Positions 1 through 64,000 of a stretch of 64,000 nucleotides of DNA are shown piece after piece; position 1 is the stretch's first letter; each line of letters opens with the position of its first letter. The stretch spans positions 44,178 to 108,177 of the forward strand of contig CALVMV010000004.1 of the NCBI GenBank assembly GCA_944349375.1, written 5' to 3'. Both the position numbers and the translations under genes were made by a program. The notes beneath the pieces are model-generated. The model was given only the letters and a program-made list of their open reading frames with translations. It was not told the DNA's origin and searched no databases. This stretch comes from an uncultured Clostridia bacterium. Lineage in GTDB: Bacteria; Bacillota; Clostridia; Christensenellales; UBA1242.

Positions 1-572
1 AAAAAGTTTTACTTTTTGTCGGCAGATTGAATATTTTAAAAAACCTTATTTTCTTAGTTCAGAGTTTAAGAGCCTTAAAAGATAAGAACTTTAAATTCAA
101 AATGCTTTTTGTTGGAACGGGACAAGATGAAGAAGTGATAAAAAAAGAGGTTAAAAAGCAACAACTGGAAAATGAAATAATTTTTGTAGGTAAAATAACA
201 GACAGAATTGAGTTAGCAGCACATTATGCCTTAGCTGATTTATTCCTTTTTCCTTCTTTATATGATTGCAGTTCTTTGGTGCAAATTGAAGCTTCAAGTC
301 AAAAAACACCAGCTCTATTTTTAGAGGGAGCTGCTACTGCTGATACGATTACCCCAGAAGTTAATGGCTTTTTATCTAAGAACTCTATTGAATGTTATGC
401 CGATAAAATTATAGATATATTTAAAAGCGAAAAAAAATACTCCCAAGTTTGCCAAAATGCTTTTGAGCAATTATATCTTCCTTGGCCTAAAGTTATTGAA
501 AAAGCATACAATCGTTATTGCGAATTGATAGAAAAATTAAAAAAGGACAAAAATAAAAAGAACACATTATAA
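1..572 (+). CDS. Glycosyltransferase (GT-B, family 1/4-like), C-terminal part; the 5' end lies outside the window
   Basis: The frame is open from base 3 (KVLLFVGRLNILKN...). It shows a typical GT1/GT4 C-terminal region (FVGTG..., LFLFPSLYDCSSLVQIEASS). The TTG at 27 is probably internal. Confidence 0.6.
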   Translation, partial: KVLLFVGRLNILKNLIFLVQSLRALKDKNFKFKMLFVGTGQDEEVIKKEVKKQQLENEIIFVGKITDRIELAAHYALADLFLFPSLYDCSSLVQIEASSQKTPALFLEGAATADTITPEVNGFLSKNSIECYADKIIDIFKSEKKYSQVCQNAFEQLYLPWPKVIEKAYNRYCELIEKLKKDKNKKNTL

Positions 573-587
573 AAATATAATGTGTTT

Positions 588-1376
588 TTATTTACAATAA
601 AGTTTACGAACAATAAAGTTTATAACTCTTGTTGGCAACACTTTAGAAAGAAAACTTACAAATTTGTAAGACAATCCAACTGATTTTCTTAAAGGAGGGT
701 TCTTCTTTTTTGCAATTTTTTGCACTACTTTTGCAACACTATCTGCACTCATGCCTGTTTGCTCGTCTTTTTCTACTTTTTTTATACTGTTTTCAATTCT
801 TTCTCGTTTTTCTTTGTCATTAACATCATTTTGTATTATTCGAGAAGTTGTAAAACTAGTTTTTATATCGCCAGGTAAAATCGCTGTTACTTTTATTCCG
901 CTTTCTTTAACTTCATTGGCTAAAGCCCTTGAAAATATCTCTACTCCGGCTTTTGTAGCCGAATAAACTGCCTGATAAGGCAAAGGAATTATTCCCCCAA
1001 TAGATGAAATGTTAATAATCTTTCCTTTGGTCTTTTTTAAATAAGGGATAAAAATTGAAGATAATGTTATAACAGCCGAAAGGTTTGTGTTGACTAAAGA
1101 ATAAATGTTTTCAGCAGAACAATTTTCTACTGCTCCCGCTATGCCAAAGCCGGCATTATTAACAAGCAAATCTATTTGCCCTTCTTTTTCAAAAATTTCT
1201 TTAGCGATAGATTTGATTTTTTGATAATCGTTAACATCTACTTCATAACTTTTAAAAGGACTCTCTTCGACAGTTCTTGACAAGTTATATATTACATAAT
1301 CTTTACTTAACCTTATTCCACAGGCATAGCCAATACCTTTGCTAGCTCCAGTAATAACTGCAACTTTCTTTTTCAT
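588..1376 (-). CDS. Short-chain dehydrogenase/reductase (SDR) family oxidoreductase
   Basis: N-terminal TGASKGIG Rossmann motif, NNAG, and catalytic YSATKAG (YxxxK). Confidence 0.85.
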   Translation of the reverse strand: MKKKVAVITGASKGIGYACGIRLSKDYVIYNLSRTVEESPFKSYEVDVNDYQKIKSIAKEIFEKEGQIDLLVNNAGFGIAGAVENCSAENIYSLVNTNLSAVITLSSIFIPYLKKTKGKIINISSIGGIIPLPYQAVYSATKAGVEIFSRALANEVKESGIKVTAILPGDIKTSFTTSRIIQNDVNDKEKRERIENSIKKVEKDEQTGMSADSVAKVVQKIAKKKNPPLRKSVGLSYKFVSFLSKVLPTRVINFIVRKLYCK

Positions 1377-1378
1377 TT

Positions 1379-2251
1379 TTAGCCTATCACCCTAGAAGTT
1401 GCAATTGCTAATGCTCCATCTCCAATATGGCATGCTACCGATAAAGAAAGAGGATCTATAAAAGTGAGTTCGACATTAGGAATTTCTTTTCTAATCTGTT
1501 CTGCAAAAGCTTGGGCTTTGGCTAAACAATTAGTATGAGCAACGTATAATCTCATCTGGCCCTTTTTTACATAATCTTTAAATCTTGTTTCTAAATCTTT
1601 TTTTACAGCACTTATCATTTTGGCACAAGCAACTTTTTCGTTTAAAACTTTTGCAAATTGATCTAATTTTCCACCTTGAATTTGCAAAACTGGCTTTATT
1701 TTTAATAAAGTTCCTATAGCTGCTGCAGCGGGAGTTATTCTGCCACCTTTTTTCAAATATTTTAATGTTGAAACCATTATATAGATGCTGTTATTACTTT
1801 TGTTTTCTTCAAGCATCTTTTTTATTTCTTCAGCACTAAATCCTTTTTTTGCTAGTTCTATCGCATCCAAAACAGATTGCTTTAAAGTTACTGAAATTGC
1901 ATGATTGTCCACAACTTGAACTTTGCCTTCAAATTGTTTAGCAAAGTTTTTAGCAGTTTCACATGACATGCTTAAAGCGCTTGACATCGGCAAGTGAACA
2001 ATCTCATCGTATTTTTTTAAAATTTCTTCCCACATCTCTACTATTTGACCTATGGAAGGTTGGGATGTTGAGATGTTTTGATTCGACAAAAGCTTTTGAT
2101 AAAATTGCTCTTGTGTCAAATTTATATCTTCAAAAAATTCTTCTTCTCCAATCATAAATGGCATTGGAACTATGAACAAATTTTCTATTTGTTCTGCTTC
2201 CTTTCCTGTTAATCCTGAATTGCTATCTGTTATTATCGCTATCTTCTTCAT
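1379..2251 (-). CDS. DegV family fatty-acid-binding protein
   Basis: KIAIITDSNSGL start, a length of 290 aa, and the general DegV pattern. It lies 2 nt upstream of the SDR gene. Confidence 0.85.
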   Translation of the reverse strand: MKKIAIITDSNSGLTGKEAEQIENLFIVPMPFMIGEEEFFEDINLTQEQFYQKLLSNQNISTSQPSIGQIVEMWEEILKKYDEIVHLPMSSALSMSCETAKNFAKQFEGKVQVVDNHAISVTLKQSVLDAIELAKKGFSAEEIKKMLEENKSNNSIYIMVSTLKYLKKGGRITPAAAAIGTLLKIKPVLQIQGGKLDQFAKVLNEKVACAKMISAVKKDLETRFKDYVKKGQMRLYVAHTNCLAKAQAFAEQIRKEIPNVELTFIDPLSLSVACHIGDGALAIATSRVIG

Positions 2252-2276
2252 AAAATTTCCTTTTTTTATTATTTTT

Positions 2277-2927
2277 TTATCTATCTATATGGAAAATATT
2301 AAAATCTATAAATGAGCCTAAAAAGTGAGTGTATTGCAATCTTCCCGAATATCCTACTTTCATTCTAGATTTATGCTTATTAAAGTATGCTCTACATTTT
2401 TTATTCACACAAATATATCTTGGCTCTCTGGTTAATCCACACCAAGCCCATGCAATGTCCCTAAAAAGTTTTTCGTGGATTTGTTCCATATAAATAGATT
2501 TTTTCTCACAATAAGGACACTTCATATCGGTTTTTTGAAATGCCATCATCTTAAAAGCATTTACTCTGAATTTTATAGTGTCTAAAACAGAATCCTTCCC
2601 ATCAAAGTCTTCTTCACTAGTATCGGATTCTGTTTGTTCTTGCTCCTGCCCTTGATTCTCTGTGTCGTTTTCAGCTGTGCTTTGCTTTTGATCAGAGCCA
2701 TTATTATCATTGTCTCCATTAGCATAAGCACTCTGAGCACCTATATTGCCACCATATAAACTGCTTTGATCCTGACTTTCCTCGTTTATGCCATTTTCTT
2801 CTTCCGCATCTTCCCCTTGCATTCTGCTTCTAAACTTGGCTCGTAAATCTTTGTTTGCACCATCTCTTTGAGAAGTGGAAGAATTTTGATTCCTTCTTTT
2901 CTTATCATAATCTTTTGGTAATAACAT
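2277..2927 (-). CDS. Hypothetical protein with an acidic low-complexity N-terminal half and a C-terminal Cys4 zinc ribbon
   Basis: Start moved to the ATG at 2927, which follows AGAGGAAAT. CPYC...C(x4)KKC cysteine pairs are present. No family recognised. Confidence 0.5.
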   Translation of the reverse strand: MLLPKDYDKKRRNQNSSTSQRDGANKDLRAKFRSRMQGEDAEEENGINEESQDQSSLYGGNIGAQSAYANGDNDNNGSDQKQSTAENDTENQGQEQEQTESDTSEEDFDGKDSVLDTIKFRVNAFKMMAFQKTDMKCPYCEKKSIYMEQIHEKLFRDIAWAWCGLTREPRYICVNKKCRAYFNKHKSRMKVGYSGRLQYTHFLGSFIDFNIFHIDR

Positions 2928-2974
2928 ATTTCCTCTCGAGTTTATTATACACAAAAAATATTATTTTACAAAAT

Positions 2975-2999
2975 AAAAAGCGCTTTATATGCGCTTTTT
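2975..2999. terminator. Bidirectional intrinsic terminator hairpin
   Basis: AAAAAGCGC (2975-2983) pairs with GCGCTTTTT (2991-2999), with A/T runs on both sides. Confidence 0.5.
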
Positions 3000-3005
3000 A
3001 TTCTC

Positions 3006-3239
3006 TTAATCAATCCAGAGCACTTTACCTGTAATAAGCAAGCAGATAATATCTACAAGCCACATGAATGGAATTCCGATAACAATAAGAAGAACTGCTA
3101 AAACAATACCGATTACACTATTCTTGTTAATAGATCTAGCAAGACGGTAAATGTTCCAAACAATATCTAGAACTGGCAATGCAAGAATAATTTTGATCCA
3201 TAAAGCCAATCCTTCCATTCCTTTGATAAAACTTTTCAT
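3006..3239 (-). CDS. Small integral membrane protein (two hydrophobic spans)
   Basis: 77-aa ORF with two clear hydrophobic segments. AGGAGGG lies upstream of the ATG. Confidence 0.5.
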   Translation of the reverse strand: MKSFIKGMEGLALWIKIILALPVLDIVWNIYRLARSINKNSVIGIVLAVLLIVIGIPFMWLVDIICLLITGKVLWID

Positions 3240-3358
3240 AATCCCTCCTTAATACTTGTATTATATGCTAATAACGAAAAATAGACAATCAAAATAAGTC
3301 TTTTTTTAAATTTTTTTTATATTTTTTGTTGAATAAACATTTATATTATTTCTAAACA

Positions 3359-3387
3359 TTGACAAGCAAAACAAAAAATATTAAAAT
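3359..3387 (+). promoter_or_regulatory. Sigma-A type promoter for tRNA-Leu
   Basis: TTGACA (3359-3364), 17-nt spacer, TAAAAT (3382-3387), about 30 nt upstream of the tRNA. Confidence 0.5.
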
Positions 3388-3415
3388 AATCACATCTAGT
3401 TTGAAAACCAATTTT

Positions 3416-3501
3416 GCGGAAGTGGCGGAATGGCAGACGCGCAGGTTTCAGGTACCTGTGGTAGAAATACCATGTGAGTTCGACTCTCATCTCCCGCACC
3501 A
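3416..3501 (+). tRNA. tRNA-Leu (anticodon CAG), class II with long variable arm, CCA encoded
   Basis: Manual fold. The anticodon stem CAGGT/ACCTG encloses loop TTCAGGT. The long variable arm is TGGTAGAAATACCA, the T-arm is GTGAG-TTCGACT-CTCAT, and the 3' end is ACCA. There is one A-C mismatch in the acceptor stem. Confidence 0.9.
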
Positions 3502-3626
3502 AAACTATTTTGTTTTTTATTTTACAAATTTACTAAAAGAAAAAATATTATAAATACAATTAGTTAAATTATTTAATACATTTATTAAAACTTCGCAAAA
3601 ATACAAGAAAGATAAATGGGAGACTT

Positions 3627-3806
3627 ATGGAATATAGAGTCATAAAAATTAACGAACTTGATAAAGCAAACGAATTGTATCGCTATGTAATAAAATTTTG
3701 TAAAACTTGGGATTGGAACGAAAATTATTCAAGCTTAAAAATGATTGAGGAAGATATCGTAACTACTAAATTTTCATTCTTTATAAAACCGACAGAACCA
3801 ACATAA
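3627..3806 (+). CDS. Small hypothetical protein (59 aa), below the ORF-track cutoff
   Basis: ATG at 3627 preceded by GGGAG. Translation is MEYRVIKINELDKANELYRYVIKFCKTWDWNENYSSLKMIEEDIVTTKFSFFIKPTEPT. No family recognised. Confidence 0.3.
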   Translation: MEYRVIKINELDKANELYRYVIKFCKTWDWNENYSSLKMIEEDIVTTKFSFFIKPTEPT

Positions 3807-3968
3807 TAAACTACGACCAACTTGAAAAAGAACTAATAAAAGATCTTAAAAAACACAACAAATATTAAATCTTAACATTATTTTCTAAATAACTCATACA
3901 ATTATTATTTTACAATAACAATATAACAAAAAATAATATTTAAAAAGTTTGTATTATATATTTAACAT

Positions 3969-5546
3969 TTAAAATTTTTCAACTTCTTCATTATTTTCTA
4001 TAAAATTCTTTTTTTTTAACTCAATTTTTTTTAACCCTTCTTTATCAAGGTTATATACTTCATTACAAATTTCATTGATAAATTTTCTATCATGGGATAC
4101 GGTAATAATGACACCATTAAATTTTTTTAATACCCCTCTTATAATAGGATTAGATAATGGGCTTAAATTTCTAGTTGGCTCATCCAAAACTAAAACATTA
4201 TTTTTTTGAACTATTAATTTGGTTATTAAGATCTTAGCTTTTTGTCCTTCACTTAAATCAGATATTTTATGCTCCATTTCTTCTCTCGTAAATTTTAAGC
4301 ATCCTAACAATGTTCTAGGATTTAATTTTGAATTAGCCTCTTGTAATTCTTCAACTGGTGTTGCAGAATAATTTAAATTTTCACTATAATTTTGAGAAAA
4401 ATACCCTATTTTTAAACCACTTGTATTTTGTAAAACAGGCAAAATTGTTTTTAAAAATGTAGTTTTCCCGCAACCATTATTTCCAGTGATTGCAACTTTT
4501 TGTGGACCAAAAATTTTAAATTCTATATTTTGAGATAACTTTTTTCCACCTACTTTCAATTCTTTTATATTTACATCTATAACTTTCTTTTGATTTGGTA
4601 CTACAATATTTTTATCAACTATTAAATTAATAGCTTCCTCAACTTCAGGAATTTCCGTTAATTCTTCATCTTGTAATTTTTTTTCTTGAGCTTTTATATT
4701 TGCCATTTTTTTTGCAACTATGCGACCATTTGATGGATCCTTTTTAGATGCATTTAATGAATTTTCCACCTTTTGTTTTATTTGTCTTAATATTTCTTCT
4801 TGTTTAGCTTTCTCCCTTCTTTCGTTATAAGCTATTTGCGTTTGTTTCTCAATACCACGTCGTCGAGAGTCAATATATTCGTCATAGCTACATTTCGCTA
4901 AAGTAAACTTCGGTTTAGATTTTTTCATCAATTGTTCTATGTGTAATATTCTGTTTGCACAATTTTCAAGCAAAGTTTCATCATGAGAAATAAAAATAAT
5001 TGGCAACTCTGAACTTTTTATAAAATTTTCTAACCATTCTAAAGTATTTATATCTAAATCATTCGTAGGCTCATCTAAAAGTAAAACTGTTGGATTTTTA
5101 CATAATATTTTTACCATTTGCAATTTTACTTGCTCTCCACCAGAAAGATTTTTTATTAAAGTATTATCTTCGAGTATTTTTTTATCAAGCCCAAATTCTG
5201 TTAATTTTTTTTCTATCTTATCAAAATACTCATAGACCGCATAATCATCTTCTGAAGAGGGATTTTCTTTTAAAAAATAGTCTAAAATAGTAAACGCTCC
5301 CCAATTGTTAGATAGCTTTTGTTCCAAATATCCTAATATTTCACCTCTTGTGTCAATTGTGCCCTGCACATTACAATATGACGAAATAAGATCTTTATCA
5401 TAAATTGCCTTTAACAATGTTGACTTACCATTTCCCTCTTCTCCAATAATTGCAAGCCTATCTTCTTTATTTAATGAAAATGACAAATCTTCAATTAATT
5501 TCCTGCCCTTAATAGTTTCTATAGAAACATTTTGTAACTTTAGCAT
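3969..5546 (-). CDS. ABC-F family ATPase (two ABC cassettes, no transmembrane domain)
   Basis: Walker A GEEGNGKST and GNNGCGKTT, signatures LSGGEQ and LSEGQ, Walker B LLLDEPTNDLD and VLVLDEPTRNL. A charged K/E/Q-rich linker of about 100 aa joins the cassettes. The ATG abuts the stop of the upstream radical SAM gene (TAAATG). Confidence 0.85.
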   Translation of the reverse strand: MLKLQNVSIETIKGRKLIEDLSFSLNKEDRLAIIGEEGNGKSTLLKAIYDKDLISSYCNVQGTIDTRGEILGYLEQKLSNNWGAFTILDYFLKENPSSEDDYAVYEYFDKIEKKLTEFGLDKKILEDNTLIKNLSGGEQVKLQMVKILCKNPTVLLLDEPTNDLDINTLEWLENFIKSSELPIIFISHDETLLENCANRILHIEQLMKKSKPKFTLAKCSYDEYIDSRRRGIEKQTQIAYNERREKAKQEEILRQIKQKVENSLNASKKDPSNGRIVAKKMANIKAQEKKLQDEELTEIPEVEEAINLIVDKNIVVPNQKKVIDVNIKELKVGGKKLSQNIEFKIFGPQKVAITGNNGCGKTTFLKTILPVLQNTSGLKIGYFSQNYSENLNYSATPVEELQEANSKLNPRTLLGCLKFTREEMEHKISDLSEGQKAKILITKLIVQKNNVLVLDEPTRNLSPLSNPIIRGVLKKFNGVIITVSHDRKFINEICNEVYNLDKEGLKKIELKKKNFIENNEEVEKF

Positions 5547-6902
5547 TTACACCTCCAATTTTGATATTAATTGTTGGATTCTTTTTTTAATAATTTTTTT
5601 ACATTCATTATTTTTATAAATATTACGATCTATATTTTCAATTATATTTTTTCTAATACGAGGACACAGTCCTTGGCAATATTTTATATATTTACAAGAA
5701 AAACATTTTGAGTTATTTACATTCATTAAAGACATATTTTCAACAAAATCCAAGGTAATATCTGAATTGTCATAGGGGTCACAATTATTATTTAATCTTT
5801 CTTGAATAGTCCCAATTTTAAAATTTTCATCAAATACATTATTCCAACATCTATACAAATTGCCATTGCTATCTAAAACAATATCTTTTGTTAAACTTTC
5901 TGCTATACAAAATGTATTTAAATTTGAAACCATTAGATTTGCATTAACCAATTTTTGTTTGTAACAAATATCAAAAAGTTCTTCACGATATTTTTCATAT
6001 TCAAACAAATTAAAAGAATTTATCGAACCAAAAACTCTAGCTATATCAACAAATATGTATTGTCCAAAATATTTTTTTTCTAACAAATTTGTAATTTTTT
6101 CTAAAAATTGCTTTATACTTTGATAATTTTGTTTATCTACATTTAATCTAATTACAATTTTTATTTTATTTTCTGCACATTTATTAATATTATAAATTAT
6201 TTTATCAAATGTATTAATTTTACATTTATTTGTTCTTCGTGAATTATGGAACTCTTTTTCACCATCTATGGTAATTTGAATAAAATCACAATCTTCAAAC
6301 TGTAAATGCTTTATGAAATCTCCGTCAATTAAATAACCATTCGAAATAATATTAAAATGAAACTTTATATTCTTTTCAACGCATAAATTTTTAACTTTTT
6401 CATTAAATTTTATTATAAAATTTTTTTCTAAAGTTGGTTCTCCACCATAATAAACAATTTTTAAATCTTTAACATAATCTAAAGTAACTTTATCTATATA
6501 CTGGTATAAATATTCCGATGTTTTTATTAAATTTGAAGAACAATTTTCTTTTTTATTGAGATTTTCCCTTTCGAAACAATAAGGGCAGCAAAAGTTGCAT
6601 AAGTTTGTTATTGCAAAATCTATTTTTACACTTTCTTTTTCTGATGAGTATTTAGAAATATTATAAGTCAACTTATTTCTATTTTTTATTTCTTCATCAA
6701 AATTTGATTCAACTAAAAATTCTTGATCAATTAAAACAGCTATTTCATCTTCCGAAAATATTGCTATATCTTTGTTTTTTTTAAATAATATAATTTTTTT
6801 ATAACTTTCTAAATCTAAAACAATCAACGAACCATTATTTGTATTAAAGAGGAACTTTTTATTATTAATATTAAAAATCTCACAATAATTTGTTAATTCC
6901 AT
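5547..6902 (-). CDS. Radical SAM/SPASM-domain peptide maturase
   Basis: CNFCCPYC (CxxxCxxC) cluster plus C-terminal Cys-rich SPASM-like motifs (CFSCKYIKYCQGLCP, NECKK). Start set to the ATG at 6902 (MELTNYCEIF), which follows AGGAGTG. The longer track start at 6944 would run through a hairpin. Confidence 0.85.
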   Translation of the reverse strand: MELTNYCEIFNINNKKFLFNTNNGSLIVLDLESYKKIILFKKNKDIAIFSEDEIAVLIDQEFLVESNFDEEIKNRNKLTYNISKYSSEKESVKIDFAITNLCNFCCPYCFERENLNKKENCSSNLIKTSEYLYQYIDKVTLDYVKDLKIVYYGGEPTLEKNFIIKFNEKVKNLCVEKNIKFHFNIISNGYLIDGDFIKHLQFEDCDFIQITIDGEKEFHNSRRTNKCKINTFDKIIYNINKCAENKIKIVIRLNVDKQNYQSIKQFLEKITNLLEKKYFGQYIFVDIARVFGSINSFNLFEYEKYREELFDICYKQKLVNANLMVSNLNTFCIAESLTKDIVLDSNGNLYRCWNNVFDENFKIGTIQERLNNNCDPYDNSDITLDFVENMSLMNVNNSKCFSCKYIKYCQGLCPRIRKNIIENIDRNIYKNNECKKIIKKRIQQLISKLEV

Positions 6903-6921
6903 TTGCACTCCTATAAAATAA

Positions 6922-6946
6922 AGATGAGATAATATATATCTCATCT
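6922..6946 (-). promoter_or_regulatory. Intercistronic stem-loop between the precursor peptide and maturase genes
   Basis: Perfect 9-bp stem AGATGAGAT/ATCTCATCT with a 7-nt loop. On the transcribed strand it is followed by TTATTTTAT and then the maturase RBS. Confidence 0.4.
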
Positions 6947-6958
6947 AAATATCATGAC

Positions 6959-7051
6959 TTAACATCCACCATAATGAGAGCAAGGTCCACAAAGAAATTG
7001 TTTAGTAGATACTTCCTTCACTGATTTTTGTTTTTTTAAAACTACTTTCAT
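6959..7051 (-). CDS. Putative RiPP precursor peptide (30 aa): MKVVLKKQKSVKEVSTKQFLCGPCSHYGGC
   Basis: Not in the ORF track because it is too short. The ATG at 7051 is preceded by AGGAGGGAGAAA. A Lys-rich leader is followed by a C-terminal 10-residue core with 3 Cys. It lies directly upstream of the rSAM/SPASM gene. Confidence 0.6.
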   Translation of the reverse strand: MKVVLKKQKSVKEVSTKQFLCGPCSHYGGC

Positions 7052-7082
7052 TTTCTCCCTCCTTTATTAGAATTTTATCATA

Positions 7083-7664
7083 TTATATGTTATTTGTCAA
7101 CAAAAAAGATACAAGTTCTTTTTTTGTAATTTTTACATCCATATTTGACAAAATTAATTCTTTTAATATTTCTTTTTGGGTGACGTATAAATACTTAATA
7201 TATAACATTGCTGAATAATAGTAATCAATATTAAACTTAAAATATTTTTTTAATTTATTTAAAGGAATAATATTTATTTTGTTTGCTTTATCCTTTACTA
7301 TATTTCTTGCTAACAGTGTAGCTAATCCTTCAGATAACCATAAATCTATATTTTTATTAATATTATAAAGAATTGCATGTATTATCTCGTGATGCAATAT
7401 TTTACAAAATTCTAAATCAAAGTTTTTGAAAGAATCTTGATTTATGTATATATTGCCATCTTCCATAAACATAATCGCATAATTATTAAAATTTTCATCT
7501 AAACTCTTAATGAATTTTTTACGAGTTATTACAATTATTTTTATACTAATCTCTTTGTTAAAATTAATAATACACTTGATTTGTTTAATTGATAAATCAA
7601 GCAATTTTTTCGCTAATTCATATAACCTTTTGCTTTTATTTCCATTGACAATAATTTTATCCAT
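7083..7664 (-). CDS. Putative zinc metallopeptidase (HExxH...E gluzincin, peptidase-MA-like)
   Basis: HEIIH followed 15 residues later by the E of WLSEGLATLLA. It is the first gene of the operon, 31 nt upstream of the precursor ORF. Confidence 0.55.
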   Translation of the reverse strand: MDKIIVNGNKSKRLYELAKKLLDLSIKQIKCIINFNKEISIKIIVITRKKFIKSLDENFNNYAIMFMEDGNIYINQDSFKNFDLEFCKILHHEIIHAILYNINKNIDLWLSEGLATLLARNIVKDKANKINIIPLNKLKKYFKFNIDYYYSAMLYIKYLYVTQKEILKELILSNMDVKITKKELVSFLLTNNI

Positions 7665-7726
7665 ATTTCAGTCATTATAGCATACTTTGCTGAAATATAC
7701 AAAAATAAAAATAATAATTTATATCC

Positions 7727-7770
7727 TGGTGCACCTGAGAAGATTCGAACTTACGACAAACCCGTCTTAG
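7727..7770 (-). pseudogene. tRNA 3'-end-like fragment (T-arm, acceptor 3' strand, CCA), not a complete tRNA
   Basis: The minus strand reads ...GTAAGTTCGAATCTTCTCAGGTGCACCA. No matching 5' acceptor strand or anticodon stem could be folded from the adjoining sequence. Confidence 0.35.
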
Positions 7771-7818
7771 GCAGAAGAATTATCAAAAGCGTTCTCCCCT
7801 TATGAAAAAGTCTTTTAA

Positions 7819-8145
7819 TTAGGAGAAAAGCTCATCAAATTAAAAGATGAATATTCCAAGTCAGAATACAGCAAGGAAAAAGCTGATGAAATTAGTGATT
7901 TAGAAAAATTTATTGAACAAGAATGCTCAAAATTTGATCCCCAACTATTAATAGATGTGTCAAAATATAGAAAAGAATATTTTGTAAATAAAACAACTGA
8001 AGAGAAGTTATATAAAGATGGCGGTGTAACAATAAACATAACAAACGATATTGAAAATTCACCATATTGTCAAAGTGCCGATCTTATCAATTCTTCAGCT
8101 AATAAACTATTTTTAAAACAACTAGATGAAATTCTTTATAGTTAA
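7819..8145 (+). pseudogene. Open frame of 108 codons without an ATG/GTG/TTG until 7957; possible 5'-truncated gene remnant
   Basis: The frame is open from the TAA at 7816-7818 (LGEKLIKLKDEYSKSEYSKEKADE...). The only start candidate is the GTG at 7957. No family recognised. Confidence 0.3.
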
Positions 8146-8162
8146 ATATTAAAATTGATAAA

Positions 8163-8186
8163 AAAACGCGTTTGTTGACGCGTTTT
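8163..8186. terminator. Bidirectional intrinsic terminator
   Basis: AAAACGCGT (8163-8171) pairs with ACGCGTTTT (8178-8186) around a 6-nt loop. It lies immediately downstream of tilS and of the + strand frame. Confidence 0.6.
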
Positions 8187-9518
8187 TTATTTTTTTACTT
8201 CAATCATGTATGCTGTTGGCACATTATCAACTCTTGCTTTTTCAGAAATTTCAACTCCTGCTATCGCATACACTTCATTTCCATCTGCTAAAACTGGTAA
8301 GAGATTTCTTTGTCTAAGTGGTATTTTTTTGTCTATTAAATATGATTTAAGTTTCTTTGTTCCACCACCAAACTTTTCAAAAACATCTCCATCTTTTCTA
8401 AATCTCCAAATTGCTGTTTTAGGAACTTTTCTATAATCTAAGAATAGCACTCCATCTTTAGGTTCAAAATCTTTAACTCTTTTTGTTATAACTTTCCCAA
8501 ATCCCTCGACATCAAATTCGCCACACTTAAAAGGCTCGTTCAAAACCATTTCTTCTTTATTTTTGTTAGTAATAGAAATATAGTAGTACTCTTTAACTGC
8601 TGTAGCATTAAATGGCAAGGATACTTTTTTCCCATTCTCTAAGTTTTGTGCTAGATCCAAAATCATGTCAAAATGCTTTCTTTCAATATCCTTTGTTATA
8701 CCAATAGATTTGAATGCTTTAAAAAGTATTCTTGTTATAATTGGTCTATCATACAAAAAGTAACTTGTTGGTATTTTTACTTCATCGCCTTCAATTATAA
8801 TTGCATCATCATAAATGTTTTTGTTGATATATTCATCATCTTCACTTACAGCTTGCCCAAAAGATGCTATTGACTTTATAGCATTTGGCCACCTAGTCAA
8901 AACATTTTTCATAATAACATTTCTAACAAAATTTCGGTTATAAGTTATATCGACATTAGTTTCATCTTCTCTATAATCAAGGTTGTTTTCATCAAGATAT
9001 TGCAAAATTTCTTCTTTTGATGTTGTTAGCATAGGCCTTATGTAAACATTATCTCTTATAGGTTCCATTCCTTTTGCCCCTGCGACACCACTACCTCTAA
9101 AAATATGCATTAATATTGTTTCTGCCTGATCTTGCATATGATGAGCAAGTGCAATTTTGTCAACAACTCCCTTTTTTAATAATGTTTTGAACACGCCATA
9201 TCTGGCATCTCTTGCAGCAGTTTCAATACTTACATTTTTTTCTTTAGCTATTTTAGGTGCATCAACTCTAAACTTATAGAACCTAATCCCAAGTTCTTTT
9301 GCTTTTTCTTTTGCAAAATCAGCATCTATATAACTATTTTCTCTAATGCCATGGTCGATATGAATTGCAACAACTTCAATATCAAGTTTTTGCATATTAT
9401 TTGCTAAATAGTGTAAAAGAGCCATAGAATCACTACCACCGCTAAATCCTACGCCTATAACATCTCCTGCCGAAATCATATTTGTTTTTTGTATAAATTT
9501 TTCAATACTTTCAAGCAT
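8187..9518 (-). CDS. tilS: tRNA(Ile)-lysidine synthetase
   Basis: PP-loop motif SGGSDSMALL near the N-terminus. The 443-aa length and TilS-type C-terminal domain fit. Confidence 0.9.
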   Translation of the reverse strand: MLESIEKFIQKTNMISAGDVIGVGFSGGSDSMALLHYLANNMQKLDIEVVAIHIDHGIRENSYIDADFAKEKAKELGIRFYKFRVDAPKIAKEKNVSIETAARDARYGVFKTLLKKGVVDKIALAHHMQDQAETILMHIFRGSGVAGAKGMEPIRDNVYIRPMLTTSKEEILQYLDENNLDYREDETNVDITYNRNFVRNVIMKNVLTRWPNAIKSIASFGQAVSEDDEYINKNIYDDAIIIEGDEVKIPTSYFLYDRPIITRILFKAFKSIGITKDIERKHFDMILDLAQNLENGKKVSLPFNATAVKEYYYISITNKNKEEMVLNEPFKCGEFDVEGFGKVITKRVKDFEPKDGVLFLDYRKVPKTAIWRFRKDGDVFEKFGGGTKKLKSYLIDKKIPLRQRNLLPVLADGNEVYAIAGVEISEKARVDNVPTAYMIEVKK

Positions 9519-9646
9519 AATTATTTCCTGCCTTTTTTATTTGTTTTATTATTATACAATATAAAAATTTTATAGGCAATACTAATTTTAGAAAAATTTA
9601 TAATTTTTTTATAATTTTTAACATTTTTTCTTAATATTTTCTAGTT

Positions 9647-11923
9647 TTAAAAGATTTTGACTACAATACAAGTCATATCATCTACAGCATATCCATTATT
9701 ATTTGCCAATGCTCTGTCTATAATTGCTTGTGCGTATTCCTGTGGATTTGTGGTTTTAATGGTCAATAAAAAGTCTTTATAATCACTATCGCTTCCAAAA
9801 GCATCATTAACACCATCACTTGAAATAATGATAAAATCTTTTTCAGAAAGAACAACTTTTTTTATAAGTGGTTTCGCTTCTTGAATAACTCCTATAGGTA
9901 ATGCTCCGCTTTCTAAAATCTCGCAACCATCTTCTCTCCTTACAAATGAAGATGTTGCTCCCATTTTTACAAAATCAGCAAGTCCACTTTTTAAGTCAAC
10001 AACGCATATATCAATAGTAGAAAACATTTCGTCCTTTTCCAAATTTAAAAGTTTATTTACTGATGACAAAATAGTTTCATTGTCAAAGCCTGCTTTATAA
10101 AAATTCTCTACCAATCCAATCGCTGTTTCTGATTTTTCCCTTGCCTCGTTTCCGCTTCCCATTCCGTCACAAATCGCAAACATGAATTTTTCGCCGTCAA
10201 GTCTTTCAATGCTATGACAATCTCCAGATAATGAAGAACCTGATTTATTTTGTTGAGCTATACCAAATATACAATCAAATCTAGGGGCTGTCTTTAAATT
10301 TACTGTTGTCAAACCTGCTTTAACAGAAGGATAAATTTCATAAATAGACATTTTGTTTCCGCAAATTTTTGAAACGACACTTTGCAATTTGGTTTTTTCT
10401 ACATCTTCATCTCTAACGACAAGGGAAGTTACCATCGTTCTAGCATTTTTGTCATAAACTACTGCATCTGAACAGGCGATATTATTGAAAGCGAGTTCAT
10501 CTATCAGCTTATTCTCCTTGCTATTATCAAATGAAACAATTGGCTCTACTTCGTTTGCAAGTTCTTTCATTAGTCCTGCCATTCCAAATAATTGATCAGA
10601 AATTAAAAGTTTGCTAGTATCAACATTTCCAACTAGTTGTCTATAGTTTTTATATTGATTTGTCAAAGTGTTTATCTCACTTATTAACATATTTGCTCTT
10701 CCACATCTAGAAGATAGATAGCTCGGCAAGTCTAAAATTGTGATTTTTCCTTTTTCAAGAGCTATTGTAATCATTTCTTCAAAAACTTTTTTCGTATCAT
10801 TTGAAAAAGTTCTGTGGCAATGCTTTTCTTCTGGGCAATTTTTACAAATAGAATTACAGATTTCCCCATAAAGCATTTCTTTTACTTGCTCTGGGCTCAT
10901 TTCCGATTTAATTAATTTTTTAAACACACTATTCATTTCAAAAAAAACTTCAGACAAGTTTTCAAGCCTTCTATGTAAGATTTCTCTATTTCTATTAATC
11001 AAGTTTTTAACTGCTAGTTTTTGAGAACCACTAGAGAAAAGACAAGAAATTTCATCATAACATTTTTTAGGAATAAGATAAAATATCAAACTACCTATTA
11101 AAACGGGCAAAATCTCTATTATACCGAAGGAATAATAAAACTGGAAGTAGAACCCACATACCAACTCTGACAATACAAGAGCTATTAGTGAGAATATCCT
11201 TTGTTGCGTTTTGAAGATACCTGCACACATGGCCCAAATAATTAATGGAGCAAAATAAACTGGATTATTTGAACATACCGTGCTACCAAATGCAATCAAA
11301 GAAGCTATTAATAAAGAAGACTTAGCTGAGGATATGTAAACCGATGCAAGAATCATAAAACTAGCAAAAAGTTTTAGAAATGAAAAGTTATAAATATTAA
11401 AGTTATTTAGTCCCGAAGAAAATGCCGTAAGAATTATACACGAACAAATAATTTCAAAATTTGAAAATTTAAAGGCTGTCCCCCTTAATAGTAAAGGTTC
11501 GAAAAAAGAAATACAAATGAAACAAAATAAAAGTCCGGTGATTATATTAACAACGATTAATGCGGGATTAATTCCATTCAATGCCTGAAAACAAATTGTT
11601 GCTGTTTGGCTAATAACTGCACACACAAAGAGTTCCCACTTTTTCATACCTTTTTTACACATTACATGAATATAATACGGGAATATTAAAACAAAGATTG
11701 TAACTAAAGCACAAATCCCATTCACTACGCTAAAATTAACAACCATAGCACCTATCAAATAAGCAGGAGCTAATATCCATACCTTCTGATTTGCCCAAGC
11801 TAGTGCAAATAACATAGAGAATGCAAAAGGATATATTAATCCACCGATTGAAGCAAGATTTAATACATAAAATAAAATAATAAACCCTAAAAATTCAGAA
11901 AAATAAAAAAGTTTTGTTCTCAT
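9647..11923 (-). CDS. spoIIE: Stage II sporulation protein E (membrane-anchored PP2C phosphatase)
   Basis: A polytopic hydrophobic region of about 300 aa at the N-terminus, a central domain, and a C-terminal PP2C domain (ICDGMGSG, SSDGVNDAF, DDMTCIVV). The position next to tilS matches Bacillus. Confidence 0.85.
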   Translation of the reverse strand: MRTKLFYFSEFLGFIILFYVLNLASIGGLIYPFAFSMLFALAWANQKVWILAPAYLIGAMVVNFSVVNGICALVTIFVLIFPYYIHVMCKKGMKKWELFVCAVISQTATICFQALNGINPALIVVNIITGLLFCFICISFFEPLLLRGTAFKFSNFEIICSCIILTAFSSGLNNFNIYNFSFLKLFASFMILASVYISSAKSSLLIASLIAFGSTVCSNNPVYFAPLIIWAMCAGIFKTQQRIFSLIALVLSELVCGFYFQFYYSFGIIEILPVLIGSLIFYLIPKKCYDEISCLFSSGSQKLAVKNLINRNREILHRRLENLSEVFFEMNSVFKKLIKSEMSPEQVKEMLYGEICNSICKNCPEEKHCHRTFSNDTKKVFEEMITIALEKGKITILDLPSYLSSRCGRANMLISEINTLTNQYKNYRQLVGNVDTSKLLISDQLFGMAGLMKELANEVEPIVSFDNSKENKLIDELAFNNIACSDAVVYDKNARTMVTSLVVRDEDVEKTKLQSVVSKICGNKMSIYEIYPSVKAGLTTVNLKTAPRFDCIFGIAQQNKSGSSLSGDCHSIERLDGEKFMFAICDGMGSGNEAREKSETAIGLVENFYKAGFDNETILSSVNKLLNLEKDEMFSTIDICVVDLKSGLADFVKMGATSSFVRREDGCEILESGALPIGVIQEAKPLIKKVVLSEKDFIIISSDGVNDAFGSDSDYKDFLLTIKTTNPQEYAQAIIDRALANNNGYAVDDMTCIVVKIF

Positions 11924-12020
11924 AATTTCTCCACGAAATTATTATAAAAATATTAAAAAAAAGGGCATAGTCCTATTTTGTCGGACTTTGCCACCATTTT
12001 ACAAAAATTGTCAAAAAAGT

Positions 12021-12569
12021 TTATTTTCTCGAATCTAATATTTCGCAAATTTTATTTATAGTTTTTTCTAAAACAATGTTGTCTATAATATAATCATAAT
12101 CATTTTTAAATTTTCTTTCAAAAGGCGCTCTTGATAATCTTAAGGCAATATCTTCATCTTTGTCGCCTCTTAAAATCAATCTTCTTTTTAACTCATCATC
12201 TGGGACTTCTAAAAATATTGAAATAATTTTGTCTTTATCAAAATGGTTTCGTAATTTTTTATTGCCTTTCACATCTATATCTCTGATATAGTCATTAATT
12301 TCATCTTTTTCTATTTTTTCAATTTCTTCTTTTAATATTCCCCTATAATTTCCATGCACTAATTCATACTCAAATAATAAATTATTTTCTATTGCTTTCT
12401 TAAATTGTTGTGTAGTTATAAATTTATATGTTCCTCTTTCTTCTTCATTTTCTCTTGGTTGTCTATTGGTGACTGATGGAAAAATTTTTAAATTTTTTCT
12501 TTCTTTTAACAATCTATCAATTACAGTATTTTTCCCACTACCTGAAACTCCTGATATAACAATTAACAT
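12021..12569 (-). CDS. gmk: Guanylate kinase family protein
   Basis: P-loop GVSGSGKNT, TNRQPRENE (compare TTRxPRxGE), and YELVHGNYRG. Start set to the ATG at 12569 after AAGGAGAT. The longer track start would overlap cwlD. Confidence 0.6.
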   Translation of the reverse strand: MLIVISGVSGSGKNTVIDRLLKERKNLKIFPSVTNRQPRENEEERGTYKFITTQQFKKAIENNLLFEYELVHGNYRGILKEEIEKIEKDEINDYIRDIDVKGNKKLRNHFDKDKIISIFLEVPDDELKRRLILRGDKDEDIALRLSRAPFERKFKNDYDYIIDNIVLEKTINKICEILDSRK

Positions 12570-12624
12570 GAAAATCTCCTTAAAAAAGGATAACAAATTT
12601 TTAATAAAAAGTAAAATATTTAAA

Positions 12625-13314
12625 TTACATTTCAAAATAATTTATTACGCCTGCTAGAATACTGTAACAAAAATTTTTTCTATATTCTTCTGTCTGTAAA
12701 AGTTTTTCTTCTTCAGGATTTGACAAAAATCCACATTCTACTAAAATAGCCGGAATGTTTGAATAATTTAAAACAAAATAATCCCCAACTGTTACATAAT
12801 CTCTAGCGCTTTCAAAACTTTTACTTAAACTATTTTGAATGCTTTTTGCAAGATTAAAGCCCTGCTCTGAACCTTTTGCATAAAAAACCTGTGCACCTTC
12901 ACTAGAAGACAAAGGAAAAGAATTCATATGCAAACTTATCACTAAATCAGCATTGCTATTATTTATAATGTTTTTTCTTTTTTCCATTTCACTTTTTTTC
13001 TTATTAGAAGCACTTTCATCATAAAGCCCATCCATTGTGCTTCTTGTTAAAACAACATCAAACCCAAATTGCTCACAAGCTTCTTTTAGGCATAGTGCAT
13101 ATTGTAAATTTAATACACTTTCACTAATCCCTGTAGTTTTCCCAACAGCCCCTCCATCTCGACCACCATGCCCCGCGTCAATGACAATAGAGTATTCTGG
13201 TTTTGGTGATGCTGTCGCCTTAACTGCAAAGCAAGCCCCCACCACCGAACAAATCAAAATTATACTTACTAAAATAACACACAACGTCCGCTTTTTTATT
13301 GTTAAGAATTTCAT
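12625..13314 (-). CDS. cwlD: N-acetylmuramoyl-L-alanine amidase, CwlD-like (Amidase_3), membrane-anchored
   Basis: N-terminal hydrophobic anchor, VIDAGHGGRDGGAVG, LVISLHMNS, and LVECGFLSNPEE. See the finding on the chimeric 5' end. Confidence 0.8.
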   Translation of the reverse strand: MKFLTIKKRTLCVILVSIILICSVVGACFAVKATASPKPEYSIVIDAGHGGRDGGAVGKTTGISESVLNLQYALCLKEACEQFGFDVVLTRSTMDGLYDESASNKKKSEMEKRKNIINNSNADLVISLHMNSFPLSSSEGAQVFYAKGSEQGFNLAKSIQNSLSKSFESARDYVTVGDYFVLNYSNIPAILVECGFLSNPEEEKLLQTEEYRKNFCYSILAGVINYFEM

Positions 13315-13437
13315 ATTGTATTTTATTAAACAAAAATTTTTTATATAACAAAATTAAAAAAAGATGTCACAAAATATTGAAAACTCAAAATTTCAATGTT
13401 AATCTCTTTTTGTTTAAAAAATAAAAGGAGAATTAAT

Positions 13438-14175
13438 ATGATATATAACGAACAACTTGATTCGCTTTTTTCTAATACAGAAAGCACAACTGATTATGAA
13501 GAAGAAAAGCGAAAAAAGAAACAAAAACTTGTGAGGAATGAATTTGTAAAATGTGGAAAATATGGAATGCCGCTAATCAAGAAACAAAATATAGATTTAA
13601 ATAAGATTGAGTTATTAAGTTATTTAAAAACAAAAAATGATGATGAAGAAAACAAAAATAAAACAATTCATTTTTTCACTTATGATTGGAATTTTGAAGC
13701 AGTCTATGAAAAACCCGAACAATCACTTGAAAAACTAGACCAATATTATGCTTTGCTTACTCCTGAATTTAGCACATATAAGGATATGCCACTTGCTAGA
13801 CAAATAGATAGTGTTTTCAAAAATCGATGGTGCGGTGCTTTTTGGCAAAAACAAGGTATGCTTGTAATTCCAACAATTTCATGGGGTTCATATGATTGCT
13901 TTGAATTCTTTTGCGATGGTGTTGAAGAAGGTTCAGTTGTGGCGGTATCAACCTACACAAGAGAAGATAACAAAAAAGGTTTTATGGAAGGCTATGAAAT
14001 TATGATGGAAAAAATTAAGCCAAGTGCAATTATCTGCTATGGAACACCTTTTGATGAAATGAAAGGAAATATTAAAGCAATCGACCCATATAACCGAGAA
14101 GAACTTATCAAAAAAATTGGATTAAGTGAGTTTACTAGAAAATATTTTGCTGGCGAACTTTATCCGGAAATATAG
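13438..14175 (+). CDS. DUF4417-like protein
   Basis: Pattern HFFTYDWNFE...LLTPEFSTYKDMPLARQIDSVFKNRWCGAFWQKQGMLVIPTISWG is recalled as the DUF4417 signature. Start set to the ATG at 13438 after AAAGGAG. Confidence 0.6.
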   Translation: MIYNEQLDSLFSNTESTTDYEEEKRKKKQKLVRNEFVKCGKYGMPLIKKQNIDLNKIELLSYLKTKNDDEENKNKTIHFFTYDWNFEAVYEKPEQSLEKLDQYYALLTPEFSTYKDMPLARQIDSVFKNRWCGAFWQKQGMLVIPTISWGSYDCFEFFCDGVEEGSVVAVSTYTREDNKKGFMEGYEIMMEKIKPSAIICYGTPFDEMKGNIKAIDPYNREELIKKIGLSEFTRKYFAGELYPEI

Positions 14176-14184
14176 GAGCAAATT

Positions 14185-15003
14185 ATGGAAGATTTAAAAC
14201 TAACTATAAACATGCTCCCAAAAGGAGCTTGGAACAACGATTTCAGCAAAACGCTATCTAAAAAAGATTGGGATAAACTCCGCGAATTTGCACTTAAAAG
14301 AACAAATGGAAAGTGTGAAATATGCGGTTATGAAACAAGCGACCTTGATGTTCATGAAGAATGGGAATTTGATATTGAAAAGAAAACGCAAACTTTAAAA
14401 CAAATTATTGCGATTTGTTCAAAGTGCCACGGAGTTAAACATTTCAAAAACTCTGTTAGACTTGGCTATGGCGAAGAAGCACAAGAGCATTTTATGAACG
14501 TTAACAATGCTTCGGAAATGGAATTTGCAAGTCATCTCAACAAGTCATTGCTTGAATATAATGAAAGAAATTCAGTTTATCGCTGGAAGATAGTCGCAGA
14601 TTTAGAAAAATTTGGCGGAAACGGAATAGAAATAAAGCAAAACAATATTCCCCTAATAAAAAATCCGTATGAAAGTGTGGAGTGGGACAAACTGTCATTT
14701 GATGACATGAAAAATTTGTTTGAAATAAAAAGAAATGAAAACTTGATAGGCTCTCCGAAAATTGTTTCTATTGATGTTGACAATTATCAAGGCATTATTC
14801 AAATCAAAGCATTATTTGCTGACAGGATTGAATGGTATTTAGATGAGAAAAAAATAAAAACAAACTATAATACCGCTGGTCTATTCACAACTGAACTGAA
14901 AGTAAAAAACTTAATCGGCAAGAATATAAAATTCAAACTTACTGGCATAGGTGGAGAAACAATCTCAAAATACTTTGAAATTTTGCCACAGGAGGTGTTA
15001 TAA
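14185..15003 (+). CDS. HNH-type nuclease-like protein with an uncharacterised C-terminal domain
   Basis: CEICG...LDVHEEW...ICSKCHGVKH follows the CxxC / D-x-H / CxxCH..H arrangement of HNH zinc fingers. Confidence 0.5.
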   Translation: MEDLKLTINMLPKGAWNNDFSKTLSKKDWDKLREFALKRTNGKCEICGYETSDLDVHEEWEFDIEKKTQTLKQIIAICSKCHGVKHFKNSVRLGYGEEAQEHFMNVNNASEMEFASHLNKSLLEYNERNSVYRWKIVADLEKFGGNGIEIKQNNIPLIKNPYESVEWDKLSFDDMKNLFEIKRNENLIGSPKIVSIDVDNYQGIIQIKALFADRIEWYLDEKKIKTNYNTAGLFTTELKVKNLIGKNIKFKLTGIGGETISKYFEILPQEVL

Positions 15004-15299
15004 TGGGTATGTGTAAACCAAGTGGCGGAATCAGTAAGCAAATAGGAAGAGTAGGTGATCTAAAAACCACTGGAGAACCAAACACTAGAAAAGATTTATA
15101 TAACGAAGATGGTAAACTCATACAGCAAAGATGGTATGGTTCAGATGGAAACGCGATTTGGGACCGGGATTGGTCTCATGGAGGTGGAGAACACGAATGG
15201 CCACATGATCATAGTTGGGATTGGACTAATCCGCAACACCCAGATAGACCTGCATATGAAGACGAATATGGGAATAAAACAAATTCTAGTTATTGTTAA
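15003..15299 (+). CDS. Small His/Trp/Asp-rich protein with YD-like dipeptide repeats (possible orphan toxin module)
   Basis: Its start overlaps the upstream stop (TAATG). Features include LYNEDGKLIQQRWYGSDGNAIWDRDW and HEWPHDHSWDW. No signal peptide. Confidence 0.45.
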   Translation: MGMCKPSGGISKQIGRVGDLKTTGEPNTRKDLYNEDGKLIQQRWYGSDGNAIWDRDWSHGGGEHEWPHDHSWDWTNPQHPDRPAYEDEYGNKTNSSYC

Positions 15300-15310
15300 A
15301 AGGAGATATT

Positions 15311-15778
15311 ATGAAAAACAAAAGTATTTACGATGAAATTTTTGATAAACCATGCTCAGTTTGTGGCAAGATTATTAAAAAAGATATTTATGATCAAGGT
15401 TCCTGTCCTTATTGTAAATGGAAAAATAACCATTTTGCCGAGATAAATCCAAATAATGTGTTGTATCCCAACCTAATCTCACTAAATAAAGCAAGAAAAT
15501 TATATAACGAAGGCAAGCCTTTTGAGCCTAATCTAGACGAATTTATGGAAGCTTTGCACAATTATAGCGAAACGCAATTTGAATATAAAGGAGTTTACTA
15601 TGCTGTTGAACTTGTTTTTAATAATAACAGCGAACCAAAAATCAGTCTTTATAATTCTCAAACAAAAGAAACAACATTTTTCAACAATGATGAAGATTTT
15701 ATAAACAATGCTAAAATTGATGGTAAACTTTTAAAAGATATATGGGAAGAAACAACTGATAGATATTGGTTACAATAA
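15311..15778 (+). CDS. CPCC-type zinc-ribbon protein, paralog 1 (immunity-like)
   Basis: CSVCG...CPYCKW followed by the NLISLNKARKLY... domain shared with the next two genes. The ATG at 15311 follows AAGGAG. Confidence 0.6.
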   Translation: MKNKSIYDEIFDKPCSVCGKIIKKDIYDQGSCPYCKWKNNHFAEINPNNVLYPNLISLNKARKLYNEGKPFEPNLDEFMEALHNYSETQFEYKGVYYAVELVFNNNSEPKISLYNSQTKETTFFNNDEDFINNAKIDGKLLKDIWEETTDRYWLQ

Positions 15779-15788
15779 CAGGGTAAAA

Positions 15789-16244
15789 ATGAAAAATAAA
15801 AATATATATGATAAAATATTTGAAAAAAAATGCAATGTTTGTGGAAAAACTCTACTTGCTAGCAAAACAGGAAATGGGGAATGTCCTCATTGTGGCTGGT
15901 ATAACAATAGACTTGGAGAAATTAACGAGAATATGGTAATTTTCCCCAACTTAGTTTCACTAAACAAAGCAAAAAAATTATATAAAGAAAATAGGCTTAT
16001 AAAGCCTGACTTAAATGACTTTCTTGAAGCATTCGAGTTTTATGGCGAAACAGGATTTGAATATAAAAACCTAATGTTCTGTCTATTTAGACATGGCGAC
16101 AATGGAATTGAAATGGGTTGGGGACCAAACGATGATGAAGTTGCATATTTCAAAGACAAGGAAGATTTTATCAAAAACGCAAAGATAGACAATGAATATG
16201 TCCGAGATATTTGGAATAAAGTTGAAAATCCTTGCTATTTATAA
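15789..16244 (+). CDS. CPCC-type zinc-ribbon protein, paralog 2 (immunity-like)
   Basis: CNVCG...CPHCGW plus the shared C-terminal domain. The last 65 nt are nearly identical to the 3' end of paralog 3. Confidence 0.6.
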   Translation: MKNKNIYDKIFEKKCNVCGKTLLASKTGNGECPHCGWYNNRLGEINENMVIFPNLVSLNKAKKLYKENRLIKPDLNDFLEAFEFYGETGFEYKNLMFCLFRHGDNGIEMGWGPNDDEVAYFKDKEDFIKNAKIDNEYVRDIWNKVENPCYL

Positions 16245-16292
16245 AAACTAAAAATGTTTGTTTGTGCGGAAAAAATATGATATAATTTAATT

Positions 16293-17315
16293 ATGAAAAG
16301 AACAGTCAAAAATTTAAACAATATATATGAACCTGTATTTAAAAATGTTGATAAGATGACAAAATTCCTAAGCAAGAATTGTGTTGACCATGCATTAGAT
16401 TTTCATTATGGGCACAGAATCAAAATTGGCAATCAATCTACAAACGAATTATACCCAATTCCACTTTTTCGCTTTAAACTGAAAGGAATAAAAACAGAGA
16501 CTTTTTTTGATGTCTATACGAACAAAAACTATATTGGCTATATCAAACTTTATCCAAACAAAGAAGAGATTTTATCTCTTAATTTGGAAGTTTTTGCAAA
16601 TCTCAAATATCTTATATATGGTTATAATTATCAACAAGAACTTTATAACTCTGAAGATTTAAAAGAAACAAAAAACAATATCGAAAAATCAAAAGATACA
16701 AAATTTATTATCTATGCCGACTTTAAAAATCTTGAACAAATTTTTAGTGTAATAGAAAGTCTTACAGAAAAACCAACTCAAAGATTTTCAATGGCAAACT
16801 ATAAATGCAACTGCGGACATTATGTAACAATTGAATCATACAACGGCACTTGCCCAGTTTGTGGAAGGGACGGCCCATTTAAAAGAAAATACAAAACAAA
16901 ATGCCCTGTGTGTAAAGCAAATTGTTTAAAAGACCAATATGGAAATGGTGAGTGTGAAAACTGTGGTTGGAAATTGGATAAATACGCACATAAATTTAAA
17001 AACAGAGTTGTTTATACAAACCTAATCTCATTAAATAAAGCGAAAAAATTATATAAAGAAAATAAACCTATGAAACCCGATTTAGACGATTTTCTTGAAG
17101 CGTTTGAACATTATAGTGAAACAGGATTTGAATATAAAAATGTTGGTTTTTCCTTATTTAGAAATGGCGAGAATGGCATTGAATTTAGTTGGGGTCCTGA
17201 GCCATGTGGCACAATATATTTCAAAGATAAAGAAGACTTTATTCAAAACGCCAAGATAGACAATGAATATGTCCGAGATATTTGGGAGAAAGTTGAAAAT
17301 CCTTGCTATTTATAA
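16293..17315 (+). CDS. CPCC-type zinc-ribbon protein, paralog 3, with an extra N-terminal domain of about 190 aa and additional Cys pairs
   Basis: The C-terminal 140 aa align with paralogs 1 and 2 (CENCGW...NLISLNKAKKLYKENKP...IDNEYVRDIWEKVENPCYL). Confidence 0.6.
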   Translation: MKRTVKNLNNIYEPVFKNVDKMTKFLSKNCVDHALDFHYGHRIKIGNQSTNELYPIPLFRFKLKGIKTETFFDVYTNKNYIGYIKLYPNKEEILSLNLEVFANLKYLIYGYNYQQELYNSEDLKETKNNIEKSKDTKFIIYADFKNLEQIFSVIESLTEKPTQRFSMANYKCNCGHYVTIESYNGTCPVCGRDGPFKRKYKTKCPVCKANCLKDQYGNGECENCGWKLDKYAHKFKNRVVYTNLISLNKAKKLYKENKPMKPDLDDFLEAFEHYSETGFEYKNVGFSLFRNGENGIEFSWGPEPCGTIYFKDKEDFIQNAKIDNEYVRDIWEKVENPCYL

Positions 17316-17326
17316 AATAAAAAATT

Positions 17327-17355
17327 AAGCATATCAACCGATATGCTTTTTTTTA
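17327..17355 (+). terminator. Intrinsic terminator of the cargo operon
   Basis: AAGCATATC (17327-17335) pairs with GATATGCTT (17340-17348), followed by a T-run. Confidence 0.7.
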
Positions 17356-17399
17356 CACTTATAAAATATGTGTCTTTTTTCTATTAAAATTTTAAAAAC

Positions 17400-17576
17400 T
17401 TACTGTCCTAACTTGACATCTACTCCGCCGTACCCAGCGTCAATCACAATGGTATGCACCGCCTTCGGCGAACTTGTCGCTTTAACCACATAGCAAACAC
17501 CGACAATTAAACAGATTGCAACTAGAACAACCAAAAGAATGGCACAATGCGTCTTTTTTATTGTTAAGAATTTCAT
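17400..17576 (-). pseudogene. Displaced cwlD 5' fragment 1 (58 codons)
   Basis: Translation MKFLTIKKRHCAILLVVLVAICLIVGVCYVVKATSSPKAVHTIVIDAGYGGVDVKLGQ*. It parallels intact CwlD up to GG-x-D and then diverges into the junction string. The Zn-ligand His is replaced by Tyr. Confidence 0.7.
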
Positions 17577-17609
17577 ATAATAACATATTTTTATTCTTCG
17601 TTTTTTATA

Positions 17610-17635
17610 ACAAAAAAGAGGATATTAATATCCCC
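17610..17635 (-). terminator. Intrinsic terminator after the minus-strand gene pair
   Basis: The minus strand reads GGGGATATTAATATCCTC followed by TTTTTTG. Confidence 0.55.
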
Positions 17636-17760
17636 AATTTTCTAACTTAAACCCTTTTGAATTTATTTCTCCATAATCACCATATAATTTAAAATGCACA
17701 CTTTTCCCATTTAACCCAACAACAGAAAAATCTGATTTTAGAATATGGGCAAAATTAAAC

Positions 17761-18192
17761 TCAGTTTTCGCTATTGTTGTCTTTTCTTTTTGATTCTTCC
17801 TGCTGTCTTTCTAATTCTCTTTTTCTCCTATTTTCTTCTGCTCTTTGCATCTTTATATCATAATCAGGATCTTTCGATCTATAATAATCTAAATTTACTT
17901 TTTTAAAATTTTCTTTGTAAAATTCTCTTGCTTTGTCAATTGCGTAAAATCTATTTTTAGAAAGATTTTTTAATATATCATCTTTGTTTTTCTCCCAAAA
18001 CTGCTTGTATTGATTCAAGCTCATATCGTTTGCCCCACCGCTAAAATTAGGATTCTCATTTTGCAAATCATCAGCTTCCCAGCCACAATATTCACATATA
18101 TCAAAATCATGTGCAATATTACCTAAGCCACATACCTTACATTTATTTTGTACTTGTTCGATTAATTTTTCATTTTCTACTACTCTACTCAT
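17761..18192 (-). CDS. Cysteine-rich CPCC domain protein (immunity-like)
   Basis: CKVCG...FDICEYCGWEADDLQNENPNFSGGANDMSLNQYKQ matches the recalled Cys_rich_CPCC pattern. The tail is K/E/R-rich. Confidence 0.6.
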   Translation of the reverse strand: MSRVVENEKLIEQVQNKCKVCGLGNIAHDFDICEYCGWEADDLQNENPNFSGGANDMSLNQYKQFWEKNKDDILKNLSKNRFYAIDKAREFYKENFKKVNLDYYRSKDPDYDIKMQRAEENRRKRELERQQEESKRKDNNSEN

Positions 18193-18204
18193 TATTTTCT
18201 CCTT

Positions 18205-18516
18205 TTATAACCATTCATATCCATATTCCAAAAATAAGTTCTCAAAATATTCCCCATCAGCTCTTGGTGGATAATATGTGATAATTTTACCATCTCTAGA
18301 AACCATCATAAATTCATTTGTACTTTCTCTATATCGATATATCGTTCCATCCTTAGTAGTAAATTTTCGAATATTAGAGTCCTTATCGTTAAAAAAATCA
18401 ACTGCTTTTTTAGAATATTTGTAGGGATAACCCTTTAACCCAAATTGTGTTGCATGTTTAACTTCATTTTCTGGCGATGTCCAATATTTAGCATATTCAC
18501 TCGGTGCTTTTTCCAT
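18205..18516 (-). CDS. Small hypothetical protein, possible orphan toxin C-terminal module
   Basis: 103 aa with no signal peptide, 12 nt upstream of the CPCC gene. It contains DGTIYRY...DGKIITYYPP motifs. No family named with confidence. Confidence 0.4.
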   Translation of the reverse strand: MEKAPSEYAKYWTSPENEVKHATQFGLKGYPYKYSKKAVDFFNDKDSNIRKFTTKDGTIYRYRESTNEFMMVSRDGKIITYYPPRADGEYFENLFLEYGYEWL

Positions 18517-18559
18517 TATATCATCTTTTCTCCCTGTTTTATATAAATTTTCGACTTTT

Positions 18560-18597
18560 AATAAAAAAGTTTGTAAAGAATCTTCTCACAAACTTTT
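18560..18597 (-). terminator. Hairpin terminator placed just inside the element junction
   Basis: AAAAGTTTGT (18565-18574) pairs with ACAAACTTTT (18588-18597). A T-run follows on the minus strand. Confidence 0.4.
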
Positions 18598-18643
18598 ATA
18601 GAAAAATATTAAGCCAGAAATTTTGCAAATTCAAGTTTATATA

Positions 18644-18826
18644 TCAAAAAATTTCATACTGTCCTAACTTGACATCAACTCCACCATGCCCTGCATCTAT
18701 TACTATTGTAAATTCTGCTTTTGGCATACTATTTGTGTAAACGCTGGCAAAAGAAAATAAAATTGACAGCCCTACAATAACAGAAATAATTATTAATACA
18801 CTTTTCTTTTTTATAATAAAAAACAT
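18644..18826 (-). pseudogene. Displaced cwlD 5' fragment 2 (probably the native 5' end)
   Basis: Translation MFFIIKKKSVLIIISVIVGLSILFSFASVYTNSMPKAEFTIVIDAGHGGVDVKLGQYEIF*. The break point and junction string are the same as in fragment 1. Confidence 0.7.
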
Positions 18827-18961
18827 TTCAACTCCTACTTAAATATTTTATTAGTGAAAATTAGAAAATAAGACAAAAATTGATATTAATTTAATTTTAA
18901 TAGTTCTTAATTTTTCAGAAAAAAATATTTTAAAAATGCTGTATTTTTAAAAAATGTTTAA

Positions 18962-19016
18962 TTATCCACAGAGTTATCCACATTTTATCCACATTCTTGA
19001 ATAAAAATGTGGATAA
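18962..19016. promoter_or_regulatory. Cluster of four perfect DnaA boxes
   Basis: TTATCCACA at 18962-18970, 18974-18982 and 18985-18993, and the inverted TGTGGATAA at 19008-19016. Confidence 0.8.
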
Positions 19017-19067
19017 CTTTATTTTTGTTTTCTTGACAAAAATATTGTTTTGATTAATAATTATCTT

Positions 19068-19694
19068 ATGAGAATTTTTCTTTTCCTTTTATCACTGTTC
19101 TGCTGTTTGACATTATTTCAAAGCCAAAATAATGTTATCGCTTCGGACTCGAATATTGAACTTGAAGTAATTGCTACTGAATGTTTCTTATATGAAGAAG
19201 CTTCTTTTGAAAGTGAAAAAGTCCTAGAGAATGAAAAGCCTTTTTCTTTAATCTTAGGCGATAAATTAAGTCTTGTTAAGATTGGCGAAAAATTCTATCT
19301 TGTTGAAACAGAAAATGGAACAAAAGGTTATGTTTATAAATATTATGTTTGTGAAAAAAACGAGTTTTATATTTACCCTACTTTTAATGCTACCATAAGA
19401 ACAGATGATGCAATAATATACGATGTTAATAAAAAACCAACGACTCATACTGCCTATTCGGGACAAAAAGTTTATTTATATGAAGGGTATAGCTCTAATG
19501 ATTTTACAGCTGTTCAAATTGTTTTAGAAGATGGTTCTTTATATAACGGATATATGATGACAAAAGATATCGAACCTTCTGGTATAAGTTCAACCTTAAT
19601 TATCGGAATTTCGATTATTGCTGCAGTAGTTACAATTGTTCTATCTTTAGTATTCATCAAAAAGAAAAAGAAAACTTCTGGCAGTAAAGTTTGA
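19068..19694 (+). CDS. Secreted, C-terminally membrane-anchored protein with SH3-like repeats
   Basis: Signal peptide MRIFLFLLSLFCCLTLF, two segments resembling bacterial SH3 (…GTKGYVYKYYV, …GSLYNGYMMTKDI), and a C-terminal TM followed by KKKKK. TTGACA at 19033-19038 lies upstream. The start (19050 versus 19068) is uncertain and no clear RBS is present. Confidence 0.55.
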   Translation: MRIFLFLLSLFCCLTLFQSQNNVIASDSNIELEVIATECFLYEEASFESEKVLENEKPFSLILGDKLSLVKIGEKFYLVETENGTKGYVYKYYVCEKNEFYIYPTFNATIRTDDAIIYDVNKKPTTHTAYSGQKVYLYEGYSSNDFTAVQIVLEDGSLYNGYMMTKDIEPSGISSTLIIGISIIAAVVTIVLSLVFIKKKKKTSGSKV

Positions 19695-19740
19695 TTTCAC
19701 ACAATCTTCTTTTTAAAATTTGTAAAAAGGAGATTTTTTT

Positions 19741-20817
19741 ATGAATATTAACGACTTATTTGATGACTTAGAAAAATTAAAAAAAGAAGTGTGGTATCTT
19801 ATAAAAAAGGTAATCCCTAAAATAGAAGAAACAATTGAAAATTCTGCTCTAGGTGATATTTCAAATATAAAAAATCAGCTTTCCCAATGCTTAGAAGAAA
19901 TCGATGGTATAAAAACAGATATCTCAACTTTAACAAATTCAACAAACAATGTTACCTTAAAAGTGTCAGAGCTTGAATCTTCTTTTTCCAATCTTTCAAA
20001 CACTTTAAACTCATTGTCTTCAACAATCTCTTCTTTAAGCGAAATGACAGACAATCATTCTCAACAACTAGATTCTATAAATTCAGAAGTTTCTTCTTTA
20101 AAAAGTTCTTATGAAAACATTTCTCCCCAAATTGATCTACTAAATTCGATAGTTAACAAACACTCAGAAAATATTTTATCTTTAACCACTACTGTTGGTC
20201 AAGCAAAATCTCTTGCGACTGAAGCGAAAAGCGCAACTGAGAATTTTAGCACGAATTTGACTATGGTTTCTAATTCTGTTGCAAACAATACATCAAAAAT
20301 TAATGAATTAGAAAGTTCTTGTAGTTCCATAAACAACTCTATTTCTTCCATAAATTCTTCTATAAGCGCACTTTCAGATTCTCTATCTTCCTTAGAAACA
20401 GATGTGAATAATCTTAAAACTGAAAATTGCACTGTTATTTATGATATGTCAAGTGAAGATAGCTCTATTAATCTAGGTTTTACGACAGGTATGACGGGAA
20501 CAAAATATATAAGTCATGATTTTTCACAATACCACACTATAAGAATTTATGCAAGACTTTATGCTTCAAACTGTGTTCAAGAAATTCCTGTTAAAAATAG
20601 AAAAGTAGCGCAATCTGCGATGATTGTAACAGGAAGCAACCCAATCATTATTAGTTCTTTAAATATTTTATTTACTATTGAGCCTTTATTAAACAGATTA
20701 CAAGTAGGTGCTTACGGGAAATATACTTTCTCAAGTGCTACTGGTACATTTACTTTAGAAAGTGGTTCTAGCAATACTAACTTCTATGTTTATAGAGTTG
20801 AAGGTATAAAAAAATAA
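19741..20817 (+). CDS. Coiled-coil protein with a C-terminal globular domain (phage tail-fibre-like architecture)
   Basis: About 220 aa of Ser/Leu/Asn-rich repeat-like sequence (…SELESSFSNLSNTLNSLSSTISSLSE…), then a beta-rich tail of about 130 aa. No signal peptide. The RBS is AAAGGAG. Confidence 0.5.
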   Translation: MNINDLFDDLEKLKKEVWYLIKKVIPKIEETIENSALGDISNIKNQLSQCLEEIDGIKTDISTLTNSTNNVTLKVSELESSFSNLSNTLNSLSSTISSLSEMTDNHSQQLDSINSEVSSLKSSYENISPQIDLLNSIVNKHSENILSLTTTVGQAKSLATEAKSATENFSTNLTMVSNSVANNTSKINELESSCSSINNSISSINSSISALSDSLSSLETDVNNLKTENCTVIYDMSSEDSSINLGFTTGMTGTKYISHDFSQYHTIRIYARLYASNCVQEIPVKNRKVAQSAMIVTGSNPIIISSLNILFTIEPLLNRLQVGAYGKYTFSSATGTFTLESGSSNTNFYVYRVEGIKK

Positions 20818-20964
20818 TCATAAGAAATGTTTCTTTCTGACAAATTTCTATAGTAGTCAAATTTTACTATCTTTGAAACGATTTCCATTACTATTTTAAT
20901 ATTTGAAATCAAAAAATTTTACAATGATTGTAAAGCTTTTTAATCTAAATTATATATCTTTATC

Positions 20965-21267
20965 TTATAATCCTAACTGTCCTGATGTGATTCCGTAGGT
21001 TATGAGAAAAACTGCAAGGGCAAAGAAAATTACAGATAAAATTGCATTTAAAATAGGAAGTGGTTCTCCGTGCTTTATTTCTTGAACACTGGTATTTAAT
21101 AAAAAGATCATACCAATTAAGTAACTTTCAATAATTAAGCAATACCATGGTCTTATTATTCCTGTAAAATATAAAACAATGCTGGCTGCTACCAATAAAC
21201 ATAACAAGATAACTAAGAATCTATTTCTGTTTAAAACCGATCTAATCATTTTTTCTCTAATTTTCAT
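20965..21267 (-). CDS. Small integral membrane protein (three hydrophobic spans)
   Basis: 100-aa ORF with three hydrophobic segments. Confidence 0.5.
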   Translation of the reverse strand: MKIREKMIRSVLNRNRFLVILLCLLVAASIVLYFTGIIRPWYCLIIESYLIGMIFLLNTSVQEIKHGEPLPILNAILSVIFFALAVFLITYGITSGQLGL

Positions 21268-21329
21268 GTTTTCCTCTTTTAATAATTATATAAAAACAAA
21301 AAAATATAGTCAACTCTTATTTGCTACTT

Positions 21330-22166
21330 TTAAAATTTCGGAATGTAATCTTTTTTTGCACTTGCTAAATCTTGAAAATATCCATTATTTAGACCAATTT
21401 TCTGAGCATGCTCCAAAACAGCCTTGTTCTCTAATGGACTAAGTGTTCTAGATATTGAATCATTGATAGGTGTGAATTGTCCCATTATACTTATTATAGG
21501 ATTTGGAATATTGTTTTTGATTAAATCAAGAACATTATAACTATTTTTTATATATCCAGGCAAAATAAGATGTCTTATTAAAACGCCCTGCCGCATAACT
21601 CCTTTTTCAATAATATTTTTCTTTAACAAACTCATTTCTTTTATAGCTTGCAACGAAATTTCGCAATAATTATTTACCAAAGAGAATTTCTCAGCAAGTT
21701 TATTATCACTATATTTAAAGTCAGGTAAAAAGATATCTACAAAAGCTGAAATCTCTTTTATTTTTTCTACATTTTCATATCCCCCACTATTCCAAACGAC
21801 TGGTATTGAACATTTAAATTTTTTAAAAGTTTCGATTAAGAGAGAAGTAAAGTGAGTTGGCGAAATAAACTCTAAGGTATTATACTTTGAATAATCGAAT
21901 CGGTTTAAATATTTTGCAAACTCTTCAGGAGAGTATTCTTCGCCCTGTAAAGAATTTGATATTTTATAATTTTGACAATATTTACACTTTAAATTACATC
22001 CTGCAAAAAAGATAGCAAGAGTCCCTTTATCTCCAGTAATGCAAGGCTCTTCCCACATAAAGTTTTCTATAATTTTTGAAACTACAATTTTGTTTTTCGC
22101 CCCACAATAACCTGATGAGATTTTTCTATCTACTTGACAAAACCTTGGGCAATCTTTACACATCAT
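21330..22166 (-). CDS. Radical SAM protein, PflX-like (homolog of glycyl-radical activating enzymes)
   Basis: CNLKCKYCQN CxxxCxxC motif plus an N-terminal Cys cluster (CKDCPRFC). Confidence 0.7.
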   Translation of the reverse strand: MMCKDCPRFCQVDRKISSGYCGAKNKIVVSKIIENFMWEEPCITGDKGTLAIFFAGCNLKCKYCQNYKISNSLQGEEYSPEEFAKYLNRFDYSKYNTLEFISPTHFTSLLIETFKKFKCSIPVVWNSGGYENVEKIKEISAFVDIFLPDFKYSDNKLAEKFSLVNNYCEISLQAIKEMSLLKKNIIEKGVMRQGVLIRHLILPGYIKNSYNVLDLIKNNIPNPIISIMGQFTPINDSISRTLSPLENKAVLEHAQKIGLNNGYFQDLASAKKDYIPKF

Positions 22167-22218
22167 GATTTTATTATAATAAAAAATTTTCTTTAAAGCA
22201 ATTTATCTTTAAAAAAAT

Positions 22219-22572
22219 CTAACTTAAAATCACTATCGTAATACCAGGGTTATTTTTCCCTAGGTCTTCGTCTCCCGTTAACTTTTTATCTAAGTTTAAA
22301 ATTTCGCTAGTTGTCCTATCAAAATAATTCCACCTATCCCCAAAATAAAAATCCCTTATTTTTCTTTGTCTTTTTAAATTACTTAGATAATGTCTAGTTT
22401 CTAATAATATAGCTCCACCTTTACCATGCGAGCCGTAACCATGCAAAATTTTTATAGCTTTTTCTTTCGCAAATTTTGCTCTTTCTAGTTCTATTTCTAC
22501 TTTTGCCAAAGCAACATCTAATGGCGGCGATCCTTCTTTTAAATCAATAACCCACATTTTATCTCCTATCAT
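22219..22572 (-). CDS. Smr domain protein
   Basis: The ILHGYGSHGKGGAI motif is typical of Smr/MutS2 C-terminal domains. Confidence 0.65.
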   Translation of the reverse strand: MIGDKMWVIDLKEGSPPLDVALAKVEIELERAKFAKEKAIKILHGYGSHGKGGAILLETRHYLSNLKRQRKIRDFYFGDRWNYFDRTTSEILNLDKKLTGDEDLGKNNPGITIVILS

Positions 22573-22606
22573 TTATTATAATGATAAAAGAAAAATTTTC
22601 AAGTTT

Positions 22607-23347
22607 TTAACCCTCCATTATCATTTTGTCTGCAATTAAAGCAATCAATTCTCCATTTGTAGGTTTCTCATTGCTACTATAAATTTTTAAACCGAACAAT
22701 GTGTTTATATTCTCAATTTTTCCTCTGTTCCACGCAACTTCTATTGCATGGCGCATTCCTCTTTCAACTTTTGAAGAACTTGTTTCGAATTTTTCTGCAA
22801 TAGTAGGATATAATCTCTTTGTTATTGATCCTATAATTTCTGGTTCCTCAACAGCTAATTTAACTGCTTCTCTTAAAAACTGATAACCTTTTATATGGGC
22901 AGGAATACCAATGCTAATAAAAATATTTGATATTTTTTCATCAAGCTGTTTTTCTTCTTTGCTTTCCGTTACCTTTTCTTCCATAAGATTTTCAATTCTT
23001 TCTGCCAAATTTTCTGGCATAATTGGTTTAACCATAAAATAACTAGCGCCTTCTTTAATTGCTTTTGAAACAAAACCGCTATGTGAAAGATTGGAAATAA
23101 ATATAACCTTAGGCATAGCGCTACCTAAACTTTTCTTTAATGAAGAAAGAACTAAAAAGCCATCCATTCCTGACAACATGATTTCCATAACCAATACTTG
23201 AGGTCTTTTCTCTTCCACATCTTTTATCACTTCTGATGCAATAACACTGCTACCTATAAAATCGAACTTATCATTTTCTTTAAAATATTTTTCTAATTTT
23301 TTATCTTCGGAATTGTCTGCTAAATAAACTGAAATTTTGTTTTCCAT
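22607..23347 (-). CDS. spo0A: Sporulation master regulator Spo0A (atypical receiver domain)
   Basis: The C-terminal domain aligns with B. subtilis Spo0A (GIPAHIKGYQFLREA..., SSKVERGMRHAIEVAWNRG, KPTNGELIALIADK). The receiver domain has Glu in place of the phospho-acceptor Asp (VLVMEIMLSGMDG). Confidence 0.9.
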   Translation of the reverse strand: MENKISVYLADNSEDKKLEKYFKENDKFDFIGSSVIASEVIKDVEEKRPQVLVMEIMLSGMDGFLVLSSLKKSLGSAMPKVIFISNLSHSGFVSKAIKEGASYFMVKPIMPENLAERIENLMEEKVTESKEEKQLDEKISNIFISIGIPAHIKGYQFLREAVKLAVEEPEIIGSITKRLYPTIAEKFETSSSKVERGMRHAIEVAWNRGKIENINTLFGLKIYSSNEKPTNGELIALIADKMIMEG

Positions 23348-23498
23348 AAATTACTCCTTAAAATTCGCTTTCCTTTTTGCGACAAATAAAAGATATCACA
23401 ATTTTTTGTAAAAAAAAATCATAACTTGCGCTACTTTTTGGCGAGTTATGATTGTTTTTGTTGAAATTTGTCGAAGTCTTTGTTTAACAAAATTGTTG

Positions 23499-24836
23499 TT
23501 ATAATGTTTTTCCAATTAATTGATAATTCATAGTTCCATCTATTGGTGCTCTATAAAGATAATAATTTTCATCTGTTGATTCTTCTGTATCAGAACTTGT
23601 TTGATTTTCAAGTTTAGCAAAATAATAAATGTATCCGTCGCTGAATCCATAAGTTCCAGAAACTATTTCTGTCATAGTTACAACATTTTCTTCACTTAGA
23701 TCGACAACTGAGATTCTATTTATTTCAGTGGTTGTTGAATAATAAATCCAGCCATTGTTTTCAAATAATAAATCAAATGTTTCTTCTGAAGAAATGATTT
23801 TCTTTGATGATCCATCTAAAGTTTTATAAATTAAAGAACCGTTTGAAGATAAAAAGCAATACCCTTCTCCCACCTTCATCACATTTGAAATTGAATCTGC
23901 TGAATAAAATCTTTTATCTCCATCAAAGTGATTATCTGTTAAAGTTAAGTCTTTATAAAAAACTTCTATGTCCGCATTTAATTTGTCGGCTGTATAAAAT
24001 ACTATATCCCCACATCTATCAACTAAAGAAATTTCATTATTTTCTGAATAAGAAAAATCTTTTGTTTGAGAGTTTGCAAAATTAACTGACTTAATTTCAA
24101 TTTCTCCATCATCGTTAGTCGTTGTATATAATATTTCTTTGATTGTAGAATTTTCATCAGGCATTACAAAGCTTTCAACACTTTGTGCAAGAACTTTTCT
24201 CTCCCCTATATTATCACCTATTTTGATAGAAGAAAGTTCATATTCTTCATCACTATTTTGTGCACAAATAATGTAATAATAATTTCCGTCAGAACCTTTT
24301 TGAACAGTAATCTCTGATTTATCATCGTAACGAGTAGTATAAATTTCTTTTAGATTATCACCATTGAAAGCAACTCTGAACAATGTTACTCTTGAGTAAT
24401 CATATTCAAGAGAAGATGTTTTGTGAGTGTTTGTAGAAGTAAAATATAAATAAGAACCTAAAGCGAACATATCTTGATTTTGATATCCAACAAATCTATC
24501 AGAAACCTTTTCTATGTTTTCTGGGCTAGAATCTTTTTTGTTTGAATCTTCTATTTCAGAATCAAAAACAAAATCCTTGCTTAAATCTATTCTTGATAAA
24601 TACCCTGTTTTTGCTGCTTGGTCGTAGTCAAAAGAATCCCCACTAGCATCAGTATAGCCATTTGCATAATATAGATAATCACCAATTTTAGCAACCTGTC
24701 CTCCAAAATATGAGATTTCATCAAAATAAATAGGATTGCCATTTTTATCATAAACATTGCTAACTGTAGCACAACCAGTTAACAACAATGCAACCGAAAA
24801 TATAACTGCAAAAATTTTTAAAAATTTAGTTTTCAT
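23499..24836 (-). CDS. Lipoprotein, probably a beta-propeller-type repeat protein
   Basis: Lipobox LLLTGC after a signal peptide. Recurrent Y-rich blades (YLYYANGY, YLYFTS, YYYIICA, IVFYTA, WIYYST, YIYYFA). Confidence 0.6.
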   Translation of the reverse strand: MKTKFLKIFAVIFSVALLLTGCATVSNVYDKNGNPIYFDEISYFGGQVAKIGDYLYYANGYTDASGDSFDYDQAAKTGYLSRIDLSKDFVFDSEIEDSNKKDSSPENIEKVSDRFVGYQNQDMFALGSYLYFTSTNTHKTSSLEYDYSRVTLFRVAFNGDNLKEIYTTRYDDKSEITVQKGSDGNYYYIICAQNSDEEYELSSIKIGDNIGERKVLAQSVESFVMPDENSTIKEILYTTTNDDGEIEIKSVNFANSQTKDFSYSENNEISLVDRCGDIVFYTADKLNADIEVFYKDLTLTDNHFDGDKRFYSADSISNVMKVGEGYCFLSSNGSLIYKTLDGSSKKIISSEETFDLLFENNGWIYYSTTTEINRISVVDLSEENVVTMTEIVSGTYGFSDGYIYYFAKLENQTSSDTEESTDENYYLYRAPIDGTMNYQLIGKTL

Positions 24837-24909
24837 TCTCTCTCCAAGTTAACAAATTTTACAATAAAATACTTTAAAAGTCAAATAATTTTTCCCTCTA
24901 AAAATATTT

Positions 24910-25602
24910 TTAAACTTCATCTATTAAAACAAGTTTATGTTTTACCAAATCACAAGAAGTTAAAAAATATTCAATGCCGTTTTTAACATAAAAAAGCTCT
25001 GGATTCTTTTTTGCGTGTAGATGACCATATATAACTTTGCTTACATTATACTTTTCTAATAATTGACTAAATAAGCTATCTTTTTTGTAATACATAGGTG
25101 GATAATGCAACATACAATAAACTTTTTCATTGTTTTCTCTTAAACTTTGTGCTTTTTTTAAAGTCATTTCTAACCGTAAAACTTCTCGATCAAAAATCTT
25201 TTTATTTTCAACCGAAAAGTTTTCATCAGGCAGTATCCATCCTCTAGTTCCACAAAATATAGAATTTTCGATTTTTATAGCATCGTTTTGAATCGCAAAA
25301 AAATTTTTTGGTAAAATCTTTCTTACTGCAGAAATAGAACTCCACCAAAAATCATGATTTCCCCTGATAATAATCTTTTTCCCAGGCAAATCTTTTAGAA
25401 GATTAAAATCTTCTACAGCTTCTTCAAGTTTCATTGCCCAAGAAAAATCACCTGCCATCAGAACTACATCTTCATCGGACACTTTTTCTTTCCAGTCTGC
25501 GAAAACATTCTCTACATAATCATCCCAAGCAGGTCCAAAAATATCCATGGGCTTAGGATTGTTCACAGAAAGGTGCAAGTCGCTTATTGCAAAAATTTTC
25601 AT
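24910..25602 (-). CDS. Metallophosphoesterase
   Basis: MKIFAISDLHLS, GDFSW, GNHDFWW and GHLH motifs. Start set to the ATG at 25602, which overlaps the upstream stop (ATGA). Confidence 0.8.
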   Translation of the reverse strand: MKIFAISDLHLSVNNPKPMDIFGPAWDDYVENVFADWKEKVSDEDVVLMAGDFSWAMKLEEAVEDFNLLKDLPGKKIIIRGNHDFWWSSISAVRKILPKNFFAIQNDAIKIENSIFCGTRGWILPDENFSVENKKIFDREVLRLEMTLKKAQSLRENNEKVYCMLHYPPMYYKKDSLFSQLLEKYNVSKVIYGHLHAKKNPELFYVKNGIEYFLTSCDLVKHKLVLIDEV

Positions 25603-26024
25603 TGCATTCCTTTTAAAACTTCTTGAACCAATCTCATATCGCACTTTCCATTAAAATTTTGTTTAAAATGTTTCATGACTGCTGGCACGGATCTATCAGT
25701 TAAAGAATTAATTTCTTTTTCTATTTCTTCTTTACTCATCATTTTTGGCAAATAAGATTTTGCAATATCAATTTGTTTTTCAATTAATTCTGCTTCGCTG
25801 TTGTTTCCAACTTTAATATAATTTTCTTTTTCTTCACTTAATTCTTTTATAGTTTTTTGCAAAATGTTAGAAACATCGGCATCATCAACCTCTAAGCCTT
25901 TTTCCCTTTTTTTGATATTCTCAAGCATTATTTTATTTAAAAGAACACTATAAATACTTCTAGCTACAGCGTCTTTATCTTTCATTGCTTGAACATTTGC
26001 TTGTTTTATTTTTTCATATAACAT
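25599..26024 (-). CDS. GatB/YqeY domain protein
   Basis: The size (141 aa) and the pattern ...AMKDKD..., ...KELSEE..., ...SYLPKMMSKEEIEKEI... are typical of YqeY. Confidence 0.7.
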   Translation of the reverse strand: MLYEKIKQANVQAMKDKDAVARSIYSVLLNKIMLENIKKREKGLEVDDADVSNILQKTIKELSEEKENYIKVGNNSEAELIEKQIDIAKSYLPKMMSKEEIEKEINSLTDRSVPAVMKHFKQNFNGKCDMRLVQEVLKGMQ

Positions 26025-26163
26025 AATTCACCTCTACCTTATTATATAAAAAATTTTAAAGTTTTCAAAATAATAAATTGGTTAAAAATAACTTTTATTA
26101 ATTTTTTTATGTAAATTTAAATTTATTATCGCATTAATTTGAAAAAAATTTGTTTGAAATTTA

Positions 26164-26192
26164 TTGACTTTTAAATTGTTAATGATTATAAT
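26164..26192 (+). promoter_or_regulatory. Sigma-A type promoter for the tRNA gene
   Basis: TTGACT (26164-26169), 17-nt spacer, TATAAT (26187-26192). Confidence 0.55.
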
Positions 26193-26227
26193 AACATTCG
26201 TATCCTTATTTGGATATCCCTCTCTAT

Positions 26228-26304
26228 GGCAGCATAGCTCAGGTGGCTAGAGCGCAAGATTCATACTCTTGAGGTCACTGGTTCGATCCCAGTTGCTGCT
26301 ACCA
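26228..26304 (+). tRNA. tRNA with anticodon CAT (Met; an Ile2/lysidine identity cannot be excluded)
   Basis: Manual fold: acceptor GGCAGCA/TGCTGCT (G1-U72), D-arm GCTC-AGGTGGCTA-GAGC, anticodon arm CAAGA-TTCATAC-TCTTG, T-arm ACTGG-TTCGATC-CCAGT, and ACCA. Confidence 0.9.
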
Positions 26305-26407
26305 TAATGGCAAAGTTTTACTTTGTCTTTTTTTTATGATAAAAAACATCTTTTTATTTTCCTTGATATTAAATGGAAAATTTGATAATCTTTTATAAGG
26401 AGATTAT

Positions 26408-27289
26408 ATGAAGAAAAATAACATGAATGAAACAAATTTAGAAATTTTTAATTCAATAATTGAATCAAAAAAATTTTCTGCAATAGGTGAACATAATTCT
26501 ATTATAAAACAAATAAAATCTATTCAGACCAATTCTAAGTCTAATCCTGAAAAATTGTTTATTGCAGAAGGAATATGGGCACAGCAAAAAATTTTAGAAA
26601 CCAACACTAAAATTCAAAGTTTGATAATTTGCCCTGAATATATTTATACAGATGAAGCTGTTGTAATTATAGAAAAGTTAATGTGTTTAACAAACAATCT
26701 TTTTATTGTTTCATCAAAAACTTTTGATAAAATATCAGAAAGAGATAAGCCAGACGGTTTAATGTCTGTTGCTTATCTACCTAAATATGATATTTCCAAA
26801 TTTAATACTCCTGCCAAAAGTGTTATTTTGATTCTTGATGGGATAGAAATTCCAGGGAACATAGGCACAATGATAAGGATGTGTGATGGAGCATCTGTAG
26901 ATGCTGTGTTTATTTGTAATAGAAAAGCAAGACTAGCTAACCCAAAATTAATCAAAGGAAGCATGGGGGCTGTTCTAACTGTACCAATATTTGAGTTTAA
27001 CAGCGTTTCAGAATGCTATTCTTGGTTAAAAGAAAATAAATTTGATATTTATTTAGCTGACACTAGAGCCGAAAAAAATTACTTTGATACAGCATATAAA
27101 AACAAAACAGCTTTTGTTATGGGAAGCGAAAGATACGGAATTTCAAGAGAATGGTATAATTATGATTGCAAATTAATTTCAATACCAATGCTTGGCAAAT
27201 GCGACTCGCTAAATGTTGGAATTGCCGCAACAGTCCTTGTATATGATGCCACTATGAAAATAAAAATCAAAAATTCCTTTTGTAAATAA
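26408..27289 (+). CDS. SpoU/TrmH family RNA 2'-O-methyltransferase with an N-terminal extension
   Basis: LDGIEIPGNIGTMIRMCDG, FVMGSERYGIS and IPMLGKCDSLNVGIAATVLVYD are SpoU motifs 1-3. Confidence 0.75.
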   Translation: MKKNNMNETNLEIFNSIIESKKFSAIGEHNSIIKQIKSIQTNSKSNPEKLFIAEGIWAQQKILETNTKIQSLIICPEYIYTDEAVVIIEKLMCLTNNLFIVSSKTFDKISERDKPDGLMSVAYLPKYDISKFNTPAKSVILILDGIEIPGNIGTMIRMCDGASVDAVFICNRKARLANPKLIKGSMGAVLTVPIFEFNSVSECYSWLKENKFDIYLADTRAEKNYFDTAYKNKTAFVMGSERYGISREWYNYDCKLISIPMLGKCDSLNVGIAATVLVYDATMKIKIKNSFCK

Positions 27290-27313
27290 GTAAAAAATTT
27301 GTTTATAAAAGTT

Positions 27314-28021
27314 TTATTTGCAGAGCAACTTTTCTAACCTTTTGCATTTTTCTTCATCCATTTCTTCTACATCTTTTAATGGATAAGGCAAATTCAATTT
27401 TTCATATTTAATAACACCAATTGTTTTATAAGGCAAAAGTTCTATCTTTTCCACATTCTTTAACTTGTCTGCAAATTCTTTTAATTTTAATACATGTTCT
27501 TTGTCATCATTAAGACCAGGAACGATAACCTGCCTTAACCACAATTTGTTCCCATTTTTTTGAACTTGATTTAAAAACTCAAAAAAATATTTTATAGGTT
27601 GTCCTGTAAGTTTTAAATAATCTTCTTCATCTACAGCCTTTATATCTAAAATAACTAAGTCAACATATTTTAAAATTTCTTTATAATCACCAAACCCAAC
27701 ACCCGCAGTATCTATAGCCGTGTTGATGTTTTTTTCTTTGCAAATTTTTAAAGTTTCTAGTAAAAATTCAGGTTGCAATAAAGGTTCCCCGCCAGAAAAT
27801 GTTACACCACCGTCTTCGCCATAATAGTTTTTATATTTTTCTATCTTTAGAATAAGCTCCTGCGGGGTAAGTTTCTCGCAACATTTATTTTTATCCCAAG
27901 TTTCAGGATTGTGACAATATTTACACCTAAGTTTGCATCCTTGCAAAAACACAACGAACCTTATTCCTGGTCCATCTACTAACCCCATTGTTTCTATACT
28001 GTTTATATTGCCAAGAACCAT
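27314..28021 (-). CDS. pflA: Pyruvate formate-lyase activating enzyme
   Basis: GCKLRCKYCHNPETW radical SAM motif and GGVTFSGGEPLLQ. It lies downstream of pflB. Confidence 0.9.
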   Translation of the reverse strand: MVLGNINSIETMGLVDGPGIRFVVFLQGCKLRCKYCHNPETWDKNKCCEKLTPQELILKIEKYKNYYGEDGGVTFSGGEPLLQPEFLLETLKICKEKNINTAIDTAGVGFGDYKEILKYVDLVILDIKAVDEEDYLKLTGQPIKYFFEFLNQVQKNGNKLWLRQVIVPGLNDDKEHVLKLKEFADKLKNVEKIELLPYKTIGVIKYEKLNLPYPLKDVEEMDEEKCKRLEKLLCK

Positions 28022-28033
28022 ATCTTAAACCAT

Positions 28034-28690
28034 TTATCTTGCTTTTATAATATAATCTGCGCTTTTTAAACTTTTTTTATTTCTTTCACTTTCTATTCCC
28101 ACAACAAACATTCCCAAAGATTTTGCGCATTTTAGATATTTATCAACATCTTCAAATAAAACACATTGTTCAGGTTTCGTTCCAAGATTTTGGTAAATAT
28201 TAGAAAGAAATTCTTCTTTTTTTATTTTTAACTTAGGAACAGAAATAATTTCTTTAAAACTATCAATAATTTTCTTGTTCTCTAAGATGTCTTTTAAAAA
28301 TTCTTCTTCTTGATTTGAAACTATATAAAAGTCTGTGTTAATAAATTTTTCCTTCAGCTTGAAAAAATAGTTAAAAATTTTAACCTTTTTATCTTTTAAA
28401 AGTTGTCTTGATTTTTCAACCTTTAAATTAATCATTTCTTCTTTGTCAAAATTCACATCAAAGTCGGTTTTATACTTCTCAAAAATTATATCATCCGTAT
28501 TTCCAACATAATTGTTAAAGATCTTATATTTCATCTTATATTTTTTGTTTAAAATTTTGCTAAGTACAAACGAATGTGCTTTCATATGGTACTTCTCTGA
28601 GTTTAATAAGGTTCCATCAAAATCAAATAGAAATACCTTACGCTTGCTTAATTCGTTATAAAATTTTTTAGATAACATCTCTATTAACAA
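28034..28690 (-). CDS. HAD-superfamily hydrolase
   Basis: The [13 protein letters not shown] motif I is present. It sits between pflB and pflA and overlaps the pflB 3' end by 7 nt if the 28690 start is used. Confidence 0.65.
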
Positions 28691-30954
28691 CCTATTCTTT
28701 CATGGAATGTTCTTGCTATTACTTCTTCTTGGTGAGCTCTAGAAAGTTTATTAAAGTTCACTGCGTAACCAGAAACTCTTATTGTCAATGTTGGATATTT
28801 ATCAGGGTTGTTCATTGCATCTATTAACTTTTCCCTGTTCAATACATTAACATTTATGTGTTGTGCTCCCTGTTTAAAATATCCATCTAAAATACCTACA
28901 AGGTTTTTTATTCTGTCTTTTTCATTATTCCCTAAAGCATTTGGAATAATAGAGAAAGTATTTGATACTCCATCTTGACAACAATCACAGTAAGGTATTT
29001 TTGCAACAGAATTTAGAGAAGCCAAAGCTCCTGAATTATCACGACCGTGCATGGGATTTGCTCCTGGTGCAAAAGGACAACCAGCCTTTCTTCCATCTGG
29101 AGTATTTCCTGTTTTCTTTCCATACATAACATTTGAAGTTATTGTTAATGCCGATAAAGTATGTATTGCATTTCTGTAAAGTTTATTTTTCTTTAAACAA
29201 GAAATGAAATGTTTAACAATTTCAACTGCAATTTCATCTACTCTATCATCATCATTTCCATACTTAGGGAAATCCCCTTCTATTTTAAAATCTATTGCAA
29301 TTCCTTGTTCGTTTCTTATAGGAGTTACCTTTGCATATTTAATTGCTGACAAAGAATCTGTCGCAACAGAAAGACCTGCAACCCCAAAAGCCATTAATCT
29401 TTCAATGTGCGTATCATGGAGCGCCATTTGTCCAGCTTCATAAGCATATTTATCGTGCATATAGTGAATTATATTCATAGCATCAACATAAGTTTTTGCA
29501 ACCTTTTCAAGTATGTCGAAATACGATTTTTTTACTTTTTCAAATTTTAAAACTTTTTCTGTTAAAGGCTTTACTCCGTCAACAACTGTTTTTCCACTTT
29601 TTTCATCTTTTCCTTCATTGATTGAATAAAGCAAACTCTTCGCAAGGTTACATCTTGCACCAAAAAATTGCATTTGCTTTCCAACTTTCATAGCTGATAC
29701 GCAACAAGCGATAGCATAATCATGTCCATAAATTGGACGCATTACATCATCATTTTCATATTGAATACTATCTGTTAAAATTGAAATATTTGCACAATAT
29801 TTTTTAAAGTTAAGAGGTAGCTTGTTTGACCACAAAACAGTCAAGTTTGGTTCTGGCGATGGATCTAAATTTATTAAACAATGCAAAAATCTAAAGCTAT
29901 TTTTGGTAACCAAACTTCTCTTTTCATCAAGCATACCACCAATACTTTCTGTTACCCATGTAGGATCTCCAGCAAAAATTTCATCATATTCTGGAGTTCT
30001 TAAATGTCTAACAAGTCTTAACTTGATAGTAAATTGGTCAACAAGTTCTTGTGCTTTTTCTTCGGTCATTAAACCTTTTTTGAAATCTCTTTCAAGATAA
30101 ATATCTAAGAAAGTAGAAACTCTGCCTAAGCTCATTGCAGCACCATTGTTTTCTTTTACAGCAGCGAGATATCCGAAATATGTCCATTGGAATGCTTCTT
30201 GTGCATTTGTCGCTGGTTTAGAAATATCAAATCCATATTTCAAAGCCATATTTTTAATTTTATTAAGGGCTTTTATTTGCTCATTAACTTCTTCTCGTAA
30301 TCTAATTATTTCTTCATCTTTGATATTTAACATTTCTTTGCTTACAAGGTCTTTTTGTTTTTCTTCAATAAGTCTATCAATCCCGTATAAAGCAACTCTC
30401 CTATAATCTCCTATTATTCTTCCCCTGCCATAAGCATCTGGAAGACCTGTAATAAGCCCTGCGCTTCTTGCTTTTCTTATATCTGGTGTATAAGCATCAA
30501 ACACTCCATCATTATGAGTTTTTCTTATCCCTGTTGCAAAAACACTTTCTAGATTTTCATCAAACTTTCTTCCATAAGCTTTAAGTGATTGTTCAACCAT
30601 TCTTAATCCACCAAAAGGGTTGACAATTCTTTTAAGTGGGGCATCTGTTTGAAGACCTACTACAACTTCGTTCTTTTTATCTATGTATCCTGCATCAAAA
30701 TTATCAATTCCTGATACATGTTTAGTATCTACATCTAATAAACCTTTTTTGATTTCCTCCAGTAAAAGCTTTTCACATTTATTCCAAACTTTTGCAGTCT
30801 TTTTGCTTTTGCCTGCTAAAAAGGATTCATCACCTTTATATTCTTTATAATTGTTATCAATAAAGTCAGAAACATTAATTTCTTTTTTCCATAAATCTCC
30901 TTTAAAAGAGTCCCATTCTTTTGTTTCTTTTATCACTTTTTCAGTTGTTTTCAT
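28684..30954 (-). CDS. pflB: Formate C-acetyltransferase (pyruvate formate-lyase)
   Basis: 756 aa with the glycyl-radical motif TIRVSGYAV and active-site residues IACCVSAM. Confidence 0.95.
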
Positions 30955-31031
30955 AACTCCTCCAATACAAGAAAATTATACAATTCGCAATAGACAAAAG
31001 TCAAATGAAAACATATGTTATTTAATTGTTT

Positions 31032-31508
31032 TTATATTCTAATTCCTTCAATATGAAATCCCTGTGTTTTTAAAAACTTATAACTTGAAAAAGGTCTATC
31101 TAATGAATCATCTGAATGAGCACAAACGAAAATTTCTTTTCCTTCAATTTTAGAAATTATAAGAGAATGATTAAACCTGATTGGATTTTGTTGTAAAAAA
31201 ATTAAATCTCCAATCTCTAAACTTTCTAATTTTTCGATTCTTCCAAAAGGTCCAATTTCTTTATCTCTAAATAAAAAGTTTTGAAAGAAATTTACCGCCG
31301 TCCAACTTGGTGAACGATTATATGAATTTATATAAAACCAGCCATTATAAGAAAAGTTCATTTTAGCCCCACCTGCTAAAAGACATTGTGATACAAAATT
31401 TGTGCAATCGCCCCCTATTCCACCAAAATGATAAAAATTTGGATTTGAACTTAATGCCCATTTTTTTGCATATAAAACTGCTTCTTCTCTTTTATAATTT
31501 ATAACCAT
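31032..31508 (-). CDS. Putative amidase-domain protein (Amidase_6-like)
   Basis: YAKKWALSSNPNFYHFGGIGGDCTNFVSQCLLAGG matches the recalled pattern of the putative amidase domain. Confidence 0.6.
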   Translation of the reverse strand: MVINYKREEAVLYAKKWALSSNPNFYHFGGIGGDCTNFVSQCLLAGGAKMNFSYNGWFYINSYNRSPSWTAVNFFQNFLFRDKEIGPFGRIEKLESLEIGDLIFLQQNPIRFNHSLIISKIEGKEIFVCAHSDDSLDRPFSSYKFLKTQGFHIEGIRI

Positions 31509-31592
31509 ATAAATATATATTTTTTGCCTAATAACTTTGATATTGAAAATATTTTCTTTTTATGTTATAATTTGTTTAGAGGAGGGAAATAT

Positions 31593-31904
31593 ATGAAAGT
31601 TACTACAGCTATTGAAAAATCTAAAAAAGTGATAAATCAAATCTTGTTTAGTGCTCCAAATGGCTTTACTTTTGAATATTTGGTTCCTAAAATACAAAAA
31701 GTTTTTGAAAAAAGAAAAATTCGTTTGTCCAAAGAGAATATTGAAACTATTTTAAATGAAGTTTTAGATAATTTCTATTATGCTGGACTGCTACTTGGAA
31801 ATGAAAAAGATGGTTATTGGTTAAATTTACCTAACCACAACCCTAACAATAAAGAGTTTGAAAAGTTTATTAATCAAATATCTGATAAATCTAATCAATT
31901 ATGA
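31593..31904 (+). CDS. Hypothetical protein (103 aa)
   Basis: The ATG at 31593 follows GAGGAGGG. No family recognised. Confidence 0.45.
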   Translation: MKVTTAIEKSKKVINQILFSAPNGFTFEYLVPKIQKVFEKRKIRLSKENIETILNEVLDNFYYAGLLLGNEKDGYWLNLPNHNPNNKEFEKFINQISDKSNQL

Positions 31905-31953
31905 TGAATAAAAATAACTCCTTTTCTCAAAATAAGAAAAAGGAGTTTTTTTT

Positions 31954-32535
31954 ATGCACCGTATTTTTAGTTTTTTCTTCATATTACCTATATTGTTTTG
32001 TTTTCACTCTATTTCTATGGTAAATTTAGTTAGCGAGGCTGAAATGATAACTTTTTATAAAGAAGGAATTGAAATAGAACTTTCTAAAGAAGAAATAGAA
32101 ACAATTGATAATCTTTTTACCGAAACAATAAAAGATTCTATAAGTATGCCAGCTTATGGGGTAAGCATAGATAGTTTAACCAAAGAAGAAATGAAAAAAG
32201 GATTATGGATTGAGTTAACTTATCACAAAACATTTGAAATAAACGGAATGCCTTTTGATAGTTTGCTTTTTAAAGTTGAACAAAACTGCTACGGAATAAA
32301 TTTGATAAGAGGGCAACAAGGCATTTACGAAGGGAGATGTTTTTACTTAGATTTTGGAGAAAACACTTTTGATAAGTTGTATGACTACCTTATGTCAATA
32401 AATTTTGAAGAACAAGAAATAGAATTAGATAAAGAAGAAGAAAAAGAAATAGAAACAGTGGAAGAAAACATAGAAGAAGATAAAAAAGAAAAATTACTTA
32501 AAAGTCAAAAAACTATTTTAGAAAAACTAAATTAA
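31954..32535 (+). CDS. Hypothetical secreted protein with an acidic E/K-rich C-terminus
   Basis: N-terminal hydrophobic signal-like segment. The RBS is AAAGGAG. Confidence 0.45.
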   Translation: MHRIFSFFFILPILFCFHSISMVNLVSEAEMITFYKEGIEIELSKEEIETIDNLFTETIKDSISMPAYGVSIDSLTKEEMKKGLWIELTYHKTFEINGMPFDSLLFKVEQNCYGINLIRGQQGIYEGRCFYLDFGENTFDKLYDYLMSINFEEQEIELDKEEEKEIETVEENIEEDKKEKLLKSQKTILEKLN

Positions 32536-32598
32536 TTGTAAAAGAGAAGTCTTTTTTATTGAAAAAATAAAATAAATGTTATATAATAAAAAAGATTT

Positions 32599-34470
32599 AT
32601 GAAAGACTTTGATGCTATTGTAATTGGTGCTGGACATGCTGGCTGTGAAGCCGCTTTGGCTTTAGCACGAACTGGAAACAAAACATTGTTATTATCACTG
32701 AATTTAGATTCAGTGGCTTTTTTAGCATGCAATCCTTCAATTGGGGGAACTGCAAAAGGTCAATTAGTTTGTGAAATTGATGCTCTTGGTGGAGAAATGG
32801 GTATTAATACAGATAAAACATTAATACAACTGCGAATGTTAAATCAAGGCAAGGGCCCAGCAGTTCAAAGTTTAAGAGCTCAAGCCGACAAAATTGAATA
32901 TCACAACCAAATGAAAAAAACTCTTGAAAACACCGAAAACTTGTTTTTAAGACAAGGCGAAGCTGTTGAGATTATAGAAAACAATGATGGAACAAAAACT
33001 GTAAAACTTGCTGTTGGTAAAGATGTTAATGCTAAAGTAATTGTTTTTGCAACAGGAGTATATTTAAAGAGTAGAATCATAATTGGAGATTATACTAAAG
33101 AAGTTGGTCCTAACGGTTTTTCTAATGCAGAAAAATTATCTGACAGTTTAAAAAATCTTGGAATAAAATTATTGAGATTTAAAACAGGCACTCCTGCCAG
33201 GGTAAATGGAAGAAGTGTGGATTTTTCAAAACTTGAAGTTCAATGTGGAGAAGATAATATACAGAATTTTTCTTTTATGACAAAGTCGAAACCAAACAAT
33301 AAAGCTGTTTGTTATTTGACATATACAAACCAAAACACTCACGATATCATAAAAGAGAACTTAGATAAAGCTCCAGTATTTTCTGGACTTATTAAAGGGG
33401 TTGGTCCGAGATATTGTCCTTCTATTGAAACAAAAATTGTTAGATTTGCTGACAAAGAAAGACACCAACTTTTCTTAGAACCTGAAAGTCTTTCAACAAA
33501 TGAAATTTATATTCAAGGCTTTTCAACTTCTATGCCTGTTGATGTTCAAGAAAAAATGATACATTCGGTAAAAGGACTAGAAAACGCCGAAATAATGAGA
33601 GATAGTTATGCTATAGAATACGATTGTATTGAACCAACACAACTTTTGCCTACCCTTGAATTGAAAAATCATAAAGGGCTATTTTTTGCAGGTCAGATAA
33701 ATGGAACTTCTGGTTATGAAGAGGCGGCGGCACAAGGAATTATTGCTGGTATAAACGCAAGCCTATATTTGCAAAATAAAGAACAATTAGTTTTAAAAAG
33801 AAGTGATGGCTATATCGGAGTTTTAATTGATGATATTGTAACTAAAGGGACAAATGAGCCTTACAGAATGATGACTTCTAGAGCTGAATATAGATTGTTT
33901 TTAAGATCTGATAACGCAGATTTAAGACTAACTGAAATTGGAAGAAAAGTAGGTTTAGTTTCAGATGAAAGGTGGAAAATTTATAACGACAAAAAAGAAA
34001 AATTATCAGAAATTTTTAACCTTTTAAATACAAAATATAAATTATCAGAAATTAAAGATTTCTATATTGAAAATGGAGAAAATCCTCCTAAAGAAAGTGT
34101 TACTGTAAAAGATATGCTTAAAAGAAGCAATATTGATGCTTTTAAGATTAATAATCGTTTTAAAATTTTTGAAAATTTCGACTATGAAATAATCAATGAA
34201 ATGAACATAATGGTTAAATATGAAGGTTATTTAAAACAACAGGAAGAAGAGATAGAAAAATTTAAAAAGAACGAAAAGATTATAATACCTGAAAATTTTG
34301 ATTATAGAAAATATCATGGTTTAAGAATAGAAGCTGTTGAAAAACTAGAACAAATAAAACCTTTAAACATTGGACAGGCATCAAGAGTTTCTGGTGTATC
34401 CCCTGCTGACATTGCAGTATTAAGTGTTTTGGTAAAAAAATTTAGCAAAGAAAATATTGATAACAAATAA
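32599..34470 (+). CDS. mnmG: tRNA uridine 5-carboxymethylaminomethyl modification enzyme MnmG (GidA)
   Basis: FDAIVIGAGHAGCEAALALAR FAD motif. The 623-aa length and GidA-typical blocks (GPRYCPSIE, FFAGQINGTSGYEEAA) fit. Confidence 0.95.
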   Translation: MKDFDAIVIGAGHAGCEAALALARTGNKTLLLSLNLDSVAFLACNPSIGGTAKGQLVCEIDALGGEMGINTDKTLIQLRMLNQGKGPAVQSLRAQADKIEYHNQMKKTLENTENLFLRQGEAVEIIENNDGTKTVKLAVGKDVNAKVIVFATGVYLKSRIIIGDYTKEVGPNGFSNAEKLSDSLKNLGIKLLRFKTGTPARVNGRSVDFSKLEVQCGEDNIQNFSFMTKSKPNNKAVCYLTYTNQNTHDIIKENLDKAPVFSGLIKGVGPRYCPSIETKIVRFADKERHQLFLEPESLSTNEIYIQGFSTSMPVDVQEKMIHSVKGLENAEIMRDSYAIEYDCIEPTQLLPTLELKNHKGLFFAGQINGTSGYEEAAAQGIIAGINASLYLQNKEQLVLKRSDGYIGVLIDDIVTKGTNEPYRMMTSRAEYRLFLRSDNADLRLTEIGRKVGLVSDERWKIYNDKKEKLSEIFNLLNTKYKLSEIKDFYIENGENPPKESVTVKDMLKRSNIDAFKINNRFKIFENFDYEIINEMNIMVKYEGYLKQQEEEIEKFKKNEKIIIPENFDYRKYHGLRIEAVEKLEQIKPLNIGQASRVSGVSPADIAVLSVLVKKFSKENIDNK

Positions 34471-34519
34471 TTTTGGTTTACAAAAATTTTATGATATATA
34501 AAAGGTTTGAAAACACACT

Positions 34520-35230
34520 ATGATAAATAATGAAAATTTTATATCTGATATCTTTAATAAATACAATATTAACTTGTCAAAAGAACAAGTTGATAAGTTT
34601 TTGTTATATTATAATTTTTTAATTGAAGAAAATGAAAAATATAATCTAACAGCAATAACAGGTTTTGAAGATGTAGTTTTTAAACATTTTTTAGATAGTT
34701 GTTTGCCCTATCTTTATCTTAAAAAAGATTCAACTGTTATAGATGTTGGCTCTGGTGCTGGCTTTCCTGGTGTTCCTTTAAAAATTATAAGACCTGACTT
34801 GAAAATAACTTTATTGGACTCTTTAAATAAAAGGGTTAAATTTTTAAATCAATTAATTTTAAAATTAAATCTAAAAGATATAAAAGCAATTCATTTTAGA
34901 GTTGAAGATTTTGCTAAAACAAACAGAGAAAAATTTGATTATGCCCTTTCTAGAGCTGTCGCTCAAGTATCAACTTTAAGTGAATACCTTCTGCCTTTAG
35001 TAAAAGTTAAAGGTTTTGTTTTGATGTATAAATCTCAAAAACTTGAAGAAGAACTAGTTTCTGGTAAAAAAGCTATAAACATATTGGGTGGAAAAATTAA
35101 ATCTTGCAATGATTTTCAAATCAAAGAAATTGAATCAGATAGAAAAATCTTAGTTATAGAAAAAATAAAAAACTCACCTTTAATATATCCTAGAGGGAAA
35201 AATTTACCAAAAACTCAACCTTTACACTAA
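34520..35230 (+). CDS. rsmG: 16S rRNA (guanine527-N7)-methyltransferase RsmG (GidB)
   Basis: The DVGSGAGFPGVPLKI SAM motif is present. It lies downstream of mnmG. Confidence 0.9.
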   Translation: MINNENFISDIFNKYNINLSKEQVDKFLLYYNFLIEENEKYNLTAITGFEDVVFKHFLDSCLPYLYLKKDSTVIDVGSGAGFPGVPLKIIRPDLKITLLDSLNKRVKFLNQLILKLNLKDIKAIHFRVEDFAKTNREKFDYALSRAVAQVSTLSEYLLPLVKVKGFVLMYKSQKLEEELVSGKKAINILGGKIKSCNDFQIKEIESDRKILVIEKIKNSPLIYPRGKNLPKTQPLH

Positions 35231-35242
35231 AGTCAATATAGG

Positions 35243-35271
35243 TTGACAAAAATTAATAAAAATCTTATAAT
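35243..35271 (+). promoter_or_regulatory. Consensus sigma-A promoter upstream of dnaA
   Basis: TTGACA (35243-35248), 17-nt spacer, TATAAT (35266-35271). Confidence 0.6.
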
Positions 35272-35290
35272 CTTTTCAAAGGGGAAAAAT

Positions 35291-36646
35291 ATGCAAGACT
35301 TAACATCTTTATGGCAAGCAGTTTTAGATAAACTTGAACTTAATGTTTCAAATGTTTCTTTTATAATGTGGTTCAAACCATTAAAAGTTTTAGATTATTC
35401 TGAAGAAAATAAAAAAATTGTTATTTCTACAAACTCTACATCTGCAAAAAACCAGATTATGAGAAATTATTTTGAAAAGTTATCAAACGCAATAACTGAT
35501 ATTTTTGGTCAATCAATTGAAATTGAAATTTTAGATCCAAATGAAGAAATTGAATATATAAAAAAATTTGGTGAAAAAAACATTCAAAAAGAGGTAGAAG
35601 TTTCAAAAAATCCTTTCAATTCAAAATACACTTTTGATAACTTTGTTGTAGGAAAAAGCAATCAATTTGTTTATGCTGCTGCCAGAGCAGTTGCTGAGCA
35701 TCCAGGAGAAAAATTTAATCCTTTGTTTATTTATGGTGGTGTAGGGCTTGGAAAAACTCACCTTTTGCACGCAATTGGCAATTATTTGCATGAATTTAAT
35801 CCAAATTTAAAAGTAATGTATGTTACTTGTGAACAATTTGCAAATGATTATATTGAAAGTTTAGGTTCAAACACAAAAAATAAAGCTATTTTAGAGTTTA
35901 GAACAAAATACAGAAATTTAGATGTTTTAATGGTTGATGATATACAATTTATTTCTAAAAAGACTTCTACTCAAGAAGAATTTTTCCATACTTTTAATGA
36001 ATTATTCCAAAATAATAAACAAATTATAATTTCTTCTGACCGTCCACCAAAAGATATTGAAACCCTTGCAGATAGATTGCGCTCTAGATTTACTTGTGGA
36101 CTTATTCAAGATATACAATCTCCAGATTTAGAAACACGAATTGCTATTTTAAGAAAAAAATGTCAATTAGAAAAATATGTTATTGATGATGATGTAATTG
36201 ATTATATTGCTGAAAATATAAATACAAATATAAGAGAACTTGAAGGTATGCTTTCAAAAGTTTATTTTTTGGCTACTTTAATAGGCAAACGCTCTGCTTC
36301 TATGGATGAAGCAAGAGAAGCTTTTAACGGACAAATAGAAGAAGAAAAAAATGAAGGCTTAACACCAGAACAAATCATATCTACAGTGTGTCAATATTTT
36401 GATATATCTAAAGAAGATATAGTTGGTAAAAAGAAATCAAAAGAAGTTGTTGAACCAAGAATGATAGCTATTTATCTTATAAGTGAAATACTGGAAATAC
36501 CTCTTGTTTCTATAGGAAAATTGTTTGGTGGCAGAGATCACACAACTATTATGCACTCAAGAGATAAAATATCTGATGGACTAAAAACTTCTCATAAAAT
36601 TCAGTCCTTTGTTAGCGAAATAAAGAAGATGTTAACAAGTGGATAA
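35291..36646 (+). CDS. dnaA: Chromosomal replication initiator protein DnaA
   Basis: GGVGLGKTHLLHAIGN Walker A, MVDDIQF, and the domain IV motif GGRDHTTIMHS. Start set to the ATG at 35291 (MQDLTSLWQ) after AAAGGGGA. Confidence 0.95.
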   Translation: MQDLTSLWQAVLDKLELNVSNVSFIMWFKPLKVLDYSEENKKIVISTNSTSAKNQIMRNYFEKLSNAITDIFGQSIEIEILDPNEEIEYIKKFGEKNIQKEVEVSKNPFNSKYTFDNFVVGKSNQFVYAAARAVAEHPGEKFNPLFIYGGVGLGKTHLLHAIGNYLHEFNPNLKVMYVTCEQFANDYIESLGSNTKNKAILEFRTKYRNLDVLMVDDIQFISKKTSTQEEFFHTFNELFQNNKQIIISSDRPPKDIETLADRLRSRFTCGLIQDIQSPDLETRIAILRKKCQLEKYVIDDDVIDYIAENINTNIRELEGMLSKVYFLATLIGKRSASMDEAREAFNGQIEEEKNEGLTPEQIISTVCQYFDISKEDIVGKKKSKEVVEPRMIAIYLISEILEIPLVSIGKLFGGRDHTTIMHSRDKISDGLKTSHKIQSFVSEIKKMLTSG

Positions 36647-36800
36647 CTTGAAAATTATATCCACAACTTGTCCACATTAAAACAATCTAAATAATCTACA
36701 AAAAAAATTTTTTCGACAAAAAACATACTATATATAGTATCACAAAAAAGTTATCCACATTTAAACATTGCTTATTAAAATTATTATTATTTAATCAAAA
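36638..36800. promoter_or_regulatory. Candidate oriC (DnaA boxes plus an AT-rich unwinding region) in the dnaA-dnaN spacer
   Basis: Boxes: AGTGGATAA 36638-36646, ATATCCACA 36657-36665, TTGTCCACA 36668-36676, and a perfect TTATCCACA at 36751-36759. A 16-nt palindrome ATACTATATATAGTAT lies at 36725-36740 and (ATT)4 at 36780-36791. Almost pure A/T sequence follows. Confidence 0.7.
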
Positions 36801-36928
36801 AAATAATAAATAAGATATCTAAAAAATGGCGAGAAAATAAGGCGAAAAAATATTTTAAAAAATCGCTAAAAAATGTTGATAAAAAGTTTTAAATGTGTTA
36901 AAATTAATCTTGTTAAGGAGATTAATTT

Positions 36929-38029
36929 ATGTTAGTTAATTGTCAAGGTTTAGATCTTTCAGAAGCTTTCTTAAGAGTAAGTAAAGCTATTTCAAACAAG
37001 ACTACAAACCCTATCTTAGAAGGAATAAAAATTATTGCTGAAGATGGAACTTTAACTATGAGTGCAACTGATAGTGAACTCTCTATAGAAAAGAAAATTA
37101 AAGCAGATGTAAAGATAGAAGGAGAAACTGTTGTTCCTGGAAGATTTATAACAGAGTTCGTAAAGAAGTTAACTAATTCTGAAATAGAACTATCTTTAAA
37201 TGAAAAAAATCAATTGGTAATAAAATACGAAGATAGCCAAAGTATGATTCAATGTTATAATCCGATTGAGTATCCAGGTTTTAAAAAAATTGAAACTGAA
37301 GAATTTTTTGGAATAAGCAAAAAGGATTTTAAAACATGTGTAAACAAATCTATTTTTTCAGTTGCTATTGATGATTCAAGACCTATCCTTAAAGGTGTTT
37401 TATTTGATATTAACAATAATGAATTAAATACAGTTGCTCTAGATGGATATAGACTTGCAAGAGTAAAGAAAAATATTGTATCTAAAATAAAAAAATCAAT
37501 AGTTGTTCCAGCTAGAAGTTTAAGTGAATTATCAAAACTTATTGACGATAGTGATGATATGATTAATATTTATATCGACACTTATACAATAATGGTTGAT
37601 TTGGGAGATACTAAAGTAACATCTCGCTTATTAGAAGGAGATTACATTAATTATAAACAAATAATTCCTATGAATTATGAAACTTTTGTAATTATTAACA
37701 AAGAACAATTTGAAGAATCACTGGAAAGAGCTACATTGTTATCAAAAACATCTCAAAATAATTTTGTTAAATTTGAAATAAAAGAAAATAATATTTGCAT
37801 AACTTCAAATAGTGATTTAGGAAATATAAAAGAAAATATACCTGCAACTGTTTCTGGAAAAGATTTAATTATTTCTTTTAACCCAAGATATTTTCTTGAA
37901 AGCTTAAGAGTAAATACAAATGAATTTGTAAAAATTTGTTTTAATCAACCTTCTTCACCATGTGTTATTGTTCCTACAGAAGAAGATGAATTCTTGTATT
38001 TAATTTTGCCAGTAAGAGTTATTGGTTAA
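36929..38029 (+). CDS. dnaN: DNA polymerase III beta sliding clamp
   Basis: 366 aa directly downstream of dnaA. It shows typical beta-clamp blocks (NPILEGIKI..., SATDSELS, LDGYRLA, LLEGDYINYKQIIP). Confidence 0.9.
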   Translation: MLVNCQGLDLSEAFLRVSKAISNKTTNPILEGIKIIAEDGTLTMSATDSELSIEKKIKADVKIEGETVVPGRFITEFVKKLTNSEIELSLNEKNQLVIKYEDSQSMIQCYNPIEYPGFKKIETEEFFGISKKDFKTCVNKSIFSVAIDDSRPILKGVLFDINNNELNTVALDGYRLARVKKNIVSKIKKSIVVPARSLSELSKLIDDSDDMINIYIDTYTIMVDLGDTKVTSRLLEGDYINYKQIIPMNYETFVIINKEQFEESLERATLLSKTSQNNFVKFEIKENNICITSNSDLGNIKENIPATVSGKDLIISFNPRYFLESLRVNTNEFVKICFNQPSSPCVIVPTEEDEFLYLILPVRVIG

Positions 38030-38035
38030 AAAAAT

Positions 38036-38067
38036 GAAGACTGTGCTTTTAAACACAGTCTTTTTTA
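38036..38067 (+). terminator. Intrinsic terminator after dnaN
   Basis: AAGACTGTG (38037-38045) pairs with CACAGTCTT (38054-38062), followed by TTTT. Confidence 0.65.
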
Positions 38068-38086
38068 TAAAAATAAGGAGAAAAAA

Positions 38087-38614
38087 ATGAAAAATTTATT
38101 TAATAAAAATATTGTTTATTTTGCAAAAATGAAAGAAAATGCAAAAATTCCGAATAAAAAAGATGAAGATGCTGGGTATGATATTTTTGCTTGTTTTGAT
38201 GAAGATTTTATTTATTTAAAACAAGGGGAAACAAAATTAATTCCAACAGGTATTGCTTGGGCTTGCAATAAAAAATACTATATGCAAATTGAAGAAAGAT
38301 CTTCAACTGGCACAAAGGGGATTAAAAGAAGTGCAGGCATTTTAGATAGTGGTTATAGAGGTGAAATAAAAATAGCTATATTGAATTCTACTTGTAAAGA
38401 TTTATACATTTCAAATTTAAAAGAAGAAGAACTTTTGAGCAAATATCCAAAAATAAAAAAAGAAAGTATTATTTATAATACTGAAAAAGCAATAGCACAA
38501 GGAATTATACATAAAGTAGAAAAAATAAAAGTAAAAGAAATCCCTTTAGAAAAGTTATTAACAATTCCATCTGAAAGAGGAAATAAAGGCTGGGGAAGTT
38601 CAAACAAAAAATAA
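38087..38614 (+). CDS. dut: dUTP diphosphatase
   Basis: DAGYDIFA, GILDSGYRGEI and a C-terminal RG.KGWGSS motif. Confidence 0.8.
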   Translation: MKNLFNKNIVYFAKMKENAKIPNKKDEDAGYDIFACFDEDFIYLKQGETKLIPTGIAWACNKKYYMQIEERSSTGTKGIKRSAGILDSGYRGEIKIAILNSTCKDLYISNLKEEELLSKYPKIKKESIIYNTEKAIAQGIIHKVEKIKVKEIPLEKLLTIPSERGNKGWGSSNKK

Positions 38615-38692
38615 TTAATGCAAAAAATAAAACAATATATGACAAATTATTTGTATTGAAAAAAATGTTAAAATAAAAAAGCAATATTATAA

Positions 38693-38721
38693 TTGACAAA
38701 TTGCAATTTATTCTTTATAAT
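38693..38721 (+). promoter_or_regulatory. Consensus sigma-A promoter upstream of rpmH
   Basis: TTGACA (38693-38698), 17-nt spacer, TATAAT (38716-38721). Confidence 0.6.
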
Positions 38722-38752
38722 AAGGTAGTTACTAATTAAAAAGGAGGCATTT

Positions 38753-38887
38753 ATGAAAAGAACATATCAACCTAAGAAAAGACAAAGAAATAAAGTTCAT
38801 GGCTTTAGAAAAAGAATGCAAACTAAGAGCGGAAGAAATGTTTTAAAAAGAAGAAGAAATCGTGGAAGAAAAAAACTTTCTGCATAA
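38753..38887 (+). CDS. rpmH: 50S ribosomal protein L34
   Basis: Not in the ORF track (44 aa). Translation is [44 protein letters not shown]. The RBS is AAAGGAGG. Confidence 0.95.
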
Positions 38888-39245
38888 ATCAAAGATTAAG
38901 TCTGACCATAGATTAAAAAAAGATAAACAATTTAATTATATTTATAAAAAAGGTAAAAGAAAATCAACAGATAATTTTACATTATATTTTATTGAAAGTA
39001 AATTTGATAATTATAAAATTGGATATTCTGTTTCAAAAAAACAAGGTAAAGCTTGTAAAAGAAATAAATTAAAAAGAAGATTAAAAAATATTGTAAAAAC
39101 AAATCATCTTCCTGTAAACAAATATAATTTTGTTATTTTAGCAAGAGATGGTGCAAGTAATTTAGAATTTCATGAATTATCAAATCAAATAATATCTTTG
39201 TTTGATAAATTTTATAAAGAGGAAAAAATTGAAAAACATTTTTAA
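38862..39245 (+). CDS. rnpA: Ribonuclease P protein component
   Basis: Basic protein immediately after rpmH ([17 protein letters not shown]...). The start codon is uncertain. The GTG at 38862 overlaps rpmH. Confidence 0.8.
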
Positions 39246-39486
39246 AGAAATTATAAAAAGTCCTGTTTATTTTTATAAATACTGTTTATCTCCCCTTTTA
39301 CCACATCAATGTAGATTTACTCCAACTTGTTCAAATTATTTTTTAAATTGTATTGATAGTTTTGGAGTTATAAAAGGCTCTTTTTATGGAGTTAAAAGAA
39401 TTTTTAGATGTGTTCCCTGGAATAAAAATTGTGGTTATGACCCAGTTCCTATAAATATTAAAGGAGAACAAAAATGGCTAATTTAA
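39229..39486 (+). CDS. yidD: Membrane protein insertion efficiency factor YidD
   Basis: YKYCLSPLLPHQCRFTPTCSNY...RCVPWNKNCGYDPVP. The preferred start is the TTG at 39229 after AGAGGAAAAAA. The track start at 39202 is also possible. Confidence 0.85.
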   Translation: MKNIFKEIIKSPVYFYKYCLSPLLPHQCRFTPTCSNYFLNCIDSFGVIKGSFYGVKRIFRCVPWNKNCGYDPVPINIKGEQKWLI

Positions 39487-40760
39487 GTTTATTTTTGTCT
39501 GTAGCTGAGCCATCTGGTTTTTGGATAACAATTATAAAAGCGTTTGAAAATGTTACAAACAATTATGTTTTAGCAGTAATATTTTTAACAGTTGTTATAA
39601 AACTTCTGTGGACACCTATAGATATGTTTAACAGAAGAAATCAACAAAAAATGTCAGCTGTTCAAGCAAAAATGCAACCTGAACTTGACATTATAAATAA
39701 GAAATATGCAAAAGATCCTGTAACTTTAAAACAAAAGCAAAACGAAGTTTATAAAAAATATAACAGCAAAAGCATGGGTAGTTGCTTTATAATGTTATTG
39801 ATTATGGCTTTAAATCTTACCATATTCTTTACATTGTTTTCTGGATTAAATACAATGGGAGCTTATAAAATAAGCGAAAGTTATGATTCTATAAAATATA
39901 CTTATGCAAATTGTTTAAATGTTACTAAACATTATATTGATAACAATTCAACAGAAATTTTTAAAAATTATGAAAACATAAAATATAAAATAGATTTAGA
40001 AACAAACGAAATTGTTCTTTATAATGGAGAAAACGAAATAGATAGATATGAATATAAAAAAGATTTTTCATATACGACTGAAGAAGAAATTGATGGAGAA
40101 ATAAAAACTGTTACAAAATCAACTAATTTTTATTTAAATAATTTATTAGATGAGTTTAATAATATTATTTTATCTGAAGAGACAATAGAAGGTAGTGAAG
40201 AAACATTAAAACTTACTTTAAAAGATGCAGTAACAGAATCTTCTGCAAGCTTAATAGCTAAGCAATATGAATTAAACAAAGAATCTTTCCTTTGGATAGA
40301 AAATATCTGGATTTCGGATTCACCTTTTAATCAATCAATAGTTAGTTATAATTCTTATGTTTCACAAATAGGAAGTTCAAATGTTGAAGAAGGTGAAGAA
40401 ACTATATATAATGCTTTTATGCCAACATTACAAGCAAATAAAAGCAGAACAAATGGATATTTTATATTGCCAATTTTATGTATTTTAGCAAGTATTTTAA
40501 CAATATTTATTTCTTCTAAAAGTGGTAAAAATAAAAACACACAGACAAAACAAAATAAATGGTTGTTAATTATTTTACCTTTAATTTTTGGAATATTTGC
40601 ACTATTTTATAACAGTGTTTTTGCAATTTATATGCTAATTGGTCAAATTGTAACAGCAATAACAATTCCATTGCAAAACTTAATTTTAAACGCTATTAAC
40701 AAAAATAAAGAGAAAAAAGAAGATCAAAAAATAGAAATTGATTACACAAGAAAGTTTTAA
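39474..40760 (+). CDS. yidC: YidC/Oxa1 family membrane insertase with a large inserted hydrophilic loop
   Basis: Conserved blocks (MQPELDIINKKY, FLWIENIWISDSPF, C-terminal TMs plus a basic tail). At 428 aa it is much longer than the Bacillus homologs of about 260-280 aa. Confidence 0.85.
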   Translation: MANLSLFLSVAEPSGFWITIIKAFENVTNNYVLAVIFLTVVIKLLWTPIDMFNRRNQQKMSAVQAKMQPELDIINKKYAKDPVTLKQKQNEVYKKYNSKSMGSCFIMLLIMALNLTIFFTLFSGLNTMGAYKISESYDSIKYTYANCLNVTKHYIDNNSTEIFKNYENIKYKIDLETNEIVLYNGENEIDRYEYKKDFSYTTEEEIDGEIKTVTKSTNFYLNNLLDEFNNIILSEETIEGSEETLKLTLKDAVTESSASLIAKQYELNKESFLWIENIWISDSPFNQSIVSYNSYVSQIGSSNVEEGEETIYNAFMPTLQANKSRTNGYFILPILCILASILTIFISSKSGKNKNTQTKQNKWLLIILPLIFGIFALFYNSVFAIYMLIGQIVTAITIPLQNLILNAINKNKEKKEDQKIEIDYTRKF

Positions 40761-40774
40761 TATTGGAGGGATAT

Positions 40775-41566
40775 ATGATAAGTGTTGAAGGAGTAGGAAA
40801 AACAATAGAAAAAGCTATAGAAAATGCACTTTTAGAATTGAAAGCTCCTAGAGAAGATGTTGATATAAAGATATTGAGCGAAGGTGGAATTTTTAAAAAA
40901 GCAAAGGTACTTGTTTCTATAAGCGAAGATGCTCTTCCAAAATATGAAAAACACAAAAAATTTGTTGAAGAAGAAAAACAAGAGCAAAAAGAGGAAGAGA
41001 TAAAAGAAGATTTAGAAAAAGCTCTAAAAAAAGAAACTAAGGAAAAAGAAAAAGAATTAAAGAAAGAAATAAAACAAGAAGAAAAAAACGAGAAAAAAGA
41101 GATAAAGCAAGAAGAAAAAATAATAAAAAATTGTAATCCTGAAGATTTTTTAAAAGATTTATTCAATATACTTGGAAAAGATGTTGAAATAAATACTTTG
41201 GAAGATGAAAAGTATATAACATATATGGTTAATGGAGATGATTTAGGAGATGTTATAGGACATCGTGGTGAAGGATATTATGCTTTAAATACTCTAATAA
41301 AACAAATTACATCAGTAAAAGATAAAAAGATTTTATTAGACATTGGATCATTTAGAGAAAAAAGAGTTGAAAGTTTAACTCAAACGGCAAAAAGACTTGC
41401 GAACAAAGTAGCTAAAACGGGAAGATTTATTAAACTCGACCCTATGAATCCAAGCGATAGAAGAATAATACACACTGCCCTTCAAGATGATAATAGAGTT
41501 ACAACATTAAGTAAAGGATCTGAACCAAAAAGACAAGTAATAATATTTCCTAAAGGAGATGAATAA
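40775..41566 (+). CDS. jag: Jag/KhpB RNA-binding protein (Jag_N, KH, R3H)
   Basis: MISVEGVGKTIEKAIENAL start, a K/E-rich linker, and the R3H motif PSDRRIIHTALQDD. The ATG at 40775 follows GGAGGG. Confidence 0.85.
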   Translation: MISVEGVGKTIEKAIENALLELKAPREDVDIKILSEGGIFKKAKVLVSISEDALPKYEKHKKFVEEEKQEQKEEEIKEDLEKALKKETKEKEKELKKEIKQEEKNEKKEIKQEEKIIKNCNPEDFLKDLFNILGKDVEINTLEDEKYITYMVNGDDLGDVIGHRGEGYYALNTLIKQITSVKDKKILLDIGSFREKRVESLTQTAKRLANKVAKTGRFIKLDPMNPSDRRIIHTALQDDNRVTTLSKGSEPKRQVIIFPKGDE

Positions 41567-41594
41567 AATCTTACTATAACCAAATATTTAATAA

Positions 41595-41630
41595 AAAGAT
41601 GGAGGTTCCATAAGACCTCCATCTTTTTTT
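41595..41630. terminator. Bidirectional intrinsic terminator
   Basis: AAAGATGGAGGT (41595-41606) pairs with ACCTCCATCTTT (41615-41626), followed by a T-run. Confidence 0.7.
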
Positions 41631-41631
41631 A

Positions 41632-42195
41632 TTAATTCACATAAATATTTTTATCTAATATTTTAATTGCTACTTCTAATTTTGATATTAAAAAAGGATC
41701 TCTTAAAATGCTGGAAATATTAACAAAAATATTTTGCAATGAATGTGCTTCGAAACCTGAGATAGTTCCTAAAAATAATTTGTCTTTATATTTTTCTAAA
41801 ACTGTTTGAATTTCTTCATTAACTTCTCCCATACATAGAGATATAGCATTATTGATATCTTGATAATCAGACTCTGTTAAATTTAATCTATGTTTATATT
41901 TTTTATTTTCAATTGAAATTAATTTTGATCTATTAGGAAGCATTATTAGGTAAAAAAGAACAGAAGATAAAATATCACAAATTAGACAAACTGTAAAATT
42001 AAATATAATTCCTATAAAAGGAAGATAACTAAACAATGAAAATATAAAACCTATAATTTCAACAAATAAAAAAGGAATTCCAAATATTAATAAAAGTAAA
42101 AATTGTAATATGTTATTCCAAAAAGTATTATTAAACGTAAAAATCGATTTAATTCTAAAAGAAAAACTTTCAATTAATTTTTTTAAATTATCCAT
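41632..42195 (-). CDS. Hypothetical membrane protein
   Basis: Two or three hydrophobic spans in the N-terminal half. No family recognised. Confidence 0.45.
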   Translation of the reverse strand: MDNLKKLIESFSFRIKSIFTFNNTFWNNILQFLLLLIFGIPFLFVEIIGFIFSLFSYLPFIGIIFNFTVCLICDILSSVLFYLIMLPNRSKLISIENKKYKHRLNLTESDYQDINNAISLCMGEVNEEIQTVLEKYKDKLFLGTISGFEAHSLQNIFVNISSILRDPFLISKLEVAIKILDKNIYVN

Positions 42196-42301
42196 TATAA
42201 CTCCTTTGCATATTTAATAATATAGCATATTTTAAAAATAAATAACATACATTTTAATAAATTGTTACTGCTAATTTAGAGTATTTGATCTTTTTAAAAA
42301 A

Positions 42302-43639
42302 TTATTTACCTAAGCAAAATTTAGAAAATATTAAATTTATTATGTTTTCGTTTTCACATTGTCCTGTTATTTTTCCTAAACAATTCCATAAGTTTTTAAT
42401 TTGCATTGCTATAATATCCATACTTTGTTGCTTATCTTCAATTATTTTTTTACATAATTGATAACTTTCTTTTAATATAGAAGATTGTCTTTCGTTTACT
42501 ATCATTAATTTATTTAAATCTATATTTTTTGAAATAATTAAATCAAAAATTGACTGTTTAAGTTTTTCGATACCTATTTCTTCTTTTGCAGAAATAACAA
42601 TTTCATTTTTAAATGTTTGTAATTTTCTAGGACAATCTGATTTGTTTATTACGATAATATGTTTATAGTCTTTTATTTTTTTGATAATATCTTCATCATA
42701 ACTGTTTAAAGGACTAGAGCCATCTAATACACAAAGCACAATATCAGCATTCTCAATGCTTTTTTGACTTCTTTCAATTCCTATTTTTTCTACAACATCA
42801 TTTGATTCTCTAATGCCTGCAGTGTCAATAAAGTTAAATTTAATACCTTTATAAATTATTTGTTCGTTGATAATATCTCTTGTTGTTCCAGCAATATCAG
42901 TAACAATAGCTTTATCTTGCCCTACTAACGCATTTAACAAAGAACTTTTGCCAACATTAGGCGCCCCTATAATAGCTATATTAACCCCTTTGTTTACATA
43001 TTTTAAACTTTCTTCTTGATTAATAATGTTTAATAAATCATTTTTTATATTATAGATTTGATTAAATATGTTTTCTTTAGCAGATTTCTCAAAATCTTCT
43101 TCTGGATAATCCAAAGTTGCTTCAATTTGAGCAATTAAAGAAGTTAAATTATCCTGCATTTTTGTTATTTTTAGTTTAAGTTTGCCTTGTGCAAGATTTA
43201 AGTTTGCTATTAATTCACCTTCGCTTTCTGCGTTAATTTCTCCTATAATAGCTTCGGCTTCATCCAAAGATATTTTTCCGTTTTCAAAAGCTCTTTCAGA
43301 AAATTCGCCTGGATTTGCCAATTTAGCACCATTATTTATTAAAATATTTAATATTTTTTGAGATAACAAAACTCCGCCATGAACTTGAAATTCTATCATG
43401 TCTTCACCAGTGAAAGAATTGGGACCTTTAAAATAAACTAAAAAGCATTTTTCTTTGGTTTGTTGATTCAAAAAAAAGGAACCCAAATACAATTTATTTG
43501 GTTCTATGTTTTTATAATCTAGTTTCGAAGAAGAAAAAACTTTTTTAGCAATATCTAAAGATCTTTCTCCGCTCATTCTTATAATGCTGATAGCACCTCT
43601 ACCTAAAGGCGTTGAGATTGCGACTATTGTATTTTCCAT
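42302..43639 (-). CDS. mnmE: tRNA modification GTPase MnmE (TrmE)
   Basis: MENTIVAISTPLGRGAISIIRMSG, G1 motif GAPNVGKSSLLNAL, DTAGIR, and the C-terminal FCLGK. Start set to the ATG at 43639. Confidence 0.9.
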   Translation of the reverse strand: MENTIVAISTPLGRGAISIIRMSGERSLDIAKKVFSSSKLDYKNIEPNKLYLGSFFLNQQTKEKCFLVYFKGPNSFTGEDMIEFQVHGGVLLSQKILNILINNGAKLANPGEFSERAFENGKISLDEAEAIIGEINAESEGELIANLNLAQGKLKLKITKMQDNLTSLIAQIEATLDYPEEDFEKSAKENIFNQIYNIKNDLLNIINQEESLKYVNKGVNIAIIGAPNVGKSSLLNALVGQDKAIVTDIAGTTRDIINEQIIYKGIKFNFIDTAGIRESNDVVEKIGIERSQKSIENADIVLCVLDGSSPLNSYDEDIIKKIKDYKHIIVINKSDCPRKLQTFKNEIVISAKEEIGIEKLKQSIFDLIISKNIDLNKLMIVNERQSSILKESYQLCKKIIEDKQQSMDIIAMQIKNLWNCLGKITGQCENENIINLIFSKFCLGK

Positions 43640-43719
43640 AATTGAATTATAACATAAAAAAACAAAAAAGAAAACTATTTTTGATAAATTTAAAATAACA
43701 AAAGTTATTAAAAAATAAC

Positions 43720-44028
43720 TTAACAAATAATATTATCTTTTTCAATTTGATTTTTTACTTTATTAAACTTATCAATAGTTTCAAAGAGATATCTTTCTCT
43801 TCCTATTGAATCTAATTTCATTAATTTATTTTCATCCATTAAAAATTTCATTGGACTTAAATTAAATTCTTCGTTTTGTAACAAAGATCTAACTTTTTGT
43901 TCAAAGTCCTTATCATCTGCTGAAATAATTTTTATTTCAGTTGTTTCATTATTATAACTTCTATTGTTTCTATTAATTAGTCTGTTTTTTGCTTTTAAAG
44001 CTAATGCTTTTAATAAATCTGATTTCAT
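43720..44028 (-). CDS. Hypothetical protein (102 aa)
   Basis: ORF with an AGGAGAAAA RBS. No family recognised. Its 3' end overlaps the long version of the mnmE ORF. Confidence 0.4.
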   Translation of the reverse strand: MKSDLLKALALKAKNRLINRNNRSYNNETTEIKIISADDKDFEQKVRSLLQNEEFNLSPMKFLMDENKLMKLDSIGRERYLFETIDKFNKVKNQIEKDNIIC

Positions 44029-44341
44029 TATTTTCTCCTTTTATGACACGAATACATTTTATAATAAAAGCTTATAATTACAAAGAAGATTTTTGACTAA
44101 AAAGAAAATTTTGTGTCGAATAATAAAACAATATATGCAAATAGCTACATATGTTTTAATTATTTTTTAATGTTTATAGTCTTTAAAAATAAAGCATTTA
44201 TCACATTTTCGACAATAATAACTATTTATTTACATAAAAAGAATTGACAAATTTTAAATAAAAAAATAACTAAATAGCTTTATCAATTTTTTATGAAATG
44301 TATTTAAAATAGATATGATATTTTACTTAACAAAAGACAAT

Positions 44342-44372
44342 AAAAAATACGACTTAAAAAAGTCGTATTTTT
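44342..44372. terminator. Bidirectional intrinsic terminator downstream of rubrerythrin
   Basis: ATACGACTT (44347-44355) pairs with AAGTCGTAT (44360-44368), flanked by A and T runs. Confidence 0.65.
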
Positions 44373-44395
44373 AAATTGTTAATAAACAATATTTT

Positions 44396-44938
44396 TTAAA
44401 ATTCTTCAGTTAAAATTTGGAAATAAGCTTGAGGATGGTTACATACCGGGCATACTTTTGGTGGTTCATTTCCAACATATACATGACCACAGTTTCTGCA
44501 AATCCAAACTTTTTTCTTTGTCTTTTTAAATACGGTATTGTTTTTAACATTTTTTAACAATTCATTATATCTTTCTTCGTGTCTTTTTTCAATTGCAGCA
44601 ACGCCTTCGAATTTTTTAGCTATTTCTTCAAATCCTTCTTCTCTAGCTTCTTTTGCCATTCTTTTATACATTTCTGTCCATTCGCCGTTTTCACCTTGAG
44701 CAGCATCGGCTAGATTTTCTATTGTTCCGGGGACAGCTCCTCCGTGTAATTCTTTAAACCACATTTTTGCATGTTCTTTTTCATTGTTTGCGGTTTCTTC
44801 AAAAATTGCAGCAATTTGCTCGTAACCTTCTTTTTTGGCTACAGATGCATAATAAGTATATTTGTTTCTTGCTTGGCTTTCTCCAGCGAAAGCTTCCATT
44901 AAATTTTTTTCTGTTTTTGAACCTTTCAAGTTTTTCAT
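44396..44938 (-). CDS. rbr: Rubrerythrin
   Basis: Di-iron ferritin-like domain ([26 protein letters not shown]) plus a C-terminal rubredoxin-type CRNCG...CPVC. The ATG at 44938 follows GGAGGTAAAC. Confidence 0.9.
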
Positions 44939-45293
44939 GTTTACCTCCGTTAATATTATACCATAAATTGCAAATAACACAAAACAAAACGATAAAAATT
45001 ACTTATAAAAGATGATTATCAAATCGTTAGATGTTTAACAAATATAAATGGTAAATTTTAAAAGAGATTTTGTTTTATAACCAATTAAATTGTATTTATG
45101 CGAAAGAACGAATGTGAACGATAGAAGATATTTGTATATAAAATTACCTATGCGTAGATTTGATGATTTTAATATTTAGCACAAATTAATATAATATTCT
45201 TGTTTTGATTTTTGTTAAACTATTATTGTTTATTAAAAAAAGAGAAAAATTTGATTTAAAACGAAGTCTGTAACCTATATTAGTATTTTAAAA

Positions 45294-45309
45294 TGTTCCA
45301 CGTGAAACA
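45294..45309. promoter_or_regulatory. parS centromere site 1
   Basis: TGTTCCACGTGAAACA exactly matches the Firmicute parS consensus TGTTNCACGTGAAACA. Confidence 0.85.
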
Positions 45310-45396
45310 ATTTTTAAAATTTTCTGTGTTTAAAAATGTTTTAACACAAGTTGATTAAGCAAACAATCATTTTCTTATTTTTATTACCGAACGGAA

Positions 45397-45412
45397 TGTT
45401 TCACGTGAAACA
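45397..45412. promoter_or_regulatory. parS centromere site 2
   Basis: TGTTTCACGTGAAACA is a perfect 16-bp palindrome matching the parS consensus. Confidence 0.85.
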
Positions 45413-45448
45413 TTTTTAGTTTTTTATTATAAAAAATTGTTAGTGCTA

Positions 45449-45483
45449 ATAAAAAAACACGCTTTAAATCTTAAAACGTGTTT
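45449..45483 (-). terminator. Probable terminator after parB
   Basis: AAACACG (45455-45461) pairs with CGTGTTT (45477-45483). A T-run follows on the minus strand. The loop is long (15 nt). Confidence 0.4.
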
Positions 45484-45488
45484 ATAAT

Positions 45489-46436
45489 TTATTGAGGATG
45501 TCTTTTGTTGTAATTTCTTAAATCACCTAATGTTATTTCTTTTTTCTTTAAAAGTTCTATTAAGTCTGATAACCTATCTAAATCATCTCTAGAATAATAG
45601 TCAATATAAATTCTTCCTTTATTATCATTTCCTATAGCTGATACTTTTGTAGAGAAAACTCTTTGCATATCTGAAATTAATTCTTTTAGTTCTAAAGATT
45701 GCTCATTTGTTTTAGCAGGTTTTGTTTTTGATGGATTTAAATAATTTCTTACTGCCTTTTCTAAATCTCTTACAGACATCTTTCCGTCACATGATTGTTT
45801 AGCAAGTTTAATTTGTGTTGTTGTATCATCAATTGAAACTAAAGTTTTTGCATGACCGCTAGATAATCTTCCGTCTTCTACCATTTTTATTACTTCTGGA
45901 TATAATGATAATAGTCTTAAGGTATTAGCGATATTAGAACGACTCTTTCCAATTCTTTCAGCAACTGTTTCTTGCGTCAAATTATATTCTTCCATTAATT
46001 GTTTTATAGCACGTGCTGCTTCAATAGGATTTAAATCTTCGCGCTGTAAATTTTCTATTATCGAAATTTCTTTTATTTGTTTATCTGTGTAATTTTTAAT
46101 AACGACAGGAACTTTTTCTAAACCAGCAATCTTGGAAGCTCTCCATCTTCTTTCTCCGGCAATTATCATGTAGTTGCCATTATCTAATTTATTAACAACT
46201 AATGGTTGAATTACACCATGCACCTTTATCGAATTTGCCAATTCTTGCAAGGCGCTTTCATCAAAGTGTTTTCTTGGCTGATTAGGATTAGGTGTTATCT
46301 TGCTTAATTCTATTTCATCAACACCTTTTATTTGTTCATTAGTAGTCTTTTTTGTAGCATTGGTCTCTGCTTGCTCGTTGTCATAAAAAGCAAATAAAGA
46401 TTCTAACCCTCTGCCTAAGCCTTTTTTCTTTTCCAT
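45489..46436 (-). CDS. parB: Chromosome partitioning protein ParB/Spo0J
   Basis: ParB box motifs (GVIQPLVV, IIAGERRWRASK, IENLQREDLNPIEAA) and an HTH region. Confidence 0.9.
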   Translation of the reverse strand: MEKKKGLGRGLESLFAFYDNEQAETNATKKTTNEQIKGVDEIELSKITPNPNQPRKHFDESALQELANSIKVHGVIQPLVVNKLDNGNYMIIAGERRWRASKIAGLEKVPVVIKNYTDKQIKEISIIENLQREDLNPIEAARAIKQLMEEYNLTQETVAERIGKSRSNIANTLRLLSLYPEVIKMVEDGRLSSGHAKTLVSIDDTTTQIKLAKQSCDGKMSVRDLEKAVRNYLNPSKTKPAKTNEQSLELKELISDMQRVFSTKVSAIGNDNKGRIYIDYYSRDDLDRLSDLIELLKKKEITLGDLRNYNKRHPQ

Positions 46437-47255
46437 TTATTTATCTCCTCTTAACTTTATTTTTGTGTCTTTAGTAATTTGCTTGTATTTGATTTTATTT
46501 CTATCTAAAAATTCTTCAGCTAATGACAAATATGCTTCAGCGCCCTTAGAATTAGGCTCATATATCATAATCGGTTCTCCATGACTAGGAGCTTCTGCAA
46601 GTCGAATATTTCTTGGTATATATGTAAAGAAAACTTTTTTACCAAAAAACTTTATTATTTCATCACTAACTTGAGCTGTTAATTTTGACTTTTTGTCTTT
46701 CATTGTCATTACAACACCTTCAACATCTATAGAAGGATTTAGATGATATTTGATCAGTCTAATAGTATTCATAAGTTGAGTGATGCCCATTAATGGATAA
46801 AATTCACATTGCATAGGAATAATAACTGAATCACATGCTGTTAAAGCGTTTACAGTGATTAAGCCTAAAGATGGCGGACAGTCAATCATTATGAAATCAT
46901 AACTTTCCCTTAATGGATCAAGGATTTGTTTAATTATTTTTTCTCTCTGAGGCATTTGAACCATTTCTATTTCAGCCCCTGCAAGATCAACCGTAGATGG
47001 TAAAACATCTAAATTTTCAAGAGATGTATGTTGTATAACTTCTTGAGCAGAACAATCTCCAGATATTAAGTCATATACCGTTTTCATCTCGCTGTCTTTA
47101 TCTATGCCCAAGCCACTAGTTGCATTTCCTTGAGGATCTAAATCTACTACTAGGCATTTTTTTTCCATTGCACAAATGTATGCGGCCAAGTTAATACAAG
47201 TTGTGGTTTTTCCAACTCCACCTTTTTGATTTGCAAAAGCAACAATTTTTCCCAT
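46437..47255 (-). CDS. parA: Chromosome partitioning ATPase ParA/Soj
   Basis: The deviant Walker A KGGVGKTT is present. Start set to the ATG at 47255 (MGKIVAFANQ). It abuts parB. Confidence 0.9.
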   Translation of the reverse strand: MGKIVAFANQKGGVGKTTTCINLAAYICAMEKKCLVVDLDPQGNATSGLGIDKDSEMKTVYDLISGDCSAQEVIQHTSLENLDVLPSTVDLAGAEIEMVQMPQREKIIKQILDPLRESYDFIMIDCPPSLGLITVNALTACDSVIIPMQCEFYPLMGITQLMNTIRLIKYHLNPSIDVEGVVMTMKDKKSKLTAQVSDEIIKFFGKKVFFTYIPRNIRLAEAPSHGEPIMIYEPNSKGAEAYLSLAEEFLDRNKIKYKQITKDTKIKLRGDK

Positions 47256-47450
47256 TTTTATTTTCCTTTTATTTTCTTCTTTTAATAATAATAGCACAAA
47301 AATAAAAAAAATTAAAGAAAAAATATAGAAAATTAATATAATTAAGTGAAAAACAAGTAAAAACTAATTAATTTTTTGTTTAAATAACAAATGAAATTAA
47401 TAATTTAATTATAATTTGAAAAATTTTAAAATTGTGTTATAATAATAAAA

Positions 47451-48524
47451 ATGAAAATAAAAAGTTTAAAATTGACAAATATAAGGTCTTATTCAAATGC
47501 TTTTTTTGAATTTGAAGACAATTTAAATGTATTAGTTGGAGAAAATGCTCAAGGGAAAACTAATGTTCTTGAGGCTATTTTTTATTCAGTAATAGGAAAA
47601 AGCTTTAGAACAAATAGAGAAAAAGATTTAATTTTATGGGGATCAGATATAGGTAAAATAGAAGCTTTGTTTGATAATAATTATAGAGATATTAAAATTG
47701 AAATTATTATTAAAAAGGAAGGGAAGAAAGTTGTACTAGTCGATGGAGTGTGTTTGCATAAACTTGGAGAATTATTAGGAAGAACAAATGCTGTATTTTT
47801 TTCTCCTAATGAATTAAAATTAGTAAAAGAAAGTCCTGATGATAGAAGAAAATTTTTAAATATTGCTATTTCACAAACAAATAAAAGATATTTTTATTTA
47901 TTAAGTCGTTATGACAAGGTTTTGGCAAATAGAAATAAGTTATTAAAATCTACTCATGATCTTAATGTTATAAGAGAGACTATAGATATTTGGGATAGAT
48001 CTTTATGCGAAATTGCAGAGAAAATATTCTTAGAAAGAAAAAAGTTTGTAGAAGAATTAACTCCTTTTGCCGAAAAAGCTCACGAATATCTTTCTAATAA
48101 CAAAGAAATATTAAAAATTGAGTATAAAAGCGATTTTAAAGAAAATTATAAACAAAATATGCTTAAGGCTCTGCAAAAAAATTTTGAAAAAGATTATAAA
48201 TTAGGTTTTACAAGTGTAGGAGTTCATAGAGATGATTTAAATCTTTTTATAAATGACAAAGAAGTTAAAATTTTTGGCTCTCAAGGTCAGCAAAGGACTG
48301 TTGCACTTTCATTGAAGTTAGCCGAACTTGAATGCAATAAAAACAGAATTGGTCAATATCCAATTTTATTGTTAGATGATGTTTTTAGTGAATTAGATGA
48401 AAATAGGAGGAATAAATTACTAAATTTTACTAAAAAAGCACAAACAATATTAACAACGACTGATATAAATGAAAAAATAAAAGCAAAAATATTTAAAATT
48501 AAAAAAATAATTAAAAATTATTAA
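47451..48524 (+). CDS. recF: DNA replication and repair protein RecF
   Basis: LKLTNIRSYSN...VLVGENAQGKTNVLEAI and the C-terminal LLLDDVFSELD. Confidence 0.9.
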   Translation: MKIKSLKLTNIRSYSNAFFEFEDNLNVLVGENAQGKTNVLEAIFYSVIGKSFRTNREKDLILWGSDIGKIEALFDNNYRDIKIEIIIKKEGKKVVLVDGVCLHKLGELLGRTNAVFFSPNELKLVKESPDDRRKFLNIAISQTNKRYFYLLSRYDKVLANRNKLLKSTHDLNVIRETIDIWDRSLCEIAEKIFLERKKFVEELTPFAEKAHEYLSNNKEILKIEYKSDFKENYKQNMLKALQKNFEKDYKLGFTSVGVHRDDLNLFINDKEVKIFGSQGQQRTVALSLKLAELECNKNRIGQYPILLLDDVFSELDENRRNKLLNFTKKAQTILTTTDINEKIKAKIFKIKKIIKNY

Positions 48525-48625
48525 AAAATATTAAAAATTATAAAAAATTCATTAAATAATATAAAATTTTAATATTTTTTTAAAAATAAAATAAAAAAGA
48601 TAAAAAAATACTATTTCATAATAAA

Positions 48626-48662
48626 ATAAAAGACAATAACATTTAAATTGTCTTTTATTTTT
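48626..48662. terminator. Bidirectional terminator between recF and trpS
   Basis: AAAGACAAT (48628-48636) pairs with ATTGTCTTT (48647-48655), with flanking A/T runs. Confidence 0.6.
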
Positions 48663-48697
48663 TATTTATTTTTTATTTTTCAGTTTATTTTTTTGTT

Positions 48698-49756
48698 TTA
48701 TAAAATTTTATAATTAATTCCCATTGCTTTTTTTACATTTTTTAAATTTTCTTTAGCAAATTTACTAGCTTTTTCGCTACCATTAAATAAAATTTCGTAA
48801 ACAGAATCAATATTTTGTTCTAATTCTTTTCTTTTATTCCTTATTGGAGTTAACAAATCATTAATTATATTGTTTAAGAATAGTTTTACTTTAACATCTC
48901 CAAGTCCACCTCTTTTGTAATGAGATTTTAGTTCGTCCAAATTTTTGTATTCTGGCAAATATTTTTTAAAATGTTCATCATTAGCAAAGGCATCAAGATA
49001 ACTAAAAACTATATTTCCTTCTATTTTTCCGGGATCAGAGACCTTTATATGTGTTGGATCTGTATATGCAGACATAATTTTTTCTTTTACCGTTTTTTCA
49101 TCATCACACAAATAGATAGCGTTTCCGGCAGATTTAGACATTTTTACTTTACCGTCAAGCCCCGGAAGTCTTGCGCAAACTTTAGATTTTGGGACAAAAG
49201 GCTTTACTTCGTTAAAAATTTGAGAGTAAGAACTATTAAAAGATTTGACTATTTCGTTTGTAACTTCTATTACAGGTAATTGATCTTCGCCAACGGGAAC
49301 AACATTTGCGTTAAAAGCTAGGATATCTGCTGCTTGAGATACAGGATAATTTAAAAAACCTATTGGTAAAGATGTTGAAAAGCCTCTTTGTTTTATTTCT
49401 TCCTTAATAGTTGGATTTCTTTGAAGTCTTGAAACTGTTACAAGATTCATAAAATAGGCAGTTAATTCAAAAAGTTCGGGAACCATTGATTGAATGAATA
49501 TGCAAACTTTGTTGGGATCAATGCCTGCTGATAAATAATCAATTGCAACTTGAATAATATTGTTGCGAATTTTATTGATATCATGTGCATTATCTGTTAA
49601 AGCTTGCGTATCTGCTATCATTATAAAATATTTATCATATTCGAAGTTATTTTGCATTTCAATTCTTGTTTTTAAACTTCCAACATAATGTCCTAAATGC
49701 AAATTGCCAGTAGGACGATCTCCAGTTAATATAATATTTTTCATTTTTTTCTCCAT
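48698..49756 (-). CDS. trpS: Tryptophan--tRNA ligase
   Basis: HIGH-type motif GNLHLGHY and the KMSKS motif. The second ATG at 49744 has the better RBS (GGAGAAAAAA). Confidence 0.9.
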   Translation of the reverse strand: MEKKMKNIILTGDRPTGNLHLGHYVGSLKTRIEMQNNFEYDKYFIMIADTQALTDNAHDINKIRNNIIQVAIDYLSAGIDPNKVCIFIQSMVPELFELTAYFMNLVTVSRLQRNPTIKEEIKQRGFSTSLPIGFLNYPVSQAADILAFNANVVPVGEDQLPVIEVTNEIVKSFNSSYSQIFNEVKPFVPKSKVCARLPGLDGKVKMSKSAGNAIYLCDDEKTVKEKIMSAYTDPTHIKVSDPGKIEGNIVFSYLDAFANDEHFKKYLPEYKNLDELKSHYKRGGLGDVKVKLFLNNIINDLLTPIRNKRKELEQNIDSVYEILFNGSEKASKFAKENLKNVKKAMGINYKIL

Positions 49757-49885
49757 AAACTTGTTTTTTATTATAAATTTTTAATCTGATATTGTCAAGC
49801 GATAAAAGCTTTTTTGGTTTTTTATAAAAATGAAAAACGAAAAAAAGCTTCTCTTATTCTTGATAATTTTTTAATTCAAAAATTG

Positions 49886-49983
49886 AAAAAAAATTAGAAA
49901 ATATAAAAAATTTTATAAAAAATGTAAAAAATTATAAAAAATCATCAAAAAAACAATAAAAAATCAAAAAAAATGTTAAAAAA
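49886..49983. repeat. Helically phased A-tract array (probable intrinsically bent DNA)
   Basis: A5-8 tracts start at 49886, 49905, 49917, 49926, 49936, 49947, 49958, 49966 and 49978. From 49905 onward the spacings are 8-12 nt. Confidence 0.6.
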
Positions 49984-50184
49984 TAATTTTTTTTAAAAAA
50001 ATAAGACTGAAAAAGTCTTGTTTTATGTAAAGAAAAAATGTTTTATTATAAATTAAATAAAAAATATTTTTGTCGTAAAAGATCAAAAAATGTTTGATTT
50101 TAATTTATGAAAAAGATATAATATTCTATGTATTAAACTTAAATAAAAAAACAAAATAAAATTGTCGAAAAAAGGGAGTTTATT

Positions 50185-53100
50185 ATGTCAAAGAAAATAA
50201 TTAAAAAATTATCAACTCTTGCTCTTGCAATTCTTAGTTTGGGAGTTGTTTTTTTGATGTTAGGATTGGTTAATTTAAATTCTAAGGCAGAAGAATCTTT
50301 ATCTGATAATTCTGTTAACTTTGATCAGTCAGAAGCTTGGGTTGATGAAATTGTATTAGGTGCGGCTTCAATTACAAATGAAAACCATTTTGGTAAAACT
50401 TGTATGGTTATTGATAGTGCTGAGGATTTAGCGCAGGTAGCATATGAAGTTTCGCAAGGGACAAACTCATCTTATACGAATGGTTATTTTTATTTGGCTC
50501 AGGATATTAATTTGCGAGGGAAGTTGTGGACTCCTATTGGAACGACAACCCATCCTTTTTCAGGGACTTTTTTCGGTAATGGATATAAAATTTCAAATGT
50601 TGTGATTTCTCAGGCATCCATAATTTCTGGCAACGATATTGGTTTGTTTGGTGCCGTTACTGGTTCTATTGTTGATTTAACTGTAGAAGGGGCGTTTGGT
50701 GTATCCTCATTAGTAGATTCTTCAACAAATAATATTGGACATATTGCAGGAAGTTTGCAAAGCTCGGGAGAAATTATAAACTGTTTTGATGAAATGATTG
50801 TTTCACTTCAAGATGGATTTAAATCTATTGGTAATACGGCTTCTTCGGCTAAAGTAATTTATCCTTCAAGCAAAAATGGTATCGAAGAAGGATTAACTAC
50901 CGTCGAAGATATGCAATCTAAAATATCTTTTAATGGAACTCCACAAACAGGATATTCAGTTTATTACAATACAAATGTAGCTGCAACTAGTGGCGATATA
51001 GAGGGAACTGGTGTAGGATTTTATCAAAATGGAAATTATATTTTTTCAGGAAATAAAGAAGAATCTCAACAAGTAAGAGTAGCTTTTGCAAATGTTTCTG
51101 AAGATACATATTCAAGTATTATTACTTTAAATAATCCTTTATATTTTTCTCAAACACCTTTACTTAGAGAATCTGCCGTTGGAAGCCAAGTTTATGTTTT
51201 AAGAACGGGTTACAAAGCAACATTTTCTGCGCCTTCATTAGAAAATAGTGGAATTGTAAACATTTCATGGAATCAAGCGACAGTCAATGTTTCTTACAAT
51301 TATGGCTATGGCTCAAGAACGGTGAATTTTGAAACTCCTTATGACAATCCTTGGACTAACGTAATTGCTACAAAAGAAATTGTAAGGCTTGGTTATCAAT
51401 CTAATACTTTATATAGTGAATCTTCAATGCAAACTCTTCTTAATACAACTGATAGAGCGAATTATGTTTCTTATTATGCAAAGAACGGAGATTGCGTTTA
51501 TATAAAATGGTCAGATCCAAAAAATTTGACAGGTAAATTATATGTTGGTGCAGACACTAACGAAGGTGGCTCTTTTAAAAATCCTTCTGCAAGCAATGCT
51601 TATTCAAATTTAAATGTTTCTGGTGCAGATGTTCTTAGTCAATCTTCAAATTATAGCGATCTTTCTAATATAATTGCTGGGCAAGATGTTGTTATCAATT
51701 TCTCATTAAATTCAGGTTATACATTCCAATTAGCAGGATTAGGAACAAACTTGCTTACAAAAAGTTCTTGGGACGGAACAGGGATTACTAATTTGACTAC
51801 TGGAGCTTATACATATTACCCTAATTCGACCGGAAAGGATAGCGACGGTCAAAGTTATATTATCGGTACAGATGGAGGATATTATGATGCATATACTCCT
51901 ATAGAAATTAAGGTGGAAAAATCAGATAGTAATTTCACTATTACAATTAAAAACATCGTTGATAACGGTGGAGAAATAGTTTTATTGTTCGGAAGAGAAC
52001 AGAAAGAAATATCTATTCAAGGAACAGGTTTGGATAGATTAAGCAGTGCCACTATAATTAATCACGAGGCGAGCCAAACTTCTTTAGATTGGGAAAGCAA
52101 AACAATAACTACCAAAATTGGGGAATCTTTTGATTTTGTTGTTTCATCAGTAGGGCAAGATTATTTTATCTTATCTAGATCGGTAAATGGTTTTGTTTGC
52201 GACAATATCATTGAAGAAGAAGAGACCCCTGTTGGAGAAAGTAAGTTTTATCAAAAAATTACATTTGAAATAAATGCCTTTTCTCCAGAACCAGCTGTAG
52301 AAGATTATTATATAACACTAAATATTAATAGATTATTAACTTATATAAAAGTTCAAATCGGTGAAGAAGGAAAATTTTTTGATAATGTTGCAGAAAACAG
52401 AAAGGCGACTGTTTCTGTTTCAAGTTCGGGAATAGAAAGTATGTCAACTAATAGTCAAGTTACATTACAGGTCCCTATGACAACAAACACGACTATTACT
52501 TTTAATGCAAATGGATTTTATTCTTTAGCTTCTGTGGACGGAGTAAGTGTTCCTTTTGAAAACAATGCTATATCTCAAACTTTTTCAAAATTTTCTAATG
52601 ATCCTTCAGCTCCAGCTTATATCATAACATTTAATCCAACAAAGAATTATTATAATTTAAACATAGTTTATATGATAGATGGGATAGAAGTTTCTAAAGA
52701 AATCGCTGAAAAATTTGTAAAATTTAATGGAAAAACTTCAAGCTTAGACTTTGAACAAACAGAAAATTACTCTTTAAAACTCACAGAATCAGCGAAAACA
52801 TGGTTAAAATATGATTTTTCTATCCAAGCTAGCGATTTAGGAAACAATTCAACAGGATATCAAGCTTCTGTATTAGAAGGGGCAAGTTCTGGTCTGTTAA
52901 ATGCTTCTTTCGATTCTGAAAACGCAACAAGTTCTTTTAATTACAAACCAGGAACTTTTAATTCAACTTTAACTATTAATTTGTCGAGAAAAGAAATTAA
53001 TGTAAACTTTAATAACTTAACACTAAATGATGATAAAACAATTCTTCCAGATTCTAGTTCTCTTTATGGGAGTATGACTTTAAAATATGATTATAACGGA

Positions 53101-56100
53101 ACAGGATCTTTAAACATTACAGGAGGTGGATTCAGTTCTATTTCAATTGAAAATGGATACTATCTTGTTGGGTGGTATTTGACTGGTGGAAAAACAATTA
53201 CTGCATTTTCAAATAACGACCTTATACAAGATGTAGAATTCAGGAATTTTATATCACAGTCAGCATCTGGTAATAAAAATTCTCCTATAACAGTTTCGGT
53301 TAGTCCACTGGTTGAAAAGAGAGTAGTTAGATTATCTTATAGTGCTAATGGTGAAGGTGAACAACAAGGAGTAAGTTCAGATGATTTAATAACTGCTCCA
53401 GAATATGTTTATGGAAGTGCTCCAATTGCTTTAAGCACTGAAAAATTTAAGAAAATCGGTTATAGATTTAATAGTTGGTCAACAGAATTTGGAACAATTT
53501 CCGATAATCAATACTCTTTGACAGGTAATGCATGGAATACATTGTGGGAAAATAGTGCAGGGCAGTCTAAACATTCTTGGACAAGTTTTGCAAGTTCTGA
53601 TGAAGAAAAATATAAAGATGTTATTTTAACAGCACAATTTGAAGCTTTAGTTTATACTATTTCAGTAGATTCGTTATCAGAAATCAATATTTCAATAGGA
53701 CAAACAATCAATTTTGTTGCCGCTGGCAATGGAGAATATGCAACTTATACAAATAACGAGACACAAGCCACAGTAACAGGTTCATCACTTGCAGGTTACA
53801 CTGCAATATCTTTTGTGATAAAAGGGAACATTACACCTGAAGTTACTGAAAATAGTTTAACAAGTTTTGTGTTAAGCTTGGATAATATTAAAAAATTTAT
53901 TTCTGTAGAGAATTATTATTCAGTATCAGAAACTGCAGAGTTGACAATTAATACAGAAAGAGAAGCGAATACTTACAAAATTTATATTCAATCAAACTCT
54001 AACAAATATTATACTGTTTCTTTAGCTGAAGGGACTACAGCAGAACAAGGTGGAATTGATGCAACAGGAACTTATGTCCTTGTAAAATATAATGAGCTAC
54101 CTGCCAACTTAGATAAAGTTTCAGTAGTGCGTAATGGTTACAATCATGTTGGTTTTACTTATAACTCAACAGATTTTGATGCGTCACAAAAATACACTAT
54201 AACAAGCGATATTACAATAATTCCTAAATTTGAGAGAGATGAAAAAAGTGATTTTGTTAAAAATCAAATTGTTTTAACTGAAAGTGATGTTTTTAAAACC
54301 CAAAACAAGGTTACTGGAAAAAACTATGAATTTTATTTAGTAAATGGAACTACAGAAACAATTATTAGTGCAAACAATATAAGCAATTTTGGAAATGGGG
54401 ACATTGTAAGCGAACAACTTTTTAAAAGCAAAAATTCGGAAGTAAGTAGAATTGGCAGAGACATATCATTTGATTATATTATTAATAAAGTTATGGAAGG
54501 GATCCTTGACGGGACAAATATTGAACTTCAATATGTTGTTACAATAATAGATTCGTTATCCGGTGAGACTTATGATTTAACATATGATGTTCATGCTTTC
54601 TCAATCTTGCCTAATGAAATCGTTTTTGAAAATTTATCTTTAAAAACATATTATACAGGAACTAGCGATTATCTTGCTACTGAAGATTCTAATTTTGGAA
54701 ATGTTTTAGATTTCAAATACGATTTAAATGGAGAAGTTCTTTTAAAAGAGGAACAAAACACTGAATTAATTAATGACTTTATCAACACAAATCAATATCA
54801 GGTGAATGTGTCTGGAGATGATTATAATGTTGGAACAAAAAATGTTAGGATTATTTTCAATGGAACAGATGTCGGAAATAACGTGGAATATATTTGGTCA
54901 AATGTTAAATCAGAATCTAAAGATAGTTTCTATGTTGATATTGAAAATGGAATTGAAATAGTTGAGAGTCCTGCTGTTATTACTTTTGATTCTAGCACAG
55001 GTATTTATGTTGAAGGGCTTGTTCAAACTATTGCGCAAAATGTTTCTAATCAAACTTTTAATGTTTTATCAAATCCTAAATATCAATTTACTTATTCTTT
55101 TGACAGCTTAACATTAAAAAATAATGCTGTAGGAACATACACAGGTTCAGAAGACCATACTTTAGATCAAGAAAAATTTGAAGTAACGAATTTTGTAGTT
55201 AAAAATGGTCAAGAAGTGGTAACTGGCAACTTTGAATGGGTTATCTCTAAAAACTCTACATATCAAGTTGTAGGTGGTGAAGGTTTTAATGCCGTTGAAT
55301 ATAGATATGAACCTAGGTATTTTACAGCTTCTAATGGTTCGTTAACAGGTATTACAGAAGGTTGGGGTGAACTTGGAAGAGAAAACATTTTCACTATTTC
55401 GGAATTGATGTTTGACGGTGTAAAAGTAAAACCAAACAATGGCGCAAATTTTGCATCACAATATAACCACATAGTTGATGGACAGATTTATTTTACTATT
55501 ATTGGAAATAATTCTTCAAAACTTGTTATTAAGTTAAACAATGATTTGATTGGTGGTCATACAATAACATTTAACATAACTGTAAGTGATGCACTTGAAG
55601 AAGGGCTTGTATTGTATAGCTGGCAAAATAATTTTGATATTGATGACTCTATCTTTGGTTCAATTGTTGCGACAAAGACTATTGATTTTGAATATGGCAC
55701 TACAACAGAAGGTAGCCATTATGCAATTTATACAAACGCAACAAAGGTAAATGTTGACTATAATTTGTCAGGCATTAAAAATGAAACTATTTATGTTGCA
55801 TATGGAGAAAATTACGATTTAAGCAACCCTATAGACAGTACAAGCGAATTAACTTTCAATGGATACCAATTAACAGGAAGTGGGCTTTCTATTGCAGATA
55901 GTGAAGGCAAAAAAGTTTTAAGCAACACAAATTCTGGTAGTTTGGCAAGCTTAAAAGCAAAATGGACTCTTTCAAATGTTTCTGTGTCGCAATTAGAAAC
56001 AGAATTTACAATTTCTCCTTTAGGAGTTGCTCCTACTAATGATTTTGATTTTACTACTATCTTTAGTACTTCTCCACAAAGAGCAAGTTTATCTTCTGAT

Positions 56101-59100
56101 CCATACACTGTAGTTAAAGTTGTGGCAGAAGGTGAAGATGTTGCCCTTGTTTTAAAAGGAAACAAAGCAACATTGCCTTATGTTGATAGTGAGTCTCAAT
56201 TAATAAATGTAGCTTCTAACCAAGGAGAATATAAGATTTCAATTACTTTTGCTTATAATGATAGTTTTGAAACTTCGTATTTTACAAAAGAAATTACATT
56301 TACTATCAATGTTGTAAAAGATGAATTAACAATAAATAATTTAAATACTCTTAATGGTTCTTTAACTTTTGCTAACATTGATTACGCCGATACATTCAAA
56401 GTAGGATATTCTTTAACAAGTCGATCATTCTCTGAAGAAACAACAACTCCTATAGAAAAAACAATTTCTCAATTATCAGATAATGCAATTTTCAATCCAG
56501 AGGAAATTGTTCAAAAAGATTGGGAAAATCAAACTAACTACTTCAATGTGTCTATCACTACTCCATATTCTGCAAATGATATGTATTATGCGGGAGAGTA
56601 TAGTTTTGACTTTGCTCTTTGGGATATTTGGAGTGGCTATATTTCGATAAAAGCAAATACTGACACATCTTTAACTCAAACTGTAAATATTGCAAAATAT
56701 ACAATCAATCTTGCTAAATATAATAACGACATTAGTACAGGTAAACTTTTAGGATTGAATGATCCAGATGTAATATCTGATACAATCACTATTACAGAAA
56801 CAAACAATGATGAAGTTGTTATAACATTTAGTGGCAGAGAAAATGAAGATGTCGATGTCGTTGGTAGTTATAAATTGCTTATTAATAAAGAGAGTGCTTT
56901 AAGTGAAGAAGATAAGAAAAATTATGATTTAAATATTGATGGTTTTGAAGCATACTTTGTTATAGCTAAAAACGAAAATGGTCAAGTAGTTGTAACTTTA
57001 CCTAATGGTTTCCACATGACTTACAATGGAAGCGAAATAAATTCTTTTGAAGTTGCTGTTGTAGATGGAAAATTTGTTTTAAAAGCAATGTCTTCTACAG
57101 AAGCGAAACAAACTATAGACTTGCAGGTTAAAATCTTGGTTGGAGATCAGCAATATGATGTAGCACAAAGCGCTATGGAAACATTAGCAGGTATGATAAA
57201 GATTGCGTTTGCAAGTGATCCTTTTGCTAAAGATTATAAAGAAGGCGGTTACTTATTAAATGCTAGTTTAAGTGGTGATGCTACGGGAGATTTTAAATTT
57301 ATTGCATTTGGCGAAACATCTGATAGCAAGTTCTATATTGACAAAGCCCCTATCACTTTAAAACAAGTTGAAAAGACTTTTGATAAAACAACTGATTTTA
57401 CAAAAGAAACGGTTAGATCATTCAATGGAGCTATTGGTGATGAAGTTTTAGATATAGAAGGAAGATTTGCTTCAGCTCATGCAGGCAGTCAATCTCTTGA
57501 AAGCCTGTCTATTACTGGAAATACTAGTCAAAACTACTATATTGAAAATGCAGATTTTAAAGGAACTATTTTAGCAAAAGCAGTTTCATCTGTAACTATT
57601 GAAATAGGAAAAGATGAATTTGTTTATGGTCAAATTTCACAAAGAATAACGCTTGAACAGTTGCTCGAAATGTTTGGAACTGTTACTGTGAATATTGATG
57701 GAGATATTTTAACAATAGGTTCTAACGAGTTTGTTGATATTCAAGATTTTACAATAGAAAATGCTAAATATTCTACAGCTAAAAAATTGTCAGCAAATCA
57801 AGATGGTTATAATTTCTTCTTAACATTATCATCTACTGATTACACTGGGCTCAATGGAGCAGAAGGCAAAGGACAATCGGTAAATGTTGTTATAAATCAA
57901 AAAGTTTTAGATTTGTCAGCAACTGAAATTTCTAAGGTTTATGATGGAACAACAAAATTGCCTATAGATATTGATTGGGTTGGTTTTGAAGATGTTGAAA
58001 GTGGAGATGTTGTAAGCGTTGATACTTCTTTATCTCAATTTGTAAGCAAAGACAAAGGAACAGATATTGCAATTAATATTGTCTTTACAGGTGCTGATGC
58101 TTCTAACTATAGAGAAAAAGGTTCTGTAGTTGGAGACATAACTACTGTAAGAATAACCTTGAAAGTTAATGTAACCGATAACTTACCAAATGATAATGAT
58201 GGAAGCGAAGGTTTCATTGATGGAGATAAAGAAATAATCAATAGCGGCTTAGAGATTGTTATAAATTATCCATTTGATGAAGGACAAGACTTGCAATCTA
58301 TTATTGATTCTTGGGCAAAACCTTCAAGAGTTGGTTACAATGTTACAGGTTATAGTTATAAAACTGAAAGTGGCTCTTTTGAAAAGTTGACTGAAACAAA
58401 CTTGCCTGATTTCTTAGAAAAAATTGCTGTAGCTGAAGGCGAAAAATCAGCTTACATTTATCCTAATTGGGAAAGACAATCATTTACTGTTACTATAAGT
58501 GGAAATAATATTGCAAGTTTGGATAGTTTAGAAGGATTATCATCTGGGGTAGGTGATATAACTTCAGGATCTATAACTTATAATATCGGTTATTATGAAA
58601 GTTTCAGTTTTACAGTTAAGACAAAACAAGGATATAAAGTTTCTGAATTTGTTATTTCTAACACTTATGTTTCAAAAGAAGAAGGAGAGAAAGGAACAAA
58701 CTCTTGCTCTCTTGCTATTACCAATGTAACAGGTAATACAACTATTGAGATTAAAACAGTTTCAATAACTATTTCATTTGTTATAGACAAAAACATTCCT
58801 GTTGTGGAAGGGGTGAATATTGTTGAAACTTCTTCTGACACATGGACTAACAAAACAATCAATTATTCCGAAATTTTAGATGATCAAAAACTAGTTGATT
58901 TCTTACCTAAATTTACTGTTACTGATTGGACTTTTGATTTGGTAGGATTCAAAAACGGTGAAAATTTAGTTAATGTCGATAGTGAAAAATTGTTGAAAGC
59001 ATATATTGATGCAAATATTGATTATGCTACAGATGCAATTATTAATTTGACTGCACAATGGCAAGGTCAAACATATACAATTCATTTTGATGCAAACGGT

Positions 59101-62100
59101 GGAAGAATAAGTGATAATTATGATGCAACAGCAGTTTTTGGAGGAAAGATAACTTTACCTGAAGACAAATCTGATTTCCCTGTTGCAGTTATGGAAGGAA
59201 AGGTTTCTTCTTACTATGATGCTTTGCAAGATGGCAAGCCATATACTAAAGACACAACATTTACTACAATTGGCGCAAATAACGAAGTAACATTCTATGC
59301 TATTTGGTCAGATGGTATATTTGATATTACATTTGATATTGACAGTAAAGTAACTGTAAAACTCGATGGAAATCCTTTACAAAACACAACAAAACAAATT
59401 TCTTACAGCGAAACTTGGACTTTTGAAATATCTTCAAATGAAGGTTATTCATTCAAAGTAGATTTATCAGATTTCCACGGCAGTTCAAGTTCTGAAACTC
59501 AATCACCTTTTACAATTAATAATGTTATTGCTGATTCGACTATCAAATTTGTTGCTGTTCCAAAAGAAAATACTTTGACTATAACTTACGATAGTTTGCA
59601 TATTGAAAGCGTTGTTGTAGATGAAGTAGAGTATTCTGAGCCAGTTAAAAAATTGACAGGAACAGAAGTAACTATTGTTGTAACTGCTAAAGAAGGATAT
59701 GAATTTGATAACAGCAGTGCATCATTAATTGGAAATAGCACAGGTAAAATCGACAAAGTATTAAGCGAAGAAAATACAGTTTTAACATTAACTTGGAAAG
59801 ATTTTACTACAGATGGAACTATTTCTTTAAGTGCTAAACCAAAGAGTATAAATGTTTCTTGGGAAAAACTATCTAGTTATGCATCTGATATATCAATAAA
59901 CAATCAAAGTTTAACTTTAGATGATGGTTCATTCTCTACTAGAGTAGGACAAGAATTGTCAGTAACAATTACTCTTAAATATGGTTATGAAAATGCAAGT
60001 CTTACAAGTCAAAATGCAACTATTGAAAATGAAAATAATTCTAGTTTAGATTCTAATAAAATAATAACATACACTGCGACAATTAAAGGCTTTACTCAAG
60101 ATTTTGTTATTTCTTTGACAGCTGATGCTAGAAAATGGACTGTTTCTGTTTCTGTTGCCGATTATGGAGAAGAAAACAGAGGGCAAGCACAAATTTCTCC
60201 AAGTGGAGAGAGCAATTTAGTATTCGGTTCTTCTGTAACGCTCACTGCTAGTGCAAGTTCGGTAGCTTATAGATTTATTGGCTGGTATCAAGGAGATGTT
60301 TTATATAATGAAAATGCTTCATTTGTTATAGATGCAAATATTGATAATAAATCATTACTAGAAAGTGGAAATCTTAATTTTGAAGCCAGATTCGATTACA
60401 ATGCTGTAGATTTAACTTTCTCTTCTGGCGTAAATGGGAAACTTGAAGTAAGAGTAAACAATGGACTTCCTTTTGTTGTAGAAGAAGGAACTTCACAAAC
60501 AAAAACAGTATTTGTAAGTGATAAAGTTGTAATTGTTTTCTTCCCTAATTCCGGTTATGAGTTAGACACTTTTAAAGCCGATGAAGACGATAAAACTTCA
60601 GATATCAGTGGAAATTCTTATACTTTTGATGTCGTGGCTAATAGCTATTCTTCATTTAGTGCAACTTTCAAAGCAAGTGAAGTTTATGTAGATGTTAAAG
60701 TTGCTGTGCAAGTTAACTTTGTAAACTATGAAGGTCTTGAAGATGGTGGCAAACTTTATCTTGTAGATAATTTAGGAACTATTCTTGAGGAAGGATATTT
60801 ACAACCTTCTAGTGGAGACTTGATAGAAGGTATAAACTACAAAGTTTTAACTTATACTGATCAAAGTTTCTATTTGATGGCTGAATCTAACCCAGGATAT
60901 AGTTTCTCCTTAGATGTTAAATCTGGCTTTGCTTCTATTGATCAAATAACTCTTTCTAATGGAAAAACTATCTACAAAGTTTCAAATGCACAAGACTTGT
61001 CTTCTCTTATGGGTATCTTTAAAGCAGAAGAACAACGAGTTGAAATTATGTTCGTGACCGATGAAGAATCATCGACAATAGCTGCTGCAGGAAAAATTCA
61101 ATTAACAAATAACACTGTACCAGCTAATGCAAGTGGAAACAACTCGGAACACCTTACTATAGTTACTATAACTGGTGCTAATATTGAGTTAGCTATTTCG
61201 ACTAATTTCTACTATAAGTTAATTAGTGATGAAGATGGAAATGTTTCTGTAGTTGTAACAGGTTCTCAATCTGGATTTGAATTTAGTAAAGGAATTGTTC
61301 AAGAAATAGATGCAGAAGAAACAATGCTCACTGGATTTACTTACACTTCTACATTGTCTTTAACAGGCGTAAATTCAAATATAACAATTAAAATATTAGT
61401 AGAACCTATTTCTTACAATTTGAAATTCTTTATAGATGAAGATGACAGTGGCGTTTATGATCCTATTACTATCAACAATTTGATTTATGGTCAAAATATA
61501 GATTTATCTTCGCTTACATCAGAAGAGCGTAATAGGCTAACAAAAAGCAGAGATGGCTTTACGCTTATGGGCTATTACACAAAACAACTAATGCAAGGAA
61601 CTCAATATTTAGATAGTCAGTTAATGGCTACAAACATTTGGCTTGAAAAACCTTACATCTTTGATGGATCTAAGTATAAAGAAAATTCTAATTTTGATGC
61701 AGAAACCAAAACATTTACTTTATATGCAGGTTGGTCTTACGATAAAGCAAAGGTTACTGTGGACTTTATCCCTGATGCTTTAAAAGATTTGTTAACAGAA
61801 GTGTCTATTTCTGATATCATTACAAACATCAATCAAACAATTTCTTGGGTTAGCCCAGACAATGTTTGGGTTGGAGAATTTTCTGTAGCTTCTCCTTTAA
61901 CACTTGAACTTTCAGCTTTCGTATCTGATGGATACCAATTCGCTTATTGGGTTGTTGAAAATGAAGATAAGACAATTGAATATACAAATGCTAAGTTGTC
62001 TTTAACAGAAATGAACAAAGGGGATTATACTATTACAGCAATTTATTATCCTAAATATTCGATAACTATTGAAAGTAATAATACAACCGACCCTAGTCTT

Positions 62101-63465
62101 GTTGGAGATTCTTACATTATGCAAGAAGGTGTAAGAGTTGAAAAAGATTGCTTCGATTCTACATTACCTATAACATTGGTTGCTGAAGAAGGCAGGGGAT
62201 ATTCATTTGTTTACTGGACAGACAAAGAAGGCAATATTTATCAAGGAACAGAAACTAGCAATGGTCACTGGGAATATTCTCTTGGTTTAAGAGAAACACC
62301 AATTTATCTCACTGCAGTTTTCGAAGGCGATAATGTTGGCATGAAATTAGATTTAACAGGTTTCTCTCATGGAACTATTAACAGAGTTCTTCATTCTGGA
62401 CAAGAAATTGAAAATTACTTAGAAGAATTTACTGTAAAGATTGGTGATAAAATCGAAATTGAACTTCTGACAGAAAATGGTTATGGCGTTGATTTTGAGG
62501 GAGCTAACTTCACATATGATATAAACACTGATAGATATTATTATGTTGTAAGAGCAGAAGATTTACAAGATGGTTCGTCTGTTCATGAAGGCATAATTAT
62601 AATAAAACCAATTTCTACCGAAAAAGAAATAACATTTACTTTTGAATTAAAGGTTGAAGGCTCTGCTTACTTAGAAGATGCAACCATAAATAGTTTAATT
62701 AGATTTACATATACATTAAACAATCAAATTTTGGCAAATACTACCGTTAGTGAAGGAACGGTAATTGAAAATCTCTTGTTTGGTGGAACTGCTACTTTGA
62801 ACATTGTTTCTGCAACAAATTATACAGTTGGAAGATTAATAATCTCTGTTGGCTCTAGCTCTATAGACTTAACAGACAAACTTAACAAAGGGCTTGTATA
62901 TATTCAAATAGATGTTTTGTCTGAATTATTTGAAGAAAATACACCTTATGTTATCACTATTGATTTTACAAAAATGATTTGGTCTGAAGAAGCTTATCGT
63001 TCTCAATCCTTAGAAGGTGAAGGCTCTATGGCGGATCCATACTTAATAAAGAATGCTGCTGATATGGGATTTGTTGCTTGGGCTGTAAACAATGGAATTA
63101 GAGATGCTTTCGATAATCTTTACTCAGAATGTAGATTCAAAGTTGTTGCTGACATAGATTTCCAAGGAAAATTTTGGGAGCCTATCGGAACAAAAGAAAA
63201 CCCATTTAATGGAACTATGGATTTGGGTGACTATAATATTTCAAACATTAACTTAGTTTCTGAATACATTAATCCTTCTCCTTCTTACAATAAACTTTTC
63301 TGGATATTAGGAGAAGATGCAGTAATCATTCAGATTAACAATGTTTTGGTAATCGTATTATCAATCGTTGGAGGTGTTCTATTATTGGTAGCTATAATCA
63401 TAATTTCTTTCATTATTGCTAGAAGAAGAAAGAAAAAGAGATATGAAGAATTAGCTAATGGCTAG
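50185..63465 (+). CDS. Giant cell-surface protein (4426 aa) with an N-terminal signal/anchor, a C-terminal TM anchor, and many InlB B-repeat (Listeria-Bacteroides repeat)-like modules
   Basis: A single uninterrupted 13.3-kb ORF in AT-rich DNA, with RBS AAGGGAG. The signal-like segment is LALAILSLGVVFLMLGLV and the C-terminus is VLVIVLSIVGGVLLLVAIIIISFIIARRRKKKR. G-Y-x-F-x-x-W type motifs recur (GYRFNSW, AYRFIGWY, GYQFAYW, GYSFVYW, GFTLMGYY). No LPXTG was seen. Confidence 0.85.
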   Translation: MSKKIIKKLSTLALAILSLGVVFLMLGLVNLNSKAEESLSDNSVNFDQSEAWVDEIVLGAASITNENHFGKTCMVIDSAEDLAQVAYEVSQGTNSSYTNGYFYLAQDINLRGKLWTPIGTTTHPFSGTFFGNGYKISNVVISQASIISGNDIGLFGAVTGSIVDLTVEGAFGVSSLVDSSTNNIGHIAGSLQSSGEIINCFDEMIVSLQDGFKSIGNTASSAKVIYPSSKNGIEEGLTTVEDMQSKISFNGTPQTGYSVYYNTNVAATSGDIEGTGVGFYQNGNYIFSGNKEESQQVRVAFANVSEDTYSSIITLNNPLYFSQTPLLRESAVGSQVYVLRTGYKATFSAPSLENSGIVNISWNQATVNVSYNYGYGSRTVNFETPYDNPWTNVIATKEIVRLGYQSNTLYSESSMQTLLNTTDRANYVSYYAKNGDCVYIKWSDPKNLTGKLYVGADTNEGGSFKNPSASNAYSNLNVSGADVLSQSSNYSDLSNIIAGQDVVINFSLNSGYTFQLAGLGTNLLTKSSWDGTGITNLTTGAYTYYPNSTGKDSDGQSYIIGTDGGYYDAYTPIEIKVEKSDSNFTITIKNIVDNGGEIVLLFGREQKEISIQGTGLDRLSSATIINHEASQTSLDWESKTITTKIGESFDFVVSSVGQDYFILSRSVNGFVCDNIIEEEETPVGESKFYQKITFEINAFSPEPAVEDYYITLNINRLLTYIKVQIGEEGKFFDNVAENRKATVSVSSSGIESMSTNSQVTLQVPMTTNTTITFNANGFYSLASVDGVSVPFENNAISQTFSKFSNDPSAPAYIITFNPTKNYYNLNIVYMIDGIEVSKEIAEKFVKFNGKTSSLDFEQTENYSLKLTESAKTWLKYDFSIQASDLGNNSTGYQASVLEGASSGLLNASFDSENATSSFNYKPGTFNSTLTINLSRKEINVNFNNLTLNDDKTILPDSSSLYGSMTLKYDYNGTGSLNITGGGFSSISIENGYYLVGWYLTGGKTITAFSNNDLIQDVEFRNFISQSASGNKNSPITVSVSPLVEKRVVRLSYSANGEGEQQGVSSDDLITAPEYVYGSAPIALSTEKFKKIGYRFNSWSTEFGTISDNQYSLTGNAWNTLWENSAGQSKHSWTSFASSDEEKYKDVILTAQFEALVYTISVDSLSEINISIGQTINFVAAGNGEYATYTNNETQATVTGSSLAGYTAISFVIKGNITPEVTENSLTSFVLSLDNIKKFISVENYYSVSETAELTINTEREANTYKIYIQSNSNKYYTVSLAEGTTAEQGGIDATGTYVLVKYNELPANLDKVSVVRNGYNHVGFTYNSTDFDASQKYTITSDITIIPKFERDEKSDFVKNQIVLTESDVFKTQNKVTGKNYEFYLVNGTTETIISANNISNFGNGDIVSEQLFKSKNSEVSRIGRDISFDYIINKVMEGILDGTNIELQYVVTIIDSLSGETYDLTYDVHAFSILPNEIVFENLSLKTYYTGTSDYLATEDSNFGNVLDFKYDLNGEVLLKEEQNTELINDFINTNQYQVNVSGDDYNVGTKNVRIIFNGTDVGNNVEYIWSNVKSESKDSFYVDIENGIEIVESPAVITFDSSTGIYVEGLVQTIAQNVSNQTFNVLSNPKYQFTYSFDSLTLKNNAVGTYTGSEDHTLDQEKFEVTNFVVKNGQEVVTGNFEWVISKNSTYQVVGGEGFNAVEYRYEPRYFTASNGSLTGITEGWGELGRENIFTISELMFDGVKVKPNNGANFASQYNHIVDGQIYFTIIGNNSSKLVIKLNNDLIGGHTITFNITVSDALEEGLVLYSWQNNFDIDDSIFGSIVATKTIDFEYGTTTEGSHYAIYTNATKVNVDYNLSGIKNETIYVAYGENYDLSNPIDSTSELTFNGYQLTGSGLSIADSEGKKVLSNTNSGSLASLKAKWTLSNVSVSQLETEFTISPLGVAPTNDFDFTTIFSTSPQRASLSSDPYTVVKVVAEGEDVALVLKGNKATLPYVDSESQLINVASNQGEYKISITFAYNDSFETSYFTKEITFTINVVKDELTINNLNTLNGSLTFANIDYADTFKVGYSLTSRSFSEETTTPIEKTISQLSDNAIFNPEEIVQKDWENQTNYFNVSITTPYSANDMYYAGEYSFDFALWDIWSGYISIKANTDTSLTQTVNIAKYTINLAKYNNDISTGKLLGLNDPDVISDTITITETNNDEVVITFSGRENEDVDVVGSYKLLINKESALSEEDKKNYDLNIDGFEAYFVIAKNENGQVVVTLPNGFHMTYNGSEINSFEVAVVDGKFVLKAMSSTEAKQTIDLQVKILVGDQQYDVAQSAMETLAGMIKIAFASDPFAKDYKEGGYLLNASLSGDATGDFKFIAFGETSDSKFYIDKAPITLKQVEKTFDKTTDFTKETVRSFNGAIGDEVLDIEGRFASAHAGSQSLESLSITGNTSQNYYIENADFKGTILAKAVSSVTIEIGKDEFVYGQISQRITLEQLLEMFGTVTVNIDGDILTIGSNEFVDIQDFTIENAKYSTAKKLSANQDGYNFFLTLSSTDYTGLNGAEGKGQSVNVVINQKVLDLSATEISKVYDGTTKLPIDIDWVGFEDVESGDVVSVDTSLSQFVSKDKGTDIAINIVFTGADASNYREKGSVVGDITTVRITLKVNVTDNLPNDNDGSEGFIDGDKEIINSGLEIVINYPFDEGQDLQSIIDSWAKPSRVGYNVTGYSYKTESGSFEKLTETNLPDFLEKIAVAEGEKSAYIYPNWERQSFTVTISGNNIASLDSLEGLSSGVGDITSGSITYNIGYYESFSFTVKTKQGYKVSEFVISNTYVSKEEGEKGTNSCSLAITNVTGNTTIEIKTVSITISFVIDKNIPVVEGVNIVETSSDTWTNKTINYSEILDDQKLVDFLPKFTVTDWTFDLVGFKNGENLVNVDSEKLLKAYIDANIDYATDAIINLTAQWQGQTYTIHFDANGGRISDNYDATAVFGGKITLPEDKSDFPVAVMEGKVSSYYDALQDGKPYTKDTTFTTIGANNEVTFYAIWSDGIFDITFDIDSKVTVKLDGNPLQNTTKQISYSETWTFEISSNEGYSFKVDLSDFHGSSSSETQSPFTINNVIADSTIKFVAVPKENTLTITYDSLHIESVVVDEVEYSEPVKKLTGTEVTIVVTAKEGYEFDNSSASLIGNSTGKIDKVLSEENTVLTLTWKDFTTDGTISLSAKPKSINVSWEKLSSYASDISINNQSLTLDDGSFSTRVGQELSVTITLKYGYENASLTSQNATIENENNSSLDSNKIITYTATIKGFTQDFVISLTADARKWTVSVSVADYGEENRGQAQISPSGESNLVFGSSVTLTASASSVAYRFIGWYQGDVLYNENASFVIDANIDNKSLLESGNLNFEARFDYNAVDLTFSSGVNGKLEVRVNNGLPFVVEEGTSQTKTVFVSDKVVIVFFPNSGYELDTFKADEDDKTSDISGNSYTFDVVANSYSSFSATFKASEVYVDVKVAVQVNFVNYEGLEDGGKLYLVDNLGTILEEGYLQPSSGDLIEGINYKVLTYTDQSFYLMAESNPGYSFSLDVKSGFASIDQITLSNGKTIYKVSNAQDLSSLMGIFKAEEQRVEIMFVTDEESSTIAAAGKIQLTNNTVPANASGNNSEHLTIVTITGANIELAISTNFYYKLISDEDGNVSVVVTGSQSGFEFSKGIVQEIDAEETMLTGFTYTSTLSLTGVNSNITIKILVEPISYNLKFFIDEDDSGVYDPITINNLIYGQNIDLSSLTSEERNRLTKSRDGFTLMGYYTKQLMQGTQYLDSQLMATNIWLEKPYIFDGSKYKENSNFDAETKTFTLYAGWSYDKAKVTVDFIPDALKDLLTEVSISDIITNINQTISWVSPDNVWVGEFSVASPLTLELSAFVSDGYQFAYWVVENEDKTIEYTNAKLSLTEMNKGDYTITAIYYPKYSITIESNNTTDPSLVGDSYIMQEGVRVEKDCFDSTLPITLVAEEGRGYSFVYWTDKEGNIYQGTETSNGHWEYSLGLRETPIYLTAVFEGDNVGMKLDLTGFSHGTINRVLHSGQEIENYLEEFTVKIGDKIEIELLTENGYGVDFEGANFTYDINTDRYYYVVRAEDLQDGSSVHEGIIIIKPISTEKEITFTFELKVEGSAYLEDATINSLIRFTYTLNNQILANTTVSEGTVIENLLFGGTATLNIVSATNYTVGRLIISVGSSSIDLTDKLNKGLVYIQIDVLSELFEENTPYVITIDFTKMIWSEEAYRSQSLEGEGSMADPYLIKNAADMGFVAWAVNNGIRDAFDNLYSECRFKVVADIDFQGKFWEPIGTKENPFNGTMDLGDYNISNINLVSEYINPSPSYNKLFWILGEDAVIIQINNVLVIVLSIVGGVLLLVAIIIISFIIARRRKKKRYEELANG

Positions 63466-63486
63466 TAAACATTTCTAAATAAATAA

Positions 63487-63517
63487 AGGCAGGAAAATTC
63501 CTGCTTTTATTTTTTTT
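63487..63517 (+). terminator. Intrinsic terminator after the giant gene
   Basis: GCAGGA...TCCTGC hairpin (63489-63504) followed by TTTTATTTTTTTT. Confidence 0.65.
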
Positions 63518-63659
63518 ATTATCCATTTATCAAATTATGGGCAAAAAAATTCTTGACAAAAAAAATTTTTAATGTTATTATAATGCCAGCAGTAAAAAAA
63601 ACTGTCCTTGTTTTTTTGTGGAAAACAAAAAAACCATTTAGTCCAAAAGGAGGTAATGT

Positions 63660-63941
63660 ATGAACAAGTATGAAATTCTGTATATCATTTCTGCAGATGT
63701 GCCTGAAGAAAAAAGAGAAGAATTAATTAACAAATTCTCTTCTTATGTTGAAAGCAAAAAAGGCAATGTTCTCGGAATTGATAAATGGGGTATGAAAAAA
63801 TTTGCTTATCCTATCAATTTCAAAAACGAAGGCTTCTATGTTCTTATGAATGTTGAACTTGAACCTGCCGAAGTTGATGCAATGGCAAAACTTATGAATA
63901 TTACAGAAGGCATTGTTAGACAATTGTTTGTTAGAAAATAA
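63660..63941 (+). CDS. rpsF: 30S ribosomal protein S6
   Basis: MNKYEILYII...KWGMKKFAYPI...GFYVLMNVE is the typical S6 sequence. The RBS is AAAGGAGG. Confidence 0.95.
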   Translation: MNKYEILYIISADVPEEKREELINKFSSYVESKKGNVLGIDKWGMKKFAYPINFKNEGFYVLMNVELEPAEVDAMAKLMNITEGIVRQLFVRK

Positions 63942-63958
63942 TGCTATAAGGAGAAATT

Positions 63959-64000
63959 ATGAATAAAGTTATGTTAATCGGAAATCTTACAAGAGATCCA
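63959..64000 (+). CDS. ssb: Single-stranded DNA-binding protein, 5' end only (runs off the window)
   Basis: MNKVMLIGNLTRDP is the canonical SSB N-terminus. It follows rpsF and has the RBS AAGGAG. Confidence 0.8.
   Translation, partial: MNKVMLIGNLTRDP

Follow-up and report, generated by a model that had tools for sequence, protein, structure and literature searches.

A conserved precursor peptide, radical SAM/SPASM maturase and ABC-F ATPase cassette suggests an undescribed ribosome-targeting peptide in uncultured gut bacteria

The window analysed here, a 64,000-nucleotide stretch of DNA from an uncultured Clostridia bacterium, carries on its minus strand four ORFs to which a preliminary description had drawn attention. 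All four are present, with coordinates exactly as given there. The genes and the features around them are as follows.

7083-7664, minus strand: HExxH mini-gluzincin gene, 193 aa; candidate leader peptidase
7486-7499, minus strand: 14-nt direct repeat GATGAAAATTTTAA, copy 1; deletion end-point in natural variants
7072-7100, minus strand: promoter-like site of the precursor gene (TTGACA, 17 nt, TG-n-TAAAAT; 11/12 consensus matches, extended -10)
7057-7064, minus strand: Shine-Dalgarno sequence AAGGAGGG, 5 nt 5' of the precursor ATG
6959-7051, minus strand: precursor peptide gene, 30 aa; leader MKVVLKKQKSVKEV followed by block STKQFLCGPCSHYGGC
6912-6946, minus strand: stem-loop (10 bp) and then a T-rich tract; putative partial terminator/attenuator
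5547-6902, minus strand: radical SAM (rSAM)/SPASM peptide maturase gene, 451 aa; putative RRE-like domain at the N-terminus
5818-5831, minus strand: 14-nt direct repeat GATGAAAATTTTAA, copy 2; recombination partner of copy 1
3969-5546, minus strand: ABC-F ATPase gene of putative ribosomal-protection type, 525 aa; begins at the nucleotide following the rSAM stop codon

Between the rSAM and ABC-F genes the gap is 0 nt. For the rSAM gene, the mechanical ORF begins at 6944, and all homologues back the ATG at 6902 as the start. The promoter-like site of the precursor overlaps the final codons of the HExxH gene, and the stem-loop separates the precursor stop from the ribosome-binding site of the rSAM gene. 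Much of this arrangement is seen elsewhere. TTGACA/TATAAT-type sites, identified as consensus matches, lie 5' of the precursor in the other loci too; GGAGG occupies the equivalent position in all related loci, and the strong RBS noted earlier for the 30-aa ORF is indeed there, 5 nt before the ATG. A stable hairpin begins 0-13 nt past the precursor stop in 8/8 loci folded, with differing sequences. The 30-aa peptide would be translated from its own promoter, itself a consensus match, and the hairpin probably limits read-through, so that precursor would be made in excess over the enzymes.

The precursor (MKVVLKKQKSVKEVSTKQFLCGPCSHYGGC) has a basic leader, and the block S-T-K-Q-F/Y-L-C-G-P-C-S/A-H-Y/L-G-G-C recurs in each of the nine distinct related loci read. 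Within this block, CGPC and GGC are invariant, and codon differences among the nine loci are 223 synonymous versus 64 non-synonymous. Judged by this codon pattern, the 30-aa ORF is a real peptide under purifying selection. It had been asked whether the ORF is conserved beside maturase homologues, and it is present next to every homologue read. The earlier estimate of a core of about 10 residues does need revision, as the conserved block (STKQFLCGPCSHYGGC) spans 16. The precursors match no NCBIfam or Pfam model.

The maturase scores above threshold with the Pfam Radical_SAM model (52.8 bits, cut-off 29.5) and with TIGR04085 SPASM (44.6 bits, cut-off 27). As described previously, it has a CxxxCxxC motif and a SPASM-like Cys cluster. 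Of the C102xxxC106xxC109 motif, every one of 21 homologues has C102 and C109, and at least 90% have C106; the seven C-terminal cysteines (C332, C352, C400, C403, C409, C413 and C434) are invariant. With an adjacent conserved precursor, these motifs place the enzyme, on sequence grounds, in the radical SAM/SPASM RiPP class. In the AF2 model (pLDDT 88.7) the N-terminal domain is beta-beta-beta-alpha-alpha, with three strands followed by two helices at residues 7-59 (pLDDT about 95). The best structural match of the full-length model, N-terminal peptide-binding domain included, is CteB (5WGG, TM 0.65). CteB is a thioether synthase carrying an RRE, and the modelled N-terminal domain of the maturase appears RRE-like.

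We then compared the maturase with curated families. The best NCBIfam matches were TIGR04463 (165 bits, cut-off 525), CefB (NF038107; 161 bits, cut-off 600), FlmE/OhkG (NF052473; 152 bits, cut-off 500) and Clo7bot (TIGR04334; 140 bits, cut-off 600). Lower scores were obtained with the geopeptide maturase model (123 bits, cut-off 400), PapB (89 bits, cut-off 340) and the SCIFF maturase TIGR03974 (53 bits, cut-off 425). The protein thus falls below every curated NCBIfam equivalog cut-off tried, which bears out the initial view that no named RiPP family fits. Anaerobic sulfatase maturase was rejected (TIGR03942, 81/349 bits; PRK13758, 73/441 bits), and is further disfavoured because it lacks the N-terminal domain of the maturase. 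Peptide-maturase families rank top and sulfatase maturases far lower, as expected of a peptide-modifying rSAM/SPASM enzyme. The RiPP-type reading of the locus, drawn from a precursor, such an enzyme and a protease, is therefore supported at two points named beforehand as able to refute it, the family of the maturase and the conservation of the ORF. Its likeness to CteB and the three invariant Cys of the precursor make thioether cross-linking the probable chemistry of the maturase, from Cys sulfur to an alpha-carbon (sacti) or to a beta/gamma-carbon (ranthi). Neither the rSAM nor the HExxH protein matched any PADLOC anti-phage defence model, and no defence system was matched as a whole.

The HExxH protein shows the signature reported for it, HEIIH followed by WLSEG. 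Across 18 relatives, H92, E93, H96, W109, E112 and G113 are invariant. Its zinc-ligand pattern is HEIIH-x15-E, with the Glu 15 residues past the second His; the classical M1 spacer is 18 residues. An HExxH motif with a downstream Glu marks the protein, by its sequence, as a probable gluzincin. Pfam Peptidase_M1 scores 16.4 bits (cut-off 27.7). Foldseek searches with the AF2 model (pLDDT 89) returned as top fold matches only zincins (collagenase G with TMq 0.57, M1 aminopeptidases including aminopeptidase N, and EryP), with weak E-values, the best being only 9.5e-3. No Shine-Dalgarno sequence precedes its ATG. About 23 relatives exist among 1.84 billion representatives, and the window and L001-L003 are the only cassette loci with the gene. 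Because it is confined to the window lineage and one other, has few relatives, and is followed by a precursor with its own promoter-like site, we place it outside the conserved unit, as a lineage-specific accessory and candidate leader peptidase.

The ABC-F comprises two PF00005 ABC_tran stretches on a single chain that lacks a membrane domain, consistent with the earlier listing of a soluble ABC-F as the fourth gene. Walker A/B, signature and H-loop residues are invariant in both ATPase domains, and both sites are, as far as these residues tell, intact. The inter-domain linker is helical and spans roughly 115 aa; in pairwise HMMER alignments it exceeds the linker of E. coli Uup by about 20 aa and falls about 9 residues short of the one in VmlR2. 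By sequence the protein thus has the makings of an ABC-F (two ATPase domains, a linker, no transmembrane domain) and, with Uup as the housekeeping reference, an apparent ARE-type linker extension. In the PDB, its closest relatives are ABC-Fs bound to the ribosome, headed by VmlR2. The best family, NF000355 (ribosomal-protection-like ABC-F), aligns over the full length at 315 bits and misses the cut-off of 380. Named ARE families (Vga, Sal, CplR, Msr, Lsa, OptrA and the producer type) score 149-230 bits versus cut-offs of 680-1450, and no plasmid-borne resistance ABC-F is more than 30% identical to the window protein. The sub-threshold NF000355 score and the low identity to plasmid proteins count against the immunity function proposed below. 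PADLOC matches are to generic ATPase models only.

One could ask whether this protein is instead an exporter ATPase whose membrane subunits are encoded elsewhere. It does match ABC_tran, and genome-mining pipelines whose filter looks for ABC transporter genes in the same locus would take it for an exporter (PMC10288494). Fused ATPase domains, the long helical linker and the missing membrane domain all speak against this idea, as do NCBIfam, which groups the protein with ABC-F, and the strong PDB relatives, all of which are ribosome-binding ABC-F or EF3. To our knowledge, no ABC-F powers transport. We regard an exporter role as extremely improbable.

The order peptide-rSAM-ABC-F recurs in nine distinct A-type loci from other organisms, always with the ABC-F directly after the rSAM gene, and this repetition puts the adjacency far above chance. 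Flanking genes are unrelated (DegV/nucleoside hydrolase, OGG/NUDIX, YhhN/Fe-ADH, tilS/tRNA-Leu). Seven further rSAM/ABC-F pairs were inferred from contigs of identical size. Among the loci read, no pair of maturase and peptide lacked an ABC-F; in a control, related rSAM enzymes were found near more distant ABC-Fs in 0/80 loci. From one pair of loci to the next, rSAM identity tracks ABC-F identity (r = 0.86), a sign of co-evolution. Identity is 65% for the ABC-F versus 54% for the rSAM; far from being an oddity, the ABC-F is better conserved and more informative than any other partner in the cassette. Of the four-gene operon proposed initially, precursor, rSAM and ABC-F stand as a unit and the HExxH gene drops out as a conserved member. 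The conserved unit is three genes. Exporter, lysis or secretion genes were found in none of the cassette loci read, so the absence of an exporter remarked on in the window extends to all of them.

ABC-Fs about 48-50% identical to that of the window partner two other peptide/rSAM families, one of them from human-gut Clostridium sp. CAG:533. The cores are ...AFHKDSCCGARS in the second family (L017, L020) and ...LLDACGCTGNGQC in the third (L018). In Clostridium sp. CAG:533, the B-type triad lies within the rpsF-ssb-rpsR ... rplI-dnaB region, and contigs that carry it number at least 1000 and reach up to 1.2 Mb. A B-type ABC-F relative, from L017, reaches 412.5 bits with NF000355, above the cut-off of 380. 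All three ABC-F-linked maturase families have TIGR04463, CefB, Clo7bot and FlmE/OhkG as their closest sequence relatives. They align over their full length at 140-212 bits, below the cut-offs of 500-600, and hence none of these named families includes them. The linker tip sequence of the ABC-F is identical for core types B and C despite their different cores, an observation that also counts against target protection.

These comparisons bear on the idea that the cassette makes a cofactor-like peptide with a redox or metal-binding role, with the neighbouring ABC-F functionally unrelated or only loosely related. CGPC, the thioredoxin active-site motif, is invariant along with GGC, and rSAM/SPASM enzymes also produce cofactors such as PQQ and mycofactocin. 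Yet core types B and C retain the same partnership without CGPC, the ABC-F linkage is kept across unrelated neighbourhoods and absent from the 80 control loci, and redox partner genes are lacking. A cofactor-like product therefore seems very unlikely.

The subfamily ABC-F also occurs by itself. It is alone in 5/9 loci sampled from the ABC-F side, one of these proteins being 70% identical to that of the window. Short upstream ORFs precede stand-alone relatives; in L016 a terminator-like leader with strong structure (z = -4.9) comes after the uORF, an arrangement that by analogy resembles the antibiotic-sensing attenuators of resistance ABC-F genes. The subfamily has thousands of members, several of which adjoin ribosomal-protein genes.

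Some natural variants of the window locus have lost genes. Recombination between the copies of the 14-nt repeat cuts out 1,668 bp, and with them the C-terminal part of the HExxH gene, the precursor gene and most of the gene for the rSAM; in P0239 and P0240, residues 1-59 of the HExxH protein are accordingly joined at the repeat to residues 358-451 of the rSAM. Both deletion and frameshift alleles destroy the peptide and rSAM genes, and intact ABC-F is recorded on contigs sized like those of such alleles, as for the 525-aa P0204, on a contig of the same size (28,894 bp) as that of P0240. Lone ABC-Fs together with decayed peptide and rSAM genes represent the asymmetry expected of toxin and immunity.

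None of the closest known systems combines all of these features. CteB/SCIFF-type maturases have the same succession of N-domain (apparently RRE-like in the window enzyme), CxxxCxxC rSAM core and seven-Cys SPASM, a short Cys-rich substrate peptide encoded immediately upstream and a Clostridia-class anaerobic host. However, sequence identity is low at about 20%, the 30-aa precursor has 3 Cys as opposed to 6 Cys in about 45 aa for SCIFF, and SCIFF loci have no ABC-F partner. With the self-resistance ABC-Fs of antibiotic gene clusters (TlrC/CarA/OleB/SrmB, LmrC, VarM) and the ARE ABC-Fs (VmlR, VgaA, LsaA, MsrE, SalA), the points in common are a soluble, two-domain ABC-F with an extended linker whose gene lies in the biosynthetic operon, stand-alone relatives with uORF leaders, and 50S target protection as the predicted action. 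Known examples, though, belong to actinomycete polyketide, lincosamide or streptogramin pathways or are resistance genes that stand alone, none with an rSAM RiPP. Translation-targeting RiPPs (thiopeptides, bottromycin, klebsazolicin/phazolicin, lariocidin) are also small constrained ribosomal peptides with cluster-encoded immunity, and ribosome binding is proposed for them as for the product of the cassette. They differ in chemistry (azole, macroamidine or lasso) and in immunity, which takes the form of exporters, rRNA methylases or ribosomal-protein variants; a 2020 review of them nowhere mentions radical SAM, sactipeptides or ABC-F (PMC7136475). The HExxH protein shares with the M1-type leader peptidases AplP/EryP of class III lanthipeptides a gluzincin active site (HExxH...E), the motif DLWL(S/N)EG(L/F)A and, putatively, a role in leader removal. 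Those enzymes are multi-domain and about 850 aa long, compared to a 193-aa stand-alone catalytic domain, and have a spacer of 18 residues rather than 15.

The best reading, to which we give a probability of roughly one half, is a cross-linked peptide aimed at the 50S subunit, with the ABC-F giving target-protection immunity. The locus would then be a RiPP cassette of three genes, for precursor, rSAM/SPASM maturase and ABC-F, plus an optional zinc peptidase, in which the ABC-F is co-inherited and presumably co-transcribed with the maturase. The maturase, CteB-like in its modelled architecture, would bind the basic leader through its putative RRE-like domain and install cross-links by radical chemistry on the three Cys in the C-terminal block, sacti/ranthi-type thioethers being the likeliest product. 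The leader may be removed by the HExxH gluzincin, or by host peptidases where this is absent, to give a constrained peptide of about 10-16 residues. The binding site of this peptide would lie on the large ribosomal subunit, in or close to the peptidyl-transferase centre or the exit tunnel; on stalled ribosomes the ABC-F would move into the E site and displace the peptide by means of its long linker. Strains losing the biosynthetic genes would retain the ABC-F as an orphan resistance gene. Some points count against this reading. We know of no ABC-F that protects against a RiPP, and, given the lack of exporter, lysis or secretion genes, product release is unexplained. Moreover, in a large subfamily with some members beside ribosomal-protein genes, the ABC-F could be a housekeeping translation factor to which peptide/rSAM pairs were recruited to some other end.

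Along these lines, the ABC-F might be a translation or regulatory factor that helps to translate or terminate the 30-aa precursor, or that, as LmrC does in lincomycin producers, senses ribosome stalling and turns the operon on. At termination the precursor would still be inside the exit tunnel, and the hairpin close behind its stop, followed by rSAM and ABC-F, resembles ribosome-dependent attenuators. Stall-resolving ABCFs (YfmR, YkpA/YbiT) and the signalling ABCF LmrC have been described (PMC11381351, PMC8546547), and many subfamily members are solitary near ribosomal-protein genes. On the other hand, the three core types share no sequence motif that might serve as a stall site, a regulator gene is absent, and the ABC-F lies downstream of the hairpin and so cannot be needed in first-round expression. 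Nor does such a role predict ABC-F retention after peptide and rSAM loss. We consider it unlikely.

The lack of an exporter in any locus read also fits a modified peptide that stays in the cell as an endogenous ribosome ligand (a growth brake, hibernation factor or addiction-type toxin), with the ABC-F as intracellular antagonist, as do the translational adjacency of ABC-F and maturase, the place of the B-type triad in the rpsF-ssb-rpsR ... rplI-dnaB region and the number of contigs that carry it. Competition and immunity better account for lone ABC-Fs and decaying biosynthetic genes, however; generic transporters or lysis can release small peptides, and precedent is lacking. We think an endogenous ligand decidedly unlikely.

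We found no description of such a cassette in the searchable literature. It is carried as one unit in uncultured gut bacteria, and the evidence suggests an undescribed ribosome-targeting peptide antibiotic that carries its own ribosome-protection gene.

All four minus-strand open reading frames of the preliminary description were recovered at the coordinates it gave, and they lie in a region of low G+C (19-28% across 3500-8000, versus ~30% in the flanks). The genes and the features around them are as follows:

7083-7664, minus strand: HExxH protein gene
6959-7051, minus strand: precursor peptide gene
5547-6902, minus strand: radical SAM (rSAM)/SPASM maturase gene
3969-5546, minus strand: ABC-F gene
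within the last HExxH codons, just upstream of the peptide gene, minus strand: sigma-70-like site with an extended -10, a consensus-like sequence
after the peptide stop and before the maturase ribosome-binding site, minus strand: 10-bp hairpin followed by a T tract
3416-3501, plus strand: tRNA-Leu(CAG), flanking one side of the low-GC cluster
~7721-7793, minus strand: tRNA-like 3' fragment ending ...GTTCGAATCTTCTCAGGTGCACCA, just upstream of the HExxH gene

The first gene encodes a 193-aa protein with the motif HEIIH and, 15 residues on, the Glu of WLSEGLA, in keeping with the metallopeptidase signature claimed for it. The 30-aa ORF reads MKVVLKKQKSVKEVSTKQFLCGPCSHYGGC, and the strong ribosome-binding site attributed to it is AAGGAGGG, 5 nt ahead of the ATG. 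CxxxCxxC and seven further conserved Cys mark the 451-aa maturase as a radical SAM/SPASM protein. The 525-aa product of the fourth gene has two ABC ATPase domains and no membrane domain, a soluble ABC-F as described, and its start codon abuts the maturase stop with zero gap. The HExxH gene start (7664, minus strand) lacks a recognisable Shine-Dalgarno sequence; its mRNA may be leaderless, because a TG-n-TATAAT element ends only ~9 nt before the ATG.

A tRNA-bounded island was considered and rejected: the tRNA-Leu and the tRNA-like fragment are on opposite strands, the fragment is called by neither ARAGORN nor Rfam, and nothing points to att sites. Except for the flanking tRNA, Rfam gave no match in the cluster, and PADLOC returned nothing specific to a known defence system. 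Past the tRNA lie genes for a 77-aa membrane protein with two helices (3006-3239, minus strand) and a 225-aa acidic low-complexity protein with a Cys-rich C-terminal region (2277-2954, minus strand), both without a Pfam match. One ORF of 4,426 aa fills 50185-63465 (plus strand); a search of Pfam-A at E <= 1e-5 gave it no match. A DegV-family gene occurs ~2 kb or less from the cassette or a lone ABC-F gene in three unrelated loci:

window, 1379-2251, minus strand: DegV-family gene
L001 (a related locus), 4264-5133: DegV-family gene
L019 (a locus with a lone ABC-F), 742-1587: DegV-family gene

A database search with the maturase returned a tight clade of ~24 proteins at 253 bits or more, with the next match at 115 bits. 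We read nine distinct loci of this clade, comprising metagenome contigs and five GTDB species; all hosts are uncultured Clostridia of the rumen or gut, Candidatus Onthoplasma faecipullorum among them. Conservation of the 30-aa ORF beside maturase homologues had been set beforehand as the refuting test, and an ORF of ~30 aa is present in 9/9 loci. In each, the peptide ends in S-[T/I]-[K/I]-Q-[F/Y]-L-C-G-P-C-[S/A]-H-[Y/L]-G-G-C plus 0-2 residues. Codon differences within this block are 223 synonymous versus 64 non-synonymous, indicating selection on the amino-acid sequence of the peptide. At each locus a promoter-like site and GGAGG precede the peptide gene, and a stable hairpin, different in sequence every time, begins 0-13 nt past its stop. 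An ABC-F 57-64% identical to that of the window is encoded directly 3' of the maturase in all nine.

These data show that the three genes are linked, are co-evolving (r = 0.86) and are under selection. That the peptide is instead a redox or metal-binding one, with a loose linkage to the ABC-F, seems improbable. Gene surroundings vary between loci, and hence the three genes move as a cassette. The four-gene operon proposed earlier thus stands as a description of the window, where the four genes are adjacent, but not as the conserved unit: the HExxH protein is confined to the window lineage and three related loci (L001-L003; 27% identity). In an uncultured Lachnospiraceae (L010, 5941-7323), the maturase is present as two ORFs of 135 and 319 aa next to an intact precursor and ABC-F; this split may reflect a pseudogene or an assembly error.

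Compared with NCBIfam, the maturase scored highest against TIGR04463 (165 bits), CefB (161), FlmE/OhkG (152) and Clo7bot (140), all of them maturases of short Cys-rich peptides and all far under their cut-offs. The anaerobic sulfatase maturase model gave only 81 bits against a cut-off of 349, which argues that the enzyme is not a non-peptide rSAM. An AlphaFold model (pLDDT 88.7) places a three-strand, two-helix N-terminal domain ahead of the rSAM barrel, and full-length structure comparison ranked the thioether-forming CteB top (TM 0.65), followed by anSME, SuiB, SkfB and ChlB. These results identify the maturase as a peptide-modifying enzyme of CteB-like type. The predicted fold supports a leader-guided enzyme that would cross-link its peptide, although the chemistry is not fixed by a model match. 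No plasmid entry encoded a protein more than 33% identical (tblastn, PLSDB), and a literature search on OhkG, FlmE, CefB and TIGR04463 found nothing relevant.

Relatives of the HExxH protein are few, with just 23 found in an exhaustive search of 1.84 billion representatives; a word-based search returned just the window's own species and two chimeric deletion products. Residues H92, E93, H96, W109, E112 and G113 are invariant in 18/18 aligned sequences. The structural model (pLDDT 89) matches zincin metalloproteases only, with weak E-values, namely collagenase G, M1 aminopeptidases and the lanthipeptide leader peptidase EryP; a PDB sequence search gave no meaningful match. An optional leader peptidase is the role that suits it best. 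The RiPP logic ascribed to the precursor, rSAM enzyme and peptidase is supported, with the amendments that the unit has three genes and the peptidase is optional. The failure to assign a named RiPP family also agrees with our searches, the maturase scoring under the cut-off of every curated peptide-maturase family.

The ABC-F has two intact ATPase sites, whose residues are invariant. The best curated family is NF000355 (ribosomal-protection-like; 315 bits full length, cut-off 380), and named resistance ABC-F families scored well below it. Among proteins of solved structure its closest relatives are ABC-Fs bound to the ribosome, with VmlR2 at the top, and the inter-domain linker is ~20 residues longer than that of E. 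coli Uup and ~9 shorter than that of VmlR2. Judged by its sequence, the protein is shown to be a catalytically intact ABC-F, predicted to be of the ribosome-protection type. An exporter ATPase was tried as a candidate; the architecture (two ATPase domains, no membrane domain) and the ribosome-bound relatives speak against it so strongly that we rejected it and give it hardly any credence. Plasmid-borne ABC-Fs were at most 30% identical to that of the window (tblastn, PLSDB), with no close named resistance gene among them, and the 64-kb window holds no second ABC-F.

Some 50 proteins matched the ABC-F with at least 54% identity, and thousands followed at 46-52%. One locus sampled from this side, L015, carries the same cassette as the window. 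In two others (L017, L020), where the ABC-F is 48-50% identical to the window's, a 30-31-aa peptide ...AF[H/S]KDSCCG[A/Q]RS and a different rSAM/SPASM enzyme lie directly upstream of it. A third peptide, ...LLDACGCTGNGQC, is encoded in L018, with a third rSAM 2 kb downstream. All three maturase families have their top NCBIfam relatives in common, with no family at cut-off, and the L017 ABC-F (412 bits) is above the NF000355 cut-off. The L017 proteins are CDA51959 and CDA51960 of the human-gut Clostridium sp. CAG:533, and occur on at least 1000 contigs. A metagenome scan with the ABC-F family alignment and generic Walker-motif patterns served only as a negative control; of 80 loci among the matches listed, 76 had distant ABC-Fs (24-30% identity), and within the flanks read a related rSAM was found in 0/80 listed loci with more distant ABC-Fs. 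Directly 3' of the ABC-F in L020 is a gene (5577-6623) for a 348-aa protein with HxxEH (an inverted zincin motif, M16-like) and a weak M16_C match, a possible alternative leader peptidase; the next gene encodes a TM2-domain protein.

On the maturase side the ABC-F was always there, and seven further pairs were inferred from contigs of equal size. On the ABC-F side, peptide and rSAM were absent in 5/9 sampled loci (L014, L016, L101, L019, L102). The lone ABC-F of L014 is 70% identical to the window's and adjoins an integrase; that of L019 adjoins an aminoglycoside acetyltransferase-like gene. Short upstream ORFs, each ending in a stop, precede three of these genes, and alleles of the window's own species carry a deletion at a repeat:

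L016, 4800-5003: leader with upstream ORF MPIKQ
L014, ~4940-4965: leader with upstream ORF MQKNYKI
L019, ~3955-3980: leader with upstream ORF MYKVIR
window, 7486-7499 and 5818-5831, minus strand: 14-nt direct repeat GATGAAAATTTTAA, junction of the P0239 and P0240 fusions

The L016 leader, in which the upstream ORF is followed by a terminator, is strongly structured (z = -4.9). Some resistance ABC-F genes carry antibiotic-responsive leaders, and by analogy those of the lone ABC-Fs resemble them. In protein records P0239 and P0240, residues 1-59 of the HExxH protein run in frame into residues 358-451 of the maturase. The two parts join at the direct repeat, so this allele has lost 1,668 bp, including the peptide gene and the greater part of the maturase. 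A contig equal in size to one carrying a fusion has an intact 525-aa ABC-F on record, and on another contig the maturase is frameshifted into P0211 and P0212. Such asymmetry is the pattern expected if the ABC-F is useful alone and the producer depends on it.

We propose that the maturase would cross-link the three Cys as thioethers, that the leader would then be removed, that the product would bind the catalytic centre or tunnel of the large subunit, and that the ABC-F linker would displace it. To these steps taken together we give a probability of about one half. One main weakness is that the ABC-F subfamily is large and often found near ribosomal-protein genes; its members repeatedly adjoin rpsF-ssb-rpsR (L017, 2468-10136; L014, 3595-4837; L101, 1-10). 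That the ABC-F instead helps the operon in translation or regulation is doubtful. Another main weakness is that export genes are wholly absent, and this fits a rival in which the modified mini-peptides are endogenous intracellular ribosome ligands, not secreted antibiotics, and the ABC-F is a dedicated ATP-driven antagonist or antidote: a peptidyl-transferase-centre switch for growth or dormancy, or an addiction module. The whole L017 triad (2468-10136) lies between rpsR and rplI-dnaB in Clostridium sp. CAG:533, within the rpsF-ssb-rpsR ... rplI-dnaB region, and this too fits the intracellular ligand, which we consider unlikely overall.

As proposed, the cassette follows the logic both of an rSAM/SPASM RiPP cluster and of antibiotic clusters that carry an ABC-F for self-resistance, but belongs to no curated family of either. 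Our full-text literature search, with subscription journals mostly outside its coverage, found no paper tying an ABC-F to an rSAM RiPP. Neither radical SAM nor ABC-F appears in a 2020 review of RiPPs that target translation (PMC7136475). An atlas of rSAM RiPPs was filtered on co-localised ABC transporter genes (PMC10288494), so existing datasets may include such clusters with the ABC-F taken for an exporter; pipelines that assume an exporter from any ABC_tran match will have mislabelled them. Looking for a tiny Cys peptide together with both an rSAM/SPASM enzyme and an ABC-F is a simple mining rule that already finds at least three core families. Products of only ~10-16 residues would be synthetically accessible, both as leads and for probing the exit tunnel or the peptidyl-transferase centre. 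If the target-protection reading is true, this would be the first ribosome-directed RiPP class modified by radical SAM and the first RiPP with an ABC-F target-protection protein as immunity. Gut and rumen Firmicutes would then hold a reservoir of unrecognised ribosome-protection genes, including many orphan ABC-F copies that could give cross-resistance.

Follow-up and report, generated by a model that had tools for sequence, protein, structure and literature searches.

Among the causes of resistance to drugs with a binding site at the peptidyl-transferase centre (PTC), ribosome protection by ABC-F ATPases is a major one that is still growing, and it has displaced the efflux model for resistance (ARE) ABC-Fs, which has been abandoned. 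Beyond the actinomycete antibiotics, natural ligands of ABC-Fs are, to our knowledge, largely unknown. Clusters for peptides modified by radical SAM (rSAM) enzymes usually rely on ABC exporters as their export and immunity genes, and we know of no thioether-forming rSAM/SPASM system (CteB/CteA, the PapB ranthipeptides, Clo7bot, CefB) that has been described with an ABC-F. A literature search yielded no published description of an ABC-F in an rSAM peptide cluster.

Two groups of described ABC-Fs provide the closest comparisons. VmlR and VmlR2, ARE ABC-Fs of Bacilli (PDB 6ha8, 8buu), are soluble proteins with two cassettes and a long helical hairpin. In addition, OleB, CarA, SrmB, TlrC, LmrC, VarM and Ard1 are encoded in the cluster of the very compound at issue and, according to two sources (PMC8546547, PMC10201436), are expected to protect or to signal at the producer's ribosome. 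These actinomycete clusters, however, specify macrolides, lincosamides, streptogramins and nucleosides, and not ribosomal peptides. Here, a 64,000-nucleotide stretch of DNA from an uncultured Clostridia bacterium (contig CALVMV010000004.1; hereafter the window) was analysed, in which an ABC-F gene directly follows the gene for an rSAM/SPASM peptide maturase.

A Soluble ABC-F Encoded Behind a Peptide Maturase

The product of the ABC-F gene (P0001, Table 1) is a soluble ABC-F and, as such, a candidate for binding to the ribosomal E site. Pfam ABC_tran matched two stretches of the ORF, and the Walker A (K41/K361), Walker B (D158-E159/D455-E456) and H-loop (H188/H485) residues were all intact, without any variation among 69 relatives. 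Kyte-Doolittle means over 19 residues peaked at 0.88, with none above 1.6, which indicated that there is no transmembrane (TM) segment. An AlphaFold2 model (pLDDT 88.7, pTM 0.82) placed two helices (residues 221-269 and 271-292) in the linker, with KKD-PSNG (268-274) at the hairpin tip. The best 26 Foldseek matches in the PDB were all ABC-F-family proteins, mostly in structures solved on the ribosome, and VmlR2 on the 70S ribosome (8buu) ranked first (E 2e-34). With two cassettes, no TM domain and a helical linker within an ABC-F fold, the protein conforms to what the preliminary description had proposed, an ABC-F and not an exporter. The two cassettes reported there were confirmed, but the linker between them, given as about 100 aa, measured approximately 115 aa (residues 206-320).

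The maturase stop codon (TAA, 5549-5547) and the ABC-F start codon (ATG, 5546-5544) abut as TAAATG on the minus strand, and the GGAGG motif of the ABC-F lies inside the maturase gene; on both points the sequence and the ORF coordinates agreed with the preliminary description. With its start directly adjoining the maturase stop, the window ABC-F has no leader of its own, and a VmlR-type leader, consisting of a very short upstream ORF (uORF) and an intrinsic terminator, was not found there. Unlike vmlR, the gene is thus leaderless and translationally coupled to an rSAM maturase.

Like CteB/CteA, PapB, Clo7bot and CefB, the maturase is of the thioether-forming rSAM/SPASM type and is accompanied by a short, Cys-rich precursor. 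Its NCBIfam matches to TIGR04463 (165 bits, cut-off 525), PapB (88 bits, cut-off 340), CefB, FlmE and Clo7bot were nevertheless all far below the model cut-offs. The CxxxCxxC and SPASM cysteines were invariant across 27 homologues.

Table 1. Features of the ABC-F locus and its surroundings (positions refer to the window).
Feature	Position	Strand	Remarks
tRNA-Leu(CAG)	3416..3501	+	Lower edge of low-GC stretch
ABC-F ATPase gene (P0001)	3969..5546	-	525 aa; two NBDs, no TMD
NBD2, residues 321-510	4017..4586	-	Walker A GNNGCGKT; signature LSEGQ; Walker B VLVLDEPT; H-loop SHD
Inter-domain helical hairpin (ARD/PtIM equivalent), residues 221-292	4671..4886	-	Predicted with AlphaFold2
NBD1, residues 1-205	4932..5546	-	Walker A GEEGNGKST; signature LSGGE; Walker B LLLLDEPT; H-loop SHD
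Radical SAM/SPASM peptide maturase (P0002)	5547..6944	-	Likely true start Met15 at 6902
GGAGG Shine-Dalgarno sequence of ABC-F	5552..5556	-	Within 3' end of maturase ORF, 5 nt ahead of ATG
Terminator-like hairpin, then U-rich run	6922..6946	-	Between precursor and maturase genes; 10 pairs counted
Precursor peptide gene, 30 codons, MKVVLKKQKSVKEVSTKQFLCGPCSHYGGC	6959..7051	-	Strong RBS
Promoter-like TTGACA-17-TAAAAT with TG extension	7072..7100	-	Just upstream of precursor gene; 11/12 matches, consensus match only
HExxH protein, 193 aa	7083..7664	-	Optional accessory gene of module
Degenerate tRNA-3'-end-like fragment	7727..7770	-	Upper edge of low-GC stretch

Relationship to Resistance and Housekeeping ABC-Fs

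In a phylogenetic tree, the window ABC-F lay outside the EttA, Uup, YbiT and YheS clades, in a separate family of its own with 100% support, and was also set apart from Msr, Lsa, OptrA and PoxtA. VmlR2 was its best match in both sequence and fold (168 bits, TM 0.69), albeit with only 27% identity and with a hairpin that, in the alignment, is approximately 14 residues shorter in the window protein. As the tree did not include the B. subtilis references VmlR, YdiF, YfmM and YfmR, the putative link to VmlR is based on the PDB sequence and fold rankings and on leader architecture.

The distance from the first H-loop to the second Walker A motif was 168 aa, as compared to 140 aa in EttA, 142 aa in Uup, 143 aa in YbiT, 142 aa in YheS and 175 aa in Msr(A). 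The linker is thus 25-28 aa longer than in the four E. coli housekeeping proteins and has the extended length of AREs. Although the superfamily fold and presumably also E-site binding are shared with those proteins, the Walker A-Walker B distance of NBD1 was shorter in the window ABC-F by some 20-25 aa (119 versus 136-144 aa). Tree and linker length, two of the comparisons suggested in the preliminary description, hence both separated the protein from the housekeeping ABC-Fs.

The best NCBIfam match was to NF000355 (ribosomal protection-like ABC-F; positions 3-498 of 499), which was counted in favour of immunity; at 315 bits, it was below its threshold of 380. Scores were 230 for Vga, 225 for Sal, 211 for CplR, 210 for Msr, 167 for Lsa, 159 for OptrA and 149 for TlrC/CarA/OleB/SrmB (NF000171, cut-off 800), with cut-offs of 680-1450 overall. 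Failure at every curated ARE cut-off counts against a role in immunity, as does an identity below 30% (maximum 29%) to named or plasmid-borne AREs. Housekeeping models likewise remained below their cut-offs, with 212 bits for Uup (900), 177 for EttA (599) and 202 for PRK15064 (ABC-F family ATPase; 762).

A Recurrent Precursor-Maturase-ABC-F Module

A precursor gene, an rSAM maturase gene and an overlapping or abutting ABC-F gene occurred together at the six loci that were read (the window, L004/L005, L007, L008, L106 and L107), with different flanking genes at each. Maturase and ABC-F genes overlapped by 7 nt in L004, by 17 nt in L007 and L107 and by 4 nt in L008, while a gap of 1 nt separated them in L106. 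Overlap or abutment of start and stop in every related locus read indicates that the coupling is conserved and no chance juxtaposition. All rSAM homologues with at least 45% identity and a readable context carried a coupled ABC-F, which provides a positive answer to whether homologous clusters share the gene, a check proposed in the preliminary description. The co-location expected of a cluster-encoded RiPP immunity gene was thus observed at six loci and inferred at seven more. The latter seven rSAM/ABC-F pairs were linked by an identical length of the longest contig, with a shared source confirmed in five cases; this indirect linkage counts against the immunity reading. All peptide-linked ABC-Fs fell within one subclade (100% support), for which the glutamate in the LSEGQ signature of NBD2 was specific.

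Scanning of genome contigs with a single maturase sequence, for which the patterns were too specific, returned just three loci. A scan of metagenome contigs with a maturase alignment used patterns (CNFxCPYC, YGGEPxxE) that were too generic and returned 80 loci at 22-34% identity. None of these distant rSAM/SPASM loci belonged to the family of the maturase, and they served as a background control: a tandem ABC-F was found in none of the 80, and 16 contained single-cassette ABC matches alone. Co-divergence of rSAM and ABC-F proteins was modest (Mantel r 0.43, reached by 196 of 5000 permutations), which counts against immunity; the signal is modest because the divergences are star-like.

Target Protection as the Preferred Reading

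The presence of a resistance-type ABC-F in a peptide operon suggests that the ribosome is the target of the peptide, against which the ATPase would protect the producer. Our preferred reading, to which we assign a probability of roughly 45%, is target-protection immunity to a peptide directed at the ribosome, and the results support the preliminary description in considering this role possible. Ribosome binding by the ABC-F, the target of the peptide and the protection are inferences. The gene for an ARE-type soluble ABC-F would have become a permanent, translationally coupled part of a small operon gained by horizontal transfer, in which it would be the third gene; the order would be promoter, 30-aa precursor, hairpin, rSAM/SPASM maturase and ABC-F. 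The maturase would cross-link the invariant CGPCSHYGGC core, and the mature peptide would bind the large ribosomal subunit near the PTC or the tunnel entrance, while the ABC-F would be synthesized in step with the maturase. In its ATP form, the ABC-F would then enter the E site of stalled ribosomes and push its long hairpin towards the PTC, dislodge the peptide and depart after ATP hydrolysis, with protection of the producer from its own product as the predicted outcome. The module encodes no export gene, and the missing exit route for a secreted antibiotic counts against this reading. So does the fact that we know of no RiPP of the precursor's family with a known target.

Standalone Relatives and Constraint on the Hairpin

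The wider family of the window ABC-F consists of standalone genes with a sporadic distribution, and five members of the linked subclade itself are standalone and without peptide genes. For two of these five, the surroundings are syntenic (dnaJ...rpmB), suggestive of a gene stably inherited with the chromosome. It is thus clear that the ABC-F also functions where the peptide is absent, and this counts against the immunity reading. At least 10 of 23 standalone family members are preceded by a Shine-Dalgarno sequence and a uORF of 3-7 codons (MNK, MRK, MIL, MINR, MIE, MPIKQ), followed by a terminator hairpin with a U-run at 20-150 nt ahead of the ABC-F start; a consensus-like promoter was seen 5' of the leader in 5 of 11 cases inspected. 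The same leader architecture has been demonstrated experimentally for vmlR, where the uORF is MIN and natural variants are MDN, MDK and MRK (PMC9226507). Judged from sequence, the standalone relatives probably carry ARE-type, VmlR-style regulation, which was counted in favour of immunity.

The vmlR-like tripeptide-uORF attenuators, the sporadic standalone family and the five standalone copies inside the linked subclade would also fit an ordinary resistance ABC-F that acts against external PTC drugs of the lincosamide, streptogramin A or pleuromutilin type, and that is co-expressed as an island passenger, unrelated to the target of the peptide. Islands often carry resistance genes. We nevertheless consider this explanation unlikely. 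The drug-sensing leader is lost in six of the six loci read, where the ABC-F starts within or against the maturase stop amid differing flanks, and a tie to peptide production would bring no benefit to a gene for drug resistance. Absence of an ABC-F from the 80 other rSAM/SPASM loci also argues against a passenger. Moreover, residues 248-286 were 86% identical among the 12 linked proteins, versus 61% for their NBDs (ratio 1.42). Corresponding identities were 56 and 58% (0.96) among standalone members within the subclade, and 46 and 49% (0.95) in the wider family. These results showed that the hairpin is under selective constraint in the linked copies only, and not in standalone relatives. Under target protection, the standalone subclade copies would be orphan immunity genes or leftovers after loss of the peptide genes.

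Precursor Peptides and Sister Clusters

The same peptide core as in the window was found in L004, L007, L008, L106 and L107, and a variant core, CGPCSHLG(G/P)C, in L103-L105. The constrained hairpin of the linked ABC-Fs parallels this near-invariant core. Sister clusters, with rSAM proteins of 36-40% identity and the core CGPCSHLG(G/P)C, have ABC exporters where the window has the ABC-F, which was counted in favour of immunity. The core is located at the C-terminus, or within two residues of it, in ABC-F-linked precursors, while exporter-linked precursors have tails of 3 to 7 residues.

Such a core position would suit an ABC-F that helps its own operon by rescuing ribosomes stalled on the precursor's Cys/Gly/Pro-rich end, or that acts as an LmrC-like sensor by which stalling increases read-through of the hairpin between precursor and maturase. 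Sequence-specific stalls are resolved by housekeeping ABC-Fs, a terminator-like hairpin is indeed located between the two genes, and one source presents LmrC as a signalling ARE ABC-F within the lincomycin biosynthetic cluster (PMC8546547). However, an ABC-F is dispensable in sister clusters whose core is almost identical, translation of the ABC-F comes only after that of the genes that it would have to help, and standalone copies persist without any precursor. A helper or sensor function therefore appears quite unlikely.

Exporter or immunity genes of rSAM peptide clusters, including the sister clusters found in Tepiditoga spiralis, in Finegoldia magna and on two metagenome contigs, occupy the same slot, directly after a homologous maturase, and these genes often overlap the maturase stop too, as the coupled ABC-F genes do. 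This exact correspondence, and the absence of another export gene from the module, could indicate that the ABC-F replaces an exporter ATPase and, with a membrane protein encoded elsewhere as its partner, energizes peptide export, a mechanism formerly suggested for Msr and Vga. We regard this as improbable. Exporters of the sister clusters and of distant maturase homologues contain a single cassette and 4-6 TM segments, whereas the window ABC-F has two cassettes and no TM segment, with a full ABC-F architecture including the long hairpin. Its nearest folds are ribosome-bound ABC-Fs, it is nested among standalone ABC-Fs and not derived from the cassettes of the exporters, and the efflux model for AREs has been given up.

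Distribution Among Genomes

The window ABC-F was not found in five same-genus and two same-family genomes, all 99-100% complete. Of the other genomes of the order, 3 of 150 had a homologue (42-44% identity), as did 15 of 398 genomes of the class (41-47% identity); the maturase was found in none of the 150. This accessory distribution is the opposite of the universal conservation that, according to the preliminary description, would have contradicted its proposal. Location of the module in a low-GC stretch adjoining a tRNA gene was also counted towards non-housekeeping status. The source genome contains a second ABC-F, which grouped with YbiT (100% support). Distribution and tree placement led us to reject as highly improbable that the window protein is the lineage's housekeeping translation factor, downstream of the peptide genes by chance: a small genome with two ABC-Fs only, and relatives that in some cases adjoin ribosomal-protein or chaperone genes, would agree with such a role, but the YbiT-type paralogue fills it.

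Implications

If target protection is correct, the gut microbiota would be the source of translation inhibitors that are chemically of a new class. The scatter of related 'orphan' ABC-Fs across gut Firmicutes would be explained, and a natural system for hairpin-ligand matching in ABC-Fs would become available. The peptide of this operon is a concrete, testable candidate for a natural ABC-F ligand, and coupling of an ABC-F to a peptide maturase is offered as a genome-mining rule for ribosome-targeting peptides. Were the ABC-F to prove a passenger or helper instead, one would still have to account for the near-frozen hairpin and for the conservation of the coupling. As a tentative and more speculative proposal, the CGPCxHxGGC peptides may constitute a hitherto undescribed class of modified peptides that target the ribosome and are made by gut anaerobes. 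In one branch, a dedicated ABC-F would have taken the place of the exporter, with a peptide-tuned hairpin, near-frozen wherever peptide genes are present, and non-producers would keep the ABC-F as orphan immunity. ABC-F genes could then serve as markers for ribosome-directed RiPPs that have so far escaped notice.

Genomic Setting

GC content was 0.20-0.28 over positions 3500-7750, with flanks of 0.30-0.35. The fragment at 7727-7770 was considered as the displaced end of the tRNA-Ser(TGA) near tilS of same-genus genomes, which was rejected as the sequences mismatch. Synteny past tilS is not conserved among the same-genus genomes, so that the ends of the island are approximate. L008 is without the HExxH protein; only L007 and L106 encode weak homologues, in both cases 5' of the precursor.

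Class and Linker Length of the ABC-F Protein

Pfam recognized two ABC_tran stretches on the 525-aa protein encoded in the window. The catalytic motifs of both cassettes were intact and invariant in 69 relatives, and no hydrophobic segment was present (highest 19-residue hydropathy mean, 0.88). A Foldseek search with an AlphaFold2 model returned VmlR2 first (E 2e-34, TM 0.69), and the top 26 matches were all ABC-F-family proteins, mostly ribosome-bound structures. These results bore out the preliminary description of the protein as an ABC-F and not an exporter; because all testable features were present, the window protein belongs to the ABC-F superfamily. VmlR2 (8buu) was also its best sequence match in the PDB, ahead of Uup, VgaL, Sal(B), and VgaA-LC, and VmlR/VmlR2 are its closest counterparts among characterised proteins.

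The best NCBIfam model was NF000355 (‘ribosomal protection-like ABC-F’), which matched over a single full-length stretch with 315 bits (cut-off 380). The models ranked next (Vga, Sal, Uup, CplR, and Msr) all scored far under their cut-offs, and no curated resistance cut-off of the NCBIfam models was reached. Plasmid-borne ABC-Fs, including OptrA, PoxtA, Msr(A), Msr(E), Lsa(B), and Lsa(E), were at most 29% identical to the window protein. Trees (FastTree, 148 rows; IQ-TREE LG+C20, 69 rows) contained ten references taken from annotated records: EttA, Uup, YbiT, and YheS from E. coli, OptrA, PoxtA, Msr(A), Msr(E), Lsa(E), and a staphylococcal ABC-F. The window protein and its homologues down to approximately 40% identity formed one clade with 100% support and a long stem, apart from all references. 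The phylogeny proposed in the preliminary description therefore separated the protein from the four E. coli ABC-Fs and, together with the cut-offs, placed it outside every named resistance or housekeeping subfamily. In this small genome (assembly approximately 0.94 Mb, 80% complete; genus genome sizes 0.8–1.0 Mb), the only other ABC-F, of 546 aa (L002), grouped with E. coli YbiT (100% support), so that the lineage seems to manage with a single housekeeping ABC-F.

The inter-domain linker (approximately residues 206–320) was modeled by AlphaFold2 as two long helices, 221–269 and 271–292 (pLDDT 88.7, pTM 0.82). Its length, measured from the H-loop of the first nucleotide-binding domain (NBD1) to the Walker A motif of NBD2, was 168 aa in the window protein and 158–175 aa in the rest of its family. 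The corresponding distances were 140 aa in EttA, 142 aa in Uup, YheS, and OptrA, 143 aa in YbiT, 151 aa in PoxtA, and 175 aa in Msr(A). This comparison, also suggested earlier, set 168 aa against 140–143 aa in the housekeeping proteins; the window linker is therefore extended in the way that is usual for resistance-type ABC-Fs. By sequence alignment, the VmlR2 linker is approximately 14 residues longer than that of the window protein.

Distribution and Genomic Setting

The ABC-F was found in 0/5 genomes of the same genus (99–100% complete), 0/2 same-family genomes of other genera, 3/150 other genomes of the order (42–44% identity), and 15/398 other genomes of the class (41–47% identity). All 18 homologues from the order and class samples fell outside the subclade of linked ABC-Fs, i.e., those coupled to a maturase and precursor, and none had a maturase within 1.5 kb; the maturase was found in 0/150 other genomes of the order. 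The window ABC-F is accessory rather than housekeeping.

The GC content of the module was 20–28%, compared with 30–35% in its flanks. It was bordered by tRNA-Leu(CAG) on one side and by a degenerate tRNA-like fragment beside tilS on the other. In same-genus genomes, tilS was followed by other genes and tRNA-Leu or tRNA-Ser, without a trace of the module. Horizontal acquisition of the module is the simplest reading.

Between tilS and the module, the fragment, which resembles a tRNA 3' end, lay beside a startless ORF. Its identification as the same-genus tRNA-Ser(TGA) found 3' of tilS was rejected, as the sequences differ. A 59-codon ORF with an RBS, possibly a gene fragment, lay in the interval from tRNA-Leu to the 3' end of the ABC-F gene.

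Operon Layout

The coordinates and TAAATG junction in the preliminary description proved exact, with the ABC-F start immediately after the maturase stop and its RBS, 5 nt ahead of the ATG, inside the end of the maturase gene. A promoter-like site, TTGACA-17-TAAAAT with a TG extension (consensus match only), was located directly 5' of the precursor gene, and a hairpin with a U-rich tail separated the precursor and maturase genes. The minimal transcription unit therefore probably comprises precursor, maturase, and ABC-F.

The HExxH protein, proposed to be a leader peptidase, was an occasional member of the module, with homologues in the linked loci L007 and L106; L008 was without it and L004 instead carried an unrelated 188-aa protein.

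Coordinates of features in the window and in other loci
Sequence	Feature	Position	Strand	Remark
Window	59-codon ORF	3627–3806	+	
Window	ABC-F ORF, 525 aa	3969–5546	-	ORF reading
Window	E433 codon (NBD2)	4247–4249		
Window	F383–S384 codons (NBD2)	4395–4400		
Window	ABC-F ATG	5546–5544		sequence
Window	Maturase stop TAA	5549–5547		sequence
Window	ABC-F RBS, GGAGG	5556–5552		sequence
Window	Radical-SAM/SPASM maturase	5547–6944	-	probable start Met15 (6902)
Window	Precursor, 30 codons, strong RBS, MKVVLKKQKSVKEVSTKQFLCGPCSHYGGC	6959–7051	-	
Window	HExxH protein gene	7083–7664	-	ORF reading
Window	tRNA 3'-end-like fragment	7727–7770	-	
Window	Startless ORF	7830–8145	+	
L002	YbiT-type ABC-F, 546 aa	24226–25737		contig C6
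L003	Region at standalone ABC-F and tyrosine integrase	9987–11264		
L007	Split maturase homologue	6995–8377		CAYSOX010000008.1
L105	Tandem precursors	5658–5879		
L105	Upstream peptidase and ABC genes	1–5208		
L135	Attenuator	4731–5003		

A Recurring Precursor-Maturase-ABC-F Module

In a collection of 5.8 billion proteins, the maturase had approximately 22 clusters of relatives at 45–58% identity and approximately 10 at 35–40%, beyond which identity fell sharply to ≤31%; the maturase family is tight. Every readable locus of the 45–58% group carried a precursor with the core STKQ(F/Y)LCGPC(S/A)HYGGC, then the maturase, then an ABC-F 57–64% identical to that of the window, so that the co-occurrence check named in the preliminary description came out positive in these loci. 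In each, the ABC-F start overlapped or abutted the maturase stop, with overlaps of 7 nt (L004/L005), 4 nt (L008), and 17 nt (L007, and L107, whose ABC-F is cut by the contig end) and a 1-nt gap in L106. Since the flanks differed among loci (yhhN and an Fe-ADH gene, tuf, rsmD, degV, rpoBC), the three genes move or persist as a unit. Seven further maturase/ABC-F pairs are probably co-located, as their longest contigs are identical in length, with agreement of source in 5/5 pairs looked up; for example, a 516-aa ABC-F and a 457-aa maturase must share one contig of 3,443 nt.

As a background control, 80 loci around distant rSAM/SPASM enzymes (22–34% identity) were inspected. Tandem ABC-F proteins were found in 0/80, and 16/80 had single-cassette ABC matches only, as for ordinary transporter ATPases. 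The linked ABC-Fs fell in one subclade with 100% support in both trees (52/137 family rows in the large tree). Co-divergence of maturase and ABC-F was modest (Mantel r 0.43; reached by 196/5000 permutations). In L007 the maturase homologue was split into ORFs of 135 and 319 aa, probably by a frameshift or assembly error, with precursor and ABC-F intact.

Maturases at 36–40% identity, from Tepiditoga spiralis, Finegoldia magna, and two metagenome contigs, accompanied precursors with the same core, CGPCSHLG(G/P)C, but were followed by ABC exporters with 4–6 TM segments, often with a stop/start overlap, and by no ABC-F. Two branches of the peptide family can therefore be distinguished, one with exporters and one with ABC-Fs, and the two kinds of ABC protein fill the same slot. 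One exporter-type cluster, L105, had two tandem precursors (CCGPCSHLGGC and SCGPCSHLGGC); genes for an S8 peptidase and for another two ABC-cassette proteins, also paired (ABC_tran matches only), lay upstream.

Standalone Members and Their Leaders

Five subclade members stand alone, without peptide genes: L003 (3' of rpsF-ssb-rpsR-rpmE), L006 (between an AP endonuclease gene and polA), L135 and L137 (syntenic dnaJ...rpmB-asp23-fakA context), and L136. On the tree they represent at least three separate lineages, for which one basal gain followed by three or more losses of the peptide genes is the most economical account. The standalone copies show that the ABC-F is used without the peptide. Among standalone relatives L003 is the closest, at 70% identity; its ABC-F is flanked by rpmE and by a tyrosine integrase with PemK/HTH genes, which puts it at the edge of another integrated element.

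Leaders of standalone relatives had the order SD, uORF of 3–7 codons, terminator hairpin with U-run, and gene, with the terminator 20–150 nt before the ABC-F SD. A simple scan found uORF and terminator together in at least 10 of 23 standalone loci, and a consensus-like promoter lay 5' of these elements in 5 of 11 loci inspected. The uORFs encoded MNK (L118, L113), MRK (L011), MIL (L111, L112, L115, L117), MINR (L122), MIE (L116), and MPIKQ (L137). The L135 attenuator comprised a perfect sigma-70 promoter (TTGACA-17-TATAAT), a 23-codon uORF, an AT-rich terminator (CTTATGA-N7-TCATAAG, then a U-run), an 8-codon uORF, and the ABC-F SD. The vmlR leader, with uORF MIN and natural variants MDN, MDK, and MRK, is induced by drugs that stall initiating ribosomes (PMC9226507). 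Its design is exactly that of the standalone relatives, whose leaders are those of inducible resistance ABC-Fs in type. Linked ABC-F genes have lost the vmlR-type leader, and their translation is coupled to the maturase.

Hairpin Constraint and Proposed Function

At hairpin residues 248–286, the 12 linked proteins showed 86% identity, compared with 61% in the NBDs (ratio 1.42). The values were 56 and 58% (ratio 0.96) for standalone subclade members and 46 and 49% (ratio 0.95) for the wider family. In linked genes, selection keeps the hairpin frozen. It had diverged in two of the three loss lineages; L003, a close relative of the window protein, retained the linked-type hairpin. It is with the hairpin that resistance ABC-Fs reach the drug site, and this part determines their specificity. 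A specific protein-ligand relationship would yield just this pairing of a constant hairpin with a nearly invariant peptide core.

Protein class, linker length, accessory distribution, conserved coupling, hairpin constraint, and the alternation of exporter and ABC-F were established here. The most likely mechanism is target-protection immunity, to which we assign a probability of roughly 45%; ribosome binding, peptide target, and protection are what we infer. In this model, the peptide, once mature and cross-linked, would occupy a site on the large subunit close to the peptidyl-transferase centre. The ABC-F, whose production keeps pace with that of the maturase, would move into the E site and use its hairpin to dislodge the peptide from the ribosome. 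Standalone copies would then be either orphan immunity genes or genes that outlasted the loss of their cluster, and the exporter branch would meet the same self-protection problem through efflux. Weak points of the immunity model are that no exporter is encoded in the module, the standalone use, the missed resistance cut-offs, and the modest co-divergence.

That the ABC-F is a drug-resistance gene carried as a passenger is unlikely, as the lost leader, the conserved coupling to the maturase, and the hairpin constraint in linked genes argue against it. A role as an operon helper or LmrC-like sensor is somewhat less likely still. Replacement of an export ATPase by the ABC-F is improbable in view of the ABC-F fold and the lack of a membrane part. 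A housekeeping factor, the outcome that the preliminary description had named as contrary to immunity, was rejected as highly improbable on distribution (0/5, 0/2, 3/150, and 15/398 at genus, family, order, and class level) and on the separate clade in the tree.

Closest in logic to target-protection immunity are the actinomycete producer ABC-Fs (OleB, CarA, SrmB, TlrC, LmrC, and Ard1), each an ABC-F within its compound's cluster. A literature search found no paper that places an ABC-F in a radical-SAM peptide cluster; the new element is a self-resistance-type ABC-F inside a ribosomal-peptide operon. Should the peptide turn out to inhibit translation, this finding, drawn so far from comparative inference, would be both surprising and useful.

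All 52 members of the linked subclade carried the NBD2 signature LSEGQ (LSGGQ in 88% of the wider family) and the Q-loop GYFSQ (GYMPQ in 94–95%). These changes may represent an asymmetric ATP site; VmlR2 also deviates at the same signature position (LSLGE).

Follow-up and report, generated by a model that had tools for sequence, protein, structure and literature searches.

The question raised by this locus is whether a 30-codon open reading frame is a gene in its own right, and whether it encodes the substrate of the enzyme next to it. The frame lies on the minus strand of the window (the whole stretch of 64,000 nucleotides analysed here) at positions 6959–7051, with its ATG at 7051–7049 and, after 30 codons, a TAA at 6961–6959; these coordinates and the translation, MKVVLKKQKSVKEVSTKQFLCGPCSHYGGC, were confirmed as originally predicted. 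The peptide can be divided into a leader (codons 1–20, 6992–7051, minus strand), MKVVLKKQKSVKEVSTKQFL, made up of an N-terminal MKVVL, a variable spacer and a clade-specific STKQFL, and a core (codons 21–30, 6962–6991, minus strand), CGPCSHYGGC, which carries a thioredoxin-like CGPC motif. All three Cys do fall within the final 10 residues, as had been claimed, and no other peptide gene of this CGPC-core type is present in the window.

The signals expected of a translated gene can be read directly from the DNA. The ribosome-binding site AGGAGGGAGAAA occupies positions 7052–7063 of the minus strand, and the end of its AGGAGG (7063–7058) is 6 nt from the ATG, so that the description of this site as well spaced was borne out; GGAGG-type sites also precede the peptide ORFs of relatives. 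Further upstream, a TTGACA-17-TAAAAT element with a TG before the second hexamer (7072–7100, minus strand) overlaps the 3' end of a gene for a small HExxH protein. It is the top sigma-70-like match on the minus strand between 3800 and 8200, agreeing with the consensus at 11 of 12 positions in addition to the TG extension, and is on this basis the putative promoter of the peptide gene. The next gene on the minus strand encodes a radical-SAM/SPASM protein, which places the ORF where the original prediction had put it, directly upstream of a candidate maturase gene.

Conservation of the peptide gene

Relatives of the peptide were found in 23 distinct versions from approximately 27 loci, and at each recovered locus, save one truncated and one variant contig, the peptide gene adjoins an enzyme homologue on its upstream side. 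Each of the five orthologous loci in the genome collection has an ORF of 30–32 codons directly upstream of the enzyme, with the conserved region STKQ[FY]LCGPC[SA]H[YL]GGC. Such an ORF precedes the enzyme in every intact locus of the window's own enzyme clade, clade A (the window, L001–L005, L041, L071, L074, L075 and L076), the L074 peptide being a variant form. Peptide ORFs are likewise found upstream in a second, more distant clade, clade B (L009, L010, L012, L047, L020/L049, L037, L050, L066, L077–L079, L081 and L082).

The enzyme homologue search returned approximately 22 clusters at 45–98% identity, after which identity fell to 28%. Clade B, whose enzymes are 32–41% identical to that of the window, was uncovered by a pattern scan in the reverse direction (described below), and a profile search with four clade-B enzymes added approximately 22 further clusters. 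Bulleidia sp. zg-1006, Tepiditoga spiralis, Athalassotoga, Thermoanaerobacter and Anoxybacter are among the source names of the clade-B clusters; the peptide was found upstream of the enzyme in Bulleidia, Tepiditoga and three more loci, and the NCBI records of Bulleidia, Tepiditoga and L079 have no gene called at the peptide position. Adjacency of peptide and enzyme spans Bacillota and Thermotogota. When the window enzyme was used in BLAST, clade A scored 368–860 bits and full-length clade-B enzymes 238–319 bits (a truncated clade-B protein of 299 residues, P0215, gave 176 bits), while all other recovered SPASM enzymes stayed at or below 160 bits. These three tiers of scores therefore indicate that the enzyme clade and the peptide motif define one family.

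A conserved small ORF upstream of orthologous maturases, on which the original prediction had staked its reading, is consequently present in both clades, and the precursor-peptide reading is supported by its conservation even ahead of enzymes of 32–41% identity, those of isolate genomes included.

The mode of divergence shows what is being conserved. Among nine clade-A sequences, the conserved 16 codons differ 42, 42 and 285 times at codon positions 1, 2 and 3, respectively, with a mean dN of 0.076 and saturated dS, and each codon of this stretch, core included, occurs in at least two synonymous forms. In the 12 codons preceding it, the corresponding differences in the same nine sequences number 226, 145 and 241. 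Differences concentrated at third positions imply that the frame is read as protein and that its C-terminal part is under strong purifying selection. It could be argued that an open frame of merely 30 codons arose by chance in AT-rich intergenic DNA, since the host genome has a G+C content of 28.5% and both short ORFs and promoter-like matches are common in such sequence; set against 23 distinct homologues from approximately 27 loci and a divergence dominated by third positions, the probability of such an accident is negligible. Judged by its pattern of substitution, the 30-codon ORF is a real gene selected as a protein.

The same association emerged when the search was started from the peptide. 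Metagenome contigs were scanned with a back-translated degenerate DNA pattern for CGPCxHxGGC, which matched 63 loci. Twelve of these are low-GC small ORFs starting with MK(V/I/L), and the other 51 are high-GC matches without a peptide-like small ORF, attributable to chance. An enzyme homologue lies nearby in 10 of the 12 real small ORFs (10 of the 11 with enough flanking sequence) and in none of the 51 chance matches. The L036 contig stops 56 nt past the peptide gene; L021, a peptide gene without enzyme, is identical to L037 up to a point approximately 25 nt ahead of the enzyme start, where the two sequences part. Viral contigs yielded one pattern match, on a contig of 57% G+C, which falls outside the family and was therefore set aside as a chance hit.

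The peptides of the family share a common anatomy. They start with M-K-(V/I/L)-(V/I/L)-(L/I/V), and the leader, of otherwise variable sequence, measures 19–22 residues with a mode of 20 (21 tabulated peptides). The core has 10 residues of the form C-G-P-C-x-(H-[YL] or [NK]-H)-x-x-C, in which CGPC and the third Cys are invariant in 23 of 23 peptides and the His occupies core position 6 or 7. It is followed by a tail of 0–9 residues: many relatives carry 1–9, with 9 in L081, and the longest tail among the 21 tabulated peptides is 6 residues. The core is conserved far more strongly than the leader and is unusually short and invariant. The proposal that the first 20 residues act as a recognition leader agrees with the conserved length of approximately 20 residues and with the conserved N-terminal MK(V/I/L)3. 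Its lysine content is another matter: the leader of the window peptide is indeed Lys-rich, but those of its relatives are acidic or neutral, and richness in lysine is not a trait of the family.

Scans of eight peptides against NCBIfam and Pfam, at E values up to 10, gave no match to a precursor model. Likewise, a literature search with incomplete journal coverage returned no paper for the motif, for CGPC together with radical SAM, or for the names of the nearest NCBIfam families. The peptide family can be called undescribed in this sense, that it was not found here in curated family libraries or in the searchable literature, and in terms of sequence it is a new family within the radical-SAM/SPASM-modified peptides.

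Between the peptide stop codon and the ribosome-binding site of the enzyme, the minus strand carries a terminator-like hairpin (6922–6946) with a 10-bp stem and a 5-nt loop, followed by a T-rich run, which starts 13 nt past the stop. The 56-nt spacer has a minimum free energy of −14.7 kcal/mol (z = −2.9 versus shuffles), and 13 of 18 related loci have a strong hairpin of differing sequence at this position. We propose that it serves as a partial terminator or as a stabiliser of the transcript. Its closeness to the stop codon, together with the ABC-F ATPase gene that lies downstream of the enzyme gene, would also suit an attenuation mechanism, where the ORF is a regulatory leader peptide without function of its own and the behaviour of the ribosome on it controls the hairpin and read-through into the enzyme and ABC-F genes, comparable to the attenuation of ABC-F genes for antibiotic resistance. 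This we regard as most improbable. Selection acts on the amino acids of the Cys-rich C-terminal motif rather than on an RNA or a stalling motif, and clade B, which lacks the ABC-F, conserves the peptide too. Furthermore, the peptide accompanies an enzyme with a predicted peptide-binding (RRE-like) domain, and it disappears with that enzyme: in L073, closely related to the window organism, no peptide gene is left, and a fused and interrupted enzyme gene contrasts with an intact ABC-F gene.

The radical-SAM/SPASM enzyme and the proposed maturation

The gene that follows (5547–6902, minus strand) encodes a predicted radical-SAM/SPASM peptide maturase of 451 residues with an RRE-like N-terminal domain, as judged from domain models and a structure model. 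Its start was assigned to the ATG at 6902 (MELTNYC...), which is preceded by a GGAG of its own and gives the same length as P0001, a 98% identical protein of 451 residues (100% coverage); the start at 6944 in the ORF list was rejected on these grounds. The protein matches PF04055 at 52.8 bits (cut-off 29.5) and the SPASM domain TIGR04085 at 44.6 bits (cut-off 27). Across 21 orthologues, C102 and C109 of the CxxxCxxC motif are invariant and C106 is present in at least 90%; C332, G347, C352, C400, C403, C409, C413 and C434 of the SPASM domain are invariant, and conform to the seven-Cys pattern Cx9-15Gx4C ... Cx2Cx5Cx3C ... C expected for two auxiliary clusters.

An AlphaFold model generated from the orthologue alignment has a pLDDT of 88.7. 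Residues 7–85 form a beta3-alpha3 fold (three strands, three helices) with pLDDT above 90, which we interpret as an RRE-like peptide-recognition domain with putative peptide binding. The top structural match of the full-length model is CteB (PDB 5wgg; E 5e-14, TM 0.65, 20% identity), followed by anSME, SuiB and SkfB; CteB and SuiB both bear an RRE and aligned over their full length. By sequence, the nearest PDB entries are TigE (8VPO), then CteB and anSME. TigE is a cyclopropylglycine synthase and does not form thioethers (PMC10878394).

Curated families provided less guidance. The best-scoring models for the window enzyme are TIGR04463 (165.2 bits), CefB (NF038107; 160.8 bits), FlmE/OhkG (NF052473; 151.6 bits) and Clo7bot (TIGR04334; 140.2 bits), four bioinformatically defined families that align over the full length, N-terminal domain included; these scores are far under the curated cut-offs of 500–600 bits. 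The same models gave 129–172 bits, also below cut-off, with four clade-B enzymes. The PapB-family ranthipeptide maturase model NF047865 (88.6 bits versus a cut-off of 340) and the SCIFF maturase model TIGR03974 (53.5 bits versus 425) were not reached either. No NCBIfam equivalog matches at cut-off for either enzyme clade, and therefore no function can be transferred by orthology.

Short peptides with a leader and a near-invariant core, each encoded ahead of its own enzyme, argue for the substrate of a new RiPP pathway, and we consider it highly probable from these sequence comparisons that the ORF is a RiPP precursor matured by the adjacent radical-SAM/SPASM enzyme. The pathway could operate as follows. 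The gene's own promoter and strong ribosome-binding site would drive synthesis of the 30-residue peptide, while the hairpin would let only a fraction of transcripts read on into the enzyme gene, or stabilise a short transcript, with high substrate and low enzyme as the outcome. The RRE-like domain would bind the extreme N-terminus of the peptide (MK and three aliphatic residues), and the leader of approximately 20 residues, with its variable spacer, would set the CGPCSHYGGC core in the active site. There, the enzyme would cleave SAM reductively, abstract hydrogen from a core carbon and join that carbon to a Cys sulfur, so that between one and three sactipeptide- or ranthipeptide-type thioether rings would form. 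The HExxH zinc peptidase encoded just upstream may then cut off the leader, leaving a constrained product of approximately 1 kDa, which in distant relatives would be secreted by a dedicated ABC exporter. In the window's clade, a lineage-resident ABC-F would be co-transcribed and translationally coupled, with no linked exporter. The mode of recognition, cleavage by the HExxH protein and the roles of the hairpin and of the ABC-F are all inferred.

The chemistry itself deserves separate consideration. Thioether formation is suggested by analogy, from the three invariant Cys and from CteB as the closest structure, and we give it about an even chance; it is also possible that the core acquires another cross-link, or that its CGPC/His set has a metal or redox role instead. 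The acceptors must be part of the core, since the two clades have nothing conserved in common beyond it.

CGPC is the active-site motif of thioredoxin, and CxxCxHxxxC offers four potential metal ligands. One could therefore picture a peptide that stays unmodified and works through its CGPC dithiol and Cys3-His set in redox reactions or metal binding, the enzyme being a mere neighbour or acting elsewhere; a core much more conserved than the leader, and a clade A without a linked exporter, would fit this picture. However, a leader of fixed length and variable sequence that opens with a conserved strand is what one expects of an enzyme substrate, the peptide is strictly adjacent to one enzyme clade across phyla and is lost together with it, and clade-B loci have exporters and, in some cases, a peptidase. 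We consider an unmodified peptide very unlikely, and a precursor modified by the radical-SAM/SPASM enzyme remains the preferred reading.

The peptidase candidate, exporters and the ABC-F ATPase

The small HExxH protein (193 residues; 7083–7664, minus strand) is a candidate leader peptidase, with HEIIH at residues 92–96 and Glu112 as the putative third zinc ligand. Five homologues share H92, E93, H96, W109, E112, G113 and A115 without exception. Peptidase_M1, Peptidase_MA_2 and DUF2268 were matched only below threshold, the similarity to peptidases of the M1 family and MA clan (gluzincins) is weak (E approximately 0.006 for M1 aminopeptidases) and confined to the zinc-site region, and a single-sequence structure model was unusable (pLDDT 38). 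In L003 and L075 a homologue is encoded upstream of the cassette, and in L020/L049 and L037 one separates the enzyme gene from the exporter; the gene thus adjoins the cassette in both clades. The majority of loci have no HExxH gene beside the cassette, which implies that leader removal may rely on another protease.

What follows the enzyme gene depends on the clade. The clade-B loci with enough downstream sequence have ABC exporters of the permease/ATPase type behind the enzyme gene, in some cases with the HExxH gene in between, and this argues for a secreted product. Clade-A loci have no linked exporter, so that a secreted product is not assured there; in the window's clade the cassette sits among housekeeping genes. 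The position of the exporters is taken in clade A by an ABC-F ATPase of 525 residues, with two nucleotide-binding domains and no membrane domain (3969–5546, minus strand). Its ATG abuts the TAA of the enzyme gene and its GGAGG lies within the last enzyme codons; an abutting or overlapping junction of the two genes is also seen in nine other loci.

The genes surrounding the cassette vary: SpoIIE precedes it in the window but follows it in L001 and L005. The idea that the cassette is part of a genomic island, with a tRNA-Leu (3416–3501) and a tRNA-like fragment (7727–7772) as attachment-site repeats, was rejected: the two lie on opposite strands without a common repeat, and tRNA prediction does not recognise the fragment.

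If the ABC-F were a working part of the system, the mature peptide would act on the ribosome and the ABC-F would protect or sense the ribosomes of the producer, a task that ABC-F genes perform in clusters for ribosome-targeting small-molecule antibiotics; this would be an extension of the RiPP pathway set out above. In support of such a role, the ABC-F gene directly follows the enzyme gene in 10 of 11 clade-A loci despite the differing flanking genes, and occupies the slot of the clade-B exporters. The protein also resembles ribosomal-protection ABC-Fs: it scores 315 bits with NF000355 (ribosomal-protection-like ABC-F), and the solved structures nearest to it (VmlR2/ExpZ, Lmo0919, Sal(B) and VgaA) are ribosome-bound. 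A precedent is LmrC, described as an ABC-F within the antibiotic biosynthetic cluster for lincomycin (PMC8546547). Clusters of the LmrC type are alike in having an ABC-F similar to ribosomal-protection proteins co-transcribed with biosynthetic genes; they differ in that their products are small-molecule antibiotics that target the ribosome, and in that the ABC-F of the window type also exists without a cassette. The literature search, whose journal coverage was incomplete, returned no RiPP cluster with an ABC-F.

Other observations speak against such a role. The NF000355 score is below the cut-off of 380 bits, and L074 has no ABC-F after the enzyme. The ABC-F family comprises approximately 50 clusters at 54% identity or more, among which orthologues 70% and 63% identical to that of the window stand alone in L070 and L072, with no peptide or enzyme gene nearby; in L070 the gene sits after rpsF-ssb-rpsR-rpmE and in L072 beside another ABC-F. 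These unlinked orthologues (63–70% identity to the window ABC-F) are as close as the cassette-linked ones (57–66%), and the linked copies therefore form no separate lineage. As orthologues exist without the cassette, membership of the ABC-F in the system is uncertain, and the notion of a dedicated, cassette-specific gene is further weakened by its survival in L073 after decay of the cassette. On balance, we regard the ABC-F as unlikely to be a working part. The stronger version, in which the matured peptide of the window's clade acts in the cell or on ribosomes and the ABC-F is a dedicated immunity factor or a ribosome-based sensor, appears quite unlikely. We favour a lineage-resident gene that is now dependent on the cassette or at least co-expressed with it, a functional link being possible.

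Relation to known systems and significance

In its proposed mode of action, the system is comparable to those of the sactipeptides/ranthipeptides and of SCIFF. Thermocellin maturation in Clostridium thermocellum (CteB/CteA) is the closest structural parallel. CteB (PDB 5WGG), which starts with an RRE, is a radical-SAM/SPASM maturase that forms thioethers, and shares with the window enzyme the combination of RRE, radical-SAM core and SPASM domain with two auxiliary clusters, as well as a Cys-containing peptide encoded alongside. The low identity of the enzymes has been given above; in addition, CteA is unrelated in sequence to the window peptide, whose core is a fixed 10-mer with three Cys. The SCIFF/ScfB system ('six cysteines in forty-five'; TIGR03974), which is widespread in Clostridia, also encodes a short Cys-rich peptide with a conserved C-terminal region beside a radical-SAM/SPASM enzyme, and the window's clade resembles it in its housekeeping-gene surroundings and lack of a linked exporter. 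The window peptide differs from SCIFF in having 3 Cys in 30 residues instead of 6 in approximately 45, and clade B differs in having exporters.

In the cofactor-type radical-SAM/SPASM systems PqqA/PqqE and MftA/MftC, too, the precursor is very short, with a C-terminal core that is invariant and little conservation elsewhere, and the maturase has RRE function. The window's clade is similar to them in having no linked exporter, but no redox enzymes or cofactor-dependent dehydrogenases are linked to the window cassette, and clade B has exporters.

The family described here is a RiPP family that was not found in curated protein-family libraries or in the searchable literature, and its precursor is often uncalled, including in the isolate genomes examined. 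It should be easy to test: the core has 10 residues, there is a single maturase, and two carriers, Bulleidia sp. zg-1006 and Tepiditoga spiralis, are in culture. We expect it to hold moderate to good interest for specialists in natural products and radical-SAM enzymes. A CGPC core this nearly invariant across Bacillota and Thermotogota suggests that its target or its chemistry is specific. Gut and rumen Clostridia have a translationally coupled ABC-F in place of the exporter, which offers a testable link between a RiPP and the ribosome; if a partnership between peptide and ABC-F were true, this would be the first RiPP system paired with an ABC-F, and its product would be a new peptide ligand of the ribosome.

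State of the cassette in related loci

A close relative of the window organism, L073, retains segments of the radical-SAM/SPASM enzyme that are approximately 84–90% identical to their counterparts (L073 4001–7255). In this locus, an unrelated upstream ORF takes the place of the peptide gene and of the enzyme start, and a break follows YGGEPTLEKN in the reading frame of the enzyme. The ABC-F ATPase gene is intact, and the region looks like a decaying cassette. Elsewhere, a stand-alone ABC-F orthologue (70% identical; L070 2595–5551) lies directly 3' of rpsF-ssb-rpsR-rpmE, behind a terminator, a setting that suits a housekeeping, translation-related role for this orthologue.

Comparison of two metagenome contigs, L021 (1–930) and L037 (6000–7600), showed that their sequences agree fully up to and including the peptide gene and hairpin, and diverge approximately 25 nt before the enzyme start. 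Past this point, L021 is devoid of the enzyme, HExxH (candidate leader peptidase) and exporter genes that are found in L037, a difference that stems either from a deletion at the level of strains or from a join made in assembly.

Two further loci carry variants of the CGPCSHYGGC core in which the histidine is displaced by one position, namely CGPCSKHNGC (L074, about 2470–2572) and CGPCSNHGGC (L079, about 4820–4930). Since the peptide ORF of L074 displays CTG, and not ATG, where the start codon is expected, this copy may be decaying or may employ a rare start codon.

Possible remnants and uncharacterised frames in the window

On the minus strand, a 46-nt stretch (7727–7772) ending in ...GTTCGAATCTTCTCAGGTGCACCA resembles the 3' half of a tRNA, with a T-loop and a CCA end, and lies between a bidirectional terminator (8161–8188) and the gene for the HExxH protein. 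This stretch was called by neither ARAGORN nor Rfam and has no repeat in common with tRNA-Leu(CAG) (3416–3501); it may derive from a tRNA that has decayed, or be a scar left by integration. A 74-aa minus-strand ORF (7815–8039) is of implausible composition and has no family match. It is overlapped by a plus-strand frame (7957–8145) that resembles the 3' portion of a gene and in which no start codon precedes the GTG at 7957; the remains of a gene may lie here, between tilS and the cassette.

A 225-aa minus-strand ORF (2277–2954) had no match in NCBIfam or Pfam. Its N-terminal half is long, acidic and of low complexity, and the CPYC...C motifs of its C-terminal part resemble a zinc ribbon.

Other probable precursors and neighbouring modules

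In a Prevotellaceae MAG (L006), an out-family SPASM enzyme (29% identical) is preceded by a small Cys-rich ORF, MTDKKKFEKPQMEIIKLNSKLGVLAGSCDGYCACYSPDLVGG (about 5700–5890), which is unlike the peptide of the window family and probably represents a further precursor that has escaped annotation and belongs to a separate family. A cassette of clade B, whose enzymes are 32–41% identical to that of the window, encodes the peptide MTVIISLDETRVNCEDCGGGGGGCGPCSHLGPCK and adjoins both a relaxase gene and an agr-like module composed of AgrB, a histidine kinase and a LytTR response regulator (L082, 1124–4338 and 9780–11162). These neighbours hint at quorum-sensing control and mobility.
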